In this document: one piece after another, positions 1 to 64,000 of the stretch | How positions within the stretch are numbered: the stretch's first letter is position 1 | Layout: every line of letters begins with the position of its first letter | IMG/VR virus record: IMGVR_UViG_3300034108_000503 | Span: 1-64,000 of that record | Source of the DNA: a virus | Strand: one strand, 5' to 3' | DNA: 64,000 bases | Program-made: the position numbers and the translations under genes | The notes under the pieces: model-generated | Told to the model about the DNA's origin: nothing | What the model saw: only the letters and a program-made list of their open reading frames with translations | Database searches by the model: none

Positions 1-2
1 GG

Positions 3-878
3 ACATGGACGCCAGCGGGAGCCGTCACCTCGGGCAATCTCACGGTTTCTCTTATCAGCAAAACGACCGGGACCGTGCTGGCAACACGCACGGCAGCACA
101 ACGTGCAGCGGCATCATCGGCTGGCAGCGGGCTGACGAAAAAATGCCTGTTTCTGGGCGATTCGCTAACTGCTGCCGGAACCATGACGCAGACGATCCTC
201 GACATCGCTGGTCCTGATGTGATGGACGTTGAGCTTTACGGGACGCAGGGAACGGCACCGAACAGGCACGAAGGGCGCGGAGGATGGTCCTGCACTAGCT
301 TTACCTCTGCCACGCATGTGGGGACTGCAAATCCGCTATGGGATGGTAGCGCGGTAAACTTCGGTTGGTATCTGTCGCAAAACAGTATTCCGGCGCTCGA
401 CTGGGTTTTCATCCAGCTGGGAACAAACGACGTTTTCAGCGCCACAACAGACGCGGCGGCGCTGACAACCACCAATGACCAGCAGACCAAGCTGGACATC
501 ATCATCAACAGCATCAAGGCGAGCAACGCCAGCACAAAAGTCGGCTTGCTCATCTCGCCTCCACCATCGTTCGACCAAGACTCATTCGGCGATGACTACG
601 GAGTCGGGCAAACTCGCCTGCGCTTTAAGCGGAATATCCTGATCTGGGCAAAGCAGATGGTTTCCAAGTATTCTGGGCAGGAGGCATCAAGAGTTTTTCT
701 ACTGTCCACCAGTGCCGCGCTGGACACTATCAACAACATGGAGCGCGCCGCATCGGCCCCGGTAAACAGCAGGTCATCCGTAAACGTCCAGCGGCAGAGC
801 AACGGAGTGCATCCAGCAACCTCCGGATACCAGCAGATCGCCGACTCGGTCTGGGCATTTCTAAAATACAACGCATAA
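3..878 (+). CDS. SGNH/GDSL hydrolase domain protein, probable tail spike/esterase (5'-partial)
   Basis: The frame is open from position 3. Motifs FLGDSLT (block I), GRGGW, QLGTND (block III) and NGVHP (block V) are present. Sits at the end of the tail gene region. Confidence 0.8.
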   Translation, partial: TWTPAGAVTSGNLTVSLISKTTGTVLATRTAAQRAAASSAGSGLTKKCLFLGDSLTAAGTMTQTILDIAGPDVMDVELYGTQGTAPNRHEGRGGWSCTSFTSATHVGTANPLWDGSAVNFGWYLSQNSIPALDWVFIQLGTNDVFSATTDAAALTTTNDQQTKLDIIINSIKASNASTKVGLLISPPPSFDQDSFGDDYGVGQTRLRFKRNILIWAKQMVSKYSGQEASRVFLLSTSAALDTINNMERAASAPVNSRSSVNVQRQSNGVHPATSGYQQIADSVWAFLKYNA

Positions 879-894
879 AAATTAACACCACCAG

Positions 895-1305
895 ATGCCA
901 CTCACCACTTCACTTTCAATCCTTCCTGTAATCCTTGCAGCAATGAGCCTGCCAACAGTGGCGGTGATTGCGGTCAAGGGACCAATAGTCGATGACATTT
1001 ATGCAGTACTTGGGGCAATCGTTGCTTCAATTCTTGCCGTCATGGAATCCCTCCAGAAACGCAGAGATTACTTCAACGCAGTCTCTACTTTTCTCGGAAG
1101 CGCTGTAGTTGGCGCATTTGCCCCCGGTGTTGTGTACCACACACTTTCATATATGAAGTGGATTCCTGCCGATGCTGCCGTATTTGGTCTTTGGCAAACG
1201 TGGGCAATTTCAGGATTTCTTTTCGGCCTGAATGGATGGTACATTATTCACAAAACAAACGACAGGCTTCGTGATTTCGTAGATAAATTCAAGAACAAAC
1301 CATGA
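895..1305 (+). CDS. Holin-like multi-TM membrane protein
   Basis: 136 aa with 3-4 hydrophobic segments and a basic C-terminus (FVDKFKNKP), located among tail genes. Confidence 0.5.
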   Translation: MPLTTSLSILPVILAAMSLPTVAVIAVKGPIVDDIYAVLGAIVASILAVMESLQKRRDYFNAVSTFLGSAVVGAFAPGVVYHTLSYMKWIPADAAVFGLWQTWAISGFLFGLNGWYIIHKTNDRLRDFVDKFKNKP

Positions 1306-1526
1306 CAACCACCACTACCACTACCACCACCCAGACAGTCCCATCGGCAGCAGACATTGAAGCTGCCGGGAAAAAGCTCCGCGAAGATCTTACGAAGTTC
1401 TTCAAGTGGATGCGGTTTTTCATGAAGAACTCTGGCCCGCTAATTGCCTTTCATTTCTTTATGGCGATTGCATACGCCTCGAAAGATGCTCTTACTGACG
1501 AAGGTCAGACGGTAGACATTCCGTAA
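1302..1526 (+). CDS. Hypothetical protein (poly-Thr N-terminus, one hydrophobic stretch)
   Basis: ATGA overlap with the upstream gene, in operon context. Confidence 0.6.
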   Translation: MTTTTTTTTTQTVPSAADIEAAGKKLREDLTKFFKWMRFFMKNSGPLIAFHFFMAIAYASKDALTDEGQTVDIP

Positions 1527-1538
1527 CCACAGAATCCA

Positions 1539-2750
1539 ATGCCAGATCTCACCACCAGTTCAGCGGTCGATACGTTCATGCAGTCTGTTGATCAGGCGGC
1601 AATGAGGTCTGCCATTGGCGTTACGTTCACCCAGCCAACCGGAGCATCTTTGATTCAGTCCGGTGGGTTCCCGGTGACATTGACTGCCACTGGATCCACG
1701 TCTGTCACGCTGCCGACAAGTGGAACCCTGGCATCCACGGCAGATAAGCTGAGTGCGTTTGCTGCCACCACGTCAGATGAACTTCGCGGAGTCATCAGCA
1801 ATGAAACCGGAACTGGATCTCTGGTCTTCGCTACGTCACCAACGCTGGTCACCCCGAATATCGGCGTGGCTTCAGCGACGAGCGTGAATAAGGTATTGAT
1901 CACGGCACCTGCTACTTCAGCCACGCTGACGATCACGAACGGCTCTTCGCTGACGGCATCCGGAAATGTCACACTGGCATCCAGCGGAACAATGACACTG
2001 ACGCTGGGGGCGAACAACATCACGCTCTCAACATCAGGGGCAACGGCAGTCACACTCCCTGTATCGGGAACTCTCGCGACACTTAGCGGATCAGAGACGC
2101 TTTCAAACAAGACCCTTTCAGGGTGTGAACTCGGAGAGCCAATTTCTGGCGCACTCACAAACTGCACGGATTACCCGGTTTCCGCTTTGGCAAATGCCGG
2201 GACAGGGGTAAATACTTTCCTTGCAACACCAAGCAGCGCAAACCTGCGGGCAGCAGTTACTGATGAAACGGGAACTGGATCACTGGTCTTTGCGAATACA
2301 CCAACACTGATTACTCCAAATATCGGAGCAGCAATCGGAGCAAGCCTTGCTGTCTCCGGTGCGCTTACAAGCAGTGGAGGAAATATCGGGTTTACAGCAG
2401 GGGCGGGCGGAACCGTTACGCAAGCCACATCATCGACAACATCTGTCACGATCAACGCAAGATGCGGGATGGTTCAGATGAATGCCAGCGTATCTATTGC
2501 GCCGGAAAACAAAGCTGTATTCCAAGTAGACAACAATACTGTAGCTCAGTCTGATGTCGTAATTCTTTCCATTCGCGGGGGAACCAACGGAGGAAATACC
2601 CAGGCGTCTGTCGTTGAAGTTGGTGCCGGGTATTTCAAGATCTGCGTGTCGAATAATAACGCGAGCGGAGGAACCACCGAAACAGGAACAGCCATCCAGA
2701 TCAACTTTGCCGTATTCAAAGCAACCACGTCCTCAACGCCTCCATCCTGA
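1539..2750 (+). CDS. Tail fibre-like virion protein
   Basis: T/S/G/A-rich beta-type sequence with an internal duplication, ETGTGSLVFA(TS/NT)PTL(V/I)TPNIG, at ~1801 and ~2262. Confidence 0.7.
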   Translation: MPDLTTSSAVDTFMQSVDQAAMRSAIGVTFTQPTGASLIQSGGFPVTLTATGSTSVTLPTSGTLASTADKLSAFAATTSDELRGVISNETGTGSLVFATSPTLVTPNIGVASATSVNKVLITAPATSATLTITNGSSLTASGNVTLASSGTMTLTLGANNITLSTSGATAVTLPVSGTLATLSGSETLSNKTLSGCELGEPISGALTNCTDYPVSALANAGTGVNTFLATPSSANLRAAVTDETGTGSLVFANTPTLITPNIGAAIGASLAVSGALTSSGGNIGFTAGAGGTVTQATSSTTSVTINARCGMVQMNASVSIAPENKAVFQVDNNTVAQSDVVILSIRGGTNGGNTQASVVEVGAGYFKICVSNNNASGGTTETGTAIQINFAVFKATTSSTPPS

Positions 2751-2753
2751 TAA

Positions 2754-4529
2754 ATGCCAGCAGTCCAGAGACCAGCATCGCAGGCACCGCAGCGTCAACG
2801 GACCAGGGTATTTCCTACTCCGAAGATTGCGGATGTCATCATCCGGCAGGTCTTTGAGTCAACTAGGACAACAGTCCCAGCATACGGAACTGCTCACCCG
2901 GATACGGCGAAGTACCCGAACCATAAACTGGTCCACGCAAAGGTCATTGATGAGCAGGGTCTGTTCCTTGAACTCTGGTACGCGGCAGACAGATCCAATC
3001 AGGAAGACTACAACTACTCGCTGACGTACCCATACGGTGGGAATCCTGCGTACCCACGGGTCACTAGGACATACATCCTTCCGCGTTCTCCTGATCCTCT
3101 TGCTCTTGGGTCCACCGATCCGGGTGGATCAATGTTTGGGATTGAGGGATACCGAAGACCAGACAGCACATCCAGATACCGTAGGCCGGACGGAGTATCT
3201 CAGTATTTCAGGGCAGGACTTCCTGCCGGGGTGCTTGTGGCGCAGTCGGAGCGTCCTCTCGGTGATGAACTCAACGGGTTGTACGTTGAGGTTACTCGGG
3301 TGTACGATGTGATCCCTGGACTTGAGGACCAAGGCTCCAGTAACGGACTTGGGCAAACAGACGACGGGTACTCGGTTGAGCGTCCGATGCAGGACAAGAA
3401 CTGGATCAGGCTGACGTGGAAGATCGTTCTTCCGAGAACCATTGCTGATGCATACAGGAGGGACAACTTTGATATCTGCCCGATTCCGAGATATCAGTTT
3501 CTCTATCTTGTCGATGAGCGGATTCAAGTAAACGAGGAGTCCAATCAGACCTCGACCATCGTGCGCGTGTACGAGGGAGATCAGCGTGACACCAAGGACA
3601 CCTCGGATGCCACCATCGTAGGCAAGAACAAGCAGTACCCTGGTATCATTCCACCAGAGAAGTTCCTTCTGGAGACAGAGAGCAAGCAACTCACGAAACG
3701 TATTCTGTCGCCTGAGTCCATTGATCTTGATGGCAATTCCATTCCTGCTGACTTCACCCTGGTTGAGTCCAAGGTTGATCCAGAAGGCACGAACTCTGGC
3801 AGTAAGACGGTCGTCGCCACAAGCTATAACAACATTGCTCCGCTCAACGGCAAGCAGTGGGACAACGAGACCCGAAGCTACATCCCGTACACGGTTCAGG
3901 TAATCCCAGCATCCGAGGCACTGAGCTTCCCTGAACCTGTTGGTGCCGAGTTATCAATTCAGCCAATCAACAGGTACTGGTCAATCGCAACCATTGAGAC
4001 ACCGTCATCCACTTCGACTTCGCTTCGTTCGTACTACAGCACGACCCCGTTCTCATGGCCCGCCGTTCTGCCTTCGTCAGGACAGGGTGCTTTGAAGTTT
4101 GGCGCAATCAAAAGAAAGGACAGGAGAACTGGAGAATTTACTGGAGAAGAAGTTCCTTGGTATGATTTTGAATTGATTCCGGCGTGGAGTGGGATCTGCA
4201 AGGCGTTCGTTGAGATCAGTTGGTCACCAACGCCACCAGATTTCGTCCCGATTCAAACCATGAATCCAACCGAGATTGTGATTTCATGGCCCGTTGGATC
4301 AGTCCGTATTCCGAAATGCCTGCATGCAGCATATGAATTCAAAGGAACAACCGGAACCGAAAATCCAGACTGGGATTTTGCTGATTTCAAAAGAATCGTT
4401 CCAGCGACAAACTACGAGACTTGGCCAGAAAGCATTGTCGCTGACTTTGACGTGACACCATACAAGGGTGGATTCAGGACAAGAAAGATCACTGTATTCA
4501 GACCATATAACTCTGTTCTCCAGTTCTAA
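2754..4529 (+). CDS. Virion structural (tail) protein
   Basis: 591-aa ORF tightly packed in the structural operon. The internal VTR(T/V)Y motif is repeated. Confidence 0.65.
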   Translation: MPAVQRPASQAPQRQRTRVFPTPKIADVIIRQVFESTRTTVPAYGTAHPDTAKYPNHKLVHAKVIDEQGLFLELWYAADRSNQEDYNYSLTYPYGGNPAYPRVTRTYILPRSPDPLALGSTDPGGSMFGIEGYRRPDSTSRYRRPDGVSQYFRAGLPAGVLVAQSERPLGDELNGLYVEVTRVYDVIPGLEDQGSSNGLGQTDDGYSVERPMQDKNWIRLTWKIVLPRTIADAYRRDNFDICPIPRYQFLYLVDERIQVNEESNQTSTIVRVYEGDQRDTKDTSDATIVGKNKQYPGIIPPEKFLLETESKQLTKRILSPESIDLDGNSIPADFTLVESKVDPEGTNSGSKTVVATSYNNIAPLNGKQWDNETRSYIPYTVQVIPASEALSFPEPVGAELSIQPINRYWSIATIETPSSTSTSLRSYYSTTPFSWPAVLPSSGQGALKFGAIKRKDRRTGEFTGEEVPWYDFELIPAWSGICKAFVEISWSPTPPDFVPIQTMNPTEIVISWPVGSVRIPKCLHAAYEFKGTTGTENPDWDFADFKRIVPATNYETWPESIVADFDVTPYKGGFRTRKITVFRPYNSVLQF

Positions 4530-5255
4530 ATGCCTTTCCCTGATCTCAGTCACCTTCTTGATCCAGATCAAGTTCCGGATGGAATCCCCCAACCGGGACA
4601 ATCCGCAGCGCAGCCATTCCGAGTACTTGCCGGGGACGGGATTGATGTTGCTCAGTCCGGTGCTGAAGTAATCATCTCGCTTTCCAGTGACGTGCGCGAG
4701 GATATTGAGAACGTCCAGTCGCAGCAGGTTGATCCAGAGGATCCACTCCAGTACATGTCGTTCAGGATTGCGTACAGTGCTGGTGCCTCGCTGGTCAATA
4801 CAGGGTACATCTTTCACATGCACTGGGATCCAGATGCCAGAAAGTGGCTGGCGAAGGAGACTGAAGTAAACCAAGGTCTGATTGAGGCAGAGGCCCCGTT
4901 TTACATCTTTGCGGAGATTCCGATGAAGCAGTACACGGCTCTGACGGAAGTTCCAAACTATGAGGTCAAAAGCACCGTCTCGATTGAGGGTGTGAATTAT
5001 GAATCAACCATCAGCATAAAGACCGACTGGACTGGTATTGATGAGGATAAACTCCTTGATACATCAATCACGCCGCAGAGCATTTTCAAGATGTCGGTCA
5101 CGTCACCGGAGAACACGTTTTGGCCTGATGACGGGAAGTTCAGATTCGTGCTTGGGTTCGTTGATCCTGATGGAAACGTACAGCAAACCCACATCGGTGG
5201 ATTCACTCTGCCGCAGGCGTATTCACCAAACATCATAGCCTGGACCCTGACGTAA
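4530..5255 (+). CDS. Putative tail protein
   Basis: Abuts the upstream stop. N-terminal AGDGI motif; weak similarity to the next ORF (AGSGI ... KFR.. ... GxxxxP). Confidence 0.6.
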   Translation: MPFPDLSHLLDPDQVPDGIPQPGQSAAQPFRVLAGDGIDVAQSGAEVIISLSSDVREDIENVQSQQVDPEDPLQYMSFRIAYSAGASLVNTGYIFHMHWDPDARKWLAKETEVNQGLIEAEAPFYIFAEIPMKQYTALTEVPNYEVKSTVSIEGVNYESTISIKTDWTGIDEDKLLDTSITPQSIFKMSVTSPENTFWPDDGKFRFVLGFVDPDGNVQQTHIGGFTLPQAYSPNIIAWTLT

Positions 5256-5899
5256 TGGCGGCACCAATAATCAAAGCAGGATCAGGGATTCAGTTCATGC
5301 AAGGCGAACTGGTGTCCATGCTGTCGATTGATCCTCTGTTCGCCGCAATCATCCGCAGGAGTACGCCGTCTGTGGTTGAGCCGATCCAGTACAACATCGA
5401 CTTCAATATTGAGGTTCAGGTTGTTGACGACAAAGATGTCATCGTCTGCTCGGCTGGAAACATTCAAGGGCTTGGCGATCCAGCAATTAATGTCTTCCGC
5501 AACACATTCGGCACTTCGTTTCGTGATCTTGAAAGCGAAACTGACGGTGTGATTTACATTGAGATGCCAATGGTTGAGCTTTGGCCGGATACGGAATCTG
5601 CTGCTGTTGGTCTTGTTGATATCTCAACCGTCCCTTACAACAACTCACTGAGAATCAGTTCTGCAAGGTTTTACCCGGTTCGCGACTCTGCGCTTTTCAA
5701 GATTGCTGCTGTCTTCCCGGAGCCAGACCCGGAGAAGTTCAGGGTGAGGGTGGCTGAGTATTCTGTTGATGAGAATGGATTCATTTCCATCAGGCTTCTG
5801 AAGTTTGGATCTATTGTAATCCCGAATGCAATCTACCTGCCGGGATCGTTTCCGGGAACTGATCTCTCGGGAGCAACAGTGTCATTCCGACCAGTATAA
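5255..5899 (+). CDS. Putative tail protein (possible paralog of upstream ORF)
   Basis: TAATG overlap, structural operon context. Confidence 0.6.
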   Translation: MAAPIIKAGSGIQFMQGELVSMLSIDPLFAAIIRRSTPSVVEPIQYNIDFNIEVQVVDDKDVIVCSAGNIQGLGDPAINVFRNTFGTSFRDLESETDGVIYIEMPMVELWPDTESAAVGLVDISTVPYNNSLRISSARFYPVRDSALFKIAAVFPEPDPEKFRVRVAEYSVDENGFISIRLLKFGSIVIPNAIYLPGSFPGTDLSGATVSFRPV

Positions 5900-5938
5900 G
5901 CACTTGCATGAGAAACCACGGAATGTAACCTCCCAAAG

Positions 5939-6880
5939 ATGAGAACCGTAGCGCAGATCAACTCAGTCCTCTCCACATATCTCCCTGTGGCAGACGGTCA
6001 CTCTGCCGCTACAAGCATCCTGCCGATGCTCAATCAGGTTCTCCCGAGGCTTTACAACATGGGGAACTGGAGGGCATTGCAGCAGGAAGTTGAGCTTGAT
6101 GTCTCTGCCGGGTACATCTGTCTGCCGGAAGACTACGAATCCCTGCTGTCGGTGAGGATCAATGACATCCCGGCTGAGATCAGAGGGCAGCACTACGAGT
6201 ACCAGACAACTGGTCCTGGGTTTCTTGAGCGTCCTGTTTCTTTCTTCTTCGGTCTGACCGATGAAGGATTCATTCCGACAATGTCAGATCTTCCGATCAC
6301 CGGACTGGACGAAATGATCTTCACGCTGATCAATGGAACCTGGGATTCATCCGATTCAATCAGGGTCGAGTACGTCACTGAGGACGGAAGATTCGTCTGG
6401 ACTCCGACGCTCACCGGGCTTTCAACAATCACGCTTACCCCGGCGGAACCAATCCTTTCGGTTCAGAGTATCCAGTACACATCAATGCCAAACCGGGTGA
6501 CGGTCAAGGATTCCGATGACTACCTGTATGCCGTACTGATGGCTGGCGACGGTGTCACCGAATACCGCAGATACTCAGTTCCTCAAGTTCCGGACGATGC
6601 CACCGGGGAGTGGACAATCAGCGGAATCGCAAAACAGAAGTTCCGGCAACTCACGTCCAACACCGACATCGTCTACCTAGACAACACGACCGTCCTCAAG
6701 CATGCGTTCCTCGGGATTACTGCCGAAGATAACGCAGACCTCGACAGAGCCACATACCACTGGAGCCTCGTCGAACAGTCTCTCCAGAAGGAACTGTCGC
6801 AGTCTAGGGGTGGAGCCAAGGGGTATCCGCAGATTGAAATCTGGGGAGCGGGGAACAAACCAATCAATCCATACTTCTAA
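5939..6880 (+). CDS. Putative head-tail adaptor / tail tubular protein
   Basis: Helical N- and C-termini around a beta core (YICLPEDYESLL), located before the ejection-protein-like genes. Function is inferred. Confidence 0.5.
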   Translation: MRTVAQINSVLSTYLPVADGHSAATSILPMLNQVLPRLYNMGNWRALQQEVELDVSAGYICLPEDYESLLSVRINDIPAEIRGQHYEYQTTGPGFLERPVSFFFGLTDEGFIPTMSDLPITGLDEMIFTLINGTWDSSDSIRVEYVTEDGRFVWTPTLTGLSTITLTPAEPILSVQSIQYTSMPNRVTVKDSDDYLYAVLMAGDGVTEYRRYSVPQVPDDATGEWTISGIAKQKFRQLTSNTDIVYLDNTTVLKHAFLGITAEDNADLDRATYHWSLVEQSLQKELSQSRGGAKGYPQIEIWGAGNKPINPYF

Positions 6881-6886
6881 AAAACC

Positions 6887-8092
6887 ATGGCTATCGGATC
6901 ACTTTCAGAACCTGATCAACTCAGGGCATCCAGAGACTTTGCCCGTCAACGCCAGTCGCTGCTGACGCAAGGCTACCGTCAGGCGAAGCGGAAGGGCGAC
7001 TACATGGGTGCGCTTGCCGTCACTGAGCTTGGCAGAAAAGCCGGACTCAAGATCGGAGGGACAGTCCGAGCCGAGGATGTCGCTGCCGCCGGGGAACGGG
7101 ATTACGAGCAAGGTTTCGAGAAACTCGGACAGACGCCTCCTCCTGTCAGCGGTCTTGATGCTTACAAGGCAATGCAACCGCAGGCTCGTATGGCACAGCA
7201 GGGAGGTAATCAGGCGACTACAGCAGCAACGCAAGCGGCGAAGCCAGCAATGCCGTCCCAGTCTGACATCACGCAGCAGTTCCGTGATCGGTACAAGGAT
7301 GCCGAAACGGATGAAGACCGCATGGGGATCGTGTCGGAAGCAAGGGGTGCAGGCGTTCCGCTTTCTAAGTACGGCAAAGACATGCTCGCCAGCAGGCAGC
7401 AGGTACTGACTCCTCCTTCTCCGAAGCTGACCGAGAATGTTGGTGGAAAGATCAAGTTCACAGAGGCTGGCAAGAAATACTATCAGGGCCTCAAGCAGAA
7501 CCTACCAGAGAGTTCCGTGAACATGCTTGCCGAGAGCAAGCAAATCAGGGACCGAAACGAGAGGCTTCGCAAGATCGGGAACCCAGAGGCAGACTATCGG
7601 ACGCAAATAAAAAATGAAGCTGACATTGCGAAGATCGAAAGCCAGTTTGCACGAGATGTTTCAAATCAACAATTCAAATACGACCAGTCTTCATTTAGGG
7701 GATTTGGCGTTCCGAGGCTTGAGGCTGAACAGGCAAGGATCAAAAGCAAACTAGGAGAAAACCTGCGAGACCAGGTTGATCTTGAGGCGAAAGACAGTTC
7801 TTTTGATATTTTTGATCGGATGGTTGGAGTTCCTAAACCAGCAACGCAGCTTGCCGCAGAAAGACCGGATCTGGTTGCTCCACCAAGAATTTCTCCACCG
7901 AGACCCACTGTAGCCAGTGAGGGTACATACATCCCAACGCCTGGTCCGTATCAGCTTGGCCGGAAAGCAAGGATTGAGAAAGAGAAGGAAGTCAATCCAG
8001 ACGAAGAGAAGTACCTCAAAGGCAAGGCTGAATACGACAAGCGTCAAAAAGCAATGCGAGAACGCCAGCAGAAACTTGTCGTCGGATTCTAA
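6887..8092 (+). CDS. Putative internal virion (ejection) protein
   Basis: Q/A/K/R-rich helical 401 aa preceding the giant protein, as in podoviral ejection modules. Confidence 0.55.
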   Translation: MAIGSLSEPDQLRASRDFARQRQSLLTQGYRQAKRKGDYMGALAVTELGRKAGLKIGGTVRAEDVAAAGERDYEQGFEKLGQTPPPVSGLDAYKAMQPQARMAQQGGNQATTAATQAAKPAMPSQSDITQQFRDRYKDAETDEDRMGIVSEARGAGVPLSKYGKDMLASRQQVLTPPSPKLTENVGGKIKFTEAGKKYYQGLKQNLPESSVNMLAESKQIRDRNERLRKIGNPEADYRTQIKNEADIAKIESQFARDVSNQQFKYDQSSFRGFGVPRLEAEQARIKSKLGENLRDQVDLEAKDSSFDIFDRMVGVPKPATQLAAERPDLVAPPRISPPRPTVASEGTYIPTPGPYQLGRKARIEKEKEVNPDEEKYLKGKAEYDKRQKAMRERQQKLVVGF

Positions 8093-8110
8093 AAGGTAAG
8101 CATCAAGACA

Positions 8111-9145
8111 ATGGCACCTCCTCCAAACAATATCCAGAAAGCCAGAGCAAGCCTCTACGGTGAGCCTGCGCCTTCTTCGTACTTCCAGTCAACCATCCCA
8201 GTTGGCGCGGCCCGCAATGCATTCGGAGGATCAATCAGTCCTCAGTATGCCGCAGAGTTGAAGATGGACACTGCGAAGTACAGGTCCGAGTACGACGACA
8301 TACAGACACGGATGGCGCAGAATGAAATGGAGCGGGCAAGAGCGGCAAGCGCTGGCAGGATTCTTCCGTTCTCCGAGGCGGCGGCTATCGCTCAGGCTCA
8401 ACTGAATGCAGAGCAGTATGGTGCCAGTCGTGGTCTCGTTCCTCTTCAGACGCAATCCTCTGCGAGCGCATTAAAGCTGGAGGGAGCGCAGGCAGAAGCC
8501 AGCATGGCGGATCTTCCGGCAAGGATGGAAGCAGAGCAGCAGCAGCGGATCCGTGACCAGCAGCGGTACGAGTCAGGTGTTGACTCAAATTTCATGGCAA
8601 GGCTCGGTGACAACCCAGCCGCCATGTCTGTGTTTCAGGCGTATCAGGACGGTGGTCCTCAGTCTGCAATGCTCACGCCGGAAGGAAGGCGCAAGCAGGC
8701 AATGATGAACGCCCTGAGCGTTTCGCAGTCGGCTCCGTACATTGAAGCTCTGGACTGGATGTCTCAGTCGAAGCCCGGTATCCGGGAGCAGTTCGTCGAA
8801 CAGATCGCTGACCCGGCTACAGGTCTTCCGATTGCTGAACGGCTCAAGCAGAACCTGACTCCTGCCCAGCGGGCGCAAATGGCATCCGCGTTCAGTCAGT
8901 ACAAAAGTCAGCGCACAAGGTTTGCCGAAGAGAAGGAGCAGCGGATTGCGAAGAGTCAGCAGGACGCAGAAAAGCTGCGTGCATTCTACAGGTTCTACGA
9001 AGATGCCTCCAACAGGTACAAGGATGACCAGGACCCAGAGGCGAAGAAGGAGATGGACATGTACAAGAAGCGCATTGAATCCATGATCGGTGACGGAGGA
9101 TCCGGCGGAATGCCTTCCGGTGGTGGTGCCGAAGACTCGTTCTGA
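8111..9145 (+). CDS. Putative internal virion (ejection) protein
   Basis: A/Q-rich helical 344 aa in the same context. Confidence 0.55.
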   Translation: MAPPPNNIQKARASLYGEPAPSSYFQSTIPVGAARNAFGGSISPQYAAELKMDTAKYRSEYDDIQTRMAQNEMERARAASAGRILPFSEAAAIAQAQLNAEQYGASRGLVPLQTQSSASALKLEGAQAEASMADLPARMEAEQQQRIRDQQRYESGVDSNFMARLGDNPAAMSVFQAYQDGGPQSAMLTPEGRRKQAMMNALSVSQSAPYIEALDWMSQSKPGIREQFVEQIADPATGLPIAERLKQNLTPAQRAQMASAFSQYKSQRTRFAEEKEQRIAKSQQDAEKLRAFYRFYEDASNRYKDDQDPEAKKEMDMYKKRIESMIGDGGSGGMPSGGGAEDSF

Positions 9146-9192
9146 TCAATTCATACTTGATCTATTCCTACTCTGACGGTAAGCCGTGAGGC

Positions 9193-12100
9193 ATGGAATC
9201 GATTGATGGAACTGGTCTTCCTTCCCAACCGCAGACGCAGCCGCAGGCTCCAAAGAAGTGGAGCGAGATTGAACAGGAGAGCCTGATCTACTCGCTTCCG
9301 CCTGAGCAGCGGATGCCGATCTTCGACCAGTGGGTCAAGGACACCCAGAACTATCAGCTTCAGGCTGGAGGATTCGACAATCCGGAGTCCTTTCAGAAGT
9401 TCAAACTCAAGGAACTTCAGACCCGTCGCCGCCTCTCTTCCGAGATCGGTGCCGATCCGACTCCCGAGGAAGTCAATGCTGACTACGACAACTACGTCAA
9501 CATCATCAGCAGCGAGCAGCAGAGGCTTGCTGCGAAGGCACCGGATGAGAAGGCGTACAAGGATGTCATCGACGGAAACCGTGGCGCTGCCTTCGTGGGT
9601 GGTCAGATTGTATTCAATCCAAAGGTCACCAAGGATCCTACCGCTTATCGTAAAGCACTTGCAGAATCGGATGCTCCTGATGACATCAAGCTGATCTACG
9701 CCGGGAAGCGTGACGAGGAGGACAAGAAGTCTGTCGTCACAAGACGCAATGAACTTGCATCAAGGGTCATCACTCCGAAGGTTGCCGACAAGGTTGTCTC
9801 TGCAATCCAAGAAGGGAACGAGATCCTCGGCTTTGATGTCGGCACTCCTCAGTCACCTGCCATCGTCAAGGACAAGGCTGGAACATGGTCTGTGGTTGAT
9901 CCTGATTATGTGAACTGGGATGAATCCATTGTCGGTGGAATTGCCACCAAGGTTCTCCCTGCTGCCAATGCCCAGTACAAACCGATGCCGGAACTCAACG
10001 AGTTCCAGAAGAAGTACGGACTGACGGACGAAGAGATCCAGACCGACTACCTTGAAGCGCTCAAGCGAAGCGCACCGACATCCATTTCCCGCTGGGTCAC
10101 CAATGCTGACTCGCTGGAGGACTACGTCCCCGTTCTCAACTCCAAAGTCAGGGTTCTTGATCCTGACGTAAAGCCGAAGGTCTTCGTGCCGAATGCGGAT
10201 CTTGCCTTCGACAAGGAGGCTTACGATGCCGTCGTGGACAAGGCGAAGGCTCCGGATGAAGCAAAGGCTCTCGCCAAGGAAACCAGAACACAGATCGCTG
10301 AATCCATTGCGGCTCCGACATTCGACCTTCTCCTCCGCAACCGAGACGACTTTGCCCCGTATGCCAAGGACGCAAAGGATCCCCAGGCGAAGGTCGCTGC
10401 TGTGTCCAGGTACTACAAGGACAAGAAGGATCAGGCGTGGTACAATGACATCGGTGAGTTCTTCAGCCAGGGCATCGGCGGAATCGGGACCGGACTGACC
10501 AGACTGGTGAATCTTGCGAACGTGGTGCCTGCAATGTTTGGAGACGTGGAAGCTGCTGAACGTGCTGCCGCAGTCCAGAAAGCCGAAAACGAAAAGGCGC
10601 AGGCCGCTGAGATGGTTGGCAGCAGGATGGGTGCGCCAACTACCATCAAGCTGACCCGTGACGTTGCTGCCGTCCTTCCGGATCTCGCGGCTCAGATTGT
10701 GATCTCGATGGCTACCGGAGGTCTCGGTGCTTCCGCTGCTGCCGGATCTCTTGCAGCCAGGACCGGGGTTTCATACACCGCTGCCCGTGGAGCGATCAGT
10801 GCTGCCATGGCAAACGCCGAACGAGGTGCCGTCAGGGCTGCGGTTTCAAGGATCCCCAGCATCGCCGCTGGTTCCGTGGATGATCTTGCTGACGCAGCGA
10901 TTGCTACGGCAAAGCAGATGTCGTCGAAGAATCCTCTCAAGGGAGGACTTGGTCTTCAGCAGGCAGTTTCTGCCGCCACTGCCGGGATGAGCAGCATGGG
11001 AGGAACATTCCCCGAGGTGTACAGCCAGCTTCGGAATGAAGGCATGGCTCCAGCAAAAGCGCTGGATGCAGCAAGGAATGCTGCCGCAATCTCCGGTGCC
11101 ATCACCGGGTTGATCACATACGGATTCTCTGCCGCTGGTGCTGGTGGTGCCGAAGACATTGGCACGATGAGCCAGCGCAAGGCCGGGGACTTTACTGTTC
11201 GCGACTTGGTTGCTGCCGGACTTCCTGATGTACTCAGATCTGAATACGGAAAGCAGGCAGTCATCAAAACTGCGAGGGGAATCCTCGGAAAGGCTGGATC
11301 GGAAGGATTGGAAGAAGGCCTTGATCAGTTCATCGGCGGAATTTCCCAGTACCTCACTAACCCGTCAGCAGAAGCGCAGGACAAAAAGGTTTCGGACATC
11401 ATCCAGGAGTCGCTCTACGCTGGCGCACTTGGATTCATTGTCGGTGGTGGTGCTGCTGTCGGTGGACAGATCAGGCAGACTGCCGGGGGTCTTACTGCCG
11501 CTCAGATTGAAGCGGAGATGGCTGGACTCACTGGTGCGCCACCCGCGCCACCTGCACCTGCAACGCCGCCGCCACCAGTTGCTCCTGCTGCCGCACCTCC
11601 TGCTGCTGGTTCAACTCCACCTGCGCCTGCCGCTCCCGGTGCTGCTGCCGTTCCGCCAAGCCCAGCGCCACCACCAGCAGGTGCCGCCACTGTTGTCTCG
11701 CCAACCGGAACGACGACGGTATCCACTGCCGCGCCAAGTACCGTTGTGTCGGCTCAACCTCCGGGTGCAACAAGGCTTGCCACTCGTCTCGCGTCTCAGT
11801 TTGGAGTGGACATCACAACCGTCACTCCGTCCGGGGCAAACAACACCGTCACGCCGAATGACATCCGTAATGCTGCTCGGCAAAAGCAATTGGCAGAGGC
11901 AGAACAGAATGGCGTTGCGCCTCCTGAAGAACTTCCGCTTCCTCCACCTCCACCGAATCCGCTGCTCAGTGAAGCTGTCGGCATGCAGATTCAGTACGAA
12001 GGCTACGAAGGCACGCTGATTGATGACGAAGGCAGGCCCGCCTTGCAGACACCGGATGGAACGGTCATTGACATTCCGGCCACGTTTCTTGCTGACGAGG

Positions 12101-15100
12101 CAGTGAATGCCCTCGGCATTACAGTCACCGGAGATGCAGCGCAGGATAGAGCAGAAGTGCTTCGCATGTACGGCGAAACGGAAGGCGAGGCATTGCAGAT
12201 TATCTTTGGCGGCATCACGACGGACACTGATTCCGTTGTCGATATGGCTGAACTCGGCGTCTCACTGCTGCAACGCAAGGGACGCAAGACAATCAGGGTG
12301 CAGAACACACCAGAGTTCGCACGCATGGCGAGGGGAATCACGGACGAACAGATCCTCCTTGCCGAAGAGCAGATCACTCAGGCAATTGAAACCACTAGAA
12401 CCCAGACGGGAATCCCAGATGACCTCAAACAGAAAATCACAGCCAAACTTGAGGGAGACCTCAACATCCTCTCCCTCTTCATCGAGTCCCGCGACTCTTG
12501 GCAGAACGGACTCGTTCCTCGCGACATTGGCGTACCTTCGGAAACAAGGCAAGCCACAGCCGCAAGCCAAGCCCCAGCCCAGCAGACAAACCCCGCCGCA
12601 GTAAACGCAGCGTCAGTTGCTGCTGCCGTATCACAAGTTCCCGGCGCATCAATCACTGGTGCCGCGCTCCAACAGGCAGCGAATACTGCTCCTCCGGTTC
12701 CTGTTGAGGTACCTCCTGCTCCTGCTCAACAGCCAGTTGAAGCTGCTCCCGCTGCGACACCTGCCGCCCCGACCGTGGTCGAAGAGCCTGCTGCGGAAGC
12801 GAAGGCAGTCACCCGCGATGCGACGAAGCCGGAACAGATGACGAAAGATGAACTTTCGGCATTCAGAAAATCTGAGGCAATAAAAACAGCTAAAGATGAT
12901 CTTTCAAAAGCAAAAGACGGAACAGATAATCCGTATGCGTTTGGATTCAAAAGCAAAGCGGCGCTAGTAAGGGCAAGAGAAGATGCTTTACAAAAAGCAA
13001 CATCGGAAGATCAAGACCCTGATGTTTTCGGAACTGTCATTGAGGCGGCAAATCAAAAGCGCCCAATATTTGCCGGATTGATTGACTCTCTGAGTGATGT
13101 AGACCGGACAATTTCTCCCGGTCCAATGGGAGAACCAGGCGGTGTTGTGCGATCTGCAAGGAAGCAATTGATCGACAGTATTGAAGAAAAAGGATACGTC
13201 AAAGAAGGTGACCTGTATGTTTTCAAAGGAGAAAGCGAAACCGCTTCCGTAAAAGCAACAGAAGAGCCTGCCGTGGAAGCTCCGGTTGAAGCGACCGTGG
13301 AAACCAAACCAACAGAAGCACCAGTCGCTCCGGTTGAAGCTGCTACTGAACCTGTAGTCGAGCCTGCCGCTCCGAAGGAAGAAGCCCCAGCCACTGCCCC
13401 GAAGGCAGAGGCACCAGTCGAAGAGCCGAAGGCGGCGGTTGATATTGAGTTCGTAGAGGGAGACGCAGCGGAAGACGCTGATATTGTCTTTATGGTTTAC
13501 AGCGCAAATAACTATTACACCCTTTGGTTCAAGCAGAAATCCAAGGACAAGACAGCAAGACCAGTTTATGTAAAGAACCTACCATCAAACGAGAAGGATG
13601 CTTTCTCTGAAGCAAAGCAATACGCATCAAAAATTGCATCAACAGGCAAAATTCCGCAGGCTTTTGTCGGGAAAATTGATGTATACAAATTCAATACTGT
13701 CGGTCTCATCGACAAAGTTGTTGAAAGAGAAAAGCTCTCAACTCCAGTTTCACGGAATCTTGGTGATTCAGAAATCAGGTACGGCGAGTACGCTGGCAAA
13801 ACAATCAATCAACTTTTGTCCGGCGAAGAAAAGGAATTCGATTACGTTTTTTCCAATCTGATCAAAACCAACTTCTTTTCCAGCTACATTGCATCTCTGC
13901 CTGAGTTTGAGATCTTCAAGCAGAAACAAAAAGAGAAAGCCAAGCAAGTAGTCACAAGCGAAAGCAAGGCGGCTCTCAAAAAAGTTGGATTGAATGTATC
14001 AATCAACGAGGAAAGCGGGGAGATTCAGATCTCAGGCAAGACATTCGCATGGAGAGAAAAGCTCTCTTCCGTAAAAGGAAAATTCAACTATGAAGACAAA
14101 TTCTACTCAGTCACCCCAGAAGGATACAGACAACTTGCAGAAGAGATTGGAGGAATTAAGGTTTCTGATGGCGGATACGAGCGAGGCATCCCGGCTTATG
14201 TCACAGATGAAAGATATCGAAGACTTCGCAGAGAACGAGAACAGGATCCTGACAGAAGCGGACTACCTTCCGCTCCTGGACAGTATGTCTCGGTAGGAAC
14301 ACAAGATCTTCTCCGCAAAGGAGAGGAGTCCGGAATGCCTTCGTTTGTTATTGAGGAACAGATTGAAGATGTTGCCTTGATCAAAAGGGCATACACCGAA
14401 GGCAAACCTTTGTTCCTTCTTTCAAGCGAGCCGGGTTCAGGAAAAACCTACGTTCTTGGTGCAGCGATCAGGGAATTGATTGCCGCTGGCGCAAAGAAGA
14501 TCAATTACATTACTCTTAACGAAAACCTGATTGAGCAAATCAAAGCGGATCTTGCTGAGTATGGAATTCAGGATGTTTCGTTCTACACATACGACAGCAT
14601 CAAAAAGAAAGATGTTGGCGAAAGTGATGTTTTGATTTTTGATGAAGGTCACGCAATCAAGAATATCGGGAAAGGAACCGGGAGGGCAAAGAAAGGCGAG
14701 AACTTGATTCGCAGATCAAAGTTCACATTGGTTTCTTCCGCTACGCCATTTGAGAACCCGCTTGAGGTGGAGTATCTTGATGCGGCAGGTGTCTTTGATG
14801 ACAAGAACGAATTCCCGGAGGGGTTTGATGACTTCGTCTTGGCTTTTGGTGGATACGTTTTTTCAGTGACTGACTCAAGAGGAAACACGGTAAGTAAACT
14901 GGAGTTTGCAAGAAGCAAAGGATCAAACGAGGATCTCATGCAGGCCCGCGAGTTCTTCAGAAAGCGAGGAATGCTTACTACAAGAAGAACCAAGCTCGAC
15001 AGCAGCATGGTTGATGTTCAGCAAAAGAAAGTCCCTGCCGACAAATATTACGTTGATATTTTCAACGCCATCAACAAAGCCAAGGAAGACAAACAACTTA

Positions 15101-18100
15101 CCGTTTACGCGAGGCAGTGGTTCGTCAACTTCCAGAAACGACTTCTTGAAGCGTCAAAGATTGACTCTGCGATAGGTGAGGCGAGGAACGCAATCGACGA
15201 AGGAAGATACCCAATCATTTTTGTAGAAACGAAACAAGCAAAGGATTTCGATATCGACAAACTCGTAAAAGATGAGTTTGAGTACCAAAGGACAGTCGCA
15301 AGAGCGAAGATGATGGATGACTCCCCTCCTCCTCGTTCAGCATTTGATCTTCCTCCTGAAGGTGTTGTTGATGTTTTTGAAGAGGCAGTAAAGTCCTTCA
15401 AGATCAAGAATATTTCAATTCCTTCAATCAACGACAAGATCATATCGGCTTTTGGGAAGGAAACTGTTGCGTTCTTTACTGGAGATTTCACGGACCTTCA
15501 GGCGAAGAAGAATCTTTCCGAGTGGAGGAAGGGAACCAAGAAGCTGCTCGTCGCCACAATGGCAAAGGGTGGAACTGGTCTCTCATTGCATGACAAATCC
15601 GGTGATCATCCAACAACGCAGATCAATGTAAATCTTCCATGGTCGGCAACTCAATTCACACAGGTGGCCCAAAGATCCGCTAGGTACGGATTGAGATCGA
15701 AAGCCAAAATGATGTGGCTTTTCACCGACGAGATCGATTTCGACAGGAAGCTCGCAAATCTTGTTGGTGGAAGAATTCAAAGCATGAGCGCTTTGGTTGG
15801 CGGAAAAGAAAGCAAGATCGGAGAGACTCTTGAAGAGTGGAATATTGCAGACACGACTGACTCTGAGCGCAAGGACGTTAAGCCGACAGAGAAGCCAGCA
15901 GAGACAGCAGATGGATCGCCGGATCCAAATGCCACCGATGATCTGAGTGTTTCGCGAAGCACTGGTCTTCCGTACACTCCCGGAGAAGCACGCAAGGCAG
16001 GTGTCACCCGAATCGCCAGCGACCTTGGGTTGGTCAACGGGAACCAGGAATCTGTCTTCAGCGCTCTGGAGAAGATCTCTAAGTCCGGCAACCGCAGGCA
16101 CAGGAAGGTAGCCAAGGATCTGCTCAAGGTTCTGCAAGGCACTGATGTGACCGTCCAGATGATCTCAGTGGATCCATCCAAGAACGGATGGTTCGACCCG
16201 GCAACCGGAACGGTCTACCTCAACCTCGATGGGCCGCATGAAACTGGCATCGTCGAGACGCTGCTGCATGAACTGGTTCACGCCGGAACCGAGAGGGCAA
16301 TCAGCAATCCGGTCACCCCGGCGCAGAAAGCATTGGTGGATTCGCTCCAGAAGCAGATGGATTCCGCAAGGAAGGCGGCAGCGGATCTGATCAAGTCCAA
16401 GCTAGGCAAGGACGTGGATCTGACCAACTGGCGAGGACTGGTCAATGCGGCGAGGATGCTCAATGACTACGACTTCTTCGACGTGGTCTACGGTCTCTCC
16501 AGCCTGAGCGAGTTCGCAACCCATGCGACCACCAGCAAGGCGTTCCAGAAGTTCCTGAGCGGAGTCGGCAAGGATGGCAAACCGCTGGGTCTGTTTGATC
16601 GCTTTGTCCGTGTGATTGCCAAGTACTTCACCGGGCAAACAGACATTGCCACTGATGTCTACAACGACATCATCAGCCTCATTGGATCTGCCGACAAGGG
16701 ATCGGTGCGGATGCCGAACATCAACCGTGAGAAGTTTGGCGGGTTGGTTGGAAAGCCTGCGTCCGAATCCAGAGGTGTCACTCCTCAGATGGATGCGGAG
16801 TATATGTCCGCCGTTGAAGGCGGCGACACCAAGACCGCACAGAGATTGGTGGATCAGGCTGCGAAGGCGGCTGGGTATAATGGTGATCTTTGGCATGGAA
16901 CAAAATCTGAAAAAATAGGTGAGCTTTCCTTTGATGAATCAAATGAAGGATTTCATATCGGAACCAAAAAGGCCGCCGCAGAAAGACTGAAGTACATAAA
17001 TAAAACGCTTCCAGAAATGCGGCAGTCTAAGGATAACCTAATCAAAGTTTCAATAAAAGGAAACTACTTGACTGTTCCTGATGTCGGATACGGATATCTT
17101 GTTGACTGGATTGGAGCCGCTCAGGATGCGTTGCCAGTTGAAGGCCAGGAGATTGATGATCCATTCGATGTTACGCAGGAGCAATTCACTGAGTGGCTCA
17201 TGAAGAATGGGTACTCTGGGTTGAGATATGTAAACGAAATAGAAAATGCAGGAAGTACTAGTTATGCTGTATTTGATTTTGGTAGCGTGAAATCAACTGA
17301 GCCGATCATTAAGGACGACGCTGGTAACGTCATCCCGCTCTCCCAGCGCTTCAATCCTCAGTCTCCAGATATTCGCTTCTCCGAATCCAGAGGCATCATT
17401 GACCAGCAGCTTGCGCTCTACGCTCCGGACCTCAAGGTCTTCGTCGAGCCTGGGGTCAAAGATCCGATTGCGTACAATGGCATCGGCCTTGTGATCAACG
17501 AGGAAGCGGTCAGCGAGATGGACGAAGACGACGTGCGCCTCCAGACCCAGCGTGCCGCTCTTGCGTCGAGGTTTGCCGCTGACAACCCGCTGGCTGCGGA
17601 TGTGATCCAGAAGCCTGACCTGCTGTTCCCTGCGCTCATGGGTGATTCTGTGCGTGCTGGAGTGGCGAGATCGCTGATGGATGCCAGTCGCTTTGCTGCC
17701 GACAATGGGATGCAGCCTCTTGCGATGGATCTTGGGACCAAGGCTGATGCCTTTGGAGCCACCGGGATCATGCTGTCCGAGGCGAGAGGAGTGCCACCTG
17801 ATGGAGTCAGAAGGTTTGATCTTGTGGATGCTGTCCGCGCAGCAAAGGCTGGCGAAGCGTCCACTCCATTTGTTGCCCTGAACGAGGCGATCAACGCAAA
17901 CACCGAACTCACGCGACGGATCAGGGCTGAGAGTGAGCGGAGGAAAGCACCATACGCCAGAGGCAAAGGAGCGATCCTCCAGCAGATCATCACAGCAGGT
18001 AATTCCGGGCGTCTTCCAAAAGAGGCAATCAAGCCAATCACCGACTTTGTGAACTCGGTATCGGAGAAGGCTCTGGAGGATACGAGAATCTCACTGTCCG

Positions 18101-21100
18101 TAAAGCCAAAGAGCAGCACATTCGATTTCACGGAGTCCCTTGTGACTTTGGCTCTGAACGGTCTCGGTTCTTCTCCGAATGAGATTGACCGGACTGCTGT
18201 TCATGAATTCTGGCATGGTCTCTCCCGCTTTATTCCCGATGAGGAAATCGAGAAGATGCGCGTTGATTACGTCAAGTTCGTCAAGAAATACATCGCCAAG
18301 AATCCGTGGTTCGTTCCGTTCATTGGAAGGACGCACTTGAATGAGGATCAGTACGACGATTTCTCCAGGATGCTGTCCAAAGAGGAGATGGACTCAATCC
18401 CGTGGAAAGAATGGGAGACTCTTGATAACGGGAAGCGGGTGCGCGGAATCAAGTGGGACAAGGAGAACTACCGTCTCTTCCGCCTTGATGAGTGGGTGGT
18501 TGAAACCATGGCGGATCTGGTGCGCCGAAAGCAGGAAAGACCAACGACTGTCCTTGGTAAGATGGCTCGCCTGATCCGGGACTTCATTGACACGCTGAAG
18601 CAGGCTCTCGGTGATCCGTACCTGCGTGCGCTGGATGCGATGACCATTCCGGACGAGGCGTTCAATGCCGTTATCGAAAGGGATGGTCCAATTGAAAACA
18701 ATCCTCCCGTGATGTACGGAGGCGTAGCCGAAGGGATGAACAATCAGTTCGTCCTCGGAATGTACGCTGGCGAGAAGTCGCTGGAGAATATGCCAGAAGA
18801 ACGCAGGGCGTTCATGCAGGATTCCCTGAATTCAGCAAGAGCAATGGCTGCGGCTGGCAAGACAAGCGAGGAGATCCGTGCTGTGACCGGATGGTTCCCC
18901 GGAAAGTACGACGGCAAGATGCGGTGGGAAGTGCCGGATAATGAAGCGGAACTTAGGCTTTCTGAATACAGACAGAAAAGAAAGGACGGAAGCTCACAGG
19001 AGGATATTGTCCGTGAATTTTTTCAGGCAAAACAGCAATCCGCAATGGAGCTTGCATTAAAAAAAGCATACAATCTTAAAGGCAAAGACTTGATTGATTT
19101 TAGCCGTAGGTTTGATTCTGAAAAGAAAAAAGAAAATCTCGGGGTTTATTCGTTTTATCTAAATGAGGAGAATAGAAGCCGAGGAAGAATTCCTCTCAGC
19201 TATATTCTTAAGCATGATCAATTGTTTGATCTGTACCCAGAACTTAGGTTTATGCCAGTGTCGTTTAATGCAGACGACATGGAGGCAAGTCCATTTGCCA
19301 TTGGCGCATTCAACAGTAGTTTTAATGGAATTTCACTAAATCCAATATATGCTTTTGAAAATGAACAGGATGCTTTATCGACTGTTCTACATGAAATTCA
19401 GCACGCAATTCAAAAAACGGAGGATTTCGCAAAAGGAGCATCTCCGGATTCATATTTGTTTGCTGATGTTGCATATAAGGATTGGCTTCTCAGGGCAGAG
19501 CTTGTCCAGCTTTCAGATGAAATGAACAAGCCGCTATCTGAGGCTGTTGAAATGTATAAACCATTCCCTCAAGATTACGAATCATTGCAATCAGCACTCA
19601 AGGCTTATAATTCAGATAATGATTTCAAGGATTCCGTTTCAGTAAATATTAAATACTGGAAACCAAGGGGTTCTGTAAACATGTTTGATGCGTACACAAA
19701 CACCGCAGGCGAAATCGAAGCCCGTGATGTTCAGGCAAGGCAAGCATTGACACCCGAGCAGCGTGCCGCTGTTGCACCATACAGCAGCGAGAACATCGCT
19801 CCGGAAGATGCGATTGTCAGCTACTCAACCGCCAGAGGCTACACCCCGGCACCCGGCACATATGTTGCGGTCCCATCCAGCGGATGGATGGCGGCGACCG
19901 GATGGATTGCGTCGAAGTTCAGATCCAGAGGCAACCTCACTCAGGCTGGGCTTGAGGTCACGATCATGAACGAGCAGGAGAAGAAGGCGGCAGCAAACGC
20001 GGCACGCTTCCTTGGCAATAATCTCGGCAAGCAGATTGAGAAGGTCTTCGGAAGGACCGAGAAGGACACCAAGAACTTCCGGGTGTTCACGACTGATGCC
20101 AGCGGCAAGCCCTCGTTTACCAGACCGTATGCGTCTCGGGCCGAGGCCGATGCCTTTGCTGCGAAGATGGGGTACACCGACTTCATGGTAGCCACCCCGG
20201 AGGAACTGATGAACATCGCCCTCGGGAACAGCATGCCGTCGCTGACTCCGAAGCAGGAGGAGGAGCTTGAAGCTATTCGCGAGCGCGGGATTGCTGCCGT
20301 TCAGGCGAAGACCGACAAGCTCACCGAGCAGTACCTCCGCGATAACGCTGCCCTGATTGAGAAGATTCGCAAGTCCGGCGGAACTGCTGCGGAACTCGAC
20401 AAGCTCAAGGACAATCGTGAGATCTTCCAGAAGGAGATGCTCAAGTACAACGATTCCCTGAAGGCTCTCTTTGAGGAAAAGTACAAGGAAGTGAACCGCA
20501 AGTTCATGCTGGAGAACAAGGAGAAGTTCCTTTCGCTTCAGGCGAACGCCAAGATGTTCCTGCCGGATTCCATCCTCAATGAAATCGAAGAAGCCAGGGC
20601 GGCTATCGACGGCAGGTCCAGGGAGATTGCCGGGATCGACTACCTGATGAAGGACGGCATGATGCGGATCGTGTTCTCAGCACAGGAGGGAATCTACGTC
20701 ACCCGTGCATACGAGGCGTTTGAGGCGAAGAATCGTGAGGACTACGTTAACTTCCTGAACGAAGCGTACCGCTCCACGGTCGAAGGCGAGATGGTTGGCG
20801 GTAAACCGCTGAAGTACCGCGAGGTTGCGCGTGAGCGGATCACTCCGCTGGTGAACGTCCTCACCGGGAAGATCATTGAGAAGCGGGCAAAGGACATCAT
20901 TGCGGAGCAGAATGCTGACATGGTCAGCGATCTCCGTGATGAGATGAGGATCATGGATGAGAAGTCCATGTACAAGAAGGACAGGAAGGACAAGGAGATG
21001 GACATGTACTTGTACCTGAGCGACGAGTACATTCTGGTCAGGGCAAAGAATGAAGTGAAGCGCAGGCGGGCGCAGTACCGCAGGGAGTTCATCCGAGGGA

Positions 21101-23916
21101 TTGCCAACTACCTCGTCAGTAATCCCGCCCTTCTCAGCCTTCCTGCTGGTGCAGGGAAGAAGGAGATCCGTGCTGCTGCCATGAAGATGGGGCGGGATGC
21201 CTACAATGACCCTGATTCGTTTGATAAACTGATCACCGACTCCGCAATCGACCGGATCAAGCTGCTGAAGTACAAGCTGATGCCGCTGGGTGATGCGCTC
21301 ATTCAGGCTCAGAATGAATACCAGATTGCCGAGAAACTCCGGAGGGCTGGCAAGCCGGACACATCTGGAATCAAATGGCGCACGTCCATCGGGAACAATC
21401 AGAAGCAGAGCTTCATTGAAGCGCTCAACTCGGACTTCCAGAAGAACCTGGACTTCATCCTCGGTGCGCCAGTCAGCGGATCCGGCGGCAAGGGAGTAGC
21501 CGATAGCTGGCAGAAGCTGAACGATGAGATCCTGATGCATCGCGACAACATTCCGGCGTACATGCGGAAGTTTTGGGGAGAGACTGAGTCTCCGATTCAG
21601 CGGATCACCCAGACGATCACGAAGCAGGCATCGCTGATTGCCGACTCGGTGTTCCGCGAAAGGATCGCCAGCCTCGGACTGGAAGAGGGGTGGGCCGTGA
21701 AGAAGGAGGACTACGACAGTAACCCAAACAAGTACCCAGGCTACAAGCGAATCATCGAGGGCGACGAAGGCTACGAGGACAATCCTCTGGCTGACCTCTA
21801 CGTTGACGGCAACATCTACAACTCGCTGGAGATCCGCAGGTCCGGCAATCAACCATCCAACGATGCATTCAAGTTCATCGGATACTGGGTTGGTGCTGCT
21901 CTCTGGAATGCGACATCCGGTTTGATGCGTGGTGCTGTCCGGAACCTTGCGTCCTTCCCGGCATGGGGAATGAACTCTGGTCAGAACCTTGCCAACCCGA
22001 TCACCATGGCGCGTGTGATGTCCAACTTCGGTATCGCATCCGGAGCAATCGCTGAACACCTTGCCACCGTGCCAAGAGTGAAGGGTGGAACCGAAGGCGA
22101 ATTTGTCGGTTTGAGGTGGAGCAAGAACCTGATCGGCACTGCGCTTCAGGCATACTCATTCACTGGTCCTGGGTCGAAGATCTTCGGAGGAATCTCCGGT
22201 ATCCTCGGATCAATCTCCAATGTGACTGGCAGGGCGGAAAAGGAATCAGACCGCAAGGCGTTCCAGGATCTGTACACCAGGGCAGTCAATGTCGGTGTTG
22301 CTGACAACAACATTGAACGGAACGACATGGCAAGACTCCTCGGGTACGAGGACGAACTCACCCGCAGACCAATCACTGGAGGCAAACTTGCCCGCTTCCT
22401 GCCATCGTGGATGCGCCCTGATGACATGCAGGGTGCATTGGATTACCTCGTACAGACAGCCAAGTCCACGGCAGGGAACCGTACCGAGTACTACTCATCG
22501 ATGGACTCGCTGACCAAGATCACGTTCTGGCTCAGTGAGATGGAGGAGCAGGCGAAGATCCACGCCAAGGACAAGGCTCAGTTCAATGAGTGGCGCGGAG
22601 AGAACGGCATGTTCCAGAACCTTCCGAAGGAGCTTCAGATCAAGGCCGCGAACAACATCAATGACACCATCCAGTCTGACTCTCGGGTTCTGGAAGGCGT
22701 GAACCAGTTCCGTAAAGCCGGATGGGGTAAGATCCTCTCTCCGTTCCTTGCGTCGAAGACCGAATTCATCCGCACTGCCCAGAATTCCTACCGGATTGCG
22801 CTGGATGAAATGAAGAACGGTGTGAACAAGAAGGAGAAAGCCAGGGGCGCAAGGCGTCTGGTTGCTGCGCTGACTGGTCACATCGGATACTCTGCTGTCG
22901 CATCGTTCCTTGCGGTCACCGTCATGCGGATGGTTGGTGGCGGGGACGATGAGGAGAAGGAAGGCGTGACGCTCGACGGTTCGCAGATTGATTCGCTCCG
23001 GAAACTGCTGCCAGAGTGGGCGCAGAATAAGGTGCTGGCTGGACGAGCATACGCCAATGGCGAGATCGACTGGGCTGACGTTTCCTTCCAGCTTCCGTTT
23101 GGATGGATGAACGAAATCTTCATCTCCGGACAGAAGGCAATCGACAAGAGCAACGCGGAAGACATCCTCGCTGCCGAGGTCACGATGCAGATCGTGTCTG
23201 ACTTCATCGGCAACTTTGCCTCCAGGCAGATTGCAGTTGAGGCTGCATCCAATGCTCTTTCTGGCTTCGACCGGATCCGGAACAAGACGATCTGGGAAAA
23301 GGACGACAGTGTCTACGTCAAGATCGCTAAGGGGATCAAGTACTACTTGAATTCCGCAGGGTATCCCGGTGACGTTCGTGATGCCATCAAGATGTACAAG
23401 GCTGCATACGGGATCGAGGAGAATGGCAGCAAGTACAAGATGGATGCAGTCCTCCTGTCCATGCTCACTGGTCAGAGCATCCGCACCCAGAAGATCGACG
23501 AGATGTACCTCTCTCAGATGCGGCAAGCCCAGGATGATCTGCGTATCGTGAACCGATCCCTCTACCAGTCGGCTCTCCGGGATGCCAACAACGTGGAGCC
23601 TGAAGATGTCGCAGCCGACACGAAACTCGCCATGACCCGCCACGCCGAAACCATGCGTGAACTCGGGCAGATGTTCTCCTCGGCAACAAGCCTGCTGGAG
23701 ACTGGCGGCATGGCTCCAATGGATGCCAGAAAGAAGATCCTTGCGATCATGCGAAGCGAGAAGGTCAAACTCAGCCAGCGTGATGAGCGGGCAATCGCCA
23801 ACCAGTACATCCCGCCATGGCGAGGATCAGATGTCACCGAGAGGGAAATCCGCAGGCTCGACCGCAAGCATAACGACGGTCGCTTTGAGGCTTACCTTGA
23901 CGCGATCCGCAGGTAA
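9193..23916 (+). CDS. Giant (4907 aa) polyvalent internal virion protein: Strawberry-notch-type helicase, 3 HExxH peptidase-like modules, ART-like and LPD23-like modules
   Basis: Single uninterrupted ORF. Helicase motifs: Walker A EPGSGKT (14428), DEGH (14641), SAT, GGTGLSLHD and LPWSA..Q..QRSAR. Other motifs: HELVH (16267), WHGT (16891), HEFWH (18202), TGWFPGKYDGKMRWEVPD (LPD23-like) and HEIQH (19390) with GEIEAR. Confidence 0.85.
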   Translation: MESIDGTGLPSQPQTQPQAPKKWSEIEQESLIYSLPPEQRMPIFDQWVKDTQNYQLQAGGFDNPESFQKFKLKELQTRRRLSSEIGADPTPEEVNADYDNYVNIISSEQQRLAAKAPDEKAYKDVIDGNRGAAFVGGQIVFNPKVTKDPTAYRKALAESDAPDDIKLIYAGKRDEEDKKSVVTRRNELASRVITPKVADKVVSAIQEGNEILGFDVGTPQSPAIVKDKAGTWSVVDPDYVNWDESIVGGIATKVLPAANAQYKPMPELNEFQKKYGLTDEEIQTDYLEALKRSAPTSISRWVTNADSLEDYVPVLNSKVRVLDPDVKPKVFVPNADLAFDKEAYDAVVDKAKAPDEAKALAKETRTQIAESIAAPTFDLLLRNRDDFAPYAKDAKDPQAKVAAVSRYYKDKKDQAWYNDIGEFFSQGIGGIGTGLTRLVNLANVVPAMFGDVEAAERAAAVQKAENEKAQAAEMVGSRMGAPTTIKLTRDVAAVLPDLAAQIVISMATGGLGASAAAGSLAARTGVSYTAARGAISAAMANAERGAVRAAVSRIPSIAAGSVDDLADAAIATAKQMSSKNPLKGGLGLQQAVSAATAGMSSMGGTFPEVYSQLRNEGMAPAKALDAARNAAAISGAITGLITYGFSAAGAGGAEDIGTMSQRKAGDFTVRDLVAAGLPDVLRSEYGKQAVIKTARGILGKAGSEGLEEGLDQFIGGISQYLTNPSAEAQDKKVSDIIQESLYAGALGFIVGGGAAVGGQIRQTAGGLTAAQIEAEMAGLTGAPPAPPAPATPPPPVAPAAAPPAAGSTPPAPAAPGAAAVPPSPAPPPAGAATVVSPTGTTTVSTAAPSTVVSAQPPGATRLATRLASQFGVDITTVTPSGANNTVTPNDIRNAARQKQLAEAEQNGVAPPEELPLPPPPPNPLLSEAVGMQIQYEGYEGTLIDDEGRPALQTPDGTVIDIPATFLADEAVNALGITVTGDAAQDRAEVLRMYGETEGEALQIIFGGITTDTDSVVDMAELGVSLLQRKGRKTIRVQNTPEFARMARGITDEQILLAEEQITQAIETTRTQTGIPDDLKQKITAKLEGDLNILSLFIESRDSWQNGLVPRDIGVPSETRQATAASQAPAQQTNPAAVNAASVAAAVSQVPGASITGAALQQAANTAPPVPVEVPPAPAQQPVEAAPAATPAAPTVVEEPAAEAKAVTRDATKPEQMTKDELSAFRKSEAIKTAKDDLSKAKDGTDNPYAFGFKSKAALVRAREDALQKATSEDQDPDVFGTVIEAANQKRPIFAGLIDSLSDVDRTISPGPMGEPGGVVRSARKQLIDSIEEKGYVKEGDLYVFKGESETASVKATEEPAVEAPVEATVETKPTEAPVAPVEAATEPVVEPAAPKEEAPATAPKAEAPVEEPKAAVDIEFVEGDAAEDADIVFMVYSANNYYTLWFKQKSKDKTARPVYVKNLPSNEKDAFSEAKQYASKIASTGKIPQAFVGKIDVYKFNTVGLIDKVVEREKLSTPVSRNLGDSEIRYGEYAGKTINQLLSGEEKEFDYVFSNLIKTNFFSSYIASLPEFEIFKQKQKEKAKQVVTSESKAALKKVGLNVSINEESGEIQISGKTFAWREKLSSVKGKFNYEDKFYSVTPEGYRQLAEEIGGIKVSDGGYERGIPAYVTDERYRRLRREREQDPDRSGLPSAPGQYVSVGTQDLLRKGEESGMPSFVIEEQIEDVALIKRAYTEGKPLFLLSSEPGSGKTYVLGAAIRELIAAGAKKINYITLNENLIEQIKADLAEYGIQDVSFYTYDSIKKKDVGESDVLIFDEGHAIKNIGKGTGRAKKGENLIRRSKFTLVSSATPFENPLEVEYLDAAGVFDDKNEFPEGFDDFVLAFGGYVFSVTDSRGNTVSKLEFARSKGSNEDLMQAREFFRKRGMLTTRRTKLDSSMVDVQQKKVPADKYYVDIFNAINKAKEDKQLTVYARQWFVNFQKRLLEASKIDSAIGEARNAIDEGRYPIIFVETKQAKDFDIDKLVKDEFEYQRTVARAKMMDDSPPPRSAFDLPPEGVVDVFEEAVKSFKIKNISIPSINDKIISAFGKETVAFFTGDFTDLQAKKNLSEWRKGTKKLLVATMAKGGTGLSLHDKSGDHPTTQINVNLPWSATQFTQVAQRSARYGLRSKAKMMWLFTDEIDFDRKLANLVGGRIQSMSALVGGKESKIGETLEEWNIADTTDSERKDVKPTEKPAETADGSPDPNATDDLSVSRSTGLPYTPGEARKAGVTRIASDLGLVNGNQESVFSALEKISKSGNRRHRKVAKDLLKVLQGTDVTVQMISVDPSKNGWFDPATGTVYLNLDGPHETGIVETLLHELVHAGTERAISNPVTPAQKALVDSLQKQMDSARKAAADLIKSKLGKDVDLTNWRGLVNAARMLNDYDFFDVVYGLSSLSEFATHATTSKAFQKFLSGVGKDGKPLGLFDRFVRVIAKYFTGQTDIATDVYNDIISLIGSADKGSVRMPNINREKFGGLVGKPASESRGVTPQMDAEYMSAVEGGDTKTAQRLVDQAAKAAGYNGDLWHGTKSEKIGELSFDESNEGFHIGTKKAAAERLKYINKTLPEMRQSKDNLIKVSIKGNYLTVPDVGYGYLVDWIGAAQDALPVEGQEIDDPFDVTQEQFTEWLMKNGYSGLRYVNEIENAGSTSYAVFDFGSVKSTEPIIKDDAGNVIPLSQRFNPQSPDIRFSESRGIIDQQLALYAPDLKVFVEPGVKDPIAYNGIGLVINEEAVSEMDEDDVRLQTQRAALASRFAADNPLAADVIQKPDLLFPALMGDSVRAGVARSLMDASRFAADNGMQPLAMDLGTKADAFGATGIMLSEARGVPPDGVRRFDLVDAVRAAKAGEASTPFVALNEAINANTELTRRIRAESERRKAPYARGKGAILQQIITAGNSGRLPKEAIKPITDFVNSVSEKALEDTRISLSVKPKSSTFDFTESLVTLALNGLGSSPNEIDRTAVHEFWHGLSRFIPDEEIEKMRVDYVKFVKKYIAKNPWFVPFIGRTHLNEDQYDDFSRMLSKEEMDSIPWKEWETLDNGKRVRGIKWDKENYRLFRLDEWVVETMADLVRRKQERPTTVLGKMARLIRDFIDTLKQALGDPYLRALDAMTIPDEAFNAVIERDGPIENNPPVMYGGVAEGMNNQFVLGMYAGEKSLENMPEERRAFMQDSLNSARAMAAAGKTSEEIRAVTGWFPGKYDGKMRWEVPDNEAELRLSEYRQKRKDGSSQEDIVREFFQAKQQSAMELALKKAYNLKGKDLIDFSRRFDSEKKKENLGVYSFYLNEENRSRGRIPLSYILKHDQLFDLYPELRFMPVSFNADDMEASPFAIGAFNSSFNGISLNPIYAFENEQDALSTVLHEIQHAIQKTEDFAKGASPDSYLFADVAYKDWLLRAELVQLSDEMNKPLSEAVEMYKPFPQDYESLQSALKAYNSDNDFKDSVSVNIKYWKPRGSVNMFDAYTNTAGEIEARDVQARQALTPEQRAAVAPYSSENIAPEDAIVSYSTARGYTPAPGTYVAVPSSGWMAATGWIASKFRSRGNLTQAGLEVTIMNEQEKKAAANAARFLGNNLGKQIEKVFGRTEKDTKNFRVFTTDASGKPSFTRPYASRAEADAFAAKMGYTDFMVATPEELMNIALGNSMPSLTPKQEEELEAIRERGIAAVQAKTDKLTEQYLRDNAALIEKIRKSGGTAAELDKLKDNREIFQKEMLKYNDSLKALFEEKYKEVNRKFMLENKEKFLSLQANAKMFLPDSILNEIEEARAAIDGRSREIAGIDYLMKDGMMRIVFSAQEGIYVTRAYEAFEAKNREDYVNFLNEAYRSTVEGEMVGGKPLKYREVARERITPLVNVLTGKIIEKRAKDIIAEQNADMVSDLRDEMRIMDEKSMYKKDRKDKEMDMYLYLSDEYILVRAKNEVKRRRAQYRREFIRGIANYLVSNPALLSLPAGAGKKEIRAAAMKMGRDAYNDPDSFDKLITDSAIDRIKLLKYKLMPLGDALIQAQNEYQIAEKLRRAGKPDTSGIKWRTSIGNNQKQSFIEALNSDFQKNLDFILGAPVSGSGGKGVADSWQKLNDEILMHRDNIPAYMRKFWGETESPIQRITQTITKQASLIADSVFRERIASLGLEEGWAVKKEDYDSNPNKYPGYKRIIEGDEGYEDNPLADLYVDGNIYNSLEIRRSGNQPSNDAFKFIGYWVGAALWNATSGLMRGAVRNLASFPAWGMNSGQNLANPITMARVMSNFGIASGAIAEHLATVPRVKGGTEGEFVGLRWSKNLIGTALQAYSFTGPGSKIFGGISGILGSISNVTGRAEKESDRKAFQDLYTRAVNVGVADNNIERNDMARLLGYEDELTRRPITGGKLARFLPSWMRPDDMQGALDYLVQTAKSTAGNRTEYYSSMDSLTKITFWLSEMEEQAKIHAKDKAQFNEWRGENGMFQNLPKELQIKAANNINDTIQSDSRVLEGVNQFRKAGWGKILSPFLASKTEFIRTAQNSYRIALDEMKNGVNKKEKARGARRLVAALTGHIGYSAVASFLAVTVMRMVGGGDDEEKEGVTLDGSQIDSLRKLLPEWAQNKVLAGRAYANGEIDWADVSFQLPFGWMNEIFISGQKAIDKSNAEDILAAEVTMQIVSDFIGNFASRQIAVEAASNALSGFDRIRNKTIWEKDDSVYVKIAKGIKYYLNSAGYPGDVRDAIKMYKAAYGIEENGSKYKMDAVLLSMLTGQSIRTQKIDEMYLSQMRQAQDDLRIVNRSLYQSALRDANNVEPEDVAADTKLAMTRHAETMRELGQMFSSATSLLETGGMAPMDARKKILAIMRSEKVKLSQRDERAIANQYIPPWRGSDVTEREIRRLDRKHNDGRFEAYLDAIRR

Positions 23917-23931
23917 TTGTAATCCGGATTC

Positions 23932-24441
23932 ATGACCACCATCGACATCACAAAAGATACGCCAGAGATGGCGATCATCAACGCAACCATCACTGCCGTG
24001 GCGCAGTACGTTGGAACCAAGCACCAGATCCCGCTGACCTCAGTGGTATCCGGCATGAGCATGGGGAACCATATCATCCCGGCAGTGCAGGTTTCTCTGG
24101 CTGCACACCAGGATCGCATGCTTCAAGCCGCCAAGGCTGCGTCTGACGCTGCTCAGTACATTGCGCCTCCGGTTACTCAGCCACCACCGCAGCCTGCTCC
24201 TGCGCCAATTCCTGCGCGTCCTGAGCCTGTTCAGGAACTTCCGCCGCATCCGGTGTATGGAATGGCTGGAGCCACACTGGTCACCACTGGCAGGCCGGAA
24301 GCTATCCCCTCGGCGTTCACCCCGGCACCGGAGTATTCGCCGCCACCCCCTGCTCCAGCGCAACCAGCGCCAGTTCCGGTCGCGGAAGAGCAGGCTCCCG
24401 CTCCAGCGAAGAAGCGTGGCAGACCGAAGAAGACAGCCTGA
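23932..24441 (+). CDS. Pro-rich protein with C-terminal AT-hook-like motif
   Basis: Ends PAKKRGRPKKTA. Last gene before the convergent terminator. Confidence 0.65.
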   Translation: MTTIDITKDTPEMAIINATITAVAQYVGTKHQIPLTSVVSGMSMGNHIIPAVQVSLAAHQDRMLQAAKAASDAAQYIAPPVTQPPPQPAPAPIPARPEPVQELPPHPVYGMAGATLVTTGRPEAIPSAFTPAPEYSPPPPAPAQPAPVPVAEEQAPAPAKKRGRPKKTA

Positions 24442-24461
24442 ACCACCAGAAACACCAAAGG

Positions 24462-24500
24462 CAAACCCCCAGCCGACCGAGATGGTTGACTGGGGGTTTG
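24462..24500. terminator. Hairpin between convergent transcription units
   Basis: CAAACCCCCAGCCGACC-gagat-GGTTGACTGGGGGTTTG lies at the +/- strand switch. Confidence 0.75.
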
Positions 24501-24595
24501 TTGCTGAATCCGTGGATTGCGGACCATTCAGCGGTGATCCTATGAACAAACAGCACTGGGAACCAAATACAAAACCCAGCACATCTCGCAAGCTC

Positions 24596-24898
24596 TCACG
24601 GTTTACTTCTGTCCGACCATTCTTCTGACTTCTTCTTTCTCTTTTTCTTCTTACGCTTCTTCGCTGGTCCTGTCGAGAGATTTCTTTTCACTCTCGCACA
24701 GGCGCACCAGGGAACCAGTTTCACTGATTTGTCATCCAGCATTACCAGTCTGACCTCATGAGGTTCAGCAGGATACTGGACTTTGTCGGTGACTCCGAGC
24801 CTCCCGGATTCGCCATCAACAGCGACAAGGACATGAACCACGACCCCTGTGTCCGGTCGCCTGTCCATGCACCTTGCCAGTTCTTCTTTACGTCTCAC
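24596..24898 (-). CDS. Hypothetical protein, Lys-rich C-terminus
   Basis: Probable GTG start overlapping the end of the DUF6378 gene. Confidence 0.5.
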   Translation of the reverse strand: MRRKEELARCMDRRPDTGVVVHVLVAVDGESGRLGVTDKVQYPAEPHEVRLVMLDDKSVKLVPWCACARVKRNLSTGPAKKRKKKKRKKKSEEWSDRSKP

Positions 24899-25160
24899 GG
24901 GATGCAGCTTCCCCGGCGAGCGCAAAATACGCTGCACCGTCCTCGTAGTTGTCCGCCTTGAATTGACCCTGGCGGGACCGGACCATCTTCAGTATGCCCA
25001 TGAACAACCATCCGTCTTCGTGGGTGAGGGAGTGTCCTGTCAGCGTATTGAACATATCAACAGTCTTTTCAATGGACCGCTCGCCATCTGGAGCGTCGTA
25101 CTGTTCCGCCCGGTCCTTCATGTGACCAACGGCATTCTCAAGAATCTCAATTGCATTCAT
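24888..25160 (-). CDS. DUF6378-family protein
   Basis: DRAEQY...M.ILKMVR....DNYEDGAAYFAL pattern. Confidence 0.75.
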   Translation of the reverse strand: MNAIEILENAVGHMKDRAEQYDAPDGERSIEKTVDMFNTLTGHSLTHEDGWLFMGILKMVRSRQGQFKADNYEDGAAYFALAGEAASRET

Positions 25161-25168
25161 AGTTTTGA

Positions 25169-25561
25169 TCAGAATTCGATTTCATCTTCATCGCCACGGC
25201 CCGGTGACCAGTCCCCGGAAGGCTGCGGACCACGGCTCTTTTGCGGAAGCGGTTTCTGGTGGCGCTGCTTCTGCTTCGGCGCACCAGTGTCGATGCGCCA
25301 CGCTGTCAGATTGTTGTAGACCACTCCGGTATTTGCGTTCCGATGTCCGCGAACATTGAAGTGAACCGTGACTTCGTCCCCGGCTTCAAGGTTCTCAAGC
25401 TGCGACACACGGTCGCCAATCAACTCAAACCGAAGGGTCTGGTCGTACTTTCCGTCATTGAAGTCGATGACGAAGTCCTGCTTGGTGAGCTTTCCGAATT
25501 GCTTCTCAGGGTGAATCTCAGCGATCTTGCCGCTGACTTGGAATCCATTTGATGTAGCCAT
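25169..25561 (-). CDS. DUF3127-family OB-fold ssDNA-binding protein
   Basis: KQDFVI..DGKYDQ...FEL.GD, V.VHFNVRG, YNNLTAWRI and an acidic tail DEDEIEF. Start taken at MATSNG. Confidence 0.8.
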   Translation of the reverse strand: MATSNGFQVSGKIAEIHPEKQFGKLTKQDFVIDFNDGKYDQTLRFELIGDRVSQLENLEAGDEVTVHFNVRGHRNANTGVVYNNLTAWRIDTGAPKQKQRHQKPLPQKSRGPQPSGDWSPGRGDEDEIEF

Positions 25562-25589
25562 GTTGTTTTTTATGTGTGATCTTTTTTGG

Positions 25590-25799
25590 TTACGCGCACC
25601 ACCTGCAAAATTCAATATCAAATGCTTTGAGTACGGCTTTGGCTTTTGCTGCCAATGATTTATCGGTGACGGCACAGAGATGTTTCACGAAATCCTTAAG
25701 CAATTCGTCCTCAAGAAAATGAGCCATCTCATCATCCACTTTACTTGATGCATATTGTTTGATTTCTTTGACGCGATTTCTGATTTCTTCAATGGTCAT
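25590..25799 (-). CDS. Hypothetical protein
   Basis: Compact, AT-richer ORF in the operon (DEMAHFLED...F.RWCA). Confidence 0.65.
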   Translation of the reverse strand: MTIEEIRNRVKEIKQYASSKVDDEMAHFLEDELLKDFVKHLCAVTDKSLAAKAKAVLKAFDIEFCRWCA

Positions 25800-25803
25800 A
25801 TTT

Positions 25804-26031
25804 TTATTTCAGGTGATCTTTGACGGTAGTAACCGCTCCATGCAGAGCAAGTTCAATATCCTTGAATGGTCTCTGTAGTTTTCTGTTTTCGTAGAACATG
25901 ACGAAGAAGTCTTCGATGACTTCCATGTCCGAGGTGAATTCATCAATCACTTCTTTGTCCCACTGCTTATGCTTGCATGTGGGATCATTAAGGATTTTCT
26001 CGGCAATGGCGATGAATTCGTGAACTTCCAT
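25804..26031 (-). CDS. Hypothetical protein
   Basis: Tight operon packing. Confidence 0.6.
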   Translation of the reverse strand: MEVHEFIAIAEKILNDPTCKHKQWDKEVIDEFTSDMEVIEDFFVMFYENRKLQRPFKDIELALHGAVTTVKDHLK

Positions 26032-26037
26032 GGTATG

Positions 26038-26157
26038 TTACTGGCAGCTTTCGCAGTCTGGGTTGTCCATTGAGCAGGCAGGTCCAAGGGTGATGTCCCC
26101 GAAGTCGTCTTCGGGATCTGACTCAGGCTGATTATCGGTCTGTTGGTTTGGTTCCAT
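26038..26157 (-). CDS. 39-aa acidic peptide ending ACSMDNPDCESCQ (RNR-alpha C-tail-like)
   Basis: Fills the gap between two genes, and the ATG at 26157 overlaps the upstream gene end. Confidence 0.6.
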   Translation of the reverse strand: MEPNQQTDNQPESDPEDDFGDITLGPACSMDNPDCESCQ

Positions 26158-26347
26158 CTTCTTTGTGGGTGATAACGAAAATCGGTTCGCCGTTCTCATC
26201 GGCCCGGTACTCGGCAATGCCATTGCGAATCAGGACGGCCCTGTAGTGCTTCAGTTGGTCGTTCTGGGGGCTTGTGGCTGTGCAGAGAAAACCACCAACA
26301 AAGCCAATACCAGAGAAAAACAATCCAATAAGAAACTTATCATTCAT
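26132..26347 (-). CDS. Small membrane protein
   Basis: ATGA overlap. N-terminal TM segment (FLIGLFFSGIGFVGGFLC). Confidence 0.6.
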   Translation of the reverse strand: MNDKFLIGLFFSGIGFVGGFLCTATSPQNDQLKHYRAVLIRNGIAEYRADENGEPIFVITHKEDGTKPTDR

Positions 26348-26583
26348 GGTCTTGATTTCTGTCCTTTCACTCGCTTCCCGCCCCACTGAGGCTGGCACTT
26401 GTACAGCTTCCGCATTTTACGGATCGCGTGATAGCCCCACTCAAGCTCCCCGAACTCAGGATCCTTGACCATCTCAGCGATCACTTCGTTGTGGGTCTTC
26501 TCGCCGCAGAGCAGCACGAACTTCTTCCGAAGATCCTCCCTGTGCTTGAGGTGATGACCGAGTGTGTCCTTGGTGAGTTCCAT
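26344..26583 (-). CDS. Hypothetical protein
   Basis: A/C-rich leader and operon packing. Confidence 0.6.
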   Translation of the reverse strand: MELTKDTLGHHLKHREDLRKKFVLLCGEKTHNEVIAEMVKDPEFGELEWGYHAIRKMRKLYKCQPQWGGKRVKGQKSRP

Positions 26584-26650
26584 TGTTGCTGGTGGTTATG
26601 ATTGATGTGGATTCAACGCAACATACGCAATCATGTACAAAGCGCCATGA

Positions 26651-28000
26651 CTATTTGCGCCATGCCTTCTGGGGTTTCTCCTGCTTCCTCCTTGGCGGAT
26701 CGTCGTCATCCTCGAAACGCTGGAGCGCACCATTCCGGCGGACTGCAACGCTGCGGTTGGATGCACCGAAGCGGTTCTTGAGGATCTTTATCCTCCCGGT
26801 ATCGGCAGTCTCCTCGTTTCCGTCCTCGCTTTCGTGGACATCCATGTCGATCCGAAGGAACACCTGCGGAGCATCAAGGATTGCCCTCGCGTCACGGATC
26901 ATGCCGTCGTCATTCAGTTGGACCGGAGCGATGAGCGTGCATCCCAGTTCCTTCCGCAACCTCTCTGCCGTCTCGGAGATTGTCTTGAGCATCTGATCCG
27001 CCCGCTCGCCGGAACGCTGGGCAACAGGCACAAGCTGAAGGTAGTCGATCACAATGAAGTCCAAGGGCTTCTTTCGGTGGAGGTTCCTGGCGTGGGAAGC
27101 AACGCCTTCCAGCGAGATGTACGGTGATTCGGTGTAGTGCAGATCCCATCTTCCGAGGGACTCAATGGCTTTCTGGATTCTGGTGAAGTCACCCTGTTCC
27201 CGCAGCGGGGTGCGGCCCATCACCTTGTCGAGAGGGATACCCGACTCCCGTGCCAGATCCCGCATCACGATCTGGATTGCTGACATCTCGTAGCCAACCA
27301 CGAACCCGCGCCTTCCAGCGCACGATAGTCTGCCAGCCATCTGCATCGCCAGCAGAGTCTTCCCGTGTCCCTGCTTTCCTCCGATCAGGATGTACTCCCG
27401 ACGGATCCCTCCAGCCAGCAATTCGTCCAGTCCTTTGATCCCGGTCGCGATGGCAGGATCAACGTCAGTCTCCACTCCCTGCTCGATGATGTCGATGTAG
27501 CGAAAGAGGACATCCTTGATTGGAATCAGGTTCGCGCTCCTGCTCTGGACGGTGGCGGTATCCAGTTCCCGGATCATTACTCCAACCTTTTCTCTCCAGT
27601 CATCCGGCCCATCGTAGGCGACAGCCTCCAGCCGGGACGCTATCTTTGCAACGCTACGGCGTCTGGATGCGCTCCTGACGGCTTCGCAGTATGATCGTAC
27701 CGCAGACGGCGCAGACGCTGCTGTGGCGATTTCCGAGATGGTTCCCGCGCCCCCCACGGAATCCAGCTTCTGAGCGTCAATCAGGTGGGCCGTAAGCGAG
27801 ACAGCATCCACCGGGTTTCCGTCAGCGTGGCGGGAGATGATCAGGTCGAACAGGTAGGCGCAGTGTCCGGTGACGAAGTCCGAGGACTTGATGATCTCAA
27901 TCGCCTGGTCGATGGCGTACTCCGGTGCCTGCATCAGGCAGGAGATGACTGCTCTGTCCATTTCCTCCGACCCCGGAGGCTTCTTCAGTTCATGGTTCAT
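26651..28000 (-). CDS. dnaB: Replicative DNA helicase, DnaB family
   Basis: DnaB N-terminal domain (PVDAVSL...LDSVGG), Walker A GKQGHGKT, YEMS, IDYLQL, QLN and KNRFG arginine finger. Confidence 0.9.
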   Translation of the reverse strand: MNHELKKPPGSEEMDRAVISCLMQAPEYAIDQAIEIIKSSDFVTGHCAYLFDLIISRHADGNPVDAVSLTAHLIDAQKLDSVGGAGTISEIATAASAPSAVRSYCEAVRSASRRRSVAKIASRLEAVAYDGPDDWREKVGVMIRELDTATVQSRSANLIPIKDVLFRYIDIIEQGVETDVDPAIATGIKGLDELLAGGIRREYILIGGKQGHGKTLLAMQMAGRLSCAGRRGFVVGYEMSAIQIVMRDLARESGIPLDKVMGRTPLREQGDFTRIQKAIESLGRWDLHYTESPYISLEGVASHARNLHRKKPLDFIVIDYLQLVPVAQRSGERADQMLKTISETAERLRKELGCTLIAPVQLNDDGMIRDARAILDAPQVFLRIDMDVHESEDGNEETADTGRIKILKNRFGASNRSVAVRRNGALQRFEDDDDPPRRKQEKPQKAWRK

Positions 28001-28012
28001 TTATTGATGTTG

Positions 28013-28939
28013 TCAGAATGGTGCCTTGATCCGCTGACGCTTCTCGTTGATCTCCACCCTCATCGTGGCAGCGACAACCTCCGCGTAGTTGAGGCAGAAG
28101 AACGACGGGTCGTGAGCTTTCGTCAAGCACCCTGGGGCATACGGTTTCGTGGATGCCTGCATCGCATCGTGGTACGCATCAAGAAATTCATCGGCAGTCC
28201 CGTTCCACCCGGCAAGGAAACGCTGGAGGACTTTGGCGAACTTTGGCGAGAACGGAAATGGTTTGCCTGTGACGTGGGTGTACGGCTGGGCGATCTGGGA
28301 AGTGATCTCATGGTGCCGGGGATCCTTGGTCTCGACCGGAGCAGTTGCTGGTCTTGCTGGTTCCTTCCGTGGAACGGAAACCTTCGCCACCACCTCGGTA
28401 TGTCCGTCAGGACCGAAGAGGAAATCTCCTTCCTCGGACTCCTTCCTCTTGTAGTTGTCTTTACTATTATCCTTATCCTTATCCTTACCTTTACTATTAC
28501 TATTACTATTACGTTGAAGGACTCCTTCAGGGACTCCTTCAAGGACTCCTTCAAGGACTCCTTCAAGGACTCCTTCAAGGACTCCTTCAAGGACTCCTTT
28601 GGATTGCACCTTGGATTTCCCACGAAGAAGACCACCCTTCTTTCCGCCTTCCCGTTTAGCCTTAACGACTTGCTCGCTCTCAATCGGGTAGCGCCACACA
28701 ATCAGGTCTCCATTCTCCCCCCAGGACCAGAGTGGGCATTGCTGGTCAACCTCGGATCGAGTCAGACCAAGAGCCAGCCACTGCCGATCAGTCCAAGAAC
28801 GTGCGTTACTGATAACTCCACCGTTCTCGTGGGTGCAGCAGTACTTCAAAAGATATAGCCAGGTCGCCCGTTGGACGGGTTCCGCGCCGATCATTTCCGG
28901 CTCTTCAAGCTGCGTGATCTTGATGTTGATCCAATTCAT
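28013..28939 (-). CDS. Replication initiator protein (lambda O-like layout)
   Basis: Directly upstream of dnaB. N-terminal HTH-like region, then GGKKGG, then an internal iteron-like repeat array. Confidence 0.7.
   Translation of the reverse strand: MNWINIKITQLEEPEMIGAEPVQRATWLYLLKYCCTHENGGVISNARSWTDRQWLALGLTRSEVDQQCPLWSWGENGDLIVWRYPIESEQVVKAKREGGKKGGLLRGKSKVQSKGVLEGVLEGVLEGVLEGVLEGVPEGVLQRNSNSNSKGKDKDKDNSKDNYKRKESEEGDFLFGPDGHTEVVAKVSVPRKEPARPATAPVETKDPRHHEITSQIAQPYTHVTGKPFPFSPKFAKVLQRFLAGWNGTADEFLDAYHDAMQASTKPYAPGCLTKAHDPSFFCLNYAEVVAATMRVEINEKRQRIKAPF
28461..28600. repeat. Probable replication origin: AT-rich hexamer repeats plus 7 x 12-bp iterons
   Basis: (TTACTA/TTATCC)n at 28461-28512, then AAGGACTCCTTC x7 at 28517-28600. 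Confidence 0.75.
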
Positions 28940-29137
28940 GAAAGTAAAAAACAGTAATCATTGAGTCACTGTACACGGCAACCATCAACTGCAAAGACTA
29001 AGAGAATTTCCCCTGCACCCTCTCCGGGGTGATTTTTCGACACTCCTGCCTTTCTATTTGGTGAAGGAGAACCCGGCCCACACAACAGGTGCGGGAGCGA
29101 GTGACGCAGGGGTGATCTATTCCGCAGTCTGATCGGC

Positions 29138-29974
29138 TCAGACCCCGCACATTCCTGTGCATTCGTTTCCGAACAGCGAAAGCTGCCCGCGGTCTTCCTC
29201 ACTGGAGAAATCCACGGTTTCGATGGGCTGGCAGGATTTGTGAAGAAATGGAATGCCTCGCATTGTGGTTGTCTGCTGCTTGGCTGCTTGGAATTGCTTT
29301 TCAAACGCCACGGCTGCCGCAAACGCTTCTGGCTCTTCGGTTTTAAGCCTGCGCCATTCGGCGTCGGAATGGTACGGGCAAAACACGCACGACGACCGCG
29401 GTGGCTTTGGGTATCCATTCCGCTCCATCCATGCGATGCAATCTCCGCGACGCATGCCAAGGTCAACGAGCGGCCATTTTGATTCCGTCCACGGGTCGCG
29501 GGATGGCTTCATTCTGTGGACTTCATCCAGCGAGATCCCAATCCACTGAACAACGCCCACGGTTTTCTGACCTCGTTTGATTCCGCCGAGTTCCCGAGCC
29601 TTTCGCAGAATTGGCGCAATCTTGAAGTCGTAGGTACAGGCGCGGGATGGCATCATGCCAATCTGGCCGCCCTGCCTGACGTGGCATGGGATGTTCCCGC
29701 CTGATATGATGTTGCCCGTTTTGCCAGTGTAAACCTTTGTCAGCTTATCGCTCAACCTGCCAGCCGTCACCCGGTGAATCGGGAACGGATGCGGGCTGCG
29801 CTGGATCTCTGCCTCTAGCCAGTCAAGCCAGCGGTAAACGGATGCAGGCTCATCTTGTGTGTCAGCGAAAATTGCGCCATCCAAGTGTGGATATCCGGGA
29901 ACTTCACCCCGTGCTGCCATGATAGCAAGAGTGCTGGATTGAACTCCAGCACCAAGAGAAAGAATATGTTTCAT
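29138..29974 (-). CDS. PAPS-reductase-like PP-loop (adenine nucleotide alpha hydrolase) protein with Cys clusters
   Basis: SLGAGVQS, FADT, CTYDFKI, IGISLDE, SSCVFCPY and ECTGMCG. Confidence 0.8.
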   Translation of the reverse strand: MKHILSLGAGVQSSTLAIMAARGEVPGYPHLDGAIFADTQDEPASVYRWLDWLEAEIQRSPHPFPIHRVTAGRLSDKLTKVYTGKTGNIISGGNIPCHVRQGGQIGMMPSRACTYDFKIAPILRKARELGGIKRGQKTVGVVQWIGISLDEVHRMKPSRDPWTESKWPLVDLGMRRGDCIAWMERNGYPKPPRSSCVFCPYHSDAEWRRLKTEEPEAFAAAVAFEKQFQAAKQQTTTMRGIPFLHKSCQPIETVDFSSEEDRGQLSLFGNECTGMCGV

Positions 29975-30021
29975 TGAATTTATTTGCGTGATGACGTATA
30001 CGCAACCCACGTTTGTCTGTT

Positions 30022-30321
30022 TTACGCCGCAACCTCTTTCTTCCTGGCAGGCTTGTGCTGGCAAGTCTCCGGAGCGAACTTCTTGCGGGCCATGCTGACC
30101 GTTGTCGGCTTGATACCAAGCTGGGCGGCAATGTCAATGGTCCGCAGGGACCAATCAACAGTACTCCAGATGTGCTTCCGTGGAGGCTTCGGACCTCCGC
30201 TCTTTTTCCATCGCTGGTAGGCACCCATGTACTGCATGCCAGTTTCCTTGGCGGCAGTGGCGATGCTGGTCTTGGTCCAGTCGATTGTGGCGAAGTACTC
30301 GTCTCGTTCTTTCTTTGTCAT
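30022..30321 (-). CDS. Small DNA-binding protein with duplicated HTH-like units
   Basis: Two (T)IDW...IA..LG units. Confidence 0.55.
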   Translation of the reverse strand: MTKKERDEYFATIDWTKTSIATAAKETGMQYMGAYQRWKKSGGPKPPRKHIWSTVDWSLRTIDIAAQLGIKPTTVSMARKKFAPETCQHKPARKKEVAA

Positions 30322-30785
30322 GGGGTTGGTGGTTTGGGTGATTCTTTCTTGAGAGACGCCAGATAAATCCAGTGGTTCCTCACTCTGTCCGCCACGAGGT
30401 CAGTCGCTTCTGCCAGCTTCTTCTCTGCTTCTTCTGCGGCCCATGGTTTCCATTTCTCAAGTGCCTCCTCTAAGTTGTTCCTGATGTCGTACTGCGGATA
30501 CAGCATTTTCTCCGCATCAATCAGCATGAATGGACCCTTTAGGTTCCGAGTCCTGCGAATGAAATCCAAGTCTGCGCAGGATGCTTGAAACCCGGTGGTT
30601 CCTAGCTTTGATGCGACGTACTGAAAAGCCGCAACGGCAGCAAGGCTCATTGCGTAAGCGCAGGAACCATAATCGTGCGGGCGCTCAACGAGTGAATTGA
30701 TGTACTGCTGGAGTTGATCTAGCGAATCAAACCAAGGTGCTTCTTGGTTTTTTATTTCTTGTTCTGGTGTGGTTTCTTGTTCCAT
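30318..30785 (-). CDS. Hypothetical phage protein
   Basis: Compact ORF (HDYG..GTTGFQASCA..MLYPQY), flanked by a 21-bp direct repeat. Confidence 0.7.
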   Translation of the reverse strand: MEQETTPEQEIKNQEAPWFDSLDQLQQYINSLVERPHDYGSCAYAMSLAAVAAFQYVASKLGTTGFQASCADLDFIRRTRNLKGPFMLIDAEKMLYPQYDIRNNLEEALEKWKPWAAEEAEKKLAEATDLVADRVRNHWIYLASLKKESPKPPTP

Positions 30786-30809
30786 ATATTTGGTGGTTTG
30801 GGTGATTCT

Positions 30810-31091
30810 TCAGACGACCTCCAGCCACTCGGTGACGCTTAGTCCTTGGGCTTTCCACTCGGCTGCTTGTTTTTCGTCATGGGTTGGATGACCACACGTC
30901 TGCCACATCCTGCGCGGCTCTGGCTTGATGCGAAATGTATCTGGATCGCTACCGCTACCCATGTCAGGGCCAATAAGCTCGGCTACTGGTATGTCCTGCC
31001 ATTTTTGTTGGAAGAATTCCTGCGCGGTCTTTCCTGCCGCCACAGCGCCGTAAAACTCGGCGAGCCATTTCGCTTTTTCGATTGGTGTCAT
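30810..31091 (-). CDS. Hypothetical protein
   Basis: FRIKPEP motif typical of small phage proteins. Confidence 0.65.
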   Translation of the reverse strand: MTPIEKAKWLAEFYGAVAAGKTAQEFFQQKWQDIPVAELIGPDMGSGSDPDTFRIKPEPRRMWQTCGHPTHDEKQAAEWKAQGLSVTEWLEVV

Positions 31092-31115
31092 GTCTTTGGT
31101 TTTGGTTTGTGTGAT

Positions 31116-31544
31116 TCAGATGTATGTCCTTCGATTGTACTCAGCAATAAGCAAAGCATCCGCGATTGCGTGTGTCACCTTGATGTCCGGGAACAACCGC
31201 TGTGCCGCCGCCTTGGAGACGTTTTTGTCCCCCTTGGTCATGCAGCCGAGGAACTTCTGCCACTTCGCCGGGGTGATGAATTGGTACGGGATCTTCGCCG
31301 CGCACAGTGCCATCTGGAGCTTCCCGAAGCCCTCGCCAAAGGTGAAGGTCGATGTCACTCCCTGCCCCGGCATGGCGTGAACCTTCTCAAGCAGGGCGAA
31401 TCTTGGACTTCCGAGTGGACAGATGCTGTTGAGTAAATCCAGCAAGTCAGCGTCATCCGCTGGCATCTTGAACGCCTTGGCTCCGGATGGACTGATCACT
31501 GCGATGCCTCCGCTTTTCCCTGGGTCGATTCCGATGTAGTTCAT
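31116..31544 (-). CDS. RuvC-like Holliday junction resolvase
   Basis: IGIDPGKSGG, LEKVHAMPGQGVTSTFTFG, P.KW and ADALLIA. Confidence 0.88.
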   Translation of the reverse strand: MNYIGIDPGKSGGIAVISPSGAKAFKMPADDADLLDLLNSICPLGSPRFALLEKVHAMPGQGVTSTFTFGEGFGKLQMALCAAKIPYQFITPAKWQKFLGCMTKGDKNVSKAAAQRLFPDIKVTHAIADALLIAEYNRRTYI

Positions 31545-31762
31545 TCTGGTATTTCTTCCGATTGTGATTTGTTTACAATGACAAATTTCCCATTCGCTGC
31601 CTTCGTGATCATGTCGTTCCGGTCAGGGTCGTACCCATCCTGATCCGGAGCGATGGAGATGAACTGCACCACGGCACCCTGCCGCAGCACGGTCGTCGCA
31701 CTCGGATCTCCGATGCTCGCCCATAGCGGGTAGTGTCCAGTCTCAAGGATTTTCAGGCGCAT
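31541..31762 (-). CDS. Hypothetical protein
   Basis: Start at MRLKILE, with an ATGA overlap downstream. Confidence 0.55.
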   Translation of the reverse strand: MRLKILETGHYPLWASIGDPSATTVLRQGAVVQFISIAPDQDGYDPDRNDMITKAANGKFVIVNKSQSEEIPE

Positions 31763-31766
31763 GGAT

Positions 31767-32561
31767 TCAGTCCTTCCACTTCGGCCATAGGAGGTTCTCA
31801 GGAGCGGCAGGATATCCCGGCCATACGCCTGTCTCGGTGCATTGCTTGTGCAGATCAATGATCTTGTCCATCTGCCGCTGCCCCTCCTCAATTGCCTCAT
31901 CAGGGAAGACGTATGGCTTCACTAGATACGGCTTGGCTGACTCAACCGCCAGCAGCATGTAGACTGGTTCCTCCTCCAGTCCTTCAGCCAGAGAGACTGC
32001 CTGCGTGTACCACTGACGCTGGATGTGATATCCCAGCTTCCGGCACTTCCGGGAAAACTCAGTAGGCGATGCGTCACCCGTGGTCTTCAGGTCGATGATC
32101 ATCCTTCGGCCTTGGGAATCATATCCCAGCATGTCCGGCAAAGCCTTGATTGGAACGCCACGGTACTCAGTCAGCACCGGAGTCTCGCGAACCGGGCAGA
32201 GTTGCATGACAGCCTGGAAGATCGGATCATCCTCCAGTGCCAGCCTCATGCCCATCACGTTGTCGTATTCCTCTTGGGAGAAGATCGGCAGAGTCTGTGC
32301 TGCCGTCCATTCCTTGCACCACTTCTTGGATCCATGCCATGCGTCTGCGGGGTCATCCTCCCGATGCGCTGGCTTGATTGCAAAGTCCCTGCTGATGCCT
32401 TGCAGCAGATCGTGGACTGCGGTTCCCATGCGGATGGCAATGGAGTCCAGTTCCTCTGGTTCCTCCTTCGCCTGCTGGAAATGCGCAGGGGTCTTGAATG
32501 CCAGCAACTTCGCGAGGCTGAAGTTCAGGGCGGGATGCGCCCGGTATTCATCAATTGTCAT
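31767..32561 (-). CDS. RecE/exonuclease VIII-like PD-(D/E)XK nuclease (DUF3799-type)
   Basis: YRAHPALNFS, GTAVH, KALPD, IIDLKTT, YHIQ..WY and WPGY. Confidence 0.85.
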   Translation of the reverse strand: MTIDEYRAHPALNFSLAKLLAFKTPAHFQQAKEEPEELDSIAIRMGTAVHDLLQGISRDFAIKPAHREDDPADAWHGSKKWCKEWTAAQTLPIFSQEEYDNVMGMRLALEDDPIFQAVMQLCPVRETPVLTEYRGVPIKALPDMLGYDSQGRRMIIDLKTTGDASPTEFSRKCRKLGYHIQRQWYTQAVSLAEGLEEEPVYMLLAVESAKPYLVKPYVFPDEAIEEGQRQMDKIIDLHKQCTETGVWPGYPAAPENLLWPKWKD

Positions 32562-32566
32562 GCCGT

Positions 32567-32914
32567 TCAGTATGTCTTGGCTTCTGCGTGTCCGGACTCA
32601 ATGAGATAGGCATTCAGCGTCTCATCCCCGTAGTGGATTACGCCGATGCTGCGTCCGTACTTGTCCAGATCCTTGGAATCCAGAACCAGACCACCCAGCT
32701 TCCGTGCGCCCAGCCACAGGCGTGTCGCTTCCTTCGCGGCCTTTGCCTTCTGCCGCAGTTCCTTGTCCTTGCTGTTTACCTCGGGGCAGTCCAATCCTGC
32801 CAGCCTGACGGTGACTTTCCTGTATGTGTGGTGACCTAGATCCAGTTCGCACTCAATTGTGTCGCCGTCCACGACCCGGAAGTCCCTGATCTCATTGATA
32901 TACTGCACCTTCAT
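32567..32914 (-). CDS. Thermonuclease (SNase) family nuclease
   Basis: VVDGDTI, RLAGLDCPE, DKYGR and LN..LI..GHA. Confidence 0.9.
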   Translation of the reverse strand: MKVQYINEIRDFRVVDGDTIECELDLGHHTYRKVTVRLAGLDCPEVNSKDKELRQKAKAAKEATRLWLGARKLGGLVLDSKDLDKYGRSIGVIHYGDETLNAYLIESGHAEAKTY

Positions 32915-33102
32915 TAGTTTGATTCTTGTGTTTTGGTTTTCTTGTTATTGATCCACTCGACTGCGCTGCGGATTTCATGTGCAATCTTCAGCGCAACATC
33001 CACGGTGACCGACTGACCCCCAGGAAGGATGACGTAGCTGCATACCGGGCTGTATACTGCATACACTTTCGTGGCTTGGATTTCCTCTGGTTCGTCACTC
33101 AC
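32914..33102 (-). CDS. Hypothetical protein
   Basis: Overlapping start/stop junctions on both sides. Confidence 0.55.
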   Translation of the reverse strand: MSDEPEEIQATKVYAVYSPVCSYVILPGGQSVTVDVALKIAHEIRSAVEWINNKKTKTQESN

Positions 33103-33572
33103 TCAGCACCTCCTTTCGCCTTCGCGATGGCAGCGCGGGCTTGATCCCATGCATCAAGACTTGCAATCCCTGCCTTTCGTTCCACAACCAACCTTTCCAA
33201 CGCCTCCAGTAAATCCTGATCGGCCTGCCCAATGATCTTCGGTAGCGGCTCTTTGCTACTTTGCATCGGGTCATCGAAGTGGACATGCATCGGATTCCGC
33301 AGCCCTCCATTGCGCCGGATGGCAAGATCCTGCCGGATCACCTGCTGGATATCCCATGCCACCTTGGCATCTTGCGGAACGTCACCGAAGATCCCGTGCG
33401 CTGTGGGGACAATGGCTTTGAACGCAGTGGCTACCAATTCACGCGCCTCCGGTTCTGTCTTCCAGAACATCTCCAGAAGGACGATTTCCATCTGCCCCAT
33501 GTAAAGCCGCGAGAGGACATCGCATGCCTTGCAGATCACGTCTGCGTGCTTGTCGCTGATTTCAATTTTCAT
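33099..33572 (-). CDS. Hypothetical protein (C-terminal LLEALE...ARAAIAKAK module)
   Basis: Start at MKIEIS; common small-phage C-terminal motif. Confidence 0.65.
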   Translation of the reverse strand: MKIEISDKHADVICKACDVLSRLYMGQMEIVLLEMFWKTEPEARELVATAFKAIVPTAHGIFGDVPQDAKVAWDIQQVIRQDLAIRRNGGLRNPMHVHFDDPMQSSKEPLPKIIGQADQDLLEALERLVVERKAGIASLDAWDQARAAIAKAKGGAE

Positions 33573-33583
33573 GGCGGTACTCG

Positions 33584-33901
33584 TTAGGGTTTCGCTTTCG
33601 CGATGGCGGCGCGGGCGATGCACCGCATATCATAAGCACGAAATGTCAGGTCATGCATTGATGTTGGCTCGGGATCTTCATAAATACGCGCAATCTTTTC
33701 CAACGCCTCCAGTAGCCTCGGCGCAGCGGCCATTAGTACGGCGTTGGCTTCGCTGGGTTGTCCTGTCTCTGGGTCAGTGATGTCGCTGGCAATGGCGACA
33801 GCATCGCCGTCCCGCCTGACGAACCACTCAAAGTACCCGCCTGCGCCTTGTGACCGCTCGGCCTGCCAGTCTCCATCAGTGTGTTTCCGGTTTTCGCTCA
33901 T
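33584..33901 (-). CDS. Hypothetical protein (HT.G.W ... ANA.LMAAAP.LLEAL family)
   Basis: Recognisable widespread phage small-protein motif. Confidence 0.7.
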   Translation of the reverse strand: MSENRKHTDGDWQAERSQGAGGYFEWFVRRDGDAVAIASDITDPETGQPSEANAVLMAAAPRLLEALEKIARIYEDPEPTSMHDLTFRAYDMRCIARAAIAKAKP

Positions 33902-34028
33902 ATCTCAATTCAAAAGAAAAAGGTATCCCGGCAGCGTCTCTGGGGTGCATCTAAACCACCAATTTTGTTGTTGGTTGTTTCCAGTTGATGCCAACACGAC
34001 ATCAAGCGACCACTGCCGGGAAATCGTT

Positions 34029-35033
34029 TCAGCCAAGCAGCACCGTCTCCATGTCCTCCTGCTGCTCGCCAGTAATCGTATCAGGAGTCAGGTCATGATC
34101 CTTTAGGTAGGTAGTCACTTCCTCGACGGTCAGGCCCATCTCCCCGCTTCTGCGCCAGAACGCCTGCTCCTTCTCGCTCTGCTCGGACTGCGCTGCCTTC
34201 TTGGCAGCAGGCTTCTTGGCAGGGACCGCTGACGCTGACACCTCGATGACTGGTGCCGTGGCGGTATTCGGTGAGTCAAAGAAGTCGGAAGGCTTACCGA
34301 TCCCGTCACGGAGAGAGGCGAGGATCTTTCGCAGACTCACGACCTGGGCTGGCGTGATGGCATCAATCCGTCGCTGGATCCGCTTCTCGATTTGCTCCTG
34401 GGTGACACCCTCCTTGCCGAAGGCGGCGATGATCTTCTTCTGAGCATCCGGGGATGTGTCAGCTTTTGCGTGAAGCGTTTCCTGAACCTGATTCACAGCC
34501 ATCTCAACTACATGACCAGGGATGATCGCAAGGATCAGCGCACGGAGCCGCCGTTGCGCCATGTTTGCAATCAATTCATAGATATCACGCTCGTCAGCCA
34601 AGGGCTTTCCGCCAGTCTTCGTGTCACGCCAGTGACGCACCTGAAACTGAACGACCTTGCGGGAGTTGCGTTGTTGATCCCACGCCGAGGCTTCGACCTG
34701 ACTCACGGGGACTCCATCCTCTCCTTTGTGGACAGCGATGATTTTCCACCCGGTCACGATGTTGCCCCAGTACTGCGAGAGGCACTCAGCCAACCGGATC
34801 GACGGTCCCTCAATGTCTGTCCCGCCCCTGGCGAACTGATACAACGCTTGTTCCGCGAGGCTCTGGTTCTGACAGGCATTCAGGATCTCATCAATCGCTA
34901 GCTTCTCGTCGCGAGGGAAAGACTTGGCAATGACCAGTGCCGCCTGCACTTCCTGGATCGCCCGAGACTGTTCAGCCTGAGCGAGTGCCGTGATTTGTTG
35001 TGGTGATTTGATTGGCTGGATATCAAGTTGCAT
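34029..35033 (-). CDS. Putative ssDNA annealing/recombination protein
   Basis: AKSFPRDE...YQFARGG..IEGPSIRLAE...A.RR.R..IL..IP. Co-occurs with the RecE-like exonuclease. Function is inferred. Confidence 0.55.
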   Translation of the reverse strand: MQLDIQPIKSPQQITALAQAEQSRAIQEVQAALVIAKSFPRDEKLAIDEILNACQNQSLAEQALYQFARGGTDIEGPSIRLAECLSQYWGNIVTGWKIIAVHKGEDGVPVSQVEASAWDQQRNSRKVVQFQVRHWRDTKTGGKPLADERDIYELIANMAQRRLRALILAIIPGHVVEMAVNQVQETLHAKADTSPDAQKKIIAAFGKEGVTQEQIEKRIQRRIDAITPAQVVSLRKILASLRDGIGKPSDFFDSPNTATAPVIEVSASAVPAKKPAAKKAAQSEQSEKEQAFWRRSGEMGLTVEEVTTYLKDHDLTPDTITGEQQEDMETVLLG

Positions 35034-35045
35034 ATGCTCTGAGGA

Positions 35046-35492
35046 TTATTGCTGGCTTTGCTTTTCGCCACTGGTTTCGTTGTACGCATTTACGGTAGCC
35101 TTTACTGGAGCGACCTTCGCAGCGGCAGCGGCTACCATTTGCGATGCATTCTCGCTCACGTCTTCATGCTCAATCATCCGCACCTTCGCGGCAGGCTTGA
35201 GCGCACCGGGGATCACGGCAGCACCAGCACCCGGACCCTCCAGTCCAGGCTCAATCGGTCGCCGCTGACCAGGCGTTCCCATGGTCTGTTCGACAAGGAG
35301 TTCCAGCACCCTCAGCCGGGTGTAGTTGTCCGGTTCCTGGATCGGAGTGCCATCCCGACCGATGGTGATCTTCTTGGCCCCAAGAAGTTCGACCGTCGTC
35401 TTCGTGATCAGTTCAATCGGGATCTCATTCAGAGCATCTGCCAATGCGGCAGCACGGTCAGAGAGCTTCGTTGCGGTTTTATCCTTCTTCAT
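35046..35492 (-). CDS. Possible terminase small subunit-like protein
   Basis: Helical core with EPDNYTRLRVLELL...GTP and a disordered tail. Confidence 0.35.
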   Translation of the reverse strand: MKKDKTATKLSDRAAALADALNEIPIELITKTTVELLGAKKITIGRDGTPIQEPDNYTRLRVLELLVEQTMGTPGQRRPIEPGLEGPGAGAAVIPGALKPAAKVRMIEHEDVSENASQMVAAAAAKVAPVKATVNAYNETSGEKQSQQ

Positions 35493-35501
35493 AAAAGAAA
35501 A

Positions 35502-36140
35502 TTATTTCTTATTTAATGTCACCAATTTACACAACTCAATGAACCGATCAATACTCAATGGTCCTCGCATCATGTTTATGTCTTTATGAACCCATTGTAT
35601 GTTTTTAGGCTCGTAACCTTTGTTGTTATCAATTCTATCAAGGCTTGCCGTTTGATCAGAATAATATAAACTTATAGGCAAGCCAGTCATTGAGCATGCA
35701 TTATTAAAAGATTCGTACATTTCTTCTTGGGTTAAATTCCATGTCAATCCTCTTGATATGGCTGACTTTTTGAACTTATTGAAAGTTCTTGCATTCGGTC
35801 CTGTTGGATTGTTTTCAGAAAAGTATTTCAGCTTTGAGGCGCAAGGCTTGCACTTCCATTTCCCTCTGCTGCTTGATTCTGCGTGAGATTTTCGCGTGTA
35901 CGCTTGCTCTGCTCCGCAAGAATGACAATTAGAACACCATTTCCCATCGCTTCTTTTGTATACACCATGAATTTCTACTAGTTTTTTTCTGTAGTCTATT
36001 TTACATGATTTACATGATCCACGGTAAACCATTTTAAGAGCAGAGCTTTTATTCCTAAAATCATTAAACGATCCGCATATACATGCAGCGGTGAATCCGT
36101 CTTTGGTTTTAGTGATTCTGTCGCTTATTATTGGTCTCAT
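35502..36140 (-). CDS. HNH-type (His-Me finger) homing endonuclease-like protein with N-terminal Cys fingers
   Basis: CxxC pairs, SAISRGL.W.L, CSMTG and SLDRIDNNKGYEPKNIQWVHKDINMMRG. Markedly AT-rich relative to the flanks. Confidence 0.8.
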   Translation of the reverse strand: MRPIISDRITKTKDGFTAACICGSFNDFRNKSSALKMVYRGSCKSCKIDYRKKLVEIHGVYKRSDGKWCSNCHSCGAEQAYTRKSHAESSSRGKWKCKPCASKLKYFSENNPTGPNARTFNKFKKSAISRGLTWNLTQEEMYESFNNACSMTGLPISLYYSDQTASLDRIDNNKGYEPKNIQWVHKDINMMRGPLSIDRFIELCKLVTLNKK

Positions 36141-36176
36141 GTGACTTGTTTTACCATTTAACCACAAGCCAGTCAA

Positions 36177-36455
36177 TCACCATTTATATCTATTAGACCA
36201 CCAAGCCGCAGAAAGTTTGCCCTTTGCGATATTCTTTGCATGCCTCGCCTTGAAGGAAAGCCTCCGCTTGCGATACGATTCCGACTCGCCCTCCTTCTTC
36301 GGTGATCCACTGACCCCCTGCTGCCCGAAGCGGATGGTCTTCACCGTATCGCCGGACTTCGCCACTACGACATGGCTTTTCGTTGGATGATTCGGGGTCC
36401 GCTTCGGCTTGTTGTAAGCCGTCACGCCGATGCGCTGAAGGATCGAGTCTCTCAT
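36177..36455 (-). CDS. Small basic conserved phage protein
   Basis: KSHVVVAK.GD.VKTIRFGQQG...R.SFKARH...SAAWW, a pattern widespread in phages. Confidence 0.8.
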   Translation of the reverse strand: MRDSILQRIGVTAYNKPKRTPNHPTKSHVVVAKSGDTVKTIRFGQQGVSGSPKKEGESESYRKRRLSFKARHAKNIAKGKLSAAWWSNRYKW

Positions 36456-36470
36456 TCGGCAGAGATTACA

Positions 36471-36692
36471 TCAGGCATTCTGATTCTCAACACGGAAGAT
36501 CCGCAGTCTGTACTGCGATCCGGTTTCCGGGTCAGGCGACTCCAGATGACAGATGGATGCCGCCAGTCTGGCGCTGTACCGGGAGACCACTTCCTCCCCG
36601 GTGACAGGAATCCTTGGGACCAGGAATGCTTTCGCAAACCTCTCGGCATCGGAGCGCGATGCAATTCTGGATGACAGATCCTTGCCGTTCAT
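36471..36692 (-). CDS. Hypothetical protein
   Basis: ATGA overlap in the early-gene operon. Confidence 0.5.
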   Translation of the reverse strand: MNGKDLSSRIASRSDAERFAKAFLVPRIPVTGEEVVSRYSARLAASICHLESPDPETGSQYRLRIFRVENQNA

Positions 36693-36853
36693 GATTCCTC
36701 CTTCCGGCTCATGTGGATCACCATCTCATCCTCCCGGAGATGCTGCTCTTGGACGATCACCATGGCGTGATCAATCGTGATCCCGCGCACCTCAACCGTG
36801 CGATTCAGTCCCGATGCAAGGATCGGGCCGATGACTGCAATGAACGTGAGCAT
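36689..36853 (-). CDS. Hypothetical protein
   Basis: Start at MLTFIA, with operon packing. Confidence 0.5.
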   Translation of the reverse strand: MLTFIAVIGPILASGLNRTVEVRGITIDHAMVIVQEQHLREDEMVIHMSRKEES

Positions 36854-36855
36854 GA

Positions 36856-37089
36856 TCAGCGGGCGGTTGAGTGAAGTTGCAGGACCGTGACGTGATACGA
36901 TGGTTCGCCCTCGCCGTCGAAGATGATCTCGTTCACCTGCCAGGAGCATCCTTTGTTCTCCGGTTTCTCGCGATGCATCTCCCAGACGCTGTGAGCGTAT
37001 GCGACGGCGGAATCCAGATTGTGGAATCCGTGGAGTCCTGCGATAAAACTGGTTTTATTACAGAGATCTACATGATATCGATGTTTCAT
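36856..37089 (-). CDS. Hypothetical protein
   Basis: A/C-rich leader, downstream of a hairpin. Confidence 0.6.
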   Translation of the reverse strand: MKHRYHVDLCNKTSFIAGLHGFHNLDSAVAYAHSVWEMHREKPENKGCSWQVNEIIFDGEGEPSYHVTVLQLHSTAR

Positions 37090-37199
37090 ATTTGTGCGAT
37101 GCGTTTGCGGTTTGATTTAGCGGGTGCCTCTCTGGCACTCCCTGCTGCCCCCGTGCGGCGTCTGAGCCACTCCAGAGGCAGTGTGGGAGGGTCATTTGG

Positions 37200-37712
37200 T
37201 CACCCCCGCCCAGAAAGCCCGCTAAGGGCATCCTGGACGGTTTCGTAGCTTCCCAGTACCTCGGACAACGGGAACTGGGTGGCGAGCGGGTCGAAGGCGT
37301 ACACAAGCACGACTGGCTCAACCGTCTTCGTGGTTGGTGCCAGCAGATAGATGGTGCCGTCCTCCCTCGACCGGACTGTCCGGTACGACGTGATGTTGAT
37401 TCCGACCAACTGCATGAAGTCTCGATGGAACTGCACCGGGCGGAACGGACGTGCGATGCGTTTGACGGTCGCAGCAGAGGGTGGCGCGATCCTGCCCCAG
37501 TCCGGCCCGCCATGCGCCTCGACCAGTCTCTGGATCTCCCCATCCGCCATCGGCCCGCAGGAGGTAGCAAGTACCTCCCACGGACCAGTGGATCCCGCTG
37601 GGATTGCACCATCGTAATCCCCAGCCCAGACCCGGATCCAGGTGCCATCCCGCATGATGATGCGTGGCGGTTTCGCCGGGTAAAACTCCCGCAGGAATCG
37701 GTGGAGGTTCAT
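37200..37712 (-). CDS. Hypothetical early protein
   Basis: ATGA overlap with the upstream gene; start at MNLHRF. Confidence 0.55.
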   Translation of the reverse strand: MNLHRFLREFYPAKPPRIIMRDGTWIRVWAGDYDGAIPAGSTGPWEVLATSCGPMADGEIQRLVEAHGGPDWGRIAPPSAATVKRIARPFRPVQFHRDFMQLVGINITSYRTVRSREDGTIYLLAPTTKTVEPVVLVYAFDPLATQFPLSEVLGSYETVQDALSGLSGRG

Positions 37713-37963
37713 ACTTGGACTTGCGTGATGCTGATCACCTTCGGGCATGAGATGATGAATTCACTGTTCTCACGATCCAGACCGTCCATTATTGCCTGCA
37801 CGGCTTTCATTACGCGGGCCTCGTCAACCACCTCTCCATCCGCGTATGTAATCGCATACCTTTGCGTGATGCCGTAGTTGGGAATTCCCAGATCGGCGGC
37901 TGCGATGAGTTTTGAGATGCCACGAAACCCGACTAGCCACTCGACGATTGCAATAGTTTTCAT
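37709..37963 (-). CDS. Hypothetical early protein
   Basis: ATGA overlaps on both sides. Confidence 0.6.
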   Translation of the reverse strand: MKTIAIVEWLVGFRGISKLIAAADLGIPNYGITQRYAITYADGEVVDEARVMKAVQAIMDGLDRENSEFIISCPKVISITQVQV

Positions 37964-38205
37964 TCTGCGATTTTGTAGAGTCCCATGATGACCAATTCCG
38001 GGATGCCGTAAACCTTATGCGCGTCGCAGGAATCGCAACGGTATCTTCTGGCGTTTGGCTCAACGTTGTCGCCGGACATCTCCCCGCAGGCTAAACAGAA
38101 TCCTTCGCCGGATGAGTCTGTCATGTAGCCAGCCATTTCATCATCGGTCAGAACTGGCATGTATTGCTCTGCGCCGCCTCTGGATTTGTATTTTTGCGTT
38201 CTCAT
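37960..38205 (-). CDS. Zn-ribbon early protein
   Basis: GFCLACG...VEPNARRYRCDSC...VYG pattern. Confidence 0.75.
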   Translation of the reverse strand: MRTQKYKSRGGAEQYMPVLTDDEMAGYMTDSSGEGFCLACGEMSGDNVEPNARRYRCDSCDAHKVYGIPELVIMGLYKIAE

Positions 38206-38229
38206 GTTTTGAGTTTTTGGTTTTGAGGT

Positions 38230-38424
38230 TCAGGATCCCGTCCCGGTTTGGTGAATGCAGTGCGGTGATACGCCAGATGACGACTTCCAGACTTCGCAGT
38301 AGACGCCTGGCTTCTTTAGCCGATTGGCTATGAAGATTGCGAGGCGTTTATTTTTCAGGTCAACGCCGTATTGCCTGCGCTTCCCCGTGTGGATGTCGTG
38401 GATTATGATGGTGTACAGGTTCAT
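38230..38424 (-). CDS. Hypothetical early protein
   Basis: A/C-rich leader; start at MNLYTI. Confidence 0.5.
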   Translation of the reverse strand: MNLYTIIIHDIHTGKRRQYGVDLKNKRLAIFIANRLKKPGVYCEVWKSSSGVSPHCIHQTGTGS

Positions 38425-38450
38425 TTGATTGCGATTCGGTTTGGGTTGAG

Positions 38451-38714
38451 TTACTTGCCTTCGACCCACCACTGAACGCACTCCCCGAGTTCCGGTGCGC
38501 CGTTCCAGAACTCCAGATTACTGCCGTCGCCGTCCTCCCATGTCGGGTCAATGTAGAGACCGAACGAGTCCGGAGAGCCTGCCACGCGGCAGCGCTCTAC
38601 GATGCACGCAGAGGTGCTGTCGGCATCGTGGGTGGCGTAGCTGTACTCGACCATCTGCCCTTGGCATTCGGGCGGGGTGACAAATTTGAGACTGGAGGTA
38701 TCGATGGATGTCAT
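38451..38714 (-). CDS. Hypothetical early protein
   Basis: Acidic ORF; the start could extend to 38756. Confidence 0.55.
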   Translation of the reverse strand: MTSIDTSSLKFVTPPECQGQMVEYSYATHDADSTSACIVERCRVAGSPDSFGLYIDPTWEDGDGSNLEFWNGAPELGECVQWWVEGK

Positions 38715-38758
38715 GGTTTGCGGGGGGTTGGGGTTGCTGGTGAGGTAGTGGCGCATGG

Positions 38759-38959
38759 TTAGCGGGAGTAAATAACTGTTTGCACCATACAGACGCTGAC
38801 GGACGGGTCTGCGTCGTATTCCGCGCAGCCGCGCTCAAACATGCGCTGGATTCCACGCTCCGACAGGCGTCGCGAGCGAGTCAGTGACCGTGTAAATTGG
38901 ACGTGTGCGCCGTATGCGTCCGAGTAGCGGGAACAGGTGATGGTGTGCAGGATTTTCAT
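38759..38959 (-). CDS. Hypothetical early protein
   Basis: Follows a conserved hairpin and leader. Confidence 0.55.
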   Translation of the reverse strand: MKILHTITCSRYSDAYGAHVQFTRSLTRSRRLSERGIQRMFERGCAEYDADPSVSVCMVQTVIYSR

Positions 38960-39043
38960 ATTGCGATTCAGTTTGAGTTTATTGCGGAGTCGTCATGACT
39001 CCCCGCTGCCCATCCGGCGATTGACCAGATGGGCAGACGGGAA

Positions 39044-39409
39044 TCATGGGATCGAGTAGATGATTGGATTGTGCTCCTGATATGCTTCTGCGGTTTCCTG
39101 CGCCTCCTCGGCAGTGTCGCATGGTTCGTACTTGTAGCGAATCTCCGGATCCTCAGCCTCCCAGTCAGTCCATTCGACGGCCCATAGGAGGCGGGTCTGG
39201 TTGCGATCCGATACCGCGACGGTGACCCATTCCTGATCCCCATCCCCCTCATCGACTGCTTCCAGGATGACATCCGTGTAATACTTGAAATCCTCCAGTC
39301 TCGCAGTCTGGACTGCCATAACGTACTCCATGTATGCCTCGCCACGACGAGGGCCGAAATATGCTTCGGTGTCCCCGCTTAGGGATTTTAGTGCAACTCT
39401 GTAGATCAT
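39044..39409 (-). CDS. Acidic hypothetical early protein
   Basis: D/E-rich 121 aa with operon packing. Confidence 0.6.
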   Translation of the reverse strand: MIYRVALKSLSGDTEAYFGPRRGEAYMEYVMAVQTARLEDFKYYTDVILEAVDEGDGDQEWVTVAVSDRNQTRLLWAVEWTDWEAEDPEIRYKYEPCDTAEEAQETAEAYQEHNPIIYSIP

Positions 39410-39412
39410 GGC

Positions 39413-39802
39413 TCAGGCTTCAAAATTGGAGATGCTGGTGATAACACAGGTGACATCGCTCTCGGGAACCTCGGTATTCTCGCCATCGGCGAATACCTCG
39501 ACAGCTTTGGCGACCCATTCGCAGTGGCGGAAATCGGGATGATCCCGGTTCTGGCGAGCGTCGAACTGCATGCGGGCGATGCATTCCTCGCGAGACTCGT
39601 AGGTTCCGAGTTCGATGATGTTTGCGTGCTGGTGCAGTTCCAGGGAATAGATAATCCCGGTGGCAGGCACCTGTTCGACGGTGTACTCGGTTTCCGCGCA
39701 GATGGCGGAAACGATCTCCTCATGTGAGGAGCATGGAGTCTGCTCCCCGTCTGGGTGCGTGAGCAGAAAGAGGCTGGCTTTCGGAAGGACGAATTGTTTC
39801 AT
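39413..39802 (-). CDS. Acidic hypothetical early protein
   Basis: Start at MKQFVL after an A/C-rich leader. Confidence 0.6.
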   Translation of the reverse strand: MKQFVLPKASLFLLTHPDGEQTPCSSHEEIVSAICAETEYTVEQVPATGIIYSLELHQHANIIELGTYESREECIARMQFDARQNRDHPDFRHCEWVAKAVEVFADGENTEVPESDVTCVITSISNFEA

Positions 39803-39836
39803 TGGTTTGTGTTTGGTTTGGGGTTTGGGGATTTGA

Positions 39837-40067
39837 TCAGCATGCGAGGCAGTTCCGGGGAATAGAGAGACCCATGCGGAGGGCGTGAAACACGTCACCA
39901 GAGTGACGAATCGGGATACTGATTGGACCAACCTCGCCGTTGCGGGGATACTCAACCACTCCGGTTGAGTGCCGATCATTGGGATATGTGGTGAGAGCGA
40001 CTCCGCTCGGGAACGTGTGCGTGACTTGCCCCCGTTCATCGGTGGTGGTAATGATTGAGTCTTCCAT
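39837..40067 (-). CDS. Hypothetical early protein
   Basis: Long A/C-rich leader before the ATG. Confidence 0.6.
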   Translation of the reverse strand: MEDSIITTTDERGQVTHTFPSGVALTTYPNDRHSTGVVEYPRNGEVGPISIPIRHSGDVFHALRMGLSIPRNCLAC

Positions 40068-40401
40068 GTTTTGAGTTTGGTTTGTGTTTGGTTTGCCCTG
40101 TGGCGTGTGAAGTAAACGCGATACCGTTCCACACGTCTACGTTTTTTTATGTACGCAAACACGGATGCCATGCGATGCCATGCAGTTGCGGCGATGCCAT
40201 GCAGTTAAGTACCGGCACCGGCTCCATGCCGGCTCTCCCCGGTGGTGCCTCCCCTGCCCCCCCTCCCCGGCGGGGTCTGCCTCTGCCTCTGCCCTCTCAC
40301 GCTCCACGCTCCACGCTCCACGCCTCCCCGGCATCTATGCATTGCCACGCTTCCCGCGCCTCCCTCCCGATGCTGCCGCTTCTCCCCGGCACGCTGGCAC
40401 G

Positions 40402-40432
40402 AAAAAGGGGAGAGGCTCGCGCCCCTCCCCTT
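40402..40432 (-). terminator. Rho-independent terminator
   Basis: The minus strand reads AAGGGGAGGGGC-gcga-GCCTCTCCCCTTTTT, just after the gp88-like gene. Confidence 0.75.
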
Positions 40433-40452
40433 CCGCATCGCTGGCGCTTGTG

Positions 40453-41211
40453 TCAGACTCTGATCACAAACCCGCTTTTATCCGCTTTCGCTTTTCCTTT
40501 TGTCAGCAACCCGAACACCGTGCCGCCTGGTCGCAGAAACGTCAGGTCTTCCTTGTCGCCATCGATGACCGGACAACCCGCCCAACGCTCCGGGAGGCGC
40601 GGAGCAAAAACCGCAGCGACGCATCCCCCTGATTGCAGGAATGAACGGGAGAGCCTGTCACTCTCGGGCGTCTCAGAGCGTGACCAGGTCAGATGGTAAT
40701 TCGCCGGAAAATCCCCGATGAGAAAACGGCTCATCCGGCCTTTTACTTTTGTGTAGTCGTAAAACTGAACGCCCTTAAACCGTTCCGGCAGCGTCTCACC
40801 GTTTGCCGTTTTGATTGATTCCCAGGATTGATCGCTTGTCAGATTCAAGCGGATGGCGGGGCGGAGGCGGTGACGGTCTGCGAGCCTAAGAAACGCCTCT
40901 AGTTCCCTCACCAGTTGATCCATGAATTGCGCTCTGTCTCGAAGGAAATAGAGCGTTCTGGCAAGGCGTGCTATTTGCACCTGAGGAAACGCACCATGCC
41001 CGGCAGTGACCAAGCAGACTTCCCGGCAACCCTCAGACGACCCAGGGCAGACGTTTTTCCCTGACAGGCTAGCCGGGGAAAAATGAATTCCAGTGGTAAT
41101 CCATCCGACAGCATGCCCCTTTTCTAGTTTTGGGTTGTTCGCAGTGAGTATGGCGCGGAGTTGCGCCTTATAGGCAGCGTAAGCGGCTTCGATTTCTTGA
41201 GAGAATTTCAT
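40453..41211 (-). CDS. Gene product 88 (GP88) family, radical-SAM-like Cys motif
   Basis: NVCPGSSEGCREVC, RLNLTSD..W, FYDYTK, NYHLTWS and VIDGDKEDLTF. Confidence 0.8.
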   Translation of the reverse strand: MKFSQEIEAAYAAYKAQLRAILTANNPKLEKGHAVGWITTGIHFSPASLSGKNVCPGSSEGCREVCLVTAGHGAFPQVQIARLARTLYFLRDRAQFMDQLVRELEAFLRLADRHRLRPAIRLNLTSDQSWESIKTANGETLPERFKGVQFYDYTKVKGRMSRFLIGDFPANYHLTWSRSETPESDRLSRSFLQSGGCVAAVFAPRLPERWAGCPVIDGDKEDLTFLRPGGTVFGLLTKGKAKADKSGFVIRV

Positions 41212-41310
41212 TTCTTGAGTAGGTGGGGATTTAGTAGGGGCGCGAGAGTGCGAGCATGAAGCAAATCACGACAAGCACAAGGAGGAGGGAGATCAGGAAG
41301 TCGGGGATTC

Positions 41311-41739
41311 TCATGCCCGCACCTCCTTGAATCCTTCAAGGGTTGCGATATCAGCCCGGACGCGTTCCAGGCAAACGGCGACGGAACCGTTCCCGCGCCC
41401 TTCTTCGATCTCCTTTTCCAGGCTTGCAGCCGACTCCCTCAATTCCTCAATTGAGGAAGCAAGGGCCGAGCGGACGCAATGCGGGAGAGGATCCCGGACT
41501 AGGTAGGAATTGCCAGTGGCGTTTCTTCCGTCTTCCGGAAGCCTGACTTCCTCGAGGGTGCAGCCGGGGAAGTACTCGGCGAGGAATTGAGCGGCGGCGG
41601 AATCATGGGCGCGCCCCGCGTAGTCGTAGGAATAGACGCGGCGGATAATCCCGCGACCGGGGACAAATCCCCGAACGGAGATCCGGGAGCCTTTGCAGTC
41701 GGTTGGGCCGTGGTATTTGGTGACCAATATCGTTTTCAT
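41311..41739 (-). CDS. Hypothetical early protein (TKY.GPT..KGSRI family)
   Basis: Recognisable N-terminal motif. Confidence 0.7.
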   Translation of the reverse strand: MKTILVTKYHGPTDCKGSRISVRGFVPGRGIIRRVYSYDYAGRAHDSAAAQFLAEYFPGCTLEEVRLPEDGRNATGNSYLVRDPLPHCVRSALASSIEELRESAASLEKEIEEGRGNGSVAVCLERVRADIATLEGFKEVRA

Positions 41740-41825
41740 ATTTTCGGTTTTTCGGTTTGGGTTTAGGAGCGGCACCGCTCCCCGCTCCCCACTCCGAAGA
41801 ATGGAGAGACGGGAACGGGGGTGGC

Positions 41826-42092
41826 TTAGAGGGTGGTGAAATACGGATCAATTTCTCCCCGGCGGATCAATTCCTCCCGAAGCAAATCCCGAGCGCCAGA
41901 TTTAGCGGCTGCATACTCGGGGAAGGTCGGTCCGCCTACTTCATCGTACTCTTCCCACAGTCTTTCAGATGGGAGCGCCAGCATGGCCGCCAGCCTTTCC
42001 CGGCTGCCGTACCAGTCGACTGCTTGGGAGAGAATCACGCCAGCCTGGCCGACTGTTGCAAGGAGAAGGGGATTTGTTTTTTTGGTTTTCAT
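41826..42092 (-). CDS. Hypothetical early protein
   Basis: Start at MKTKKT after a (CCAA)n leader. Confidence 0.55.
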   Translation of the reverse strand: MKTKKTNPLLLATVGQAGVILSQAVDWYGSRERLAAMLALPSERLWEEYDEVGGPTFPEYAAAKSGARDLLREELIRRGEIDPYFTTL

Positions 42093-42291
42093 GGTTGGTT
42101 GGTTGGTTTTTTGGGTGATTACTTGGAGGAAATGCAGAATGAGAACCGGAGTTTCCCGCAGCGGATGAACCAGATTCCTCCCACGCGCCGCCATGAGAGC
42201 GACCGGAGAAGAAACCAGCACGGAATCCCGGAGAGGAATGCACCTGCTGACATACAGCAGGCGAGGGAGAGGAGGTCGGGGGCGTTCATGG

Positions 42292-42630
42292 TTAATCCTC
42301 ATAGCCTTCAAATGCTGAAAAGCAGGATTGAAAGTATGCCAGCGATTCCGGCTCGAAGCAATTCTCTCTCACGGAGTCGTCCGCGTTGCACTCCGCATTG
42401 CATGCGGCGTGGAAATCCCGCAGCCGATCAGGCTGATCCCATCCCTCCCCGGTAGCGGAATCGTAAACCTCCCGCCACCGTTTCCGCGTCCGGTCGAAGA
42501 TATCCCCGAGAATGCTGATTTTCTCCAGATCAGTCTCCTGATCAGGATCAAACCCATAAGGGTATGCCTTCCGGCTGGCGGCATAGAATTCGTCTGAGCG
42601 AATCCACCGTTCTGCTTGTCTTTTAGTCAT
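42292..42630 (-). CDS. Hypothetical early protein (first gene after the promoter block)
   Basis: Start at MTKRQA. Confidence 0.55.
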   Translation of the reverse strand: MTKRQAERWIRSDEFYAASRKAYPYGFDPDQETDLEKISILGDIFDRTRKRWREVYDSATGEGWDQPDRLRDFHAACNAECNADDSVRENCFEPESLAYFQSCFSAFEGYED

Positions 42631-42684
42631 TTGCTTGTCGTGAGTAGGTTTTACGGTTCCGCGCATCATGCGCTTCCCCGGTGC

Positions 42685-42821
42685 AAGGTATCGGTGAAAG
42701 TCTGATTTATGTCAAGCCTACGCAATCACGTAGAACAGTGTAATGCGTTGTATTTCAACGGTTGAGAGATGTTCTTTTTCTTTCTAGTACAAGTAATATA
42801 CGCGAATGCGGGTTTTGTCAA
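42685..42821 (-). promoter_or_regulatory. Tandem sigma70-like leftward promoters plus operator
   Basis: Two TTGACA hexamers on the minus strand (42710-42715 and 42816-42821); the latter has TATTAC at 17-nt spacing. Operator TACGCAATCACGTA at 42719-42732. Confidence 0.55.
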
Positions 42822-42829
42822 TGGCAAAG

Positions 42830-43750
42830 GTAAATCAGTCGCAACCCGTTGAAACAGAAGAGCCTGACAAAGAGTGAAACCGCGAAATGGCACGGAAAAG
42901 CGGAGGCGAGAAAATGAACCGATGGACGGCAGAACCCGCAGAACCGTGATTCACTGAGTCCACTCACTGATTCCACTCAATTCCCGCGCAATTGACGGAC
43001 AGGAGGAAACCCCGGAACCCCAGCCCGAAGCGGCAACCTGAGCAACCCGGAGCGGACACGGTGCCGGAAGCAGAGAAGCGGAAGGACAGAAGCGGAAGCG
43101 GACAGAAGAACGGATGGAAACGCTTCCCCGGAATGACGCTGGCGAGGTTCTGAAACCATCCCGCCCAGCTACCCTCCTATGGTCTCGCCTCCCCCGGCCC
43201 AGCATCGCGCTCCTGGTCTGCATCAGATCGATTCCCCAGCCCTCGCCATGACAGTCCCGCGCCGCATCGGCTGATCATTCCCCGGCATGATCAAGAGCCG
43301 GAAACGGAAAGATTACGGGGTGGATTTTGCATGACGGTTATTAAATCAAGTTATGACCTCACCGGAAAAGCCCGATTTCCCCCAGTGCGAGCGGCAGCGG
43401 ATCGGGATTCTGACGGGCAGGCAAGCCCCGCAGATGACAGGCCTAGACGCTGGCAAGGAGGGGGTGGGAGAGAGTGCAGGCCCGCGCAGAGGTGGGGAGG
43501 GACCACCAGGGGTGGGGGAGGGGAGGGGCGCTGCGCCGTGATCATTTATATATACCCCCCTCTTCAAAAAATTCTCATCACTGGATCTCTGGTGTTACTA
43601 CAGTCCATTTGAAAAAATTCCTCCTTCGCTGACACCCTCCTTTTGGTCCCTCTCTTTGGACTCCTTTTTGTTTTGATCCCTGTGACAGTGGGAAGAGCCA
43701 CGGGAGTTGTTGATTCTCCGGTGGCTCTTTGGGGTGGTGGTTGGTGTGGG
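42830..43750. other. Non-coding block, probable genome terminus/packaging region
   Basis: No credible ORF. Contains short repeats, G-runs and the ATTTATATATACCCCCC...CAAAAAATT signature. Confidence 0.55.
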
Positions 43751-43757
43751 TGTCTTC

Positions 43758-44285
43758 TTACGCCTGCGGTGGTTCTCCTGTACCTCCGTGATTGGATTCG
43801 GCTACTGGTTTCGGTGGTTGCGGCTGATGTGCTGCTGTGGTGATTGCGTGGAGGGCGTCTGAGAGGTTGAGGATGGCGAGGGTGTCTTCCTGTTTTGGGA
43901 TGGTGAGTTCCTCACTGGATGCCGTGTAGAACTCCTTGTCTGCGATGTTCCTGATGAGATTGAGCTTTGCGAGGAGTGCGCCGATGATGGTGGTGACTTC
44001 TGTCTGTGGGAGTTCGATGAAGCTGTCAAAGCCTGCTTCGATTCTCTGAGTGACGGTGAAGAATCCGAGGATGGACTCTGTGATTTCTGTGGTTCGTGCT
44101 GTGTTTCTGGAGATTGTCTGTTCCAGGAACTGGATATGTGGATCCTGGCTATCGATTGACTTGCGGATCCTGATTTCGTTTTGGGTTTGCTGGCTGTCGT
44201 AGTCCTTCTGGTTTCTGAGGTCCAGGAGGGTATCTGTGATTGTTTTTGCCTGTGCTGCTGTGAATTGGATGGTGTATGTATTCAT
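43758..44285 (-). CDS. Hypothetical protein
   Basis: Last gene of the 54.7-kb leftward operon. Confidence 0.6.
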   Translation of the reverse strand: MNTYTIQFTAAQAKTITDTLLDLRNQKDYDSQQTQNEIRIRKSIDSQDPHIQFLEQTISRNTARTTEITESILGFFTVTQRIEAGFDSFIELPQTEVTTIIGALLAKLNLIRNIADKEFYTASSEELTIPKQEDTLAILNLSDALHAITTAAHQPQPPKPVAESNHGGTGEPPQA

Positions 44286-44291
44286 GGTGAT

Positions 44292-44537
44292 TTACTCTTG
44301 GTCCTTCTTGAGTTCGACTGCTGCTTCGTTGATGATCTTGAGCAGGTCTTTGTCTTCACGGTTGAAGATCCTCCTGAAGATGTCCCAGTCATCGGATTCG
44401 ATGTAGTGCTTTCCGAAGAAGTTGTACGCTTCCTCTGCGATTGGCCCTGAGAATTCGTATTCTACTTCTGCCCAGAGGACGTTGTTCCTCAGCCAGAATC
44501 TGACTTCCTTTCCGTCGATGATCTTTGTGATGTGCAT
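44292..44537 (-). CDS. Hypothetical protein
   Basis: Operon packing. Confidence 0.6.
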   Translation of the reverse strand: MHITKIIDGKEVRFWLRNNVLWAEVEYEFSGPIAEEAYNFFGKHYIESDDWDIFRRIFNREDKDLLKIINEAAVELKKDQE

Positions 44538-44542
44538 ACTGG

Positions 44543-44983
44543 TTACTCCCATGCGCCGCTGATCTGTTCTGGGGTGATCTTTGGGAAGTCCGTTGTGAGC
44601 CTGAAGAAGATGAGGTCCGAGAGGGATCCGATTTCGTCTTGGATTGCTTTTATGGAGTTTGCTCCTGCGGTGTGTGAGTTTCCTACATAGAAGCAGAACT
44701 TGTCCTTGTGCTGGATGTACCAGTACGGGGCTTTCGTTTCGCTTCTTGGTTCTGTGTCGAAGTGGAGGACTCGGACCGTGCGGTCTTCCGGGGTTTGGTT
44801 TGCTGCCAGTTGCTGGACTGAGCCTTTTGGTGAGACCCTTCTTGGGATATCCAGGATGAAGAGGTACAGCTTTGTGAATGCCTCACGGATTGGGATCACC
44901 TCTTCCCTGCCCTGGAAGTCTCTGGCGATGATGTTGTTGTCCTCCTTGGTGGCGGTGAGCCATGGGTGGTGTTGGGTGTTCAT
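44543..44983 (-). CDS. Hypothetical protein
   Basis: Start at MNTQHH. Confidence 0.6.
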   Translation of the reverse strand: MNTQHHPWLTATKEDNNIIARDFQGREEVIPIREAFTKLYLFILDIPRRVSPKGSVQQLAANQTPEDRTVRVLHFDTEPRSETKAPYWYIQHKDKFCFYVGNSHTAGANSIKAIQDEIGSLSDLIFFRLTTDFPKITPEQISGAWE

Positions 44984-44991
44984 GATTTGAG

Positions 44992-45372
44992 TTATGAGAA
45001 GATTTGGTTGAATGCGTGGCGGGTGAGATCCTTGAATGTTCCGTAAAAGATGGTGAGTTTTCCGTCTTCGGTTGTGACCCATGGGCCGATTTTTGATTTG
45101 GCTGTGGCTCTGACTTGGGATCCTTTCTGGACTTCCTTGATCCACTGTAGTGGTGTGTGTTCAGATTCATCTGGGATCAGGGGGTGGAGCTTGTCTGCGA
45201 GTCTTTCGACCATATCGTCGATGAGCGAATCCCTGTGCTTTGAATATGCTACTTCGGCAGGGTCGAACCTGACCTCGACCCCGCTTCTCTGGATTCTGAT
45301 CCCGAAAACCCGAGACGGTTCGCACAAATCAGCCCAGGTGTAGAATGTGATTTCTAGTGGTTGCTGGGTCAT
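44992..45372 (-). CDS. Hypothetical protein
   Basis: ATGA overlap. Confidence 0.55.
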   Translation of the reverse strand: MTQQPLEITFYTWADLCEPSRVFGIRIQRSGVEVRFDPAEVAYSKHRDSLIDDMVERLADKLHPLIPDESEHTPLQWIKEVQKGSQVRATAKSKIGPWVTTEDGKLTIFYGTFKDLTRHAFNQIFS

Positions 45373-45548
45373 GATATGATCTGCGGATGTACCTTCGGGA
45401 CGAGTGCTTCCCGGATGTGTTGGTTATTTGAGATGAAGTCTTCGATGTCGTTGAGGGCGTCTTTGACGTGTTCGATTGAGCGTTCAGCCTCTTCGATGGA
45501 TTCCTTGGCCTTACTGATGAGCCTGAGGATGTATGGGATATCGTTCAT
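45369..45548 (-). CDS. Small coiled-coil protein (59 aa, below the ORF-track cut-off)
   Basis: MNDIPYILRLISKAKESIEEAERSIEHVKDAL..., with ATGA overlaps on both sides. Confidence 0.6.
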   Translation of the reverse strand: MNDIPYILRLISKAKESIEEAERSIEHVKDALNDIEDFISNNQHIREALVPKVHPQIIS

Positions 45549-45904
45549 TTTCCGGTCTCCTTCTGCTTCTGGTATGCGTGCTTGATCTCAATGAAGGTTT
45601 CGACAGCCTTTTGCTGCGCTTGTCTGGCGTATTCCGCTCCCTGCGGGTGGTGGACCGGGAGTTCGCTGGCGTAGCACAGCAGCTTGAGAACCTCAAACAT
45701 CTTGTCTGTGGCGGCTCTTTTTGGGCATCCGATCCCTGCTGCAATCAGGAATTGATCAGCGAGCATGAATGCGTATTGGGACAGCCAGCGTGCCTCCGTT
45801 ATTGTGGTATCATTCACGAATCTGGAATCATTGTTCGCCGGAAGCAGCGCGGCCATGAACTGGGCGGCGATCTGGATGCGGTCTGGTGGTGCTTCCTGGT
45901 TCAT
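45545..45904 (-). CDS. Hypothetical protein (IAAQFMAALL...AF.LAD family)
   Basis: Common phage small-protein motif; start at MNQEAPP. Confidence 0.65.
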   Translation of the reverse strand: MNQEAPPDRIQIAAQFMAALLPANNDSRFVNDTTITEARWLSQYAFMLADQFLIAAGIGCPKRAATDKMFEVLKLLCYASELPVHHPQGAEYARQAQQKAVETFIEIKHAYQKQKETGK

Positions 45905-45908
45905 GGTA

Positions 45909-46121
45909 TTACTCTGGAACGAGTCTGAACCTCCGCCATTCGGCTCCGGGGACGAGTTCAACCAGTTCGTCGTCGAACGGTTCAATGTTCAGCATATCGA
46001 CATTCCCTGTCTTGGTATTTACGGCAGCCCAGACGAAGAGATCCGGCGTCTTTGTTTCGACTATCTTCCCATCGACAACTGGGTACTGGGTCCGGAATAG
46101 TGGTGGTGTTTCCTGGTTCAT
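45909..46121 (-). CDS. Hypothetical protein
   Basis: Start at MNQETPP with an ATGA overlap. Confidence 0.6.
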   Translation of the reverse strand: MNQETPPLFRTQYPVVDGKIVETKTPDLFVWAAVNTKTGNVDMLNIEPFDDELVELVPGAEWRRFRLVPE

Positions 46122-46321
46122 TTCCTCACTTGTTTTGGTTTGGTTTCTTCTTCTTCGATTCTGCCAAGGCCCATGCATTCTGGGCAGTGTGATCCTGCGG
46201 CTTTGAGTCCGCCTTCCTGTTCGCCGAAGTGACCTTGGCCTGACCATAGCCAGCCTTGGCCGTGGCAGGTTTTGCAGATTGCCGCCTGTGGTTTCCTGGG
46301 GTGCTTCTTCTTTGCTTTCAT
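46118..46321 (-). CDS. DnaJ-type Cys finger small protein
   Basis: CKTCHGQG ... CPECMGLG. Confidence 0.7.
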   Translation of the reverse strand: MKAKKKHPRKPQAAICKTCHGQGWLWSGQGHFGEQEGGLKAAGSHCPECMGLGRIEEEETKPKQVRK

Positions 46322-46932
46322 TCATGCCCTCCTTCCACCACGCGGAACTCGACCACCCAGACCCATGGGTTTTCGTGCCATAGGTCTCCCCATAGTTGGG
46401 CGATTTCGTCGCGCCTATCTGGACGCGGGTTCTTGCATCCGCATGGCTCAGGCATCCCGCAGCTAAGGCATCCTCCGTCCGTGATTCCTTCTGCGGTGGC
46501 GTCCTCCTCGGTAATGTCCTGCAACCGCTCAACGCGGACGCTTTGGATCTCCAGCAGGATGCGGGAAAGTTCCCGAGGCATCTGAGTTGAGGATCTCCAT
46601 TTCGTCCCTTTACCGCCACACTGCACATCGGCCCGATACACCGTTGAGGCTTCACGGTACGGCTTAATGGACAAAGCGTGATCGTACTCGGCGGCCTCAT
46701 GCAGGAATGTCTCCCTCGCCCACAGGCGATCTCCCGGTTGTCCGTATGGGCAAGCCCATCTTCCGCTTGCCCCGGCGGGGTATGAAAACGTGCCGAATGA
46801 ATCCAGCTTCGGTGGACCATCATAGCTCCGACAGTCTGGCTGCGGCTTGATGATCCTCCGGAACTGCGTCTTGCGACCGTCGCGGATGGCGCGGACTTCC
46901 AGCGCATTGAATGTGATGGGGCGTTCTTTCAT
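46318..46932 (-). CDS. ASCH/PUA-like phage protein
   Basis: MKERPITF...VRAIRDGRKTQ.RR, CPYGQPGDRLWARE, VRVERLQDITEEDA.AEG and NPWVWVVEF. Confidence 0.8.
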   Translation of the reverse strand: MKERPITFNALEVRAIRDGRKTQFRRIIKPQPDCRSYDGPPKLDSFGTFSYPAGASGRWACPYGQPGDRLWARETFLHEAAEYDHALSIKPYREASTVYRADVQCGGKGTKWRSSTQMPRELSRILLEIQSVRVERLQDITEEDATAEGITDGGCLSCGMPEPCGCKNPRPDRRDEIAQLWGDLWHENPWVWVVEFRVVEGGHE

Positions 46933-47120
46933 GGTTTTTCCTCCTCGGGCTCAATTAGGAACTCGCATTCAAAGACGATGATCGGCGGCGGTTCAATTGT
47001 GGGACCGATGCCTTCTCTGGGAGCAGTCCTGCGCAGGCATGTCTCACACCCTTCGCGCCATCCCTCGGCATCGCTGCCGTATCCAACGCAGCGCTCCTTG
47101 TCGTTTGGGAGCCAGTTCAT
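46929..47120 (-). CDS. Small Cys-rich protein
   Basis: LPND..RC.G...C..CLRR, preceded by a GGAGG SD. Confidence 0.6.
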   Translation of the reverse strand: MNWLPNDKERCVGYGSDAEGWREGCETCLRRTAPREGIGPTIEPPPIIVFECEFLIEPEEEKP

Positions 47121-47229
47121 TCCGCCCTCCTTTCTTGGCTTCGGCTTCCGTGTCGTAATGATTTCATTGCAAAAACCTATGAAAATAAGAAATACTTGTC
47201 CGCGGTAAGAAAAATCTGGCGGCGTGGCT

Positions 47230-47475
47230 TCATTCAACCAGTTCCCAGTCGGTGGCGAGCATTGCCTTGCCGTGGATGATGGCGGCGCGGAATCGTGTGC
47301 CGGGGTAGCTTGCGAGATTCTCGACGACTTCAGCCCCGTCCTTCAGTCGCAGCTTTTCCTCCTTGGTTGACACCGTCTCATGGACTGTGCCGAGCCTGTA
47401 GATGCGGTCGGGCGATGACTCGCGCCGGATCGTCCTGCCTGCCATTAGGTATCGGAGTGCGGTGGGAAAGTCCAT
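47230..47475 (-). CDS. DUF2829 / Tad2-like (Thoeris anti-defence 2) protein
   Basis: MDF..AL..L.AG..I.R ... MLATDWELV termini match the family pattern. Confidence 0.6.
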   Translation of the reverse strand: MDFPTALRYLMAGRTIRRESSPDRIYRLGTVHETVSTKEEKLRLKDGAEVVENLASYPGTRFRAAIIHGKAMLATDWELVE

Positions 47476-47681
47476 TAGTCGGAAGCGTGGGGGTAGTCGC
47501 GGACGAATTCCGGCGGGGCGGCAGGCACCTTGGCTGAGTGCTGCTTGAGGATGGCAATGGCCTGCTTGAGTTCGGCGATCTGAGCCTTGATGTGTTCGTT
47601 CATGTGCGCCGCTGACGGCTCCTCAAGCAGGTCTTCTCGGCTTGTCAGTTCGTAATCAAGATAGCTAATTGCTAGGTCCAT
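47475..47681 (-). CDS. Small coiled-coil protein
   Basis: Start at MDLAIS; IAELKQAIAIL. Confidence 0.55.
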   Translation of the reverse strand: MDLAISYLDYELTSREDLLEEPSAAHMNEHIKAQIAELKQAIAILKQHSAKVPAAPPEFVRDYPHASD

Positions 47682-47808
47682 CTCAAAACTCCTTTCCATG
47701 CATGGGTGGGCAACCCGCGTTGTACTGGATCTTCGCGAGCAATGCGCCCGCAATGTCCTGGACGACGAGCGCTTCAATGCCTGTTGGTGTAGTTGGTTCT
47801 GTCATAAT

Positions 47809-48039
47809 TCAATCGGTCGGTAGTTTCGGGATCGCATCAGCATCCCACTGGACCGTCGTCCTGATGTCGCAAATTGTAAATCCTGCGCTTGGGTGGTAGG
47901 TTGTCCATCCGGTTATCCCTGGCAGCATGCTGGATTTTGGGTTTCCGGTACGCAGCGCATCTGGGAATCCTGATAAATCAACGGCCCTGACAAAAACAGG
48001 GCGGTCTTTCGGCGCCGTCTTAATGGGTTGCCAGTTCAT
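47809..48039 (-). CDS. DUF551-like protein
   Basis: MNWQPIKTAPKD N-terminus. Confidence 0.65.
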   Translation of the reverse strand: MNWQPIKTAPKDRPVFVRAVDLSGFPDALRTGNPKSSMLPGITGWTTYHPSAGFTICDIRTTVQWDADAIPKLPTD

Positions 48040-48188
48040 GAGTCCCCCCTTTCCCGGTCAAGGTCGCAGCCGTCCTGATCTTCCGCAGCGCATCCGATGT
48101 GCATTCGTTCCCCAGCGTCCCCCCATTGGTCCGGGACCGTTGGTTGCCCTGCTGTGATCTCCTCTCCGCAATAGGCGCAGACGCTCAT
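48036..48188 (-). CDS. Small Zn-finger protein
   Basis: CAYCG...HIGC, with an SD and ATGA overlap. Confidence 0.6.
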   Translation of the reverse strand: MSVCAYCGEEITAGQPTVPDQWGDAGERMHIGCAAEDQDGCDLDRERGDS

Positions 48189-48412
48189 GGCTGCACCTCC
48201 TGTTTGATCGGGCATCCGCTGCATGGGCGCAGATACCCGTCAGATAGTTCCACCAGTTGCTGCTGAGTGCGGTTGCAGAAATAGTCTAGTTGCGACCTGT
48301 AGCGACCCCATTTCAGGAATGGACATGTGTCTGTGATCCGTTTCCCGGCGCAGGTGTGCCTTCCTTCCGGAGTCCGGTAAACCGGGATTTCAATCGTGGC
48401 GGTTTCAGTCAT
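48185..48412 (-). CDS. Small Cys-rich protein
   Basis: TC...CPFL...C...RPC.GCPI. Confidence 0.6.
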   Translation of the reverse strand: MTETATIEIPVYRTPEGRHTCAGKRITDTCPFLKWGRYRSQLDYFCNRTQQQLVELSDGYLRPCSGCPIKQEVQP

Positions 48413-48419
48413 TGTTGAT

Positions 48420-48782
48420 TTATTTTCGTTTTGCATATGCGCGTGTGGTTCTGTGGAACTGGTGCTGACTGGTCCAGCCTTTCTTCTCGACGGCTTCGAT
48501 GAACGCCTTGAGCGGACAGAAGAAGAGCGCTGGTGGGACGGCAAGGGCTTCAGCGATACGCAAGACTGTATCCACCCTGGTGTTCACGGCCCCTCGTTCT
48601 GCGGATGAGAGGGTGTTGATGTGGATTCCTGCTTTCTCGCAGATGGTTTCCGGGGTGACCGGGAACTTCGTGCCGTCCTTTGAGGACGTTGCCATTCTGA
48701 TCCAGCGGATCCTTTGGTTCCACGTCTCGGCATCCTTGGCTGGGAAGGAGTAGTCCTTCGGCGGTTTTGGTTTGCGTGGCAT
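48420..48782 (-). CDS. XRE-family HTH transcriptional regulator
   Basis: TPETICEKAGIHINTLSSAERGAVN...TVLRIAEAL.V...FF. Confidence 0.85.
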   Translation of the reverse strand: MPRKPKPPKDYSFPAKDAETWNQRIRWIRMATSSKDGTKFPVTPETICEKAGIHINTLSSAERGAVNTRVDTVLRIAEALAVPPALFFCPLKAFIEAVEKKGWTSQHQFHRTTRAYAKRK

Positions 48783-48783
48783 A

Positions 48784-49236
48784 TCAGGAAACAAGATCGT
48801 CCTCGGTGTTTCGGCGGAAGTCCAAGACCGGGAAGTTTGCGATAAGTTCCACGATCTTTGGGCAATCTGCCGGAAACAGCTTCCTCCTTATGATTTCAAC
48901 AAGGTTCATGATATGGAGTTGATCCAGACGTGGAATGTGCGTTCTGTTCTCCATTCCGTTCCAGTTGAGCCTCCAGAGGTAGCCATCGGAATCCTGCTCA
49001 ATAAGGAACACCTCGACGATATTCGGATCTGAATGTTCCCAAGGAGTATTCTCGCCTTGGTTATCAAAATTCAATATGTCTTTGGACAGAATCTCCGGGA
49101 ACTCAAAAGCCACCCACCCGCGACGGTTGAAGGATTTTGGAACGCCGGGGATTCCGTATGGCACTTCGGTCACATAGGTCTCAAATTTTGATGTGACTGT
49201 GATTTTGTCTTTTTCTCTTTTGATGATTAGTTTCAT
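48784..49236 (-). CDS. Hypothetical protein
   Basis: Operon packing. Confidence 0.55.
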   Translation of the reverse strand: MKLIIKREKDKITVTSKFETYVTEVPYGIPGVPKSFNRRGWVAFEFPEILSKDILNFDNQGENTPWEHSDPNIVEVFLIEQDSDGYLWRLNWNGMENRTHIPRLDQLHIMNLVEIIRRKLFPADCPKIVELIANFPVLDFRRNTEDDLVS

Positions 49237-49367
49237 GATTTACTGAAGTGATCAACTACGATGAAGGAGAGTGCTGAGATATAGATTATGTACATCAGGC
49301 AGTAGAACGGGTGGTCGAGATACCACCTGAGTTCCTCTTTCAGGTGATTGATGAGTGACGGTTTCAT
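49233..49367 (-). CDS. Small membrane protein (44 aa)
   Basis: ATGA overlap and one TM segment. Confidence 0.5.
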   Translation of the reverse strand: MKPSLINHLKEELRWYLDHPFYCLMYIIYISALSFIVVDHFSKS

Positions 49368-49370
49368 GGC

Positions 49371-49808
49371 TCAACTGATTTCCCGGTATCCAGTGAGTCC
49401 ATCATAGTATCCGTTTGAATCGTTGATGTGCCGGATCAGCGCCATTCCTGTTGTGGTTCTTAGGACGACATTCCAGATTGAAAGGCAATACGGATCCTCA
49501 AACTTACTGACGCTGATGTTTTCTTGCCGGACCCTTTTCAGTGCGGTTTCCTCATCGTCTGCGGTGGTTGCCGACAGCAGGTTTTTCGGGTATCCGCCTT
49601 CGACGATATCAAGCAGTTCGCCGCCGATTGCGTCTCCGGGATCAATTGCGTAGAACACTGAGTACGAGCAGCAGTCCCCCTCGACGCTTACGGTCCATGC
49701 CGTTCCGTCTGTGAACCGAATGTCTACTTCGCAGTCAGATCTGCGGGTCAGCGACTCAAGCGTTTTGCCGAGCATTTTTCTTTTCGTGGAATCAAGGTGG
49801 TGTCTCAT
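49371..49808 (-). CDS. Hypothetical protein (GDCCS...SNGYYDG family)
   Basis: Conserved phage motif; start at MRHHLD. Confidence 0.7.
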   Translation of the reverse strand: MRHHLDSTKRKMLGKTLESLTRRSDCEVDIRFTDGTAWTVSVEGDCCSYSVFYAIDPGDAIGGELLDIVEGGYPKNLLSATTADDEETALKRVRQENISVSKFEDPYCLSIWNVVLRTTTGMALIRHINDSNGYYDGLTGYREIS

Positions 49809-49902
49809 ATTGTTTATTCTAGTGCTGCTTTGATGACACATCCACGCTCATCCACGCCAGTATCCCGGCAAGGAGATTCAGTTTACGCAAACAGGTAGAC
49901 GG

Positions 49903-50079
49903 TCAGAGCCTGCGCCTTGGAGAGAGCATGGTGTCCGACCTCTTGTTGAGTGCATTGCCAACAGCGGCAAACATGGCTCCGATTCCGGCGAAGAAGACAG
50001 CGAAGAGCCACATAGGGATGGCACACAGACCGATGACTCCTCCGAGGATCACTTCGGCCCAGCCGAGGATGCTCTTCAC
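49903..50079 (-). CDS. Small membrane protein (58 aa)
   Basis: GTGA overlap and a long hydrophobic stretch. Confidence 0.55.
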   Translation of the reverse strand: MKSILGWAEVILGGVIGLCAIPMWLFAVFFAGIGAMFAAVGNALNKRSDTMLSPRRRL

Positions 50080-50321
50080 GATTCCTCTCCTTCTTCCAGT
50101 TCCATCTGTCCTTCAGCCTCCATGTCCTCGTCTTCCCCCTCTTTGTCCTCCATCTCCTCGTCGAGGAAGGCATCGTGCTTCCGCTTGAGGCGTTCGACAC
50201 CGAAGGAGGCGTACTCACGTTCGTTCTTGTCTGAGATCGTGACGTAGAAGTCCATCCCAGGGTAGCTATCCTTGAGGTACTGGGTGATGGAATCCTTGGA
50301 CTGCTGGAGTTTCGGGGACAT
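50076..50321 (-). CDS. Small protein with very acidic C-terminus
   Basis: DEEMEDKEGEDEDMEAEG tail. Confidence 0.6.
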   Translation of the reverse strand: MSPKLQQSKDSITQYLKDSYPGMDFYVTISDKNEREYASFGVERLKRKHDAFLDEEMEDKEGEDEDMEAEGQMELEEGEES

Positions 50322-50331
50322 GATCTCTGGA

Positions 50332-50487
50332 TTATCTGCTGACGTTGTTCTCGCTGCAACTGGTTCCTCGTTTTCTGGATACCACGAACAGCATCCAGAT
50401 GAAGATCAGTCCGGTGGTGAGCATGGATACAAAGAACGAGGGAGCCATGAGCATGGCTGAGATGAATGCGATGGTGGCGATTTTCAT
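50332..50487 (-). CDS. Small membrane protein (51 aa)
   Basis: Hydrophobic N-terminal two thirds; fills the gap between genes. Confidence 0.5.
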   Translation of the reverse strand: MKIATIAFISAMLMAPSFFVSMLTTGLIFIWMLFVVSRKRGTSCSENNVSR

Positions 50488-50489
50488 GT

Positions 50490-50693
50490 TTATCTGAACA
50501 GTTCCGGGGTTTGTTCTTCGTGCGTCCGCCTTGTCTGGTCCCGGAGCCAGAGAAGGCAGGATTTGAGATCCTCGATAATAATTTCGGCCTGATGCGGTCT
50601 GATCAGATCTGGGTTTGATGTCGGGCAGACGATGAGCGTTTCGTTCTCCGAGGTGAAAACGGCCCGGTAGTTACCAAATGTCTTTTCCTTCAT
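50490..50693 (-). CDS. Hypothetical protein
   Basis: ATGA overlap. Confidence 0.55.
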   Translation of the reverse strand: MKEKTFGNYRAVFTSENETLIVCPTSNPDLIRPHQAEIIIEDLKSCLLWLRDQTRRTHEEQTPELFR

Positions 50694-51013
50694 TTGAGTT
50701 TCAGCGTAATCATCCAGAACCAGTTGCTGCCGATCTGAGCCGGGGTTGCTGCGACCACCTCAACGACGGTCCTGCGTGTGCCTTCGGCTTTGACCTTCAG
50801 GCTGTCTCCTGGTTTCCCGATCTCGCACTCCCACTTCTCGACGTGGATTCCTCCGACTTCTCTCCATGGGTACTGCTCAGGTGTGCCGTCATCGGATTCA
50901 ACGCAGAACGACTTCGGTTCCGGGTTCATGCTCCGGGTGATCGTGATCTGCCCGGATGATTCAAGGTACTGGACCTGCGGAATATTGAGTTCGATGGATT
51001 TCATTTGTGTCAT
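50690..51013 (-). CDS. Divergent ASCH-like paralog
   Basis: G..TITRSMNPEP, WECEIGKPGDSL and WFWMI parallel the motifs of 46318-46932. Confidence 0.55.
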   Translation of the reverse strand: MTQMKSIELNIPQVQYLESSGQITITRSMNPEPKSFCVESDDGTPEQYPWREVGGIHVEKWECEIGKPGDSLKVKAEGTRRTVVEVVAATPAQIGSNWFWMITLKLK

Positions 51014-51159
51014 GCACAGTATGTACAGATCACTCCGAAGGTTCTCCCTGGCGAGATTGAGCTTGGCATCTGGTAGATCCCGGTGCCTTTGCATTTCTCG
51101 CAGAGAGCCTTCTTCTTTGCCAGTTTCCGCTGGGTCTTTGTGTTCTGTATCTTATTCAT
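51010..51159 (-). CDS. Small Cys-finger protein (49 aa)
   Basis: CEKCKGTG ... CTYC, with an ATGA overlap. Confidence 0.55.
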   Translation of the reverse strand: MNKIQNTKTQRKLAKKKALCEKCKGTGIYQMPSSISPGRTFGVICTYCA

Positions 51160-51161
51160 TA

Positions 51162-51728
51162 TCAGGGTTTTGTAGCCTGCGAATGCATGGCATCCCTTCC
51201 CCAGAAAGCCCCGGCGGAAAGCCAGCCTTCCTGAGCAAACATCTCCATGACTTCAAGCGGCATGCTGGCGCGGACGGGCCATGACGTGGCATTGCCGTTG
51301 CTTCCAGCCATGAAGTCGATAGCTGCACCCCTGGCATGAAGCGATGGTAGCGATCCTCCGCGCATGTTCCGGTTGTTGTAGCACCCATTGAAGTCCCGCA
51401 GGACATAGCTGAATGGACTTCTTGCGATTGAGCGAAGAACCCGCTCCAATGACTTTGCGGTCTTTGCGTGGCATTGAATGATTCGGACGGGCTTGCCTTC
51501 GTACTGAATATAAAGTCCAGATACATTGAGGTTTACCAGTTTCGACTTGTCACCAGGTGAACCGTAGAATCGCTGGAGGCTGCGCTGGTCCTGTGCGGGC
51601 CATGGGTTGGGTGTTGGCATCATCCGCAGCAAGTGAGTCTTGCATGCGGCGATTGATCGTGGACCCCAGAAGCCATCGGCGACGACACCGATGCGGGCCT
51701 GCATTGCTTTGATTTGGGACTGATTCAT
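51162..51728 (-). CDS. Endolysin: peptidoglycan-binding N-terminus plus M15 peptidase
   Basis: Q..IGVVADGFWGPRS; YNNRNMRGG...SLHARGAAID; W..DAMH.Q. Confidence 0.85.
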   Translation of the reverse strand: MNQSQIKAMQARIGVVADGFWGPRSIAACKTHLLRMMPTPNPWPAQDQRSLQRFYGSPGDKSKLVNLNVSGLYIQYEGKPVRIIQCHAKTAKSLERVLRSIARSPFSYVLRDFNGCYNNRNMRGGSLPSLHARGAAIDFMAGSNGNATSWPVRASMPLEVMEMFAQEGWLSAGAFWGRDAMHSQATKP

Positions 51729-51913
51729 TTCTGTCCGATTGGGAAGAGGGTTGAGTCTGGCTGTGGATCGGCTGTCCAGCGGGGGAGATCGGTGCTGATC
51801 TCGATCACGCCTTTCCCTCCGGGGAGCAGGTACTTGGCGGACAACTGCACCGGAGGCATCGTGATGCAGGACGGGATGAAGGCAGCGACTGCCAGAAGGA
51901 TTGCGGTTTTCAT
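51725..51913 (-). CDS. Small lipoprotein (possible o-spanin-like)
   Basis: MKTAILLAVAAFIPSC lipobox-like sequence, Pro-rich, directly upstream of the endolysin. Confidence 0.55.
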   Translation of the reverse strand: MKTAILLAVAAFIPSCITMPPVQLSAKYLLPGGKGVIEISTDLPRWTADPQPDSTLFPIGQK

Positions 51914-52125
51914 GCGGTTCTCCATACCCGGAACTCTTTATCGCCAATCCGGCGGGGTTCAATCTCAATCCCGGAATGTTTGGCGCAGCGCATCATGATG
52001 CTGATGTCGTCCAGTCCGATTGCGACCGAGTCACCAACATTCATCAAAAGGAATGTTGCGGTGAGTTCCTGCTGGCGATCCGAGTACTGGATCGGAGGAA
52101 TGATGGTGTCTGTGCTGATTTCCAT
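51910..52125 (-). CDS. Small putative DNA-binding protein (M.VGDS...RVWR family)
   Basis: Recognisable motif; start at MEISTD. Confidence 0.65.
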   Translation of the reverse strand: MEISTDTIIPPIQYSDRQQELTATFLLMNVGDSVAIGLDDISIMMRCAKHSGIEIEPRRIGDKEFRVWRTA

Positions 52126-52144
52126 GGTGTCTGTTGGGTTGTGA

Positions 52145-52627
52145 TTAGGAAGTGAAGTGACGGGACCAGAATGCGTCATCCGTCCTCATGATGATTTCAC
52201 GGCTCGGGAACTTGTCTTCAATCTCAGGAAAGAACGCATCCGTGTAATTTACGTCGTAATTCAGCATCGTCAGGTACAGTTCGTCGAGATTTGATTCAAG
52301 CAGCGTCCAGATCTCCACACCTCCGATCACCCAGATGCTGCCTGGGTATTCCGGCTTATCAATGGCAGTGAGCGCAGAAAGCTCATCCATGTCTCTCGCA
52401 ATCTCAATCCCGTCGCACGGCTTCATCGTTCTGCTCATCACGATGTTCCTCCTGCCTTTCAGAACGGACGGTAGAGATTCCCAGGTCTTCCGGCCCATGA
52501 TGACGGTTCCCCCCATGGTCATCCTCCTGAAGAACCTGAGGTCTTCCGGTAGATACCAAGGGATGGTTCCGTTCAGTCCGACTGCCCGGTTCTGCGCCAT
52601 GGCGGCGATTCCAATCCACTTCTTCAT
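52145..52627 (-). CDS. folA: Dihydrofolate reductase
   Basis: IPWYLPEDLRFFR..T.G..VIMGRKTWESLP..L.GR.NIV.SR, VIGG and DAFFP. Confidence 0.95.
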   Translation of the reverse strand: MKKWIGIAAMAQNRAVGLNGTIPWYLPEDLRFFRRMTMGGTVIMGRKTWESLPSVLKGRRNIVMSRTMKPCDGIEIARDMDELSALTAIDKPEYPGSIWVIGGVEIWTLLESNLDELYLTMLNYDVNYTDAFFPEIEDKFPSREIIMRTDDAFWSRHFTS

Positions 52628-53436
52628 ACGGCTACCTTTCCTTTGATTGCTGGATGCGGATCGTACCCGACAAGGTCGAAGTCCTCAAACTCAAAGCTGT
52701 CGATGTCCCAGTGGCGACCGTGGATCGCAAGAATCGGGGGAGCCTTGATTGGTCGCGAGATCTGCTCCCTGACTTGGTCGTAGTGGTTGCTGTAGATGTG
52801 GGCATCTCCCACGCTGATCGTAAGGATCCCCGGTGTCAGTCCGGTGATGTGAGCCACCATGTGCGTCAGCAGGGCGTAGCTGGCAATGTTGAACGGCATC
52901 CCGAGGAACATGTCGGCAGACCGCTGCGTCAGCATGCAGTCCAGACGATTGCCTGAGCGCACCGAGAACTGGTAGAGCATGTGGCATGGAGGCAGTGCCA
53001 TCTTTGGGATATCGACTGGATTCCATGCGCTCACAATGATCCGGCGGGAATACCGATCCTGCTCAATGAGGCGGATTGCTTCCTTCAACTGGTCGATCCC
53101 CTCCTTGCCCCAGTTCCTCCACTGCTTGCCGTACACCGGGCCGAGTTCTCCATCGGTCGATGCCCACTCGTCCCATATGGAGACTCCGTGCTTCTGTAGA
53201 TCCACGATGTTGGTGCTTCCGGAGATGAACCACAGGAGTTCGTGGACCACGGACTTCATGTGGACTTTCTTCGTGGTGAGGAGCGGGAATCCTTTGGAAA
53301 GATCAAACTTCATCATTTCCCCAAAGATGCTGGACGTTCCCGTGCCAGTGCGGTCATATCGTTTTTCTCCGTAATTCAGGATATTACTGATTGCGTTGAT
53401 GTACTCTTCTTCGTTCGATGTATCAAGTCTGTTCAT
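52624..53436 (-). CDS. thyA: Thymidylate synthase
   Basis: DRTGTGT, FPLLTTKK, ELLWF, LGPVYGKQWR, SRRIIVSAWN, LPPCH, QRSAD..LG.PFNIASY and GDAHIY.NH. Confidence 0.97.
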   Translation of the reverse strand: MNRLDTSNEEEYINAISNILNYGEKRYDRTGTGTSSIFGEMMKFDLSKGFPLLTTKKVHMKSVVHELLWFISGSTNIVDLQKHGVSIWDEWASTDGELGPVYGKQWRNWGKEGIDQLKEAIRLIEQDRYSRRIIVSAWNPVDIPKMALPPCHMLYQFSVRSGNRLDCMLTQRSADMFLGMPFNIASYALLTHMVAHITGLTPGILTISVGDAHIYSNHYDQVREQISRPIKAPPILAIHGRHWDIDSFEFEDFDLVGYDPHPAIKGKVAV

Positions 53437-53774
53437 TTTTTTGCTGAGTTGAATCCAGCGACATACGCACGAATCATGTCGTTCATGTGCTTTTTGTCTG
53501 CTGGTTTCATGATTACCATCGGAGGAAGCACGTTCTCCCGATACCAGATCTCTGCCTCGGCTTCGATGTTTCCATCAGCAGCTTCGCTTCCAAGTCTCTC
53601 CATCAGGAGATCCTCGTCTTGGTTCCCGCACCGTTCGCAGCACTCCACGGGATGTGCTTCGGTGTTCCAGCACACGTCGCACTGGTAGAGAACTCCCGAG
53701 TCGCATCCGCATGGTCCTTCCATGTACTTCCCTGGACCCTGGGAGCAGACATGGCATTTCACTAGGTGATTCAT
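53433..53774 (-). CDS. Cys-rich hypothetical protein
   Basis: Multiple CxxC motifs and ATGA overlaps. Confidence 0.6.
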   Translation of the reverse strand: MNHLVKCHVCSQGPGKYMEGPCGCDSGVLYQCDVCWNTEAHPVECCERCGNQDEDLLMERLGSEAADGNIEAEAEIWYRENVLPPMVIMKPADKKHMNDMIRAYVAGFNSAKK

Positions 53775-53977
53775 GCGATTCGCGTGAGGTGTGCGTACTT
53801 GGTATTCCTGCCGCCATTGTAGACCTGATTGCAGCGCATGCAGCGTTCACGCTTCTGCCACTCCTTCCAGCTACAGTGCTTCGTGGGCCATATCTTCTCC
53901 CGGCAGTCAATGCAGTGATGGATCGCGTGATCCCTCCAGCCGACTGGCGGTTTCTCCAGTGATCGGTCGATCTTCAT
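53771..53977 (-). CDS. Small Zn-finger protein
   Basis: CIDC ... CMRC, with ATGA overlaps. Confidence 0.6.
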   Translation of the reverse strand: MKIDRSLEKPPVGWRDHAIHHCIDCREKIWPTKHCSWKEWQKRERCMRCNQVYNGGRNTKYAHLTRIA

Positions 53978-54534
53978 TCGGCTCCAGTGGCTGAGTTCTT
54001 CTTCCAGTCCCGCTTCGACACGATGGACTCCCAGGTCTCAATGATCGTGGCAGTCAGATCAACGCCAACCTTGTTCGCTACCCGGTAGACCAGCGCCATG
54101 AAGTCGGTGATCTGATACCGGACGGCATCCACGAAGACCGCATCCTCAATGCTCATCAGGTACGCAACCTGAAGGTGCTTTACCCCGCAGGTCAGCCGGA
54201 TCAGTTCCGTCTCGGTCGAGTGTTCGCTGACGTAGCTGTTCTCAGCACGCAGAAGGACATCCACGAACCGGACCCCTGCCTTCGTGCAGAAGTGCATAAG
54301 GTAGATGGACACGTCAGCCAGAGCATCGCGCATGTTCGCCTGATGTTCCTCCGGGGTGCCACGGATTCCCTGCTTCCGCTTCAGGAATGAGTGGGAGAAC
54401 TCACCGATCTCCTCAATCACTCCGAGGACCGGGTCGATCTGGTTCTCGGCAGTATTCGCGCCGAAGTTCTGGAAAGCCCACTCCTTGTGCTGGTCCTGGA
54501 CTTCGTTGATTTTCGCAATGGTTTCCGATGTCAT
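53974..54534 (-). CDS. MazG-like nucleotide pyrophosphohydrolase
   Basis: W...NFG, GVIEEIGEFSH..LK..QGIRG, DALADV.IY and W..V.KRDW. Confidence 0.8.
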   Translation of the reverse strand: MTSETIAKINEVQDQHKEWAFQNFGANTAENQIDPVLGVIEEIGEFSHSFLKRKQGIRGTPEEHQANMRDALADVSIYLMHFCTKAGVRFVDVLLRAENSYVSEHSTETELIRLTCGVKHLQVAYLMSIEDAVFVDAVRYQITDFMALVYRVANKVGVDLTATIIETWESIVSKRDWKKNSATGAE

Positions 54535-54539
54535 ATTCT

Positions 54540-54674
54540 TCAGTCTCTGATGTAACTGCTTTGCGCTTCGGCCCGCATGATTGCGGAACTGAGCTTCATT
54601 CCGAAGTAGAACACAATGGACATCAGTATCACAAGGATGCCAATCACGACTTTTTCAATAGGAGTCATTTTCAT
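54540..54674 (-). CDS. Small membrane protein, first gene of the leftward operon
   Basis: One TM segment; start at MKMTPI. Confidence 0.5.
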   Translation of the reverse strand: MKMTPIEKVVIGILVILMSIVFYFGMKLSSAIMRAEAQSSYIRD

Positions 54675-54765
54675 GAGGAGGCACCAGTCCGGCAGGATGA
54701 AGAAAAATGCAATGTACGGTTTTGCGTATTTGCGCTGAAAGTGGAATCGTTTACTTGTACGGCCT
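54675..54765. promoter_or_regulatory. Divergent promoter region with operator
   Basis: Strand switch; TACGGTTTTGCGTA at 54715-54728. Confidence 0.55.
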
Positions 54766-55149
54766 ATGCAAGATACACCAAAACCTGATCGTGAGTCCGT
54801 TCTGAAAGAAGCCGAGAAGGCACTTCTGGCAATCAATGATGCCGGATACCACGCTGCCATCGTCGTCGTGGACAATGACAAGAAGGCGGCATGCCTGATT
54901 GGCATGTCCGAGATGAGTGGCACCCGTGCCGATTACATCGGCAAATGCTTTGAGATTCTGATCCGCATGGGGGAAACCATCAACGACAAGATCCCCGATA
55001 CGATGGACGAGATCTTCCTGCAAGCCTGCGATGGTGACAAGGAGAAAGCCGCAGAAGCCCAGCAGATCTTCAAGGAGTGCATTGCCGAAACCCTCGCCGA
55101 GATGGCAATCGGCAATGTTGAGCAGACCGAGAACCAAACCAATAACTGA
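54766..55149 (+). CDS. Hypothetical protein
   Basis: First rightward gene, with typical codon usage. Confidence 0.65.
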   Translation: MQDTPKPDRESVLKEAEKALLAINDAGYHAAIVVVDNDKKAACLIGMSEMSGTRADYIGKCFEILIRMGETINDKIPDTMDEIFLQACDGDKEKAAEAQQIFKECIAETLAEMAIGNVEQTENQTNN

Positions 55150-55159
55150 TTTAGAACCA

Positions 55160-55660
55160 ATGAAAAAAGGAAGAAAGACAACTGAAGAGAAGCTCAAGAA
55201 AGGGCAGGATGCATGGATCCGCGAGAACCTCATCGAGGTTGGCGGGGTCATCTACAAGAAAGCATGCGTCATCGGAGGGAAATACCCATCCGTGCGTATC
55301 CCAGGAAAAACAGTCCGGGTTTCAAAACTCGTCTGGGCGATCCACAATGAAGGCAAGGTTCCCGATGCCCACGTCTGGCACAAGGACGGCGATGTCGAGA
55401 ACAACATCATCAGCAATCTGGACATCGGAACCAAGCCGATCAGCAGAAATCTGATGGTTGAATACAAGAAGCGGATCGCTGAAGGCAAGGACTACCCAGG
55501 GGTCACATGGCACAAGTCGCATGAAAAGTGGATGGCATGGTGGCGCGGACCAAACAAGACCACCATCTACATCGGTCACCACGCCACCGAGAGGGATGCA
55601 GCAGATGCCGTGAAGGAATACTGCGAGAAGAACTGCCCGCAGGACAACCCATACGCCTGA
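55160..55660 (+). CDS. HNH_3-like plus AP2-domain protein
   Basis: LVWAIH...VWHKDGD..NN..SNL; YPGVTWHK...KW.A...YIG...T..DAA. Confidence 0.75.
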   Translation: MKKGRKTTEEKLKKGQDAWIRENLIEVGGVIYKKACVIGGKYPSVRIPGKTVRVSKLVWAIHNEGKVPDAHVWHKDGDVENNIISNLDIGTKPISRNLMVEYKKRIAEGKDYPGVTWHKSHEKWMAWWRGPNKTTIYIGHHATERDAADAVKEYCEKNCPQDNPYA

Positions 55661-55673
55661 CCATCAACCCGCT

Positions 55674-56435
55674 ATGGCATACATCGAAACATCCATCCCT
55701 CCCATGAAGGTCTTCGTCCGGAGATCCTTCCTTAATGGGAACATTGACGACAAGTCCTACGAACAGGCAGTCCTGATCTCAGTCCGCTGCCTTGAAGGTT
55801 CCGCTGCCCTTTTCCAGATCCTCACGGAGACCGGGAGAATGCGGGACAAGCTGCCACTCTCGGCGTTCTGCTGGAAGATCCCTGACTCCGAGGATGTCTG
55901 GGAGAAGTATCCATTTCACAGTCTCCAGCTTTGGGACTGCTTCAGCCGGGACTTCTCAATCGTCCAGTTGTCCTACGTCTACAACTGCCGCACCACCATC
56001 CTCATGAAGGACAGGTCTCAACTTGAGGGGCAGTACCAGTGGACCATCCAGTGGGCCGGAAACACCAACCTCGGAGGCGCAGACATCACGCTGGCTGAAG
56101 ATGGATCTGAGCATAAGTGCCACCACTTCATCCGGCTGGACAACGGTCTGTTCGCTCTCCAGCCAAACAACCGGATCCTGAAGTGGAATGAGCCTTCCTT
56201 CTGCACCAAGCCCATCGGCAAGGATGAAGCCCCATGGGTGGTCAACGAAGCCGAGTATTGCTGCGAACAGCACGAAAAGTGGACGACCGAGGACTCAAGG
56301 TCGTACTTCTACGAACTCGCAAAGAAGATGGAAGAAGAAGGACCGCTTCCTGAGATCCCTGAGACTGTTTCGTTTGTTTCGTTTGAGCGTGACATCAGCA
56401 AACCAGAAGAGCTGAAAGAAGCGGCAGGCATCTGA
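55674..56435 (+). CDS. Conserved phage protein of unknown function
   Basis: MAYI...IPP, KLPLSAF, LQLWDCFS and EHK.HH.I.LDNG.FALQPNNR. Confidence 0.75.
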   Translation: MAYIETSIPPMKVFVRRSFLNGNIDDKSYEQAVLISVRCLEGSAALFQILTETGRMRDKLPLSAFCWKIPDSEDVWEKYPFHSLQLWDCFSRDFSIVQLSYVYNCRTTILMKDRSQLEGQYQWTIQWAGNTNLGGADITLAEDGSEHKCHHFIRLDNGLFALQPNNRILKWNEPSFCTKPIGKDEAPWVVNEAEYCCEQHEKWTTEDSRSYFYELAKKMEEEGPLPEIPETVSFVSFERDISKPEELKEAAGI

Positions 56436-56510
56436 ATGAATGATCAGGGTGAGATCGTGCCTCCTCCGTATCCCAAAGGGGAATTCTGACCACCACCAGA
56501 AACAACGCAG

Positions 56511-56550
56511 GGCCGCTCCTCGGGATCACCTCTCAGGGAGCGGTCTTTTC
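56511..56550 (+). terminator. Probable terminator
   Basis: GGCCGCTCCT...GGGAGCGGTC followed by TTTT. Confidence 0.5.
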
Positions 56551-56594
56551 ACGTTTGATAATCATCCGCCCCCGCAGTACAGCCATGCCCCACG

Positions 56595-56786
56595 ATGCCG
56601 AAGGGGTTCAAAGTATGTCCGCCAAACTGGAAAGAGGAAGCAGTCAAAGTCTGCATCTTCTGCGGCGAGAACTTCTGGCCCAGCACCCACAGCCACTACC
56701 TCTCCTGGATCAAACGCCAGCACTGCGACCAGAAATGCTCGAAACGCCACGAACAGGCAATCAAGACTGGTTCACGGAAACCTTGA
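56595..56786 (+). CDS. Small Zn-finger protein
   Basis: CIFCG..F ... HCDQKC. A TTGATA-N17-TACAGC promoter-like sequence lies at 56555. Confidence 0.55.
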   Translation: MPKGFKVCPPNWKEEAVKVCIFCGENFWPSTHSHYLSWIKRQHCDQKCSKRHEQAIKTGSRKP

Positions 56787-57128
56787 GATCAGGATCCACG
56801 CAGGCACAGGCTTCATCCTGAAGATACCTCCCGAGTCCGTACCAGCACCGAGGACATGCGTTGTGCGGACATGCCGCACTCCCTCTCCGGTTTCTGTCTT
56901 TCGTCTCAGTCTTCGGTTTCGTTGAGGTCTCTGGATCCATTCAAGCGACCTACGATTCCCGTTGACGATCCGCAAGCACTTCGCATTGTTCCGTCGATTG
57001 CATCTGAACAGTAACCGAAGCCGGGTTCATTCCGCGTGTTGCTGTGGAGGCAAACATAACGCTCGCCCTAGTGCCATACGGGGCGAAGCCAAAAGCAAGA
57101 CGGTGAGCAGTAATGATCACCCGAAGCG

Positions 57129-57170
57129 GAAACCCCCGGATGTCTTCATGACAGCGGGGGTTTCTTTTGT
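57129..57170 (+). terminator. Rho-independent terminator
   Basis: GAAACCCCCG..TGTC-ttcat-GACA..CGGGGGTTTC followed by TTTTGT. Confidence 0.75.
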
Positions 57171-57174
57171 TCTT

Positions 57175-57696
57175 GGATCTCTCGCTCTTCATTCTCTGAT
57201 TCCTACAGGGAGAGGCAAACTTCCGACAACGCGAGCGAGGATCGAAGGCACGATGATCCCTGCGAAGGGAATCATCATGCTCAGAGAGGAGACTTCCGCA
57301 TAACGGTCGCTCGGATCCTGAGTCACGCCGGAAACAAATCCGGACCAGGATTCTCGCCAGCAGGCACGCTCATCGGACTGGCTCAAGTGAATCCCGGCAT
57401 TGACCCCAGCATTGCTGCTGGCGCGTCTTACGTCACACTGATTCATCTGTCCATGTGACTGCCTGGAACCCCACCGATCACTCCCCAGTTCTCAGGCTGG
57501 GCTTTTCGGCTGTCAGCAGGAGGGTCTGCCGAACGTCCGGAATCTTTTCCCTTCGCCACTCGCTTAACGGTATCAGCGCAAAGAAAAACCCCGGCGGGTA
57601 AGAGGACCACCGGGGTTTTCGTTGAGACTTGCCTTTCGGCTAATCACGAAGAAATCTCTCAGCGTTGCCTCTTACACAACGTCGGTCGTACCGTTA
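57175..57696 (-). ncRNA. Candidate large structured RNA
   Basis: No credible ORF, many nested inverted repeats, and two hairpin loops with 8-nt complementarity. Strand is inferred from G-U pairs and is uncertain for the 3' part. Confidence 0.5.
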
Positions 57697-57777
57697 TGCA
57701 CAGGAGGCAGCGAGTCAAGAGTTTTCTGTCGCGCTCCTTCAATCGTCCAGCATCACATCGAATCAATGTATTCCTGA

Positions 57778-57825
57778 TACGCAAAAACGTATCGCTTGAC
57801 ACGGAAAGGCTCTCACCAGAACATC
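57778..57825 (+). promoter_or_regulatory. Operator plus sigma70-like promoter
   Basis: TACGCAAAAACGTA (57778-57791) lies immediately upstream of TTGACA (57796). Confidence 0.55.
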
Positions 57826-57849
57826 GCCGCAGATTCACAAAACAACATC

Positions 57850-58317
57850 ATGGATACCAGTCTCTTCATCGCAGGTGGCAACCCACTTGAATTCGTCACT
57901 TCCGGTCCAACCAAGCTGGCTCTTCCGCAGAGCGGAGGTCTTGAAGTGTACGAAATCGCATCAACCGCAACGACTGTCACCTCCGCTGATTTCGGCAAGA
58001 CGTATCTTCTGTCTGCCGCTGCTGGTTTTACCGTGACCCTTCCTGCTCCCACGTTTGGGGCGCGAGTTTCGTTCATTGTGCGGACAAGCCCGACATCCAA
58101 CGGTTACATCATTGCTGGCACGGCTTTCCGTGGAAGCGTCTCGACCGCTGACGTTGACGGTGCCGATGCCGCAGTCGCAAACAACAACAACCGTGCGACC
58201 CTCGTTGCGAACGCTGCGCTCGCCGGGGACAAGTTGATGTTTGAAAGCGATGGCTCCAGTTGGTTCGTCACCGGACAGTGTACTGCCCGTACTGGAATCA
58301 CTTTCGCGAGCGTGTAA
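57850..58317 (+). CDS. Virion structural / head decoration-like beta protein
   Basis: SADFGKTYLL.AAAG.TVTLPA...G...FIV and GD......DGSSWFV.G; has its own promoter and terminator. Confidence 0.65.
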   Translation: MDTSLFIAGGNPLEFVTSGPTKLALPQSGGLEVYEIASTATTVTSADFGKTYLLSAAAGFTVTLPAPTFGARVSFIVRTSPTSNGYIIAGTAFRGSVSTADVDGADAAVANNNNRATLVANAALAGDKLMFESDGSSWFVTGQCTARTGITFASV

Positions 58318-58342
58318 TCCCCTCCCGAACCACCACCCCAAG

Positions 58343-58376
58343 AAAGCCAGCGACCCTGAAAGTTGCTGGCTTTTTT
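58343..58376 (+). terminator. Rho-independent terminator
   Basis: AAAGCCAGCGAC-cctgaaa-GTTGCTGGCTTTTTT. Confidence 0.85.
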
Positions 58377-58402
58377 GTGCCTGTTGATATATACCCGGAA
58401 AG

Positions 58403-60253
58403 ATGGAAGAAATCATCATCACACGAATGCCTGGGGATTCACCGAATCCTCCGATTTTCGACTACGATGCGTGGGGGCAGGATAACGAAGGCAACATATA
58501 TCATGAGCTTTACGGCAGATGGTGGTCCCGTGAAGTCAATGCCACCAGAGACGACATCGAACTCTGGGCATTCAAGGAAGAACTCGGTCCGGAAGACGGA
58601 GGGCTTGGCAAGTACCAGCACCTGCGGGAATTCATCGACCTGACGTGGAACGCTGACGGCAAGACGATTGTCGAATGGAATCCATGGCTGGAGAAACTGC
58701 TGGAGGAAGCATGCTCCAATGAATTCCTCGCAGTCGGTGGGTGTTCGTCATCAGGCAAGTCCTGGGGTGGCGCACTCTACGGCATCGTGTCATTCCTCGC
58801 AGACCCGGAAGGCACGCTTGTGCTGGTGACATCCACATCAATCTCGGCAGCAAAGAAGCGGATCTGGAAAGGTGTCATTCAACTCTGGAATTCCCTCCCG
58901 GAGAAGTACAAGAAGCTGGGCCGGATCAAGCCGTCAGTGAACATGATTCACTACCAGCCACCGGATGGAACGGTCGCATCTGACGCATCCTCAATCAACC
59001 TAGTGGCAGCAGAGCAGAAGCAGGAAGCATCTGCCGTGGCGAAACTGGTTGGTCTCAAGAACAGTACGGTCATCCTGATTGCGGACGAATTGTGCGAACT
59101 CTCACCAGCCGTCATCGCAGCAACGGACAACCTGATCTCCAATCCTAGATTCCAGATGATTGCCATGAGCAATCCAAAGGATCCCGAGGATCCATTCGGA
59201 ATCATGTTCAAACCGAAGGCTGGCTGGAGTACCATCGACGAGACCTGCTACGAATGGGAGACTGACTACGGCAAGGCGATCAGGTTCGACGTTCTCCAGT
59301 CCCCGAACTACCTTGAGCAGGAGTGCATCTACAAGTACATGCTCACCTACGAGAAGATCGAGGCGAAGCGCAAGCAGCTTGGGGATAACTCCTCGGCGTT
59401 CTACCGATTCTACCGTGGATTCATTCCGCTTCAGGGATCCGAGAACAATCTCTACACCACGACGGACTTCAATGCCTACATGGCGGACGACGTTGAGTGG
59501 AAGAATCCGCCGAAGAAGGTCGTCGGAATCGACTTGTCGTTCACATCATCCGGTGACCGCACAATCCTTGCCGTCTGCCTCTTCGGTGAAAGCAAGGAAG
59601 GCAAGAAGTGCCTGAAGTTTGAAAGGTACTATTCCATCAAGGAGAATGCCCAGGACAAGGTAAACCCGAGAACTGAACAGATCGTCGATGAGGTGAAGCG
59701 CATCCTGGACCGGGAAGGCGTGACCTACGACAACGTCGCAATCGACAACTCCGGTGGCGGCATCTCGGCAGTGGACCGATTCACGCAGAAGCTCTCAAGG
59801 GATCTCCTGCGTGTGAACTTCGGCGGGAAGGCATCAGACAAACCAGTCTCGGCAAACGAGCGGATTCCGTCTTGGAAGAAGTACACCAACAGAGTCTCGG
59901 AACTCTGGGGGGTTGGCGTGGAATTCATGCGAGGCGGACAGTTCGCCGGATTCAACACATGCACGGAGCTTATCGGTGAGATGAAAGCCAGACGCTATGA
60001 GATCGTCAAAGGAGGCGACGGTGAGCGGATTATGGTTGAGCCGAAACCGAAGATGAAGGCAAGAACTGGAAGATCGCCTGACATCAGTGATGCCGTCATG
60101 CTCGCCATTGAATTGTGCAGAGCCAAGCACCACTGGGTATCAGAGGAGCGCGGAGAACACGTTCTGTCTAAATCAGATTACCTACAGAAAATAAGAAGGT
60201 TTGATATCAATACCCTTTCCGGTGGTGGTCATGACTGGCAACCATCCTTTTGA
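58403..60253 (+). CDS. terL: Terminase large subunit
   Basis: Walker A GCSSSGKS, Walker B VILIADE, motif C MSNP, RNase H-like VGIDLS..GD.T, AID..G.G and SPDISDA. Confidence 0.9.
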   Translation: MEEIIITRMPGDSPNPPIFDYDAWGQDNEGNIYHELYGRWWSREVNATRDDIELWAFKEELGPEDGGLGKYQHLREFIDLTWNADGKTIVEWNPWLEKLLEEACSNEFLAVGGCSSSGKSWGGALYGIVSFLADPEGTLVLVTSTSISAAKKRIWKGVIQLWNSLPEKYKKLGRIKPSVNMIHYQPPDGTVASDASSINLVAAEQKQEASAVAKLVGLKNSTVILIADELCELSPAVIAATDNLISNPRFQMIAMSNPKDPEDPFGIMFKPKAGWSTIDETCYEWETDYGKAIRFDVLQSPNYLEQECIYKYMLTYEKIEAKRKQLGDNSSAFYRFYRGFIPLQGSENNLYTTTDFNAYMADDVEWKNPPKKVVGIDLSFTSSGDRTILAVCLFGESKEGKKCLKFERYYSIKENAQDKVNPRTEQIVDEVKRILDREGVTYDNVAIDNSGGGISAVDRFTQKLSRDLLRVNFGGKASDKPVSANERIPSWKKYTNRVSELWGVGVEFMRGGQFAGFNTCTELIGEMKARRYEIVKGGDGERIMVEPKPKMKARTGRSPDISDAVMLAIELCRAKHHWVSEERGEHVLSKSDYLQKIRRFDINTLSGGGHDWQPSF

Positions 60254-60300
60254 ACAGGTCATTGACTTACATCAACACTGATGTTACGACCACAATCCAA

Positions 60301-62643
60301 ATGACCTCGTCCATCGCAGATCTGCTGCTCGAAAATATTGAGCCGGATGAAAAGTCCGCACCGGAACAACGCATCAAAGATGCATCAACCGGACGTGAAC
60401 TGTTCCGTTCCATGCTCAATGCAGACCGGGCATCTGCGGAGCAGCGAGTAAGGCAGCAGGCAATGCTGGACGGTCAACCACCTTGGGATCAGGCTGCACT
60501 CATTGCTTCAGGTCAGGGATCGCTCACAAACCTCAACTGGGGTGACGCTGAGAATATCGTAGAGTTTACAAAAGCAGGGATGATCGACCTGATCAACTCA
60601 GTGGAAAGACTGGTCAAGATTCCACTGCAATCTCAATTCTTTGAAGATCAGGAAACCCGCCGGGAGATGGAGGAAATCCTCTCAGATGAAGTCTCCAAAG
60701 CATTCCGCCGATGGGAAGGATTTGATTTCAACTACCTCAACCTGATCCATCACTGGCTCTGTTTCGGTGTCGGCATCACATACTGGGAAGATGCCATCGA
60801 CTGGAGGTGGAAGACATCCGGTCTCTCCGACTTCTGCATTCCACGCCAGACACTTGCCTCGGAGGAAAGGATCACGATTGCCGGGTGCAGGCGCAGGTAC
60901 GAACTACACGAACTCTACGCCAAGATCCGGGACGAGGAGAAGGCAACAAAGCTGGGATGGAACGTGCCTGCCGTGAAGCAGGCAATGATGCGTGCGGACA
61001 GTGTGTACGCTACAGGAAACGGATGGAGCGACACCCAATGGGAACGCCTCCAGGCTCAATTCAAGAACAACGATCTCGGAACCGGAGCATCCGGCAAAAC
61101 GCAGACCGTGGAGATCATTCACCTCTGGGTGCAGGAATTCGACGGCACTATCTCGATGTACCTCGTCTCCGACAATGCCCTGGTGGACGACGGAAAAGGA
61201 GACCCGTGGCTGTTTGAAAGGCGGCACGAATACAAGGAAGTCCGCTCCGCGTTCAACTTCTTTTGCTACGGCATCGGAACCAACGGAACCTACCACTCAA
61301 TCTCCGGGATTCTCCGCAAGATCTTCCCTCAGGTCCAGGTCTCCAACAGGCTCCGGTCGAAGATGGTGGACTCTGCCGCCATTTCCGCTGGCATCATGAT
61401 CCAGCCTTTGTCCGAGACGGCATACGACCGGATGCAGCTCACCACGCTCGGGCCGTATACGATGCTGCCATCCGCAGATGTTGCTACGTTTGTTCAGCAG
61501 CAGTCACCAAACATCGGAAACAACGTCACCCCGATCCTTGCCGACATGGAGCGGGCGATCAATCAGAGGGCTGGGCAATTCCAGGGAACCTCTCCGTTTG
61601 GTCAGCAGGCAGAGAAGACAAGGTTCCAAGTTCAGGCCGAAATCGAAAGCCTGAGCCGGGTTGGTGCATCGCAACTCAACCTGTTCTACCCGGCATGGGG
61701 ACGGCACCTCAAAGAAGCTGTCCGGCGAATCTGCCGCGAGAACTACTCCGATGCCGCACCGGGAGGAAGGGAAGCACAGGACTTCCGCAGACGCCTTGAG
61801 ATGCGTGGATTCCCACTGGAAGCACTGAAGTACATCGACTTCGACATGGTCACATGCGAGAAGGCAGTCGGCTCCGGTTCGTTCGCCCAGCGGACGGCAA
61901 TGCTACTGGAACTGACAGAGGTCTCTGGCGCATACGACGAAGTGGGTCGCCACAATCTTATGCGGGACAGAACCGCTGCTGCGCTCAAGTCATACGATCT
62001 GGCAGACCGATACATTCCGAGGATGCCGGGAGATGTCCGCCCGCCGATGGACAAGAAGATCGCAGAACTGGAGAACGCCTCCATGAAGGACGGCAACCAG
62101 ATCAACGTCGAGATGAACGAGAAGCACGTCGTTCACTTGGACGCACACCTGCCGTATATGGCGACGATCCTGCAAGCCGTCGAGCAGGGGCAGATGGATC
62201 TGATGCAGGCTCTGCCGATCACGCAGATCATCTACGAACACTGCAACATGCATCTGGAGCAGATCGCTCCGGACATCATGATCCAGGAACGTGTCGCATC
62301 GTACAGGCAGGCTTTGCAGCAGGCCGGGGAAATCATCTGGAATGGGCAGAAGAAGCTCATGAAGATGCAGCGTGATGGTGAACAGCAGGCAATGGAAGGC
62401 GCAGAAGGTCAGCCTCCGCAGCAGCAGGACACCGTTGATGACGACATGAGAAGGAAGCTCATTGAGTTCCAGACGAAACTCCAGATGCGCCAGGAGGAGT
62501 CGGCAGTGAAACGCCAGATCATGCTTGAAGACGCCGCAGCCAAGAGGCAGATTGAAATGGCGAAGGCGCAGCAGAATGCGGCTCTCACTGATGCCAAGAC
62601 CGCTGCCGGAATCCTCGCTCAAACACAGCAACGTCTTCAATGA
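60301..62643 (+). CDS. Portal protein
   Basis: ~780 aa immediately after terL. FG.G..YW, KT..QV.AE and a Q-rich coiled C-terminal barrel, as in P22/T7-like portals. Confidence 0.75.
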   Translation: MTSSIADLLLENIEPDEKSAPEQRIKDASTGRELFRSMLNADRASAEQRVRQQAMLDGQPPWDQAALIASGQGSLTNLNWGDAENIVEFTKAGMIDLINSVERLVKIPLQSQFFEDQETRREMEEILSDEVSKAFRRWEGFDFNYLNLIHHWLCFGVGITYWEDAIDWRWKTSGLSDFCIPRQTLASEERITIAGCRRRYELHELYAKIRDEEKATKLGWNVPAVKQAMMRADSVYATGNGWSDTQWERLQAQFKNNDLGTGASGKTQTVEIIHLWVQEFDGTISMYLVSDNALVDDGKGDPWLFERRHEYKEVRSAFNFFCYGIGTNGTYHSISGILRKIFPQVQVSNRLRSKMVDSAAISAGIMIQPLSETAYDRMQLTTLGPYTMLPSADVATFVQQQSPNIGNNVTPILADMERAINQRAGQFQGTSPFGQQAEKTRFQVQAEIESLSRVGASQLNLFYPAWGRHLKEAVRRICRENYSDAAPGGREAQDFRRRLEMRGFPLEALKYIDFDMVTCEKAVGSGSFAQRTAMLLELTEVSGAYDEVGRHNLMRDRTAAALKSYDLADRYIPRMPGDVRPPMDKKIAELENASMKDGNQINVEMNEKHVVHLDAHLPYMATILQAVEQGQMDLMQALPITQIIYEHCNMHLEQIAPDIMIQERVASYRQALQQAGEIIWNGQKKLMKMQRDGEQQAMEGAEGQPPQQQDTVDDDMRRKLIEFQTKLQMRQEESAVKRQIMLEDAAAKRQIEMAKAQQNAALTDAKTAAGILAQTQQRLQ

Positions 62644-62966
62644 ATATTCAAACCAGAATCAACAGAATCAAAGATGAGTTCAAAAGCAACGCCGCGCTCC
62701 GGTCCGAGTGGGAAACTGTCGTCCAGAGCGAATCGTATTCTAAAATATGTGAACTCGTATATCTTGAGGCTACAGTCAAAGCGGCACAATCATCTCAGAT
62801 TGCAGAACACGACGCCATGGCAGCAAGGAAACTTTTCAAACTCCAAGCCGTTCAGGAAACCCTGAAGAGCCTTTCCGAAGCACACTACCCGCAGGCGACC
62901 GTCAGTGAACTCCCGGATGGATGGGATCACTACAAGCCAGAGAACACTGACTCCACGGAGTCCTGA
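62640..62966 (+). CDS. Hypothetical protein between portal and scaffold
   Basis: ATGA overlap and conserved position. Confidence 0.65.
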   Translation: MNIQTRINRIKDEFKSNAALRSEWETVVQSESYSKICELVYLEATVKAAQSSQIAEHDAMAARKLFKLQAVQETLKSLSEAHYPQATVSELPDGWDHYKPENTDSTES

Positions 62967-62990
62967 TCATTTCCCAGAACCACAACCACC

Positions 62991-64000
62991 ATGCCAGACA
63001 CACCATCAGAATCAGTAGGATCATCGGAAGGCAGCTTTCTTTCCGTGATGAGCGGAGTCATCGACTCCATGAGTCAGTCGCCGGGAGCAATTAGTATCCC
63101 GGTTCCACAACAGCAGGAAGAGGCTCCGCAGGAAGCACCGAAGGAGACGCCAGTCGAAGAAACCAAGCAGACGGAATCCAAGCCAGTCAAGAAAGGCGTT
63201 GATGCCCTTCTGGATGACGCTCCGGATCAGGAGCAGGATCAGCAGAAGACTGAAGCCACCGAAGACGCCGAGGAGATCCCGGAGAACATTAAGGACAATC
63301 CAAAGGCCGTTGCCAAGTGGGGTGAGATCCGAGCCGAGAAGAAGGCTCTCGAAAAGAAACTCGCCCAAGCCGAAGCCCAGCTTGCCGAGAAGTCCAAGCT
63401 CCAGGACGCAGATCCTCTCCGCAAGGAAGCGGAAGAGTACAAGCAGAAGTACGAAGAACTGGAGAAGGAAGCGGCAACGTGGCGGATTGAAAAGACATCC
63501 GCGTACCGTACCGAAATCACTGAGCCTCTGCTTCAGATTGAAGACGAGGTAACCGAGATCGCCAAGAAGCACGACATTGATGCCGACAAACTCCTCGCTG
63601 CGTTCAATGAGTCAGACCCTGCATCCAGAGAAAAGATGCTGGAGGAACTCACCGAGTTCATGTCCCAGTCCTCGCGCTACGAGACATTCGCCCTCAATAA
63701 GAAGTGCCTGAGTGTATTCAAGCGTGCCGGGGAACTTCAGGCGAACGCACAGGCTGCGATGAAGGAGATCATGGAGCGGGAGCAGGTGATGAGCCAGCAA
63801 TCCAAGACCGAAGCGAAAGCCCAGGAGATGCGTGCGATTGAAGCGAATCTCGAAAAGATCAAGAAGGTCGCCGCAGACTTTGTCGCCAAGGATCAGTCTC
63901 CAGAGAAGTTCATTGAGGAATTGAAAAACGAGGCAAGCGAAACGTCGTTCGACGACCTCTCCCCGGAAGACAAAGCATTCGCTGTGATTGCATCCACAAG
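62991..64000 (+). CDS. Probable capsid scaffolding protein (3'-partial; absent from the ORF track because it has no stop in the window)
   Basis: ATG at 62991 after an A/C-rich leader. Acidic disordered N-terminus followed by an E/K coiled coil; reads open to the window end. Confidence 0.7.
   Translation, partial: MPDTPSESVGSSEGSFLSVMSGVIDSMSQSPGAISIPVPQQQEEAPQEAPKETPVEETKQTESKPVKKGVDALLDDAPDQEQDQQKTEATEDAEEIPENIKDNPKAVAKWGEIRAEKKALEKKLAQAEAQLAEKSKLQDADPLRKEAEEYKQKYEELEKEAATWRIEKTSAYRTEITEPLLQIEDEVTEIAKKHDIDADKLLAAFNESDPASREKMLEELTEFMSQSSRYETFALNKKCLSVFKRAGELQANAQAAMKEIMEREQVMSQQSKTEAKAQEMRAIEANLEKIKKVAADFVAKDQSPEKFIEELKNEASETSFDDLSPEDKAFAVIAST

Follow-up and report, generated by a model that had tools for sequence, protein, structure and literature searches.

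A conserved peripheral subunit-binding domain on flexible linkers in a giant, probably virion-packaged phage protein

The giant protein and the layout of its module

The window, i.e. the whole stretch of 64,000 nucleotides analysed from the IMG/VR virus record IMGVR_UViG_3300034108_000503, originates from an uncultured phage. [quoted passage not shown] Pfam identifies LPD23 (44.4 bits) and a ResIII/SNF2-type helicase (ResIII 28.3 bits) in this protein, together with weak matches to DUF6782 and to a SprT-like metallopeptidase. Three HExxH motifs are found at residues 2359, 3004 and 3400. Residues 2250-3100 match phrog_2206, annotated as 'virion RNA polymerase' (E 3.1e-9), and a PHROGs search with residues 1-850 and with residues 900-1700 gave no match. 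The chain combines a large number of unrelated domains with enzymatic or binding roles, one of them of the LPD type, as is usual for polyvalent proteins. The gene is located at the end of a + strand block that also codes for a virion structural protein, and the terminase gene lies farther along on the same strand. Judging from this gene order and from the family resemblance, the virion probably carries the giant protein.

Searches of the region by blastn and tblastn against 50,697 phage records gave no match, and a profile search of genome contigs with the alignment of the PSBD-containing module described below gave no relative. The phage terminase has one weak match, at 21% identity, in a Curtobacterium phage. 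The phage ThyA is 52-60% identical to genomes across many phyla, and no tRNA genes were found in the 64-kb window.

The PSBD (Pfam E3_binding) occupies residues 859-905 (11767..11907, + strand), as supported by Pfam, profile, AF2 and Foldseek/VIA results. The peptide quoted in the first-pass annotation at 11767-11865 (+ strand), ATRLATRLASQFGVDITTVTPSGANNTVTPNDI, matches the translation letter for letter and corresponds to residues 859-891 of the open reading frame. Helix 1 extends approximately from residue 861 to 870 and is followed by a loop with a helical turn and then by helix 2, at approximately 888-904. Upstream is located the Ala/Pro-rich flexible linker that had also been pointed out (residues 768-841, 11494..11715, + strand; A+P of at least 60% in 30-residue windows), which gives way to a stretch rich in Thr, Ser and Val that runs to residue 858. 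Downstream, a Pro-rich linker including PPEELPLPPPPPNP was read from the sequence at residues 906-931 (11908..11985, + strand); the pLDDT is below 50 at its residues 919-922, which are residues 1-4 of the downstream model. The Ala/Pro arm and the Pro-rich stretch thus provide the PSBD with the flexible linkers expected of such a domain. In E2 chains, PSBDs are carried on long flexible linkers according to a review (PMC6270654).

The second linker leads to a small SH3-like beta domain, YEGYEGT..DDEGRPALQ (residues 932-960, 11986..12072, + strand), with strands at model residues 14-42. Local Foldseek alignments of about 40 residues link it to the beta domain of MscS and to the C-terminal domain of BirA (prob 0.8-0.9), matches that are a lead only since their E-value is about 1. 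The module is completed by a conserved helical region (residues 961-1088, 12073..12456, + strand) that is conserved in alignments A1 and A4 and has helices predicted with moderate confidence, and for which Foldseek gave no clear PDB match. The model of the downstream domain has a pLDDT of 74.1 and retrieved nothing from the PDB at E <= 0.001 with Foldseek.

Homology, fold and conservation of the domain

The E3_binding model of Pfam (PF02817), whose use had been advised in the first-pass annotation, scores above its curated cut-off of 23.7 bits on isolated pieces of the protein, reaching about 27.1-27.2 bits (E 4.8e-6) for a piece of 53 aa and 25.5 bits for one of 113 aa. The score drops to 18.8 bits, under the cut-off, when the whole 4,907-aa protein is scanned. 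At E <= 10, E3_binding was the only Pfam family listed for these two pieces. In a six-frame search of the phage record, the model reached 26 bits at 11776-11868, the sole place found. It also matches the eight phage family copies (8/8), with a best E-value of 1.2e-7. In the reverse direction, the module profile was compared with 1.84 billion proteins and gave 77 matches, of which 8 are the long relatives and 69 are other proteins. Five of the latter (P0015, P0016, P0018, P0019 and P0063) were excluded as matching other profile parts or repeats. E3_binding is present in each of the 64 that were scanned; 30 of these also contain both 2-oxoacid_dh and Biotin_lipoyl, and 10 matches inspected one by one are full E2 chains. 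The profile of the eight phage copies was also compared with PDB sequences, and 28 of the 31 matches at E <= 1 are PSBDs or chains that contain one, with 1w4i at the top (E 5.2e-9).

The predicted structure agrees with the sequence searches. An AF2 model made from the eight phage sequences only has a pLDDT of 89.8 and helices at model residues 9-18 and 36-52. The first 28 rows retrieved by Foldseek with this model are all PSBD or E2 entries, at query-normalised TM of 0.50-0.76 and E-values of only about 1e-2. With VIA, ranks 1-25 are all PSBDs (Z 8.1-4.6, rmsd 0.8-2.9 over 36-53 residues) and the next row has a Z of 3.9. The two-helix fold of roughly 35-45 residues that defines PSBDs is therefore recovered by AF2, Foldseek and VIA alike. 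BFVD contains one convincing viral match, R4THZ4 (TM 0.74), and E3_binding clusters of the Atlas at 0.75-0.76 are a lead only. Together, the HMM, the reciprocal profile, the predicted fold and the conservation bear out the proposal that this segment, carried on an Ala/Pro linker, is truly homologous to E3_binding: residues 859-905 genuinely have a common ancestor with the PSBDs found in the E2 chains of 2-oxoacid dehydrogenases.

The PSBD is always followed by the SH3-like domain and the helices, in nine giant proteins and in 23 IMG/VR loci. The module is present in P0003, in P0005-P0011 and in 23/23 IMG/VR loci, and gene splits flank it but never fall inside it. Its acquisition appears to be old, since relatives down to 29% identity (in the downstream part) share it, and a recent capture of the PSBD is unlikely on these comparisons. 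Relative to L002, a relative with 95% identity, 3 synonymous and 0 non-synonymous changed codons were counted among the 47 codons of the PSBD, a pattern indicating that the domain is under purifying selection. Among the 72 codons of the Ala/Pro linker, 13 changed synonymously and 8 non-synonymously, which makes it the least constrained part. The residues invariant in the phage family are the Arg of T-R-L-A, the P-N of T-P-N-D and the Arg after D-[VI]. The extension of helix 2 varies: one clade has an Ala-rich sequence there and the other has 'YISEQ..KFKPL'. The arginines common to the whole phage family might make up a basic patch in a shifted position.

Binding surface and candidate partners

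The PSBD is known as the piece of 2-oxoacid dehydrogenase complexes through which E1 and E3 are attached to the core. To our knowledge, binding of E1 or E3 is the only known function of the domain, so that a canonical partner is still the simplest reading. The first-pass annotation had proposed that the injected protein could dock on host E1/E3. The ejected PSBD would bind the host dimer of dihydrolipoamide dehydrogenase (E3) or E1 and thereby either bring the helicase, the peptidase and the ART-like parts to the 2-oxoacid dehydrogenase complexes on a tether or compete with E2 for E3/E1. The partner would have to be that of the host since the phage has no E1, E2 or E3 part of its own. Biotin_lipoyl and 2-oxoacid_dh are absent from the giant protein (Pfam) and from the whole 72-kb phage record, and neither an E3 dimerisation domain nor a lipoyl or E2 catalytic domain was found in the phage genome. 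Such docking would suit a domain whose sequence and fold are those of a true PSBD, which is carried on an E2-style Ala/Pro arm and which shows the mark of purifying selection. The window copy also retains four arginines, R861 and R865 in helix 1 and R892 and R896 at the start of helix 2.

The composition of the binding surface argues against canonical docking. Arg or Lys occupies two helix-1 columns in 76% and 62% of 143 E2-type PSBD copies, and the 'GR' column in 58%, versus 1/8, 2/8 and 0/8 in the phage family, respectively. The window copy has T, R and T at these columns. The second helix-1 column is acidic (Asp/Glu) in 18/21 distinct phage sequences; for the 'GR' column, only the 8 profile-found sequences count, since the search pattern had fixed it in the 23 IMG/VR loci. 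The first-pass annotation was right to caution that the Arg of helix 1 and the GRI loop are diverged, and this applies to the whole phage family. Judged from the alignments, the binding surface of the phage PSBD is remodelled and the E2-typical basic residues are mostly lost. The residues invariant in the phage family also differ from those conserved in E2 PSBDs. Nevertheless, the loss of basic residues is suggestive rather than decisive, since any given one is missing in 24-42% of E2-type copies. The net charge of the domain is 0 and -2 in two of the eight family members. Net charge does not separate the phage copies from the comparison set.

The E3-contact residues of the Geobacillus PSBD are, as we assume, Arg135, 139 and 156. 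They are not given in the accessible parts of three articles on these complexes (PMC8421416, PMC10849603, PMC11754459). A complex prediction with two DLDH_ECOLI chains (Swiss-Prot) and residues 5-48 of A3 obtained a score of 0.01 against a mark of 0.32, in a run without controls and with a stand-in E3 that may not be that of the host, and speaks neither for nor against binding. With most phage copies carrying non-basic or acidic residues at the E2-basic columns, docking on host E1/E3 is so far not supported, and it is considered possible but rather unlikely. Its more specific form, in which the ejected giant protein docks via its PSBD on dimers of host E3 (Lpd) or E1 at infection, through a shifted basic patch of family-invariant arginines, is considered unlikely.

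The domain could also be a passive element, i.e. a tiny fast-folding spacer or refolding unit of a protein that passes extended through the tail, with no specific partner. PSBDs, with about 35 residues, belong to the smallest autonomous folds according to the review PMC6270654, several matched PDB titles call them ultrafast folders, and long extended linkers are present on both flanks. However, the surface Arg residues (in TRLA and after D-[VI]) are invariant in relatives down to 29-38% identity, and the downstream domain accompanies the PSBD in all 23/23 loci. A mere spacer would need neither, which makes this explanation quite improbable.

Dimerisation of the PSBD, as reported for E. coli E2p, would pair copies of the giant protein. 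In gammaproteobacterial PDH complexes, the domain is reported to dimerise through helix 2 and its C-terminal extension (PMC10849603). Helix 2 of the phage model is long (17 residues) and the VIA alignments of the model to the E. coli PSBDs 9h1n and 8oqj span 50-53 residues, but the helix-2 extension is precisely what varies within the phage family, and such self-association is very unlikely.

Even less credit is given to a role on DNA similar to that of a LEM/SAP/HeH motif, an alternative also raised in the first-pass annotation. The domain is a small helix-loop-helix in a protein that probably travels with DNA, and polyvalent proteins contain, albeit rarely, Rho-N/SAP HEH domains, according to PMC5512222. 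The stand-out structural matches are nevertheless PSBDs: with Foldseek, RacA, the MerR family and spore SASP only reach TM 0.32-0.40 at E > 2, versus 0.50-0.76 for the 28 PSBD rows. No SAP, LEM, HeH or Rho_N was among the Pfam families listed at E <= 10, although absence from such a list does not in itself exclude a family, and the net charges of 0 and -2 in two of eight members do not favour DNA binding either. The DNA tether is not supported and hardly probable. Finally, a chance resemblance of a low-complexity stretch to a PSBD, evoked by the shortness of the domain, its 18.8 bits (below the cut-off) in the whole protein and the Foldseek E-values of about 1e-2, is refuted to the point of being negligible by the score above the cut-off of the domain alone, the profile E-value of 5.2e-9 to solved PSBDs, the 64/64 reciprocal E3_binding matches and the high-confidence model with PSBDs at VIA ranks 1-25.

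The reading that we favour, and to which an even chance is given, is that of an anciently acquired docking knob on a tether, with a remodelled surface and a partner that is likelier not a canonically held E3 or E1. An uncultured phage lineage would have gained the PSBD long ago. The domain sits between Ala/Pro-rich and Pro-rich arms in a giant and probably virion-packaged protein, and forms the first half of a fixed module made of the PSBD, a linker, the SH3-like domain and the helices. It may act as a small, independently folding docking knob on a flexible tether, a mechanical role identical to that in E2. The basic residues being mostly lost and the family having invariant residues of its own, the partner is more likely other than canonically held E3/E1. 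Candidates would be another virion or ejection protein of the phage, or a different host protein.

A conserved PSBD with its own invariant surface in a probably injected phage protein would imply either that phages target a central metabolic hub in an undescribed way or that virion proteins have recruited a minimal fold as a docking knob of general use, held on a tether. A literature search retrieved no article describing a PSBD in a virion protein of a phage.

Comparison with known PSBDs and polyvalent proteins

The PSBDs of E2 and E3BP chains (1w4i, 2eq8, 1ebd, 1w85, 2f60, 9h1n) belong to the complexes for pyruvate, 2-oxoglutarate and branched-chain 2-oxoacids. Like them, the phage copy has about 40 residues arranged as two helices and a loop, is carried on an Ala/Pro-rich flexible linker and keeps the core pattern A..LA...G[VI]D[LI]..[VI]..[ST]G....[VI]T..D[VI]. 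In contrast with E2 PSBDs, which stand between lipoyl and catalytic domains, it is found outside of an E2/E3BP chain, and the lipoyl and acyltransferase domains are absent. In the G[ST]G turn, Pro takes the place of the initial Gly, and the basic residues typical of helix 1 and of the 'GR' loop are replaced. Helix 1 begins with the invariant T-R-L-A, whereas E2 copies mostly have Pro at the position of the Arg (65%). Contrary to E2 PSBDs, the phage PSBD is always followed by the SH3-like domain.

The giant protein itself resembles the polyvalent proteins described by Iyer et al. (2017, PMC5512222), which are giant multi-domain proteins with LPD23, SF2 helicase and HExxH peptidase-like modules, as here. 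The main text of that article contains no mention of E3-binding, peripheral subunit, PSBD or dehydrogenase, so the PSBD is not among the domains described there, although its supplementary domain tables may bear on this.

PSBDs outside of E2 chains were also encountered in a Ser/Thr kinase, P0032, with three C-terminal copies, in P0049, P0021 and P0017 (four copies), and in the alpha/beta-hydrolase 7qjm. These proteins are of cellular type, with canonical copies reaching 83-161 bits summed, and have neither the T-R-L-A / T-P-N-D signature of the phage family nor its SH3-like partner domain. Such non-E2 copies show that the PSBD is a mobile module that has been reused in other architectures.

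Anatomy of the giant protein and its genomic setting

The peptide that the first-pass annotation had read as an E3-binding-like motif is the exact translation of positions 11767-11865 (+) and corresponds to residues 859-891 of a polyvalent protein encoded by one uninterrupted 4,907-aa ORF (9193-23916, +). The source virus record measures 72,271 bp and is rated 100% complete in IMG/VR, the window being its first 64 kb. The long Ala/Pro linker described before the motif was recovered at residues 768-841 (Ala+Pro at least 60% in 30-residue windows). [quoted passage not shown] By composition, a second Ala/Pro-rich linker occupies 12673-12807 (+, residues 1161-1205), so that the giant protein would carry several flexible arms in the style of 2-oxoacid dehydrogenase E2 chains. 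Its Kyte-Doolittle mean reaches at least 1.5 over 19 residues in two segments only, 10663-10719 (+, residues 491-509) and 22858-22917 (+, residues 4556-4575); the N-terminal region is Gly/Ala-rich and otherwise just mildly hydrophobic.

Pfam assigns LPD23, an SF2 helicase and weak metallopeptidase matches to the giant protein, which contains three HExxH motifs. Residues 2250-3100 (window 15940-18492), including the first two of these motifs, match phrog_2206 'virion RNA polymerase' (E 3.1e-9, profile positions 2036-2238 of 3406), a similarity that hints at a domain in common with N4-type packaged proteins. The giant gene is the last of a + strand block that includes a virion structural protein gene, and the terminase gene (58403-60253, +) lies on the same strand. 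In view of this block, the terminase and the 'virion RNA polymerase' match, it is plausible that the giant protein is packaged in the virion and ejected. PF18760, which we take to be the polyvalent-protein ART domain, has a precomputed match in the relatives P0003, P0004 and P0006 and is not listed at E <= 10 in the Pfam scan of the window's own giant protein. On the minus strand, a block of genes includes those for a DnaB-type helicase (26651-28000), a PD-(D/E)XK nuclease (DUF3799; 31767-32561) and a GP88-family protein (40453-41211). The thymidylate synthase gene (52624-53436, -; Pfam 376 bits) gives no host signal, since sequences 52-60% identical to its product occur in genomes from many phyla, among them Myxococcota, Burkholderiales and Bacteroidota. 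Lipoyl, E2-core and E3 dimerisation domains were not found in the phage genome. No related isolate phage was found by comparing the region and the terminase with phage records, nor any prophage relative in genome contigs scanned with the module alignment.

Identity of the PSBD and conservation of its module

On four lines of sequence evidence (Pfam, a single-sequence PDB search, a family profile and a reciprocal search), the segment of residues 859-905 is a PSBD. The E3_binding search proposed in the first-pass annotation was positive: against PF02817, a 53-aa piece reaches 27.1 bits and a 113-aa piece 25.5 bits (cut-off 23.7), and the score falls to 18.8 bits when the whole giant protein is scanned. 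Searched alone against PDB chains, the window sequence gave ten matches at E <= 10, all PSBDs or a PSBD-bearing hydrolase in a single register. A profile of eight phage-family copies retrieved 31 PDB sequences at E <= 1, 28 of them PSBDs or PSBD-bearing chains, with 1w4i on top (E 5.2e-9) and the three unrelated matches at E 0.28-0.94. In the reverse direction, a profile of the 236-residue module yielded 77 matches among 1.84 billion proteins. Eight are long relatives; the others align mainly to profile positions 3-70. Sixty-four matches were scanned, after exclusion of P0015, P0016, P0018, P0019 and P0063 (other profile parts matched, or repeats): all carry Pfam E3_binding, 30 carry both an E2 catalytic and a lipoyl domain, and each of ten inspected singly is a complete E2 chain with two or three PSBDs.

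PSBD copies also occur outside E2 chains (library hits P0032, P0049, P0021, P0017 and P0014). A Ser/Thr protein kinase among the hits has three copies at its C-terminal end, several library proteins consist of four tandem copies, and a weak TMP_3 (tape measure) match (E 6.4e-4) appears in one of the 64 scanned.

The predicted fold is consistent with this assignment. AlphaFold2, given the eight phage sequences alone, reached a pLDDT of 89.8 and predicted two helices, one at protein residues 861-870 (9-18 in the model) and one at 888-904 (36-52 in the model). With Foldseek against the PDB, PSBD or E2 entries fill the first 28 rows listed (ranks 1-31; query-normalised TM 0.50-0.76); owing to the small size of the domain, the E-values are just about 1e-2. 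VIA re-alignment ranked PSBDs 1-25 (Z 8.1-4.6) ahead of the first unrelated chain (Z 3.9), and in a viral structure library a single protein gave a convincing match. The 170 residues downstream were modelled with moderate confidence (pLDDT 74.1) as a small SH3-like sheet plus helices; no clear relative was found in the PDB.

A word-based search identified giant relatives P0003-P0006 (98%, 99%, 63% and 50% identity, respectively), and a precomputed PF02817 match already exists for the most distant one; a profile search of the protein library added P0007-P0011 and an IMG/VR pattern scan 23 loci. All of them share one order downstream of the PSBD: first a linker, then a small beta domain (YEGYEGT..DDEGRP), then a region of helices. 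Among P0007-P0011 and L087-L107, the distance from the gene start to the module is about 260-300 residues in one clade, and in another the gene ends about 330 residues beyond the module. The module itself is never split, and the window version has everything fused in 9193-23916. Relative to L002, a 95%-identical relative, the 72 codons of the Ala/Pro linker show 13 synonymous and 8 non-synonymous changes, the 47 PSBD codons 3 and 0, and 169 codons downstream 17 and 2.

Docking surface and possible roles

At roughly even confidence, we read the segment as a genuine, anciently acquired PSBD with a remodelled surface, serving as a putative tethered docking knob in a fixed two-domain module. No publication describing a phage virion protein with a PSBD came up in the literature search, and the polyvalent-protein survey PMC5512222 leaves the PSBD unmentioned in its main text.

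The main rival, docking on host E3 or E1 as the first-pass annotation proposed, is possible but doubtful. Many positive charges lie on PSBD surfaces and are required for binding, according to a review. The phage sequences were compared here with 143 PSBD copies found in the 64 matches of cellular type and aligned to the phage profile; since phage-like sequences are over-represented in this set, the comparison errs on the conservative side. Arg or Lys occupies the first helix-1 column in 76% of the E2-type copies versus one of eight phage sequences (Thr in the window), the second in 62% versus two of eight (Arg in the window) and the 'GR' loop column in 58% versus none of eight (Thr in the window), the 23 IMG/VR loci not being independent at this last column since the scan pattern fixed it to T/E/A. 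Asp or Glu stands at the second helix-1 column in 18 of 21 distinct phage sequences.

That the PSBD is a passive, fast-folding spacer is unlikely. Self-association, by analogy with the E. coli E2p PSBD (PMC10849603), would be very unlikely. The LEM/HeH-like DNA tether of the first-pass annotation is more improbable still, no Pfam family other than E3_binding being listed at E <= 10 for the 53-aa and 113-aa pieces, and chance resemblance to a PSBD has a negligible probability.

The remodelled surface that we favor is marked by residues of its own. The phage family has an invariant Arg in T-R-L-A, whereas 65% of the E2 PSBD copies have Pro at that position, and it has an invariant Pro-Asn in T-P-N-D and an invariant Arg after D-[VI], in contrast with the E2 copies, which lack both. 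The Thermus PSBD solved with E3 (2eq8_C) bears four basic residues at the compared places, of which the window retains one.

Follow-up and report, generated by a model that had tools for sequence, protein, structure and literature searches.

Only ribonucleotide reductase (RNR) makes deoxynucleotides de novo, and phage DNA synthesis has a bottleneck in this enzyme. To our knowledge, phages have so far been believed to rely simply on the host enzyme unless they carry an RNR of their own. The locus described here raises the question whether a phage that has no RNR gene encodes a detached piece of the enzyme, and what such a piece would do to the RNR of the host. In class I enzymes, according to an excerpt of PMC9669993, the disordered C-terminus of the alpha subunit (NrdA) carries a Cys pair that reduces the oxidised active site. 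This pair mediates between the catalytic cysteines and thioredoxin or glutaredoxin, as a part of PMC6382339 describes.

The window, that is the whole stretch of DNA analysed, comprises the first 64,000 bases of a virus record of 72,271 bases that is rated 100% complete. The phage was present in DNA runs labelled lake water. One run labelled RNA-Seq was probably DNA, and the contigs from four runs were used only to add sequence variants.

The peptide gene and its surroundings

The following features were located in the window.

26038..26157, minus strand: peptide ORF of 39 aa with an ATG start at 26157 and a TAA stop at 26038-26040, supported by translation and by relatives
26113..26157, minus strand: N-terminal 15 residues of the peptide, polar/acidic and poorly conserved (P3T and S13P in relatives)
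26101..26112, minus strand: EDDF, an acidic-hydrophobic "anchor" motif with its Phe nine residues before the first Cys
26041..26079, minus strand: Cys tail ACSMDNPDCESCQ, with C-x6-C-E-S-C-Q at the extreme C-terminus, an NrdA-like redox tail
26132..26347, minus strand: upstream gene, product of about 72 aa beginning MNDKF, N-terminus hydrophobic, no Pfam family
25804..26031, minus strand: downstream gene of 75 aa, starting 6 bases after the stop of the peptide
26651..28000, minus strand: DnaB-type replicative helicase (PF03796, E 2e-31, and PF00772)
52145..52627, minus strand: dihydrofolate reductase (PF00186, E 6e-37)
52624..53436, minus strand: thymidylate synthase (PF00303, E 8e-113)
53974..54534, minus strand: MazG-like protein without the tail (PF12643, 26.6 bits, just below the cut-off of 27)

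Translation of the minus-strand ORF 26038-26157 gave MEPNQQTDNQPESDPEDDFGDITLGPACSMDNPDCESCQ followed by the stop. An alternative frame from 26223 would yield 61 aa in the window; a stop shuts this frame five codons before the ATG at 26157 in three of four relatives, and the 39-aa form is therefore the supported product. A 39-aa protein called by gene callers elsewhere (P0002) was 95% identical to the peptide. The back-translated tail pattern occurred once in the 64-kb window and in none of 100 dinucleotide-preserving shuffles, and its occurrence is not due to chance. A frameshift fusion with the upstream gene was considered and dropped, because no slippery site was seen by eye and the frame is closed by a stop in three relatives.

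The peptide gene lies about 500 bases downstream of the DnaB-type helicase, in the same long co-directional replication block, and its first 26 bases are shared with the end of the upstream small gene. Scanning for promoters and terminators revealed no promoter-like or terminator-like sites on its strand nearby. An obvious Shine-Dalgarno sequence was absent from all 18 gene starts inspected in the phage, so its absence from the peptide gene is uninformative. The regions upstream of these 18 starts were mostly A-rich, which hints at a host with initiation independent of Shine-Dalgarno sequences.

The peptide matched no Pfam family at E up to 1. The region had no blastn match among GenBank phages, and tblastn against the same phages recovered only nrdA in two records labelled Acinetobacter phage (E 2e-3), the rest being chance matches at E 8-9. 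A word-based homologue search for longer proteins, which requires three shared 5-mers, returned nothing; RNR tails were found instead with phmmer and DNA patterns. Unnamed clusters of 39-43 aa in the Protein Atlas, at 0.90-0.93, were taken as a lead only.

Several other features of the genome were recorded. A single ORF of 4,907 aa occupies positions 9193-23916 (plus strand), which is very large for a 72-kb phage. Beside DnaB, at 28013-28939 (minus strand), lies a gene for a 308-aa protein with a run of GVLEGV repeats and then an N/S/K/D-rich stretch; it matched no Pfam family, and a homologue also adjoins DnaB in locus L052. Contigs of runs X9 and X23 skip 231-232 bases within 25568-25800; these bases hold a 69-aa gene (25590-25799), which some relatives therefore lack. 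A 5,088-base contig of run X23, at the high depth of 1,239, matched only 38 tail-coding bases of the window (26039-26076), with 3 differences. It was unlike the window on both sides of the match and presumably carries a tail-coding gene of another organism.

Likeness to NrdA and conservation in relatives

Among solved structures, the sole matched chain was the RNR large subunit 5im3_A (963 aa), which we take to be NrdA of Pseudomonas aeruginosa; the E value of 0.18 was weak since the match is short. The last 15 residues of the two proteins align terminus to terminus, and 11 of the last 13 are identical. A variant, ACSIDNPDCESCQ, differs from the tail of the peptide by a single residue, Ile for Met (12 of 13 identical), and it ended NrdA in all 27 cellular-genome matches of one scan. 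NrdA proteins with this variant came from Verrucomicrobiota, Pseudomonadales, Planctomycetota, Actinomycetota and others, and it also terminates many virus-encoded NrdA proteins. The exact tail with Met was present in one cellular genome only, an Ectothiorhodospiraceae MAG. Neither 'GPAC' plus the tail nor the narrow pattern for NrdB ends ...N[IV]EDDF was found in any cellular genome.

The peptide carries C-x-x-D-N-P-[DE]-C-E-x-C-Q-stop, the sequence element of NrdA tails, at its exact C-terminus. It has no PF02867 barrel. The whole 72,271-base record has no match to PF02867 (large subunit), PF00268 (small subunit, the NrdB partner) or PF13597 (class III), and no thioredoxin or glutaredoxin gene was found in it. 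Judged by its sequence, the peptide is homologous to the tail element of NrdA and is itself no RNR. It shares with the NrdA redox tail, for example that of 5im3_A, the arrangement C-x6-C-E-x-C-Q, the same terminal residue and a flexible, often acidic stretch before it; unlike that tail it has neither a catalytic body nor an nrdB partner, and it is encoded by a phage without RNR.

The initial annotation, which had described a 39-aa stand-alone peptide with an RNR-alpha-like tail, is borne out by the translation, by 5im3_A and by the matches to NrdA tails, and its statement that the window holds no RNR extends to the complete record. It had also named thyA, folA and MazG; the first two are clear, and the third keeps its borderline score. 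NrdJ, which it had counted among the bearers of such a tail, has to be struck from the list, as every enzyme with this tail in our searches was a class I NrdA.

Some peculiarities of NrdA and NrdB genes were noticed in these searches. Two inverted copies of the end of the same 992-aa NrdA frame lie on one 7.6-kb viral contig (L114:868-906, minus strand, and 6673-6711, plus strand), possibly an assembly artefact or an inverted duplication. L087, L090 and L093 come from Verrucomicrobiales / Akkermansiaceae MAGs, and the NrdA tails of L090 and L093 read ...AVDETFTPGPKACSLDNPDCESCQ. Their NrdB ended in ...DDDDL (L087 and L093) or ...NDDDY (L090), acidic endings that are unusual, ...SWD being the common type.

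The ORF was kept in all four IMG/VR contigs whose DnaB is 95-100% identical to that of the window, and it is thus conserved as a stand-alone gene. Across these four relatives and two metagenome variants, the last 15 codons showed three synonymous differences (GGA/GGG, TGC/TGT and CAG/CAA) and no amino-acid difference, and the first 24 codons showed three amino-acid changes (P3T, S13P and I22T) beside synonymous ones. Summed over pairs, the tail in the family of the window had 4 synonymous and 0 non-synonymous differences, at a small divergence; conservation within this family is by itself modest evidence for a gene. The relatives carry three different genes directly 3' of the stop codon, where synteny ends exactly, and metagenome contigs break at 26036-26042. 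A mosaic boundary thus coincides with the end of the peptide ORF, which is what a gene unit should show.

In the close relatives L002 (5679-6053, plus strand), L004 and L001, the gene that immediately follows that of the peptide encodes a small Cys-rich protein (MNDYWNDPP..PECC..) and is missing from the window. The N-terminal domain of the Cys-rich protein is joined to the tail module in a protein of about 77 aa (L052:2885-3118, minus strand, and L058), and L052 shares the replication genes of the window.

The tail module on other viral proteins

A pattern search for the tail among small viral ORFs, which the initial annotation had proposed, showed that the peptide is one of many bearers. The same module of about 25 residues ends at least ten other types of small viral protein, among them peptides of 30-46 aa, a 120-aa family and about 27 MazG pyrophosphatases; in all, 36 distinct non-NrdA tails were collected in about 10 architectures. 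In a phmmer search of 1.84 billion representatives, P0005 (81 aa, E 6e-6) and P0006 (101 aa, E 7e-4) ended alike besides P0002; two low-complexity matches were discarded. A metagenome scan gave 25 loci, namely 21 NrdA (two fragments included), three closed short ORFs of 86-119 aa (L010, L011 and L013) and L017. The last (6531-6644, plus strand) is a 37-aa ORF ending in ...PPACSIDNPDCESCSG, just after a peptidase-like gene; it overlaps a 172-aa ORF in another frame, and is a candidate gene only, given this overlap.

A first scan of IMG/VR with D-N-P-[DE]-C-E-x-C-Q-stop gave 35 loci, 23 of them NrdA and 12 short non-NrdA ORFs. The short ORFs comprised four of the family of the window, four of the family of about 120 aa, two of the protein of about 77 aa and two of a peptide of about 30 aa. 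With the broader pattern C-x-x-D-x-P-[DE]-C-E-x-C-x-stop, 105 viral stretches matched and 70 new loci were fetched: 24 clear NrdA, 40 short ORFs and 6 unclassified (two NrdA-like, three MazG-type ORFs open at the 5' end and one too short to call). The 40 short ORFs were made up of 27 MazG pyrophosphohydrolases of about 154 aa, eight more members of the 120-aa family, four 46-aa peptides and one 64-aa protein. The identity of the MazG fusions follows from PF03819 (E 2e-10 for L140), and MazG was the only N-terminal domain among the other tail-bearing proteins that Pfam recognised. The MazG fusions of L140 (5277-5738, minus strand) and 26 further viral loci (e.g. L157, L125, L151 and L179) have an acidic linker and the Cys tail ...KDDDDLDGVKVERTCRIDDPECESCQ.

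No closed short ORF with the tail was present among the 44 matches in 185,579 cellular species genomes, where all matches that could be judged were NrdA. In the five loci whose neighbours were read, the module stood beside replication or recombination genes, most of the neighbours being named by eye from their N-termini. These architectures argue that the module is shuffled among small phage proteins. Its three Cys were retained in 11 of 11 aligned representatives, and the S, D, N, P, D/E, E and Q of the NrdA tail were also conserved, as was the exact C-terminal end.

The selection acting on the two largest groups is summarised below as pN/pS, in uncorrected pairwise proportions with synonymous sites near saturation.

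MazG fusions (23 distinct sequences): Cys tail, 12 codons, 0.10; anchor plus spacer 0.36; linker 0.43; body 0.18
120-aa family (11 distinct sequences): Cys tail, 12 codons, 0.11; anchor plus spacer 0.12; body 0.26

The Cys tail is at least as constrained as the protein bodies to which it is attached and is under strong purifying selection.

None of 21 module-bearing viral records had PF02867; six of them were at least 90% complete and 15 incomplete, and the count stands with no background RNR rate for comparison. The viral pattern scans gave no contig with both an NrdA tail and a non-NrdA tail. That the module and an own RNR exclude each other in phages is suggestive only. Glutaredoxin and thioredoxin were also absent from five near-complete module-bearing records, and because they were absent from the genome of the window as well, any redox partner must be that of the host.

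The module differs from NrdA tails in a second element. Among the 36 distinct non-NrdA tails, which come from about ten architectures and hence are not independent, 33 had a [DE][DE]-hydrophobic motif placed exactly 8-9 residues ahead of the first Cys. Of 92 distinct NrdA tails, 1 had it there and 91 did not. One architecture (L127) and L017 lacked it; every other architecture had it. The peptide of the window conforms to this composition, with EDDF (Phe at -9), the C-terminal Cys tail and no RNR barrel. The distribution fits a docking element that is needed only when the tail is untethered.

Two origins of the anchor may be considered. NrdB proteins encoded beside NrdA with the same tail ended in ...NIEDDF, ...GALVDDF, ...GALDDDF, ...DDDDL or ...SWD, and the anchors of the module (DDF, DDL and EDW) are the same kinds of acidic-hydrophobic endings. 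The anchor may thus imitate the beta tail, although EDDF is internal and has 20 residues after it, whereas the NrdB motif ends the chain. Just as well, the anchor may be an elaborated form of a similar acidic-hydrophobic motif that stood 6 residues before the first Cys in 13 of 92 NrdA tails. NrdA tails of the CEAC type paired with Trp-ending NrdB in 15 of 15 distinct operon pairs, and the single CEAC-type module, one case only, has a Trp anchor, a hint that the type of anchor co-varies with that of the tail. The EDDF element, the fusions to MazG and other domains, and the restriction of this tail type to NrdA were not part of the initial annotation.

Possible roles in the infected cell

We tentatively read the ORF as a genuine gene, its product being a functional copy of the class Ia NrdA redox tail, detached from the enzyme, that may serve as a spare shuttle for the RNR of the host. 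The peptide would be produced early, alongside the replication genes. EDDF would dock it on host NrdA in place of the covalent tether of the native tail, and the Cys pair (C-E-S-C) would swap disulfides with the active-site cysteines. Host thioredoxin or glutaredoxin would then recharge the pair. Such an extra tail would sustain or speed the turnover of host RNR, and the phage would rely on the dNDP supply of the host. We lean to a spare shuttle because a phage with thyA and folA and without RNR should want more RNR output from its host. Since the complete redox pair is strongly conserved, disulfide exchange appears still to matter, and since the anchor is present only in untethered copies, it would most simply compensate for the lost tether by docking on NrdA. 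More generally, phages probably use the tail to plug into the host's supply of DNA building blocks.

Three points stand against a shuttle. Tethering keeps the native tail locally concentrated, and added free tail need not then raise turnover. The module is found on MazG, an enzyme not known to need a reductant, which is more in line with a docking tag than with the shuttling of electrons. An NrdB-like anchor, if placed at the site of the NrdB tail on alpha, would compete with beta and inhibit. The argument is weakest on the direction of the effect, and blocking is nearly as likely as boosting. The initial annotation had proposed a trans-acting tail that boosts host RNR or acts as a decoy. Its trans-acting part gains indirect support from the recurrence of the module, from purifying selection and from the 21 records without an RNR large subunit; boost and decoy both stay candidates. 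A complex prediction with an alignment of the peptide and residues 1-790 of a viral NrdA, whose own tail was removed, scored 0.02 against a mark of 0.32 and is evidence neither way. If the peptide is a booster, it would represent a new kind of auxiliary metabolic gene, of a sort that annotation pipelines miss since such ORFs are short and belong to no family.

It is somewhat unlikely, though to be weighed closely, that the peptide is instead a competitive decoy that binds host NrdA without productive electron transfer and throttles host RNR, as Sml1 and R2 peptides do. Many small early phage proteins inhibit host enzymes. Inhibition could arise in several ways, with the anchor in the site of the NrdB tail, with the Cys tail in the path to the active site, or by soaking up reductant. 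EDDF matches the NrdB ends ...NIEDDF and ...GALDDDF, which are encoded beside NrdA with the same tail, and there is a precedent in the heptapeptide P7 (Ac-FTLDADF), the R2 C-terminus, which, as given in part of PMC3483043, inhibits mammalian RNR by competition at R1. An acidic run ending in Phe is common to P7 and the phage motif; the latter is internal and followed by an alpha-type Cys tail, and the likeness is at the level of sequence.

Yeast Sml1 is a second precedent, which the excerpt of PMC6382339 describes as a competitive R1 binder that blocks R1 reduction activity. Like the phage peptide as we read it, Sml1 is small, separately encoded and involved in the renewal of the active site by the C-terminal Cys pair of R1 (same excerpt). 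It is nevertheless eukaryotic, an inhibitor and not a copy of the tail, and the two are likened by function only.

Against a decoy, these phages lack an RNR (0 of 21), and thyA and folA need deoxynucleotides that are derived from RNR or recycled, so that throttling host RNR brings no obvious benefit. A pure blocker would need no complete redox pair, yet the three Cys including the full C-E-x-C pair are strongly selected. The anchor is internal, unlike the free C-terminus of NrdB, and a derivation from NrdB is not required, given the similar motif at 6 residues in some NrdA tails. Should the peptide prove to be a blocker, it would be a natural lead for inhibitors of class Ia RNR.

A bolder and again unlikely possibility would combine both elements in a bivalent mimic. 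The beta-tail-like anchor (EDDF, DDDL and EDW types, tracking the types of NrdB ends) would sit on host NrdA and the alpha-tail Cys pair at its active site, which would make the module a portable RNR-docking tag. Alone it would rewire or throttle host RNR; on MazG and other enzymes it would assemble a complex for a dNTP pool under phage control. The docking tag is proposed on the basis of the fusions to MazG. A cyanophage MazG prefers dGTP and dCTP, as stated in a part of PMC6850273. If true, the bivalent mimic would make these peptides a class of viral host-takeover agents, as yet undescribed and widespread among aquatic phages without RNR.

It is quite improbable that the module is directed at the reductant, with host thioredoxin, glutaredoxin or NrdH being recruited or sequestered for the attached phage protein and RNR not being the target. 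The native tail is a substrate of thioredoxin and glutaredoxin (PMC6382339, in the part cited above), the module occurs on varied cargo domains, and with no phage thioredoxin or glutaredoxin found, those of the host would serve. The forms of 30-46 aa, however, have no cargo, and native NrdA tails should then share the anchor, which only 1 of 92 has at that spacing. We also know of no requirement of MazG-type pyrophosphatases for a disulfide reductant.

It is less probable still that the small Cys peptide, whatever its origin, now binds metal or has another role unconnected with RNR. Three Cys and acidic residues could bind metal, and the next gene in relatives is Cys-rich, its N-terminal domain being fused to the module in L052 and L058. 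Conservation of the non-Cys residues and of the exact C-terminal end argues, on the contrary, that recognition by the partners of the NrdA tail has been retained.

Least probable, and largely refuted, is a vestige without function, left when a phage nrdA was deleted except for its 3' end, with an ATG retained by chance: the tail certainly derives from an NrdA gene, and phage NrdA with this tail is common in viral contigs (23 of 35 loci in the first IMG/VR scan), but no trace of nrdA was present in the ORF, upstream of it, elsewhere in the genome or in relatives, which also lack RNR; the gene is tightly packed between its neighbours with only synonymous changes in the tail; and the module occurs on unrelated proteins at a pN/pS of about 0.1, with an anchor absent at its spacing from NrdA tails.

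Returning to a detached recharging tail under selection, often borne by MazG or other small proteins, such a device would be a new and very cheap control of a bottleneck, at about 25 residues. It makes two questions testable: whether the alpha tail is fully functional in trans, and what recognises it, the conserved anchor pointing to a docking site. No description of free-standing or MazG-fused RNR tails was found in the full-text literature, a search that largely leaves subscription journals outside its coverage.

Two known systems are related in kind. The TSCPD or cysteine-rich C-terminal domains of class II RNR (PF12637) also occur as separate small proteins; these are folded domains with four Cys, unlike the peptide, which has three Cys in a tail of class I type and no Pfam match. 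GrcA (YfiD) is an autonomous glycyl-radical cofactor of the pyruvate formate-lyase system, and Y06I of phage T4 is alike. The enzyme is a different one there, the chemistry is that of a glycyl radical and there is no sequence relation, but the concept is the same, a free-standing functional C-terminal segment of a large enzyme, which likewise occurs in phage.

What the first reader, a model, noticed from the sequence alone, without database searches (positions are those of the whole stretch)
57565..57696. 130-nt element with two hairpin loops complementary over 8 nt, one being a terminator
Seen on the - strand: CGTTG-tGTAAGAGG-CAACG, a middle arm with GCC-gaaa-GGC, then AAAACCCCGGTGG-tCCTCTTAC-CCGCCGGGGTTTTT-CTTT. 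The whole is enclosed by TAACGGTA/TACCGTTA. A U-G pair and the GNRA loop favour the - strand, and a TTGACT lies at 57713-57718. Known: P1 C4 and P4 CI RNAs act by loop-target pairing that controls termination. Inference: a kissing-loop or pseudoknot switch, or an antisense RNA, deciding read-through into the large structured domain.
Basis: partly seen in the sequence, partly recalled or inferred. Interest (0 to 1): 0.7.

Follow-up and report, generated by a model that had tools for sequence, protein, structure and literature searches.

The report
Kissing-loop terminator leader RNA in phage
At the start of a large non-coding RNA gene of an uncultured lake phage sits a short RNA whose first hairpin tip base-pairs with the tip of its own transcription-stop hairpin; related phages keep this pairing with seven different letter codes, so it is a real, uncatalogued RNA device that most likely decides whether transcription stops or runs on.

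Summary
On the - strand of a 72-kb uncultured lake phage lie a TTGAC promoter-like box, a 5-bp hairpin (loop 57668-57676), a middle hairpin and a strong intrinsic terminator (57585-57619). Eight of the nine letters of each of the two outer loops are complementary.

The element is present in 17 of 18 related loci with enough upstream DNA. The two sites covary in seven sequence types. The longest cognate runs are 6-10 nt; 42 non-cognate pairs give mostly 5-6 nt (p = 1.5e-4). No third copy of the words exists in the genome.

Downstream on the same strand lies a conserved structured domain of about 400 nt (40 of 98 predicted pairs are compensatory). Leader types are exchanged independently of that domain.

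Rfam gives no match, so this is not a member of c4, IsrK, pRNA or guanidine-IV.

Best reading (inferred, not shown): a cis antiterminator-like contact that gates read-through into the large RNA, working like the guanidine-IV kissing loop but long, ligand-free in appearance and hypervariable. Rivals are a type-specific trans-acting short RNA and a purely structural or intermolecular contact.

Notes of this scan describe the same kind of leader in at least 21 other genomes (unchecked AI notes).

The parts
57713..57718 (-). -35-like box TTGACT of the leader's promoter (inferred)
   Evidence: TTGAC is present in 11 of 11 distinct leader sequences, 35-37 nt before hairpin 1. The consensus promoter scan did not call a promoter here.
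57691..57696 (-). -10-like hexamer, 16 nt after the -35-like box (weak, inferred)
   Evidence: TA is conserved at the same spacing in all clades. It lacks the usual last T. No transcript start data are available.
57663..57681 (-). hairpin 1: 5-bp stem and 9-nt loop, at or near the 5' end of the RNA
   Evidence: A short hairpin at the same place occurs in 11 of 11 sequences with different stem letters. There are compensatory changes in 2 of its pairs in clade 2.
57668..57675 (-). site 1 (GTAAGAGG), the 3'-most 8 nt of loop 1
57651..57656 (-). conserved single-stranded linker (GAUUUC-like)
   Evidence: Partly invariant columns between hairpins 1 and 2.
57626..57645 (-). middle hairpin (GAAA loop here; the loop is not conserved)
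   Evidence: There are compensatory changes in 2 of its pairs in clade 2.
57585..57619 (-). intrinsic terminator hairpin: 13-bp stem and 9-nt loop
   Evidence: The U-G pair here is C-G in L002.
57598..57605 (-). site 2 (CCTCTTAC), the 3'-most 8 nt of the terminator loop
57580..57588 (-). U-tract of the terminator. In read-through RNA it is predicted to pair with a purine run further on.
   Evidence: for clade 2, and my reading. The closing pair is C-G here and G-C in clade 2.
57175..57560 (-). large structured domain reached only by read-through (a separate finding of this scan)
   Evidence: In clade 2: 98 predicted pairs, 40 of them with compensatory changes. Here it is nearly identical to L002. 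The 85-aa ORF inside it is conserved only in L002.

Best explanation
This is the leader of a - strand transcription unit of a probably virulent lake phage. Transcription starts a few nucleotides before hairpin 1. The RNA then forms hairpin 1, a middle hairpin and an intrinsic terminator.

The loop of hairpin 1 (site 1) is complementary to the loop of the terminator (site 2). Site 2 is made before the 3' arm of the terminator. It can therefore be caught first by site 1 in a loop-to-strand (kissing-type) contact of 8-10 bp. In several types this contact extends into the 3' arm of hairpin 1 and the top of the terminator's 5' arm.

This contact hinders or delays closure of the terminator top, so some polymerases run on into the structured domain of about 400 nt. 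Where the contact fails or is blocked, the terminator forms and a short RNA of about 105 nt is released. The leader thus sets, or regulates, the ratio of short to long RNA.

Shown: the structure, the selected complementarity and its independence from the flanks. Inferred: the transcription start, that termination occurs, and the direction of the effect.
For: 1. Covariation. There are seven site 1 / site 2 word pairs in 11 distinct leaders: GTAAGAGG/CCTCTTAC, GTGTAGGAC/GTCCTACAC, CTGGCC/GGCCAG, ACTAGAGACT/AGTCTCTAGT, TAAGGG/CCCTTA, CTGAGGGG/CCCCTCAG and AAGGGACG/CGTCCCTT. All lie at the same positions.
2. Cognate versus non-cognate. The longest runs are 8, 9, 6, 10, 6, 8, 8 against 42 non-cognate pairs at 4-8 (mostly 5-6), Mann-Whitney p = 1.5e-4. 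Duplex energies are -9.1 to -17.4 kcal/mol for cognate pairs, against a non-cognate mean of -5.1.
3. Background. Of 63 distinct terminator-like hairpins in all DNA held, all 5 with a loop-to-upstream run of 8 or more are copies of this element.
4. No third copy of the words occurs in the 72-kb genome or in any flank.
5. All three hairpins are kept with different letters (14 of 37 pairs compensatory).
6. Strand. The terminator stem has U-G here and C-G in L002. The longer U-tract is on the - strand. The element strand folds better in 9 of 11 sequences.
7. A conserved structured domain follows on the same strand, and the U-tract is built into one of its helices. Read-through RNA is therefore probably a functional product.
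8. In nascent RNA ending at site 2, the site 1:site 2 helix is in the lowest-energy fold in 11 of 11 sequences, 6-15 kcal/mol better than with site 2 kept free.
9. Precedent. In the guanidine-IV riboswitch a kissing loop with the terminator hairpin hinders the complete terminator stem and gives read-through (passages of PMC11611296).
Against: 1. The transcription start, strand, termination and any effect of the pairing are inferred from sequence alone.
2. The consensus scan called no sigma-70 promoter at this place, and the -10-like hexamer is poor.
3. The result follows largely from the complementarity itself, so it is not independent evidence.
4. At full length the hairpin-plus-terminator fold is the lowest-energy fold in 9 of 11 sequences; the long-range helix wins only in L005 and L012. 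A kissing contact with both hairpins intact may therefore not affect termination at all.
5. In L020 the 6-nt partner of loop 1 is a separate hairpin placed before the terminator. The partner thus need not be the terminator. A 9-bp match with one G-U between the hairpin 1 arm and the L020 terminator loop was seen only by eye.
6. A contact of -9 to -17 kcal/mol needs no ligand, so what would switch it is unknown.
7. L022, a relative with 70% TerL identity, lacks the element.
8. Two of 11 leaders fold better on the opposite strand. One non-cognate pair reaches 8 nt, and one cross-type duplex reaches -12.8 kcal/mol.
Confidence: 0.45

Rival explanations
1. Type-specific trans action. The terminated short RNA displays site 2 (or site 1) in a loop and pairs with the complementary site of nascent or read-through leader transcripts of the same type. 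This pairing feeds back on termination or on the long RNA. It would work like the P4 CI RNA, like the short IsrK RNA on its own read-through transcript, or like the antisense RNA of pT181-type attenuators. The seven types would then be orthogonal groups, so that co-infecting relatives do not cross-regulate.
For: The short RNA would have a 5' hairpin and a terminator hairpin, as stable antisense RNAs do. Both sites are 3'-justified in their loops. Types are nearly orthogonal in predicted duplex energy. Types are exchanged like cassettes: L009 and L011 have downstream domains 99.7% identical but different types, while L012 and L013 share a type with domains only 60.8% identical. In the window versus L002, the two loops are rewritten while the rest of the RNA is almost unchanged. 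Published analogues exist: P4 CI and IsrK (passages of PMC4825925) and orthogonal engineered pT181 attenuators (PMC3753616, search listing only).
Against: Both sites sit in one molecule about 60-70 nt apart, so intramolecular pairing should outcompete pairing in trans. There is no third site as in P4, which has seqA, seqB and seqC. No integrase was found and no prophage relatives, so lysogenic immunity is unlikely. The cassette pattern can also come from plain recombination at the conserved flanks. Faster change of the loops than of the stems is seen in only one pair of relatives.
Confidence: 0.2
2. Architectural contact only. The two loops form a tertiary kissing contact that compacts a single RNA of about 0.5 kb. 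Alternatively they form an intermolecular head-to-tail contact that builds dimers or rings, as in phi29 pRNA or the ROOL and GOLLD cages. In either case there is no role in termination.
For: The U-tract and terminator hairpin are integrated into the predicted fold of the longer RNA. In L020 the partner loop is not the terminator. The unit lies next to the packaging genes, with TerL at 58403-60253. pRNA multimerises by kissing contacts between identical molecules (PMC4201828, search listing only). Kissing loops of ROOL and GOLLD first found by covariation proved to be intermolecular (passages of bioRxiv 10.1101/2024.12.08.627333).
Against: A canonical GC-rich stem plus U-tract is kept in 11 of 11 leaders. 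That is hard to reconcile with an RNA that must always be made full length. The leader type does not co-evolve with the downstream domain. Rfam's pRNA, ROOL and GOLLD models give no match. TerL is a full-size large terminase by PHROG, not the small pRNA-dependent ATPase type; this comparison is recalled, not tested.
Confidence: 0.2
3. Chance complementarity next to an ordinary terminator, or a DNA-level inverted repeat such as a protein binding site or packaging site.
For: The region lies between an HNH endonuclease module and the terminase gene, where packaging sites are often found. Both strands fold about equally well in this phage.
Against: There are seven covarying types. The stems are conserved in structure but not in sequence. 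G-U pairs and the long U-tract fit only the - strand. Background terminators do not show the feature.
Confidence: 0.03

Closest known systems
Guanidine-IV (mepA motif) riboswitch
   Same: An upstream hairpin loop pairs with the loop of the terminator hairpin in the same leader. The kissing contact hinders the complete terminator stem and gives read-through (passages of PMC11611296).
   Different: There the contact is short, conserved in sequence and formed with guanidine. Here it is 6-10 bp, strong without any ligand by predicted energy and different in every type. It has no Rfam match, and it precedes a phage non-coding RNA, not an exporter gene.
Leader-derived phage immunity RNAs: P4 CI RNA (and P1/P7 c4 and N15 CA RNA, as I recall them)
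   Same: They are same-strand complementary words in one leader transcript, tied to transcription termination. By my recollection the words differ between heteroimmune relatives with matched changes. The P4 facts are from passages of PMC4825925.
   Different: P4 has three sites and a processed RNA acting in a lysogen. Here there are two sites only, there is no integrase, and there is no Rfam C4 or IsrK match.
IsrK of the Gifsy-1 prophage
   Same: One promoter gives a short terminated RNA and a read-through RNA, and the short form acts on the long form (PMC4825925, abstract and passages).
   Different: IsrK switches on translation of a downstream ORF. Here the downstream part looks non-coding, and no Rfam match was found.
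pT181-type antisense-RNA transcription attenuators
   Same: Loop-loop recognition decides between the antiterminator and terminator folds of a leader. Swapping loops gives orthogonal variants (PMC3753616, search listing only).
   Different: There the regulator is a countertranscript from the opposite strand, so complementarity is automatic. Here both words are on one strand and must co-evolve.
phi29 prohead RNA (pRNA), and the ROOL and GOLLD RNAs
   Same: These are phage-encoded RNAs with complementary loops that covary among relatives (PMC4201828, listing; bioRxiv 10.1101/2024.12.08.627333, passages).
   Different: Their contacts are intermolecular and build rings or cages. There is no Rfam match here. 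The partner hairpin here is a canonical terminator.

Membership tests
Intrinsic (Rho-independent) terminator | GC-rich hairpin directly followed by a U-tract on the transcribed strand | tested here: met
   A 13-bp stem and the U-tract at 57588-57580. The same hairpin is found in 11 of 11 leaders. The simple scan missed it because its loop limit is 8 nt.
Guanidine-IV riboswitch (mepA motif) | hairpin loop complementary to the terminator loop in the same leader | tested here: met
Guanidine-IV riboswitch (mepA motif) | conserved loop nucleotides and a match to the family model | tested here: not met
   The loops differ in all seven types. No Rfam match was found at gathering score or at E up to 10.
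Guanidine-IV riboswitch (mepA motif) | ligand-dependent read-through | not testable with these tools
   This needs transcription assays.
C4 antisense RNA of P1/P7 (Rfam C4; accession recalled as RF01695) | match to the covariance model | tested here: not met
   It is not listed at gathering score over the whole window or at E up to 10 or 5 over 56900-58100.
C4 antisense RNA of P1/P7 | target sites downstream that cover a ribosome binding site (recalled) | tested here: not met
   There is no further copy of either word in the genome. No conserved ORF lies in or right after the leader, because an indel shifts the frame in L002.
P4 CI RNA immunity | one word (seqB) complementary to two sites, seqA upstream and seqC downstream (PMC4825925) | tested here: not met
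   There are only two sites.
P4 CI RNA immunity | acts in a lysogen to block replication genes | tested here: not met
   No tyrosine or serine recombinase was found in the 72-kb record. No relatives were found in bacterial genomes.
phi29 pRNA (Rfam family) | match to the covariance model | tested here: not met
phi29 pRNA | the complementary loops pair between molecules | not testable with these tools
   This needs native gels or a solved structure.
Alphaproteobacterial ar14 (RF02344) | score at or above the gathering threshold | tested here: not met
   21.5 bits against 58.8, E = 0.1.

The most novel reading that the evidence does not exclude
The two loops are an address code. Each phage type carries its own private 6-10-nt pairing, used between molecules. 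The pairing is either short RNA onto nascent leader, or head-to-tail assembly of the 0.5-kb RNA into multimers. Closely related phages co-infecting one cell would then keep their RNA circuits or RNA assemblies apart. This would be an RNA analogue of plasmid incompatibility groups or heteroimmunity, in virulent phages, with new types spreading as recombining cassettes.
Probability: 0.2. Interest if true: 0.85.

Novelty: new variant of a known kind. Interest (0 to 1): 0.66.

Why it matters
Terminator hairpin loops are usually treated as free of information. Here the loop of a terminator is under clear selection to match a hairpin made about 65 nt earlier, and the matching code is rewritten from phage to phage.

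If the contact gates termination, it is a minimal control element built from RNA alone. It comes in naturally orthogonal versions, which is what synthetic biologists have had to engineer from pT181. It would also explain how a phage doses a large non-coding RNA of unknown function.

It points as well to an uncatalogued class of phage leader RNAs. Notes of this scan (unchecked) describe the same architecture in many unrelated phages. A model for databases and a single well-chosen in vitro test would therefore have wide reach.

Tried and rejected
Known families. An Rfam scan at gathering score over the whole window found nothing. E-value scans over 57200-58100, 56900-57725 and L014:2650-3345 found only chance-level hits, the best being ar14 at 21.5 bits.

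Coding leader. The small frames through the leader are not kept. L002 has a 1-nt deletion and a 1-nt insertion that shift them.

Site 1 as a ribosome binding site. Most site 1 words are purine-rich, but no start codon follows at a usable distance, and L020's word is not of this kind (my reading).

A constant outside partner such as 16S rRNA. I rejected this because the words differ between types.

Third target site. There is none in the genome or the flanks.

Outer enclosing helix. It is not conserved (see observation check).

GNRA loop as a conserved feature. It is found only in the window and L002.

Second copy in the genome. The terminator at 24462-24500 has a 7-nt match upstream, but it lies in a 3' untranslated stretch and is at chance level.

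More homologues. DNA pattern scans of viral contigs gave only contigs already held. blastn against isolated phages gave no match. tblastn of TerL gave only a 21% match to a Curtobacterium phage. The scan of bacterial genomes found no relative.

Neighbour gene. The 155-aa gene has no Pfam or PHROG family and only hypothetical look-alikes.

Expression. No RNA holder is listed. 24 runs hold the stretch or part of it, mostly lake water metagenomes. The two runs labelled RNA-Seq are judged probably DNA by the tool, and the contigs laid showed no new loop variants. This says nothing for or against expression.

Column-wise pair counting of the kissing pairs. I gave this up because MAFFT put the loops of different types out of register by one column. 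I used alignment-free tests instead.

Covariance model. None was built, because a model can only search DNA already held.

Papers. PMC10690425 predicts 10,006 structured RNAs in IMG/VR contigs, 14 of them upstream of a large terminase family (passages). They returned guanidine-IV and antisense attenuators but no phage leader of this kind. The library lacks most subscription journals.

Full report
What is there. The window is 64 kb of a 72,271-bp virus record that is rated complete. Read on the - strand, 57718-57580 holds a TTGACT box, then a 5-bp hairpin with a 9-nt loop, a middle hairpin with a GAAA loop, and a 13-bp GC-rich hairpin with a 9-nt loop followed by a U-tract. Eight of the nine letters of the first loop (57675-57668) are the exact complement of eight of the nine letters of the terminator loop (57605-57598). 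That word occurs nowhere else in the window or in the rest of the genome. Shuffling both loops reached an 8-nt run in 136 of 100000 trials, and random 9-nt loops in 3 of 100000.

Context. The element lies in an ORF-poor gap of about 925 nt. To its left are + strand genes: an HNH/AP2 endonuclease at 55031-55660, a PHROG 3704 protein, and an ORF without a family. To its right is a + strand gene of 155 aa with no family, then the large terminase at 58403-60253. A TTGACA box for the rightward genes lies back to back with the leader's TTGACT box. No tyrosine or serine recombinase is encoded. No relative of the terminase was found in one genome per bacterial species, and the nearest isolated phage is only 21% identical. 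This is an uncultured, probably virulent lake phage lineage. The runs that hold the DNA are mostly lake water metagenomes.

Relatives.
- Terminase searches gave 18 viral loci and 41 metagenome loci.
- Among relatives with at least 66% terminase identity, 18 loci have enough upstream DNA to judge.
- 17 of these carry the element at the same place and on the same strand: L002, L005, L008-L018, L020, L021, L029 and L030.
- L022 has protein genes there instead.
- L003, L004, L006, L007 and L023 are too short upstream to judge.
- After removing duplicates, 11 distinct leaders remain. The duplicates are L009 and L010 (like L008 in the leader), L015 and L017 (equal to L013), L016 and L018 (equal to L011), and L021 (equal to L012).
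- blastn found nothing in the distant terminase relatives at 25-35% identity.

The pairing is selected.
- In all 11 leaders a 5' site is complementary to a site about 60-70 nt further on. The words differ: seven types were found.
- In ten leaders, site 1 is in the loop of hairpin 1 and site 2 is in the loop of the terminator. Both lie mostly against the 3' side of their loops.
- In an alignment-free test, the longest Watson-Crick run between RNA nucleotides 1-45 and the rest was 8, 9, 6, 10, 6, 8, 8 for one representative of each type. For the 42 non-cognate combinations it was 4 (3 pairs), 5 (14), 6 (22), 7 (2) and 8 (1); p = 1.5e-4.
- With loops found by rule, cognate runs were 8, 8, 6, 8, 6, 6, 8, against 3-7 (mostly 3-4) for non-cognate loops.
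- Predicted duplex energies are -9.1 to -17.4 kcal/mol for cognate pairs, against a mean of -5.1 for non-cognate pairs. The worst cross-reaction is -12.8.
The five with a loop-to-upstream run of 8 or more are all copies of this element. The others give 3-7. Leaders with bulged stems were missed by that strict scan.

It is an RNA of the - strand.
- The three hairpins are kept with different letters. In clade 2, RNAalifold predicts 37 pairs, 14 of them with compensatory changes.
- The terminator stem has U-G here and C-G in L002.
- The long U-tract follows the hairpin on the - strand.
- The element strand folds better than its complement in 9 of 11 leaders; L005 and L008 are the exceptions.
- TTGAC stands 35-37 nt before hairpin 1 in 11 of 11 leaders, with a TA-starting hexamer 16-17 nt after it.
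- Against this, the consensus scan called no promoter, and I have no transcript data.
- Small frames through the leader are broken by indels in L002.

What lies behind the terminator. In clade 2, the 400 nt or so after the terminator are conserved with indels that are not multiples of three. They fold into a consensus of 98 pairs, 40 of them with compensatory changes and many G-U pairs in the - strand sense. The U-tract itself is predicted to pair with a purine run further on, around a conserved hairpin with a UUAAG loop. In the window the corresponding stretch (57560-57175) is almost identical to L002. Its only long ORF is not found in L020 or clade 2. In some clade-2 phages, HNH homing endonuclease genes follow the domain. 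So read-through RNA seems to be a functional product, and a canonical terminator stands in its way.

The leader behaves as a cassette. L009 (type A words) and L011 (type C words) have downstream domains that are 99.7% identical. L012 and L013 share type D words, but their domains are only 60.8% identical. L005 and L030 are 87% identical downstream yet differ in type. Between the window and L002, the two loops are rewritten while the middle hairpin and the terminator stem are almost unchanged. The two sites thus co-evolve with each other and with nothing else that I could find.

How it most likely works. Site 2 is transcribed before the 3' arm of the terminator. In the RNA that exists at that moment, the site 1:site 2 helix is part of the lowest-energy fold in 11 of 11 leaders. 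It is better by 6-15 kcal/mol than any fold with site 2 free. In several leaders it is lengthened by pairing between the 3' arm of hairpin 1 and the top of the terminator's 5' arm. This follows in part from the complementarity itself, so it is not independent proof. Contiguous runs of 9-10 nt take in a stem nucleotide on one or both sides. A contact of this length fits an extended, stem-invading helix better than a pure loop-loop kiss. That is an inference from known kissing complexes of 6-7 bp, which I recall rather than tested.

I therefore read hairpin 1, the long-range helix and the terminator as three competing folds of an attenuator, in which the long-range contact works against closure of the terminator. 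The guanidine-IV riboswitch is a published case where a kissing contact with the terminator hairpin hinders the complete terminator stem and gives read-through (PMC11611296, passages). What sets the balance here is unknown. The contact looks strong enough to form without a ligand, and the loops hold no conserved letters for one. At full length the terminator fold is the lowest-energy fold in 9 of 11 leaders. L020 shows that the loop of hairpin 1 can have a partner hairpin that is not the terminator. I put this reading at 0.45.

Rivals. The first rival is trans action: a short terminated RNA acting on nascent or read-through leaders of its own type, as P4 CI or IsrK do (PMC4825925). This would explain orthogonal types and cassette exchange. 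However, pairing within the molecule should win over pairing in trans, there is no third site, and the phage does not look temperate. The second rival is a purely architectural contact, possibly between molecules as in pRNA, ROOL and GOLLD. This fits L020 and the integration of the U-tract into the larger fold. It does not explain why a canonical terminator is kept in all leaders. The third rival, chance or a DNA-level repeat, is excluded for practical purposes.

Known families. Nothing in Rfam 15 matches. It is not a member of c4, IsrK, pRNA, guanidine-IV or ar14. It works most like guanidine-IV in architecture, and most like leader-derived phage immunity RNAs in having private, covarying words on one strand.

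Other notes of this scan describe leaders with the same architecture in at least 21 other genomes, some in front of homing endonuclease or antirepressor genes. These are unchecked AI notes and I did not compare sequences. One of them led me to the guanidine-IV literature, which I then read myself.

Limits. All function is inferred. No transcript ends, probing or termination data exist for this RNA. The number of independent types is seven, from a few lake data sets. The supplementary tables of PMC10690425, which may list this RNA among its predictions, could not be opened.

Noticed in passing
window 57175-57560 (-); L014:2780-3200 (-) and relatives: There is a conserved structured non-coding domain of about 400 nt directly after the terminator. 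In clade 2 it has 98 predicted pairs, 40 of them with compensatory changes. No Rfam family matches. Its function is unknown.
   Followed up: partly
window 57556-57588 (-); alignment A6 columns 102-144: The terminator's U-tract is predicted to pair with a purine-rich run downstream, around a small hairpin with a conserved UUAAG loop. The closing pair is C-G here and G-C in clade 2.
   Followed up: partly
L009 vs L011; L012 vs L013 (alignment A5): There is mosaic exchange at the leader borders. The conserved promoter block and the post-terminator block flank a variable leader, and leader type and downstream domain have different histories (99.7% identity with different types; 60.8% identity with the same type).
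   Followed up: partly
window 57796-57801 (+) and 57788-57803: A TTGACA box for the rightward 155-aa gene and terminase lies back to back with the leader's box, inside a short inverted repeat. The TTGACA is also conserved in clade 2. It may be an operator.
   Followed up: no
window 57850-58317 (+) and 58345-58377: The 155-aa gene before the terminase has no family in Pfam or PHROGs and is followed by its own terminator-like hairpin. No small terminase gene was recognised.
   Followed up: partly
L014:2181-2948 (-) and 1557-2129 (-); window 55031-55660 (+): HNH_3 plus AP2 homing endonuclease genes occur at variable places around the unit. In L009, L011 and L014 one starts about 30-40 nt after the structured domain, so it would be expressed by read-through.
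   Followed up: partly
L022:300-1520: This relative, with 70% terminase identity, lacks the leader and the domain. It has - strand protein genes and a different, longer gene before the terminase.
   Followed up: no
window 56440-56925 (+): The 161-aa ORF listed here translates to an arginine-rich, low-complexity sequence and has no family. It may not be a real gene. Another note of the scan places a small zinc-finger gene and a structured tail in this stretch.
   Followed up: no
window 57129-57170: A hairpin with a strong T-run on the + strand converges on the end of the - strand unit and may end both transcripts.
   Followed up: no
window 24462-24500 (-): This terminator has a 13-nt loop with a 7-nt complement about 80 nt upstream in a 3' untranslated stretch. 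I judged it to be chance.
   Followed up: partly
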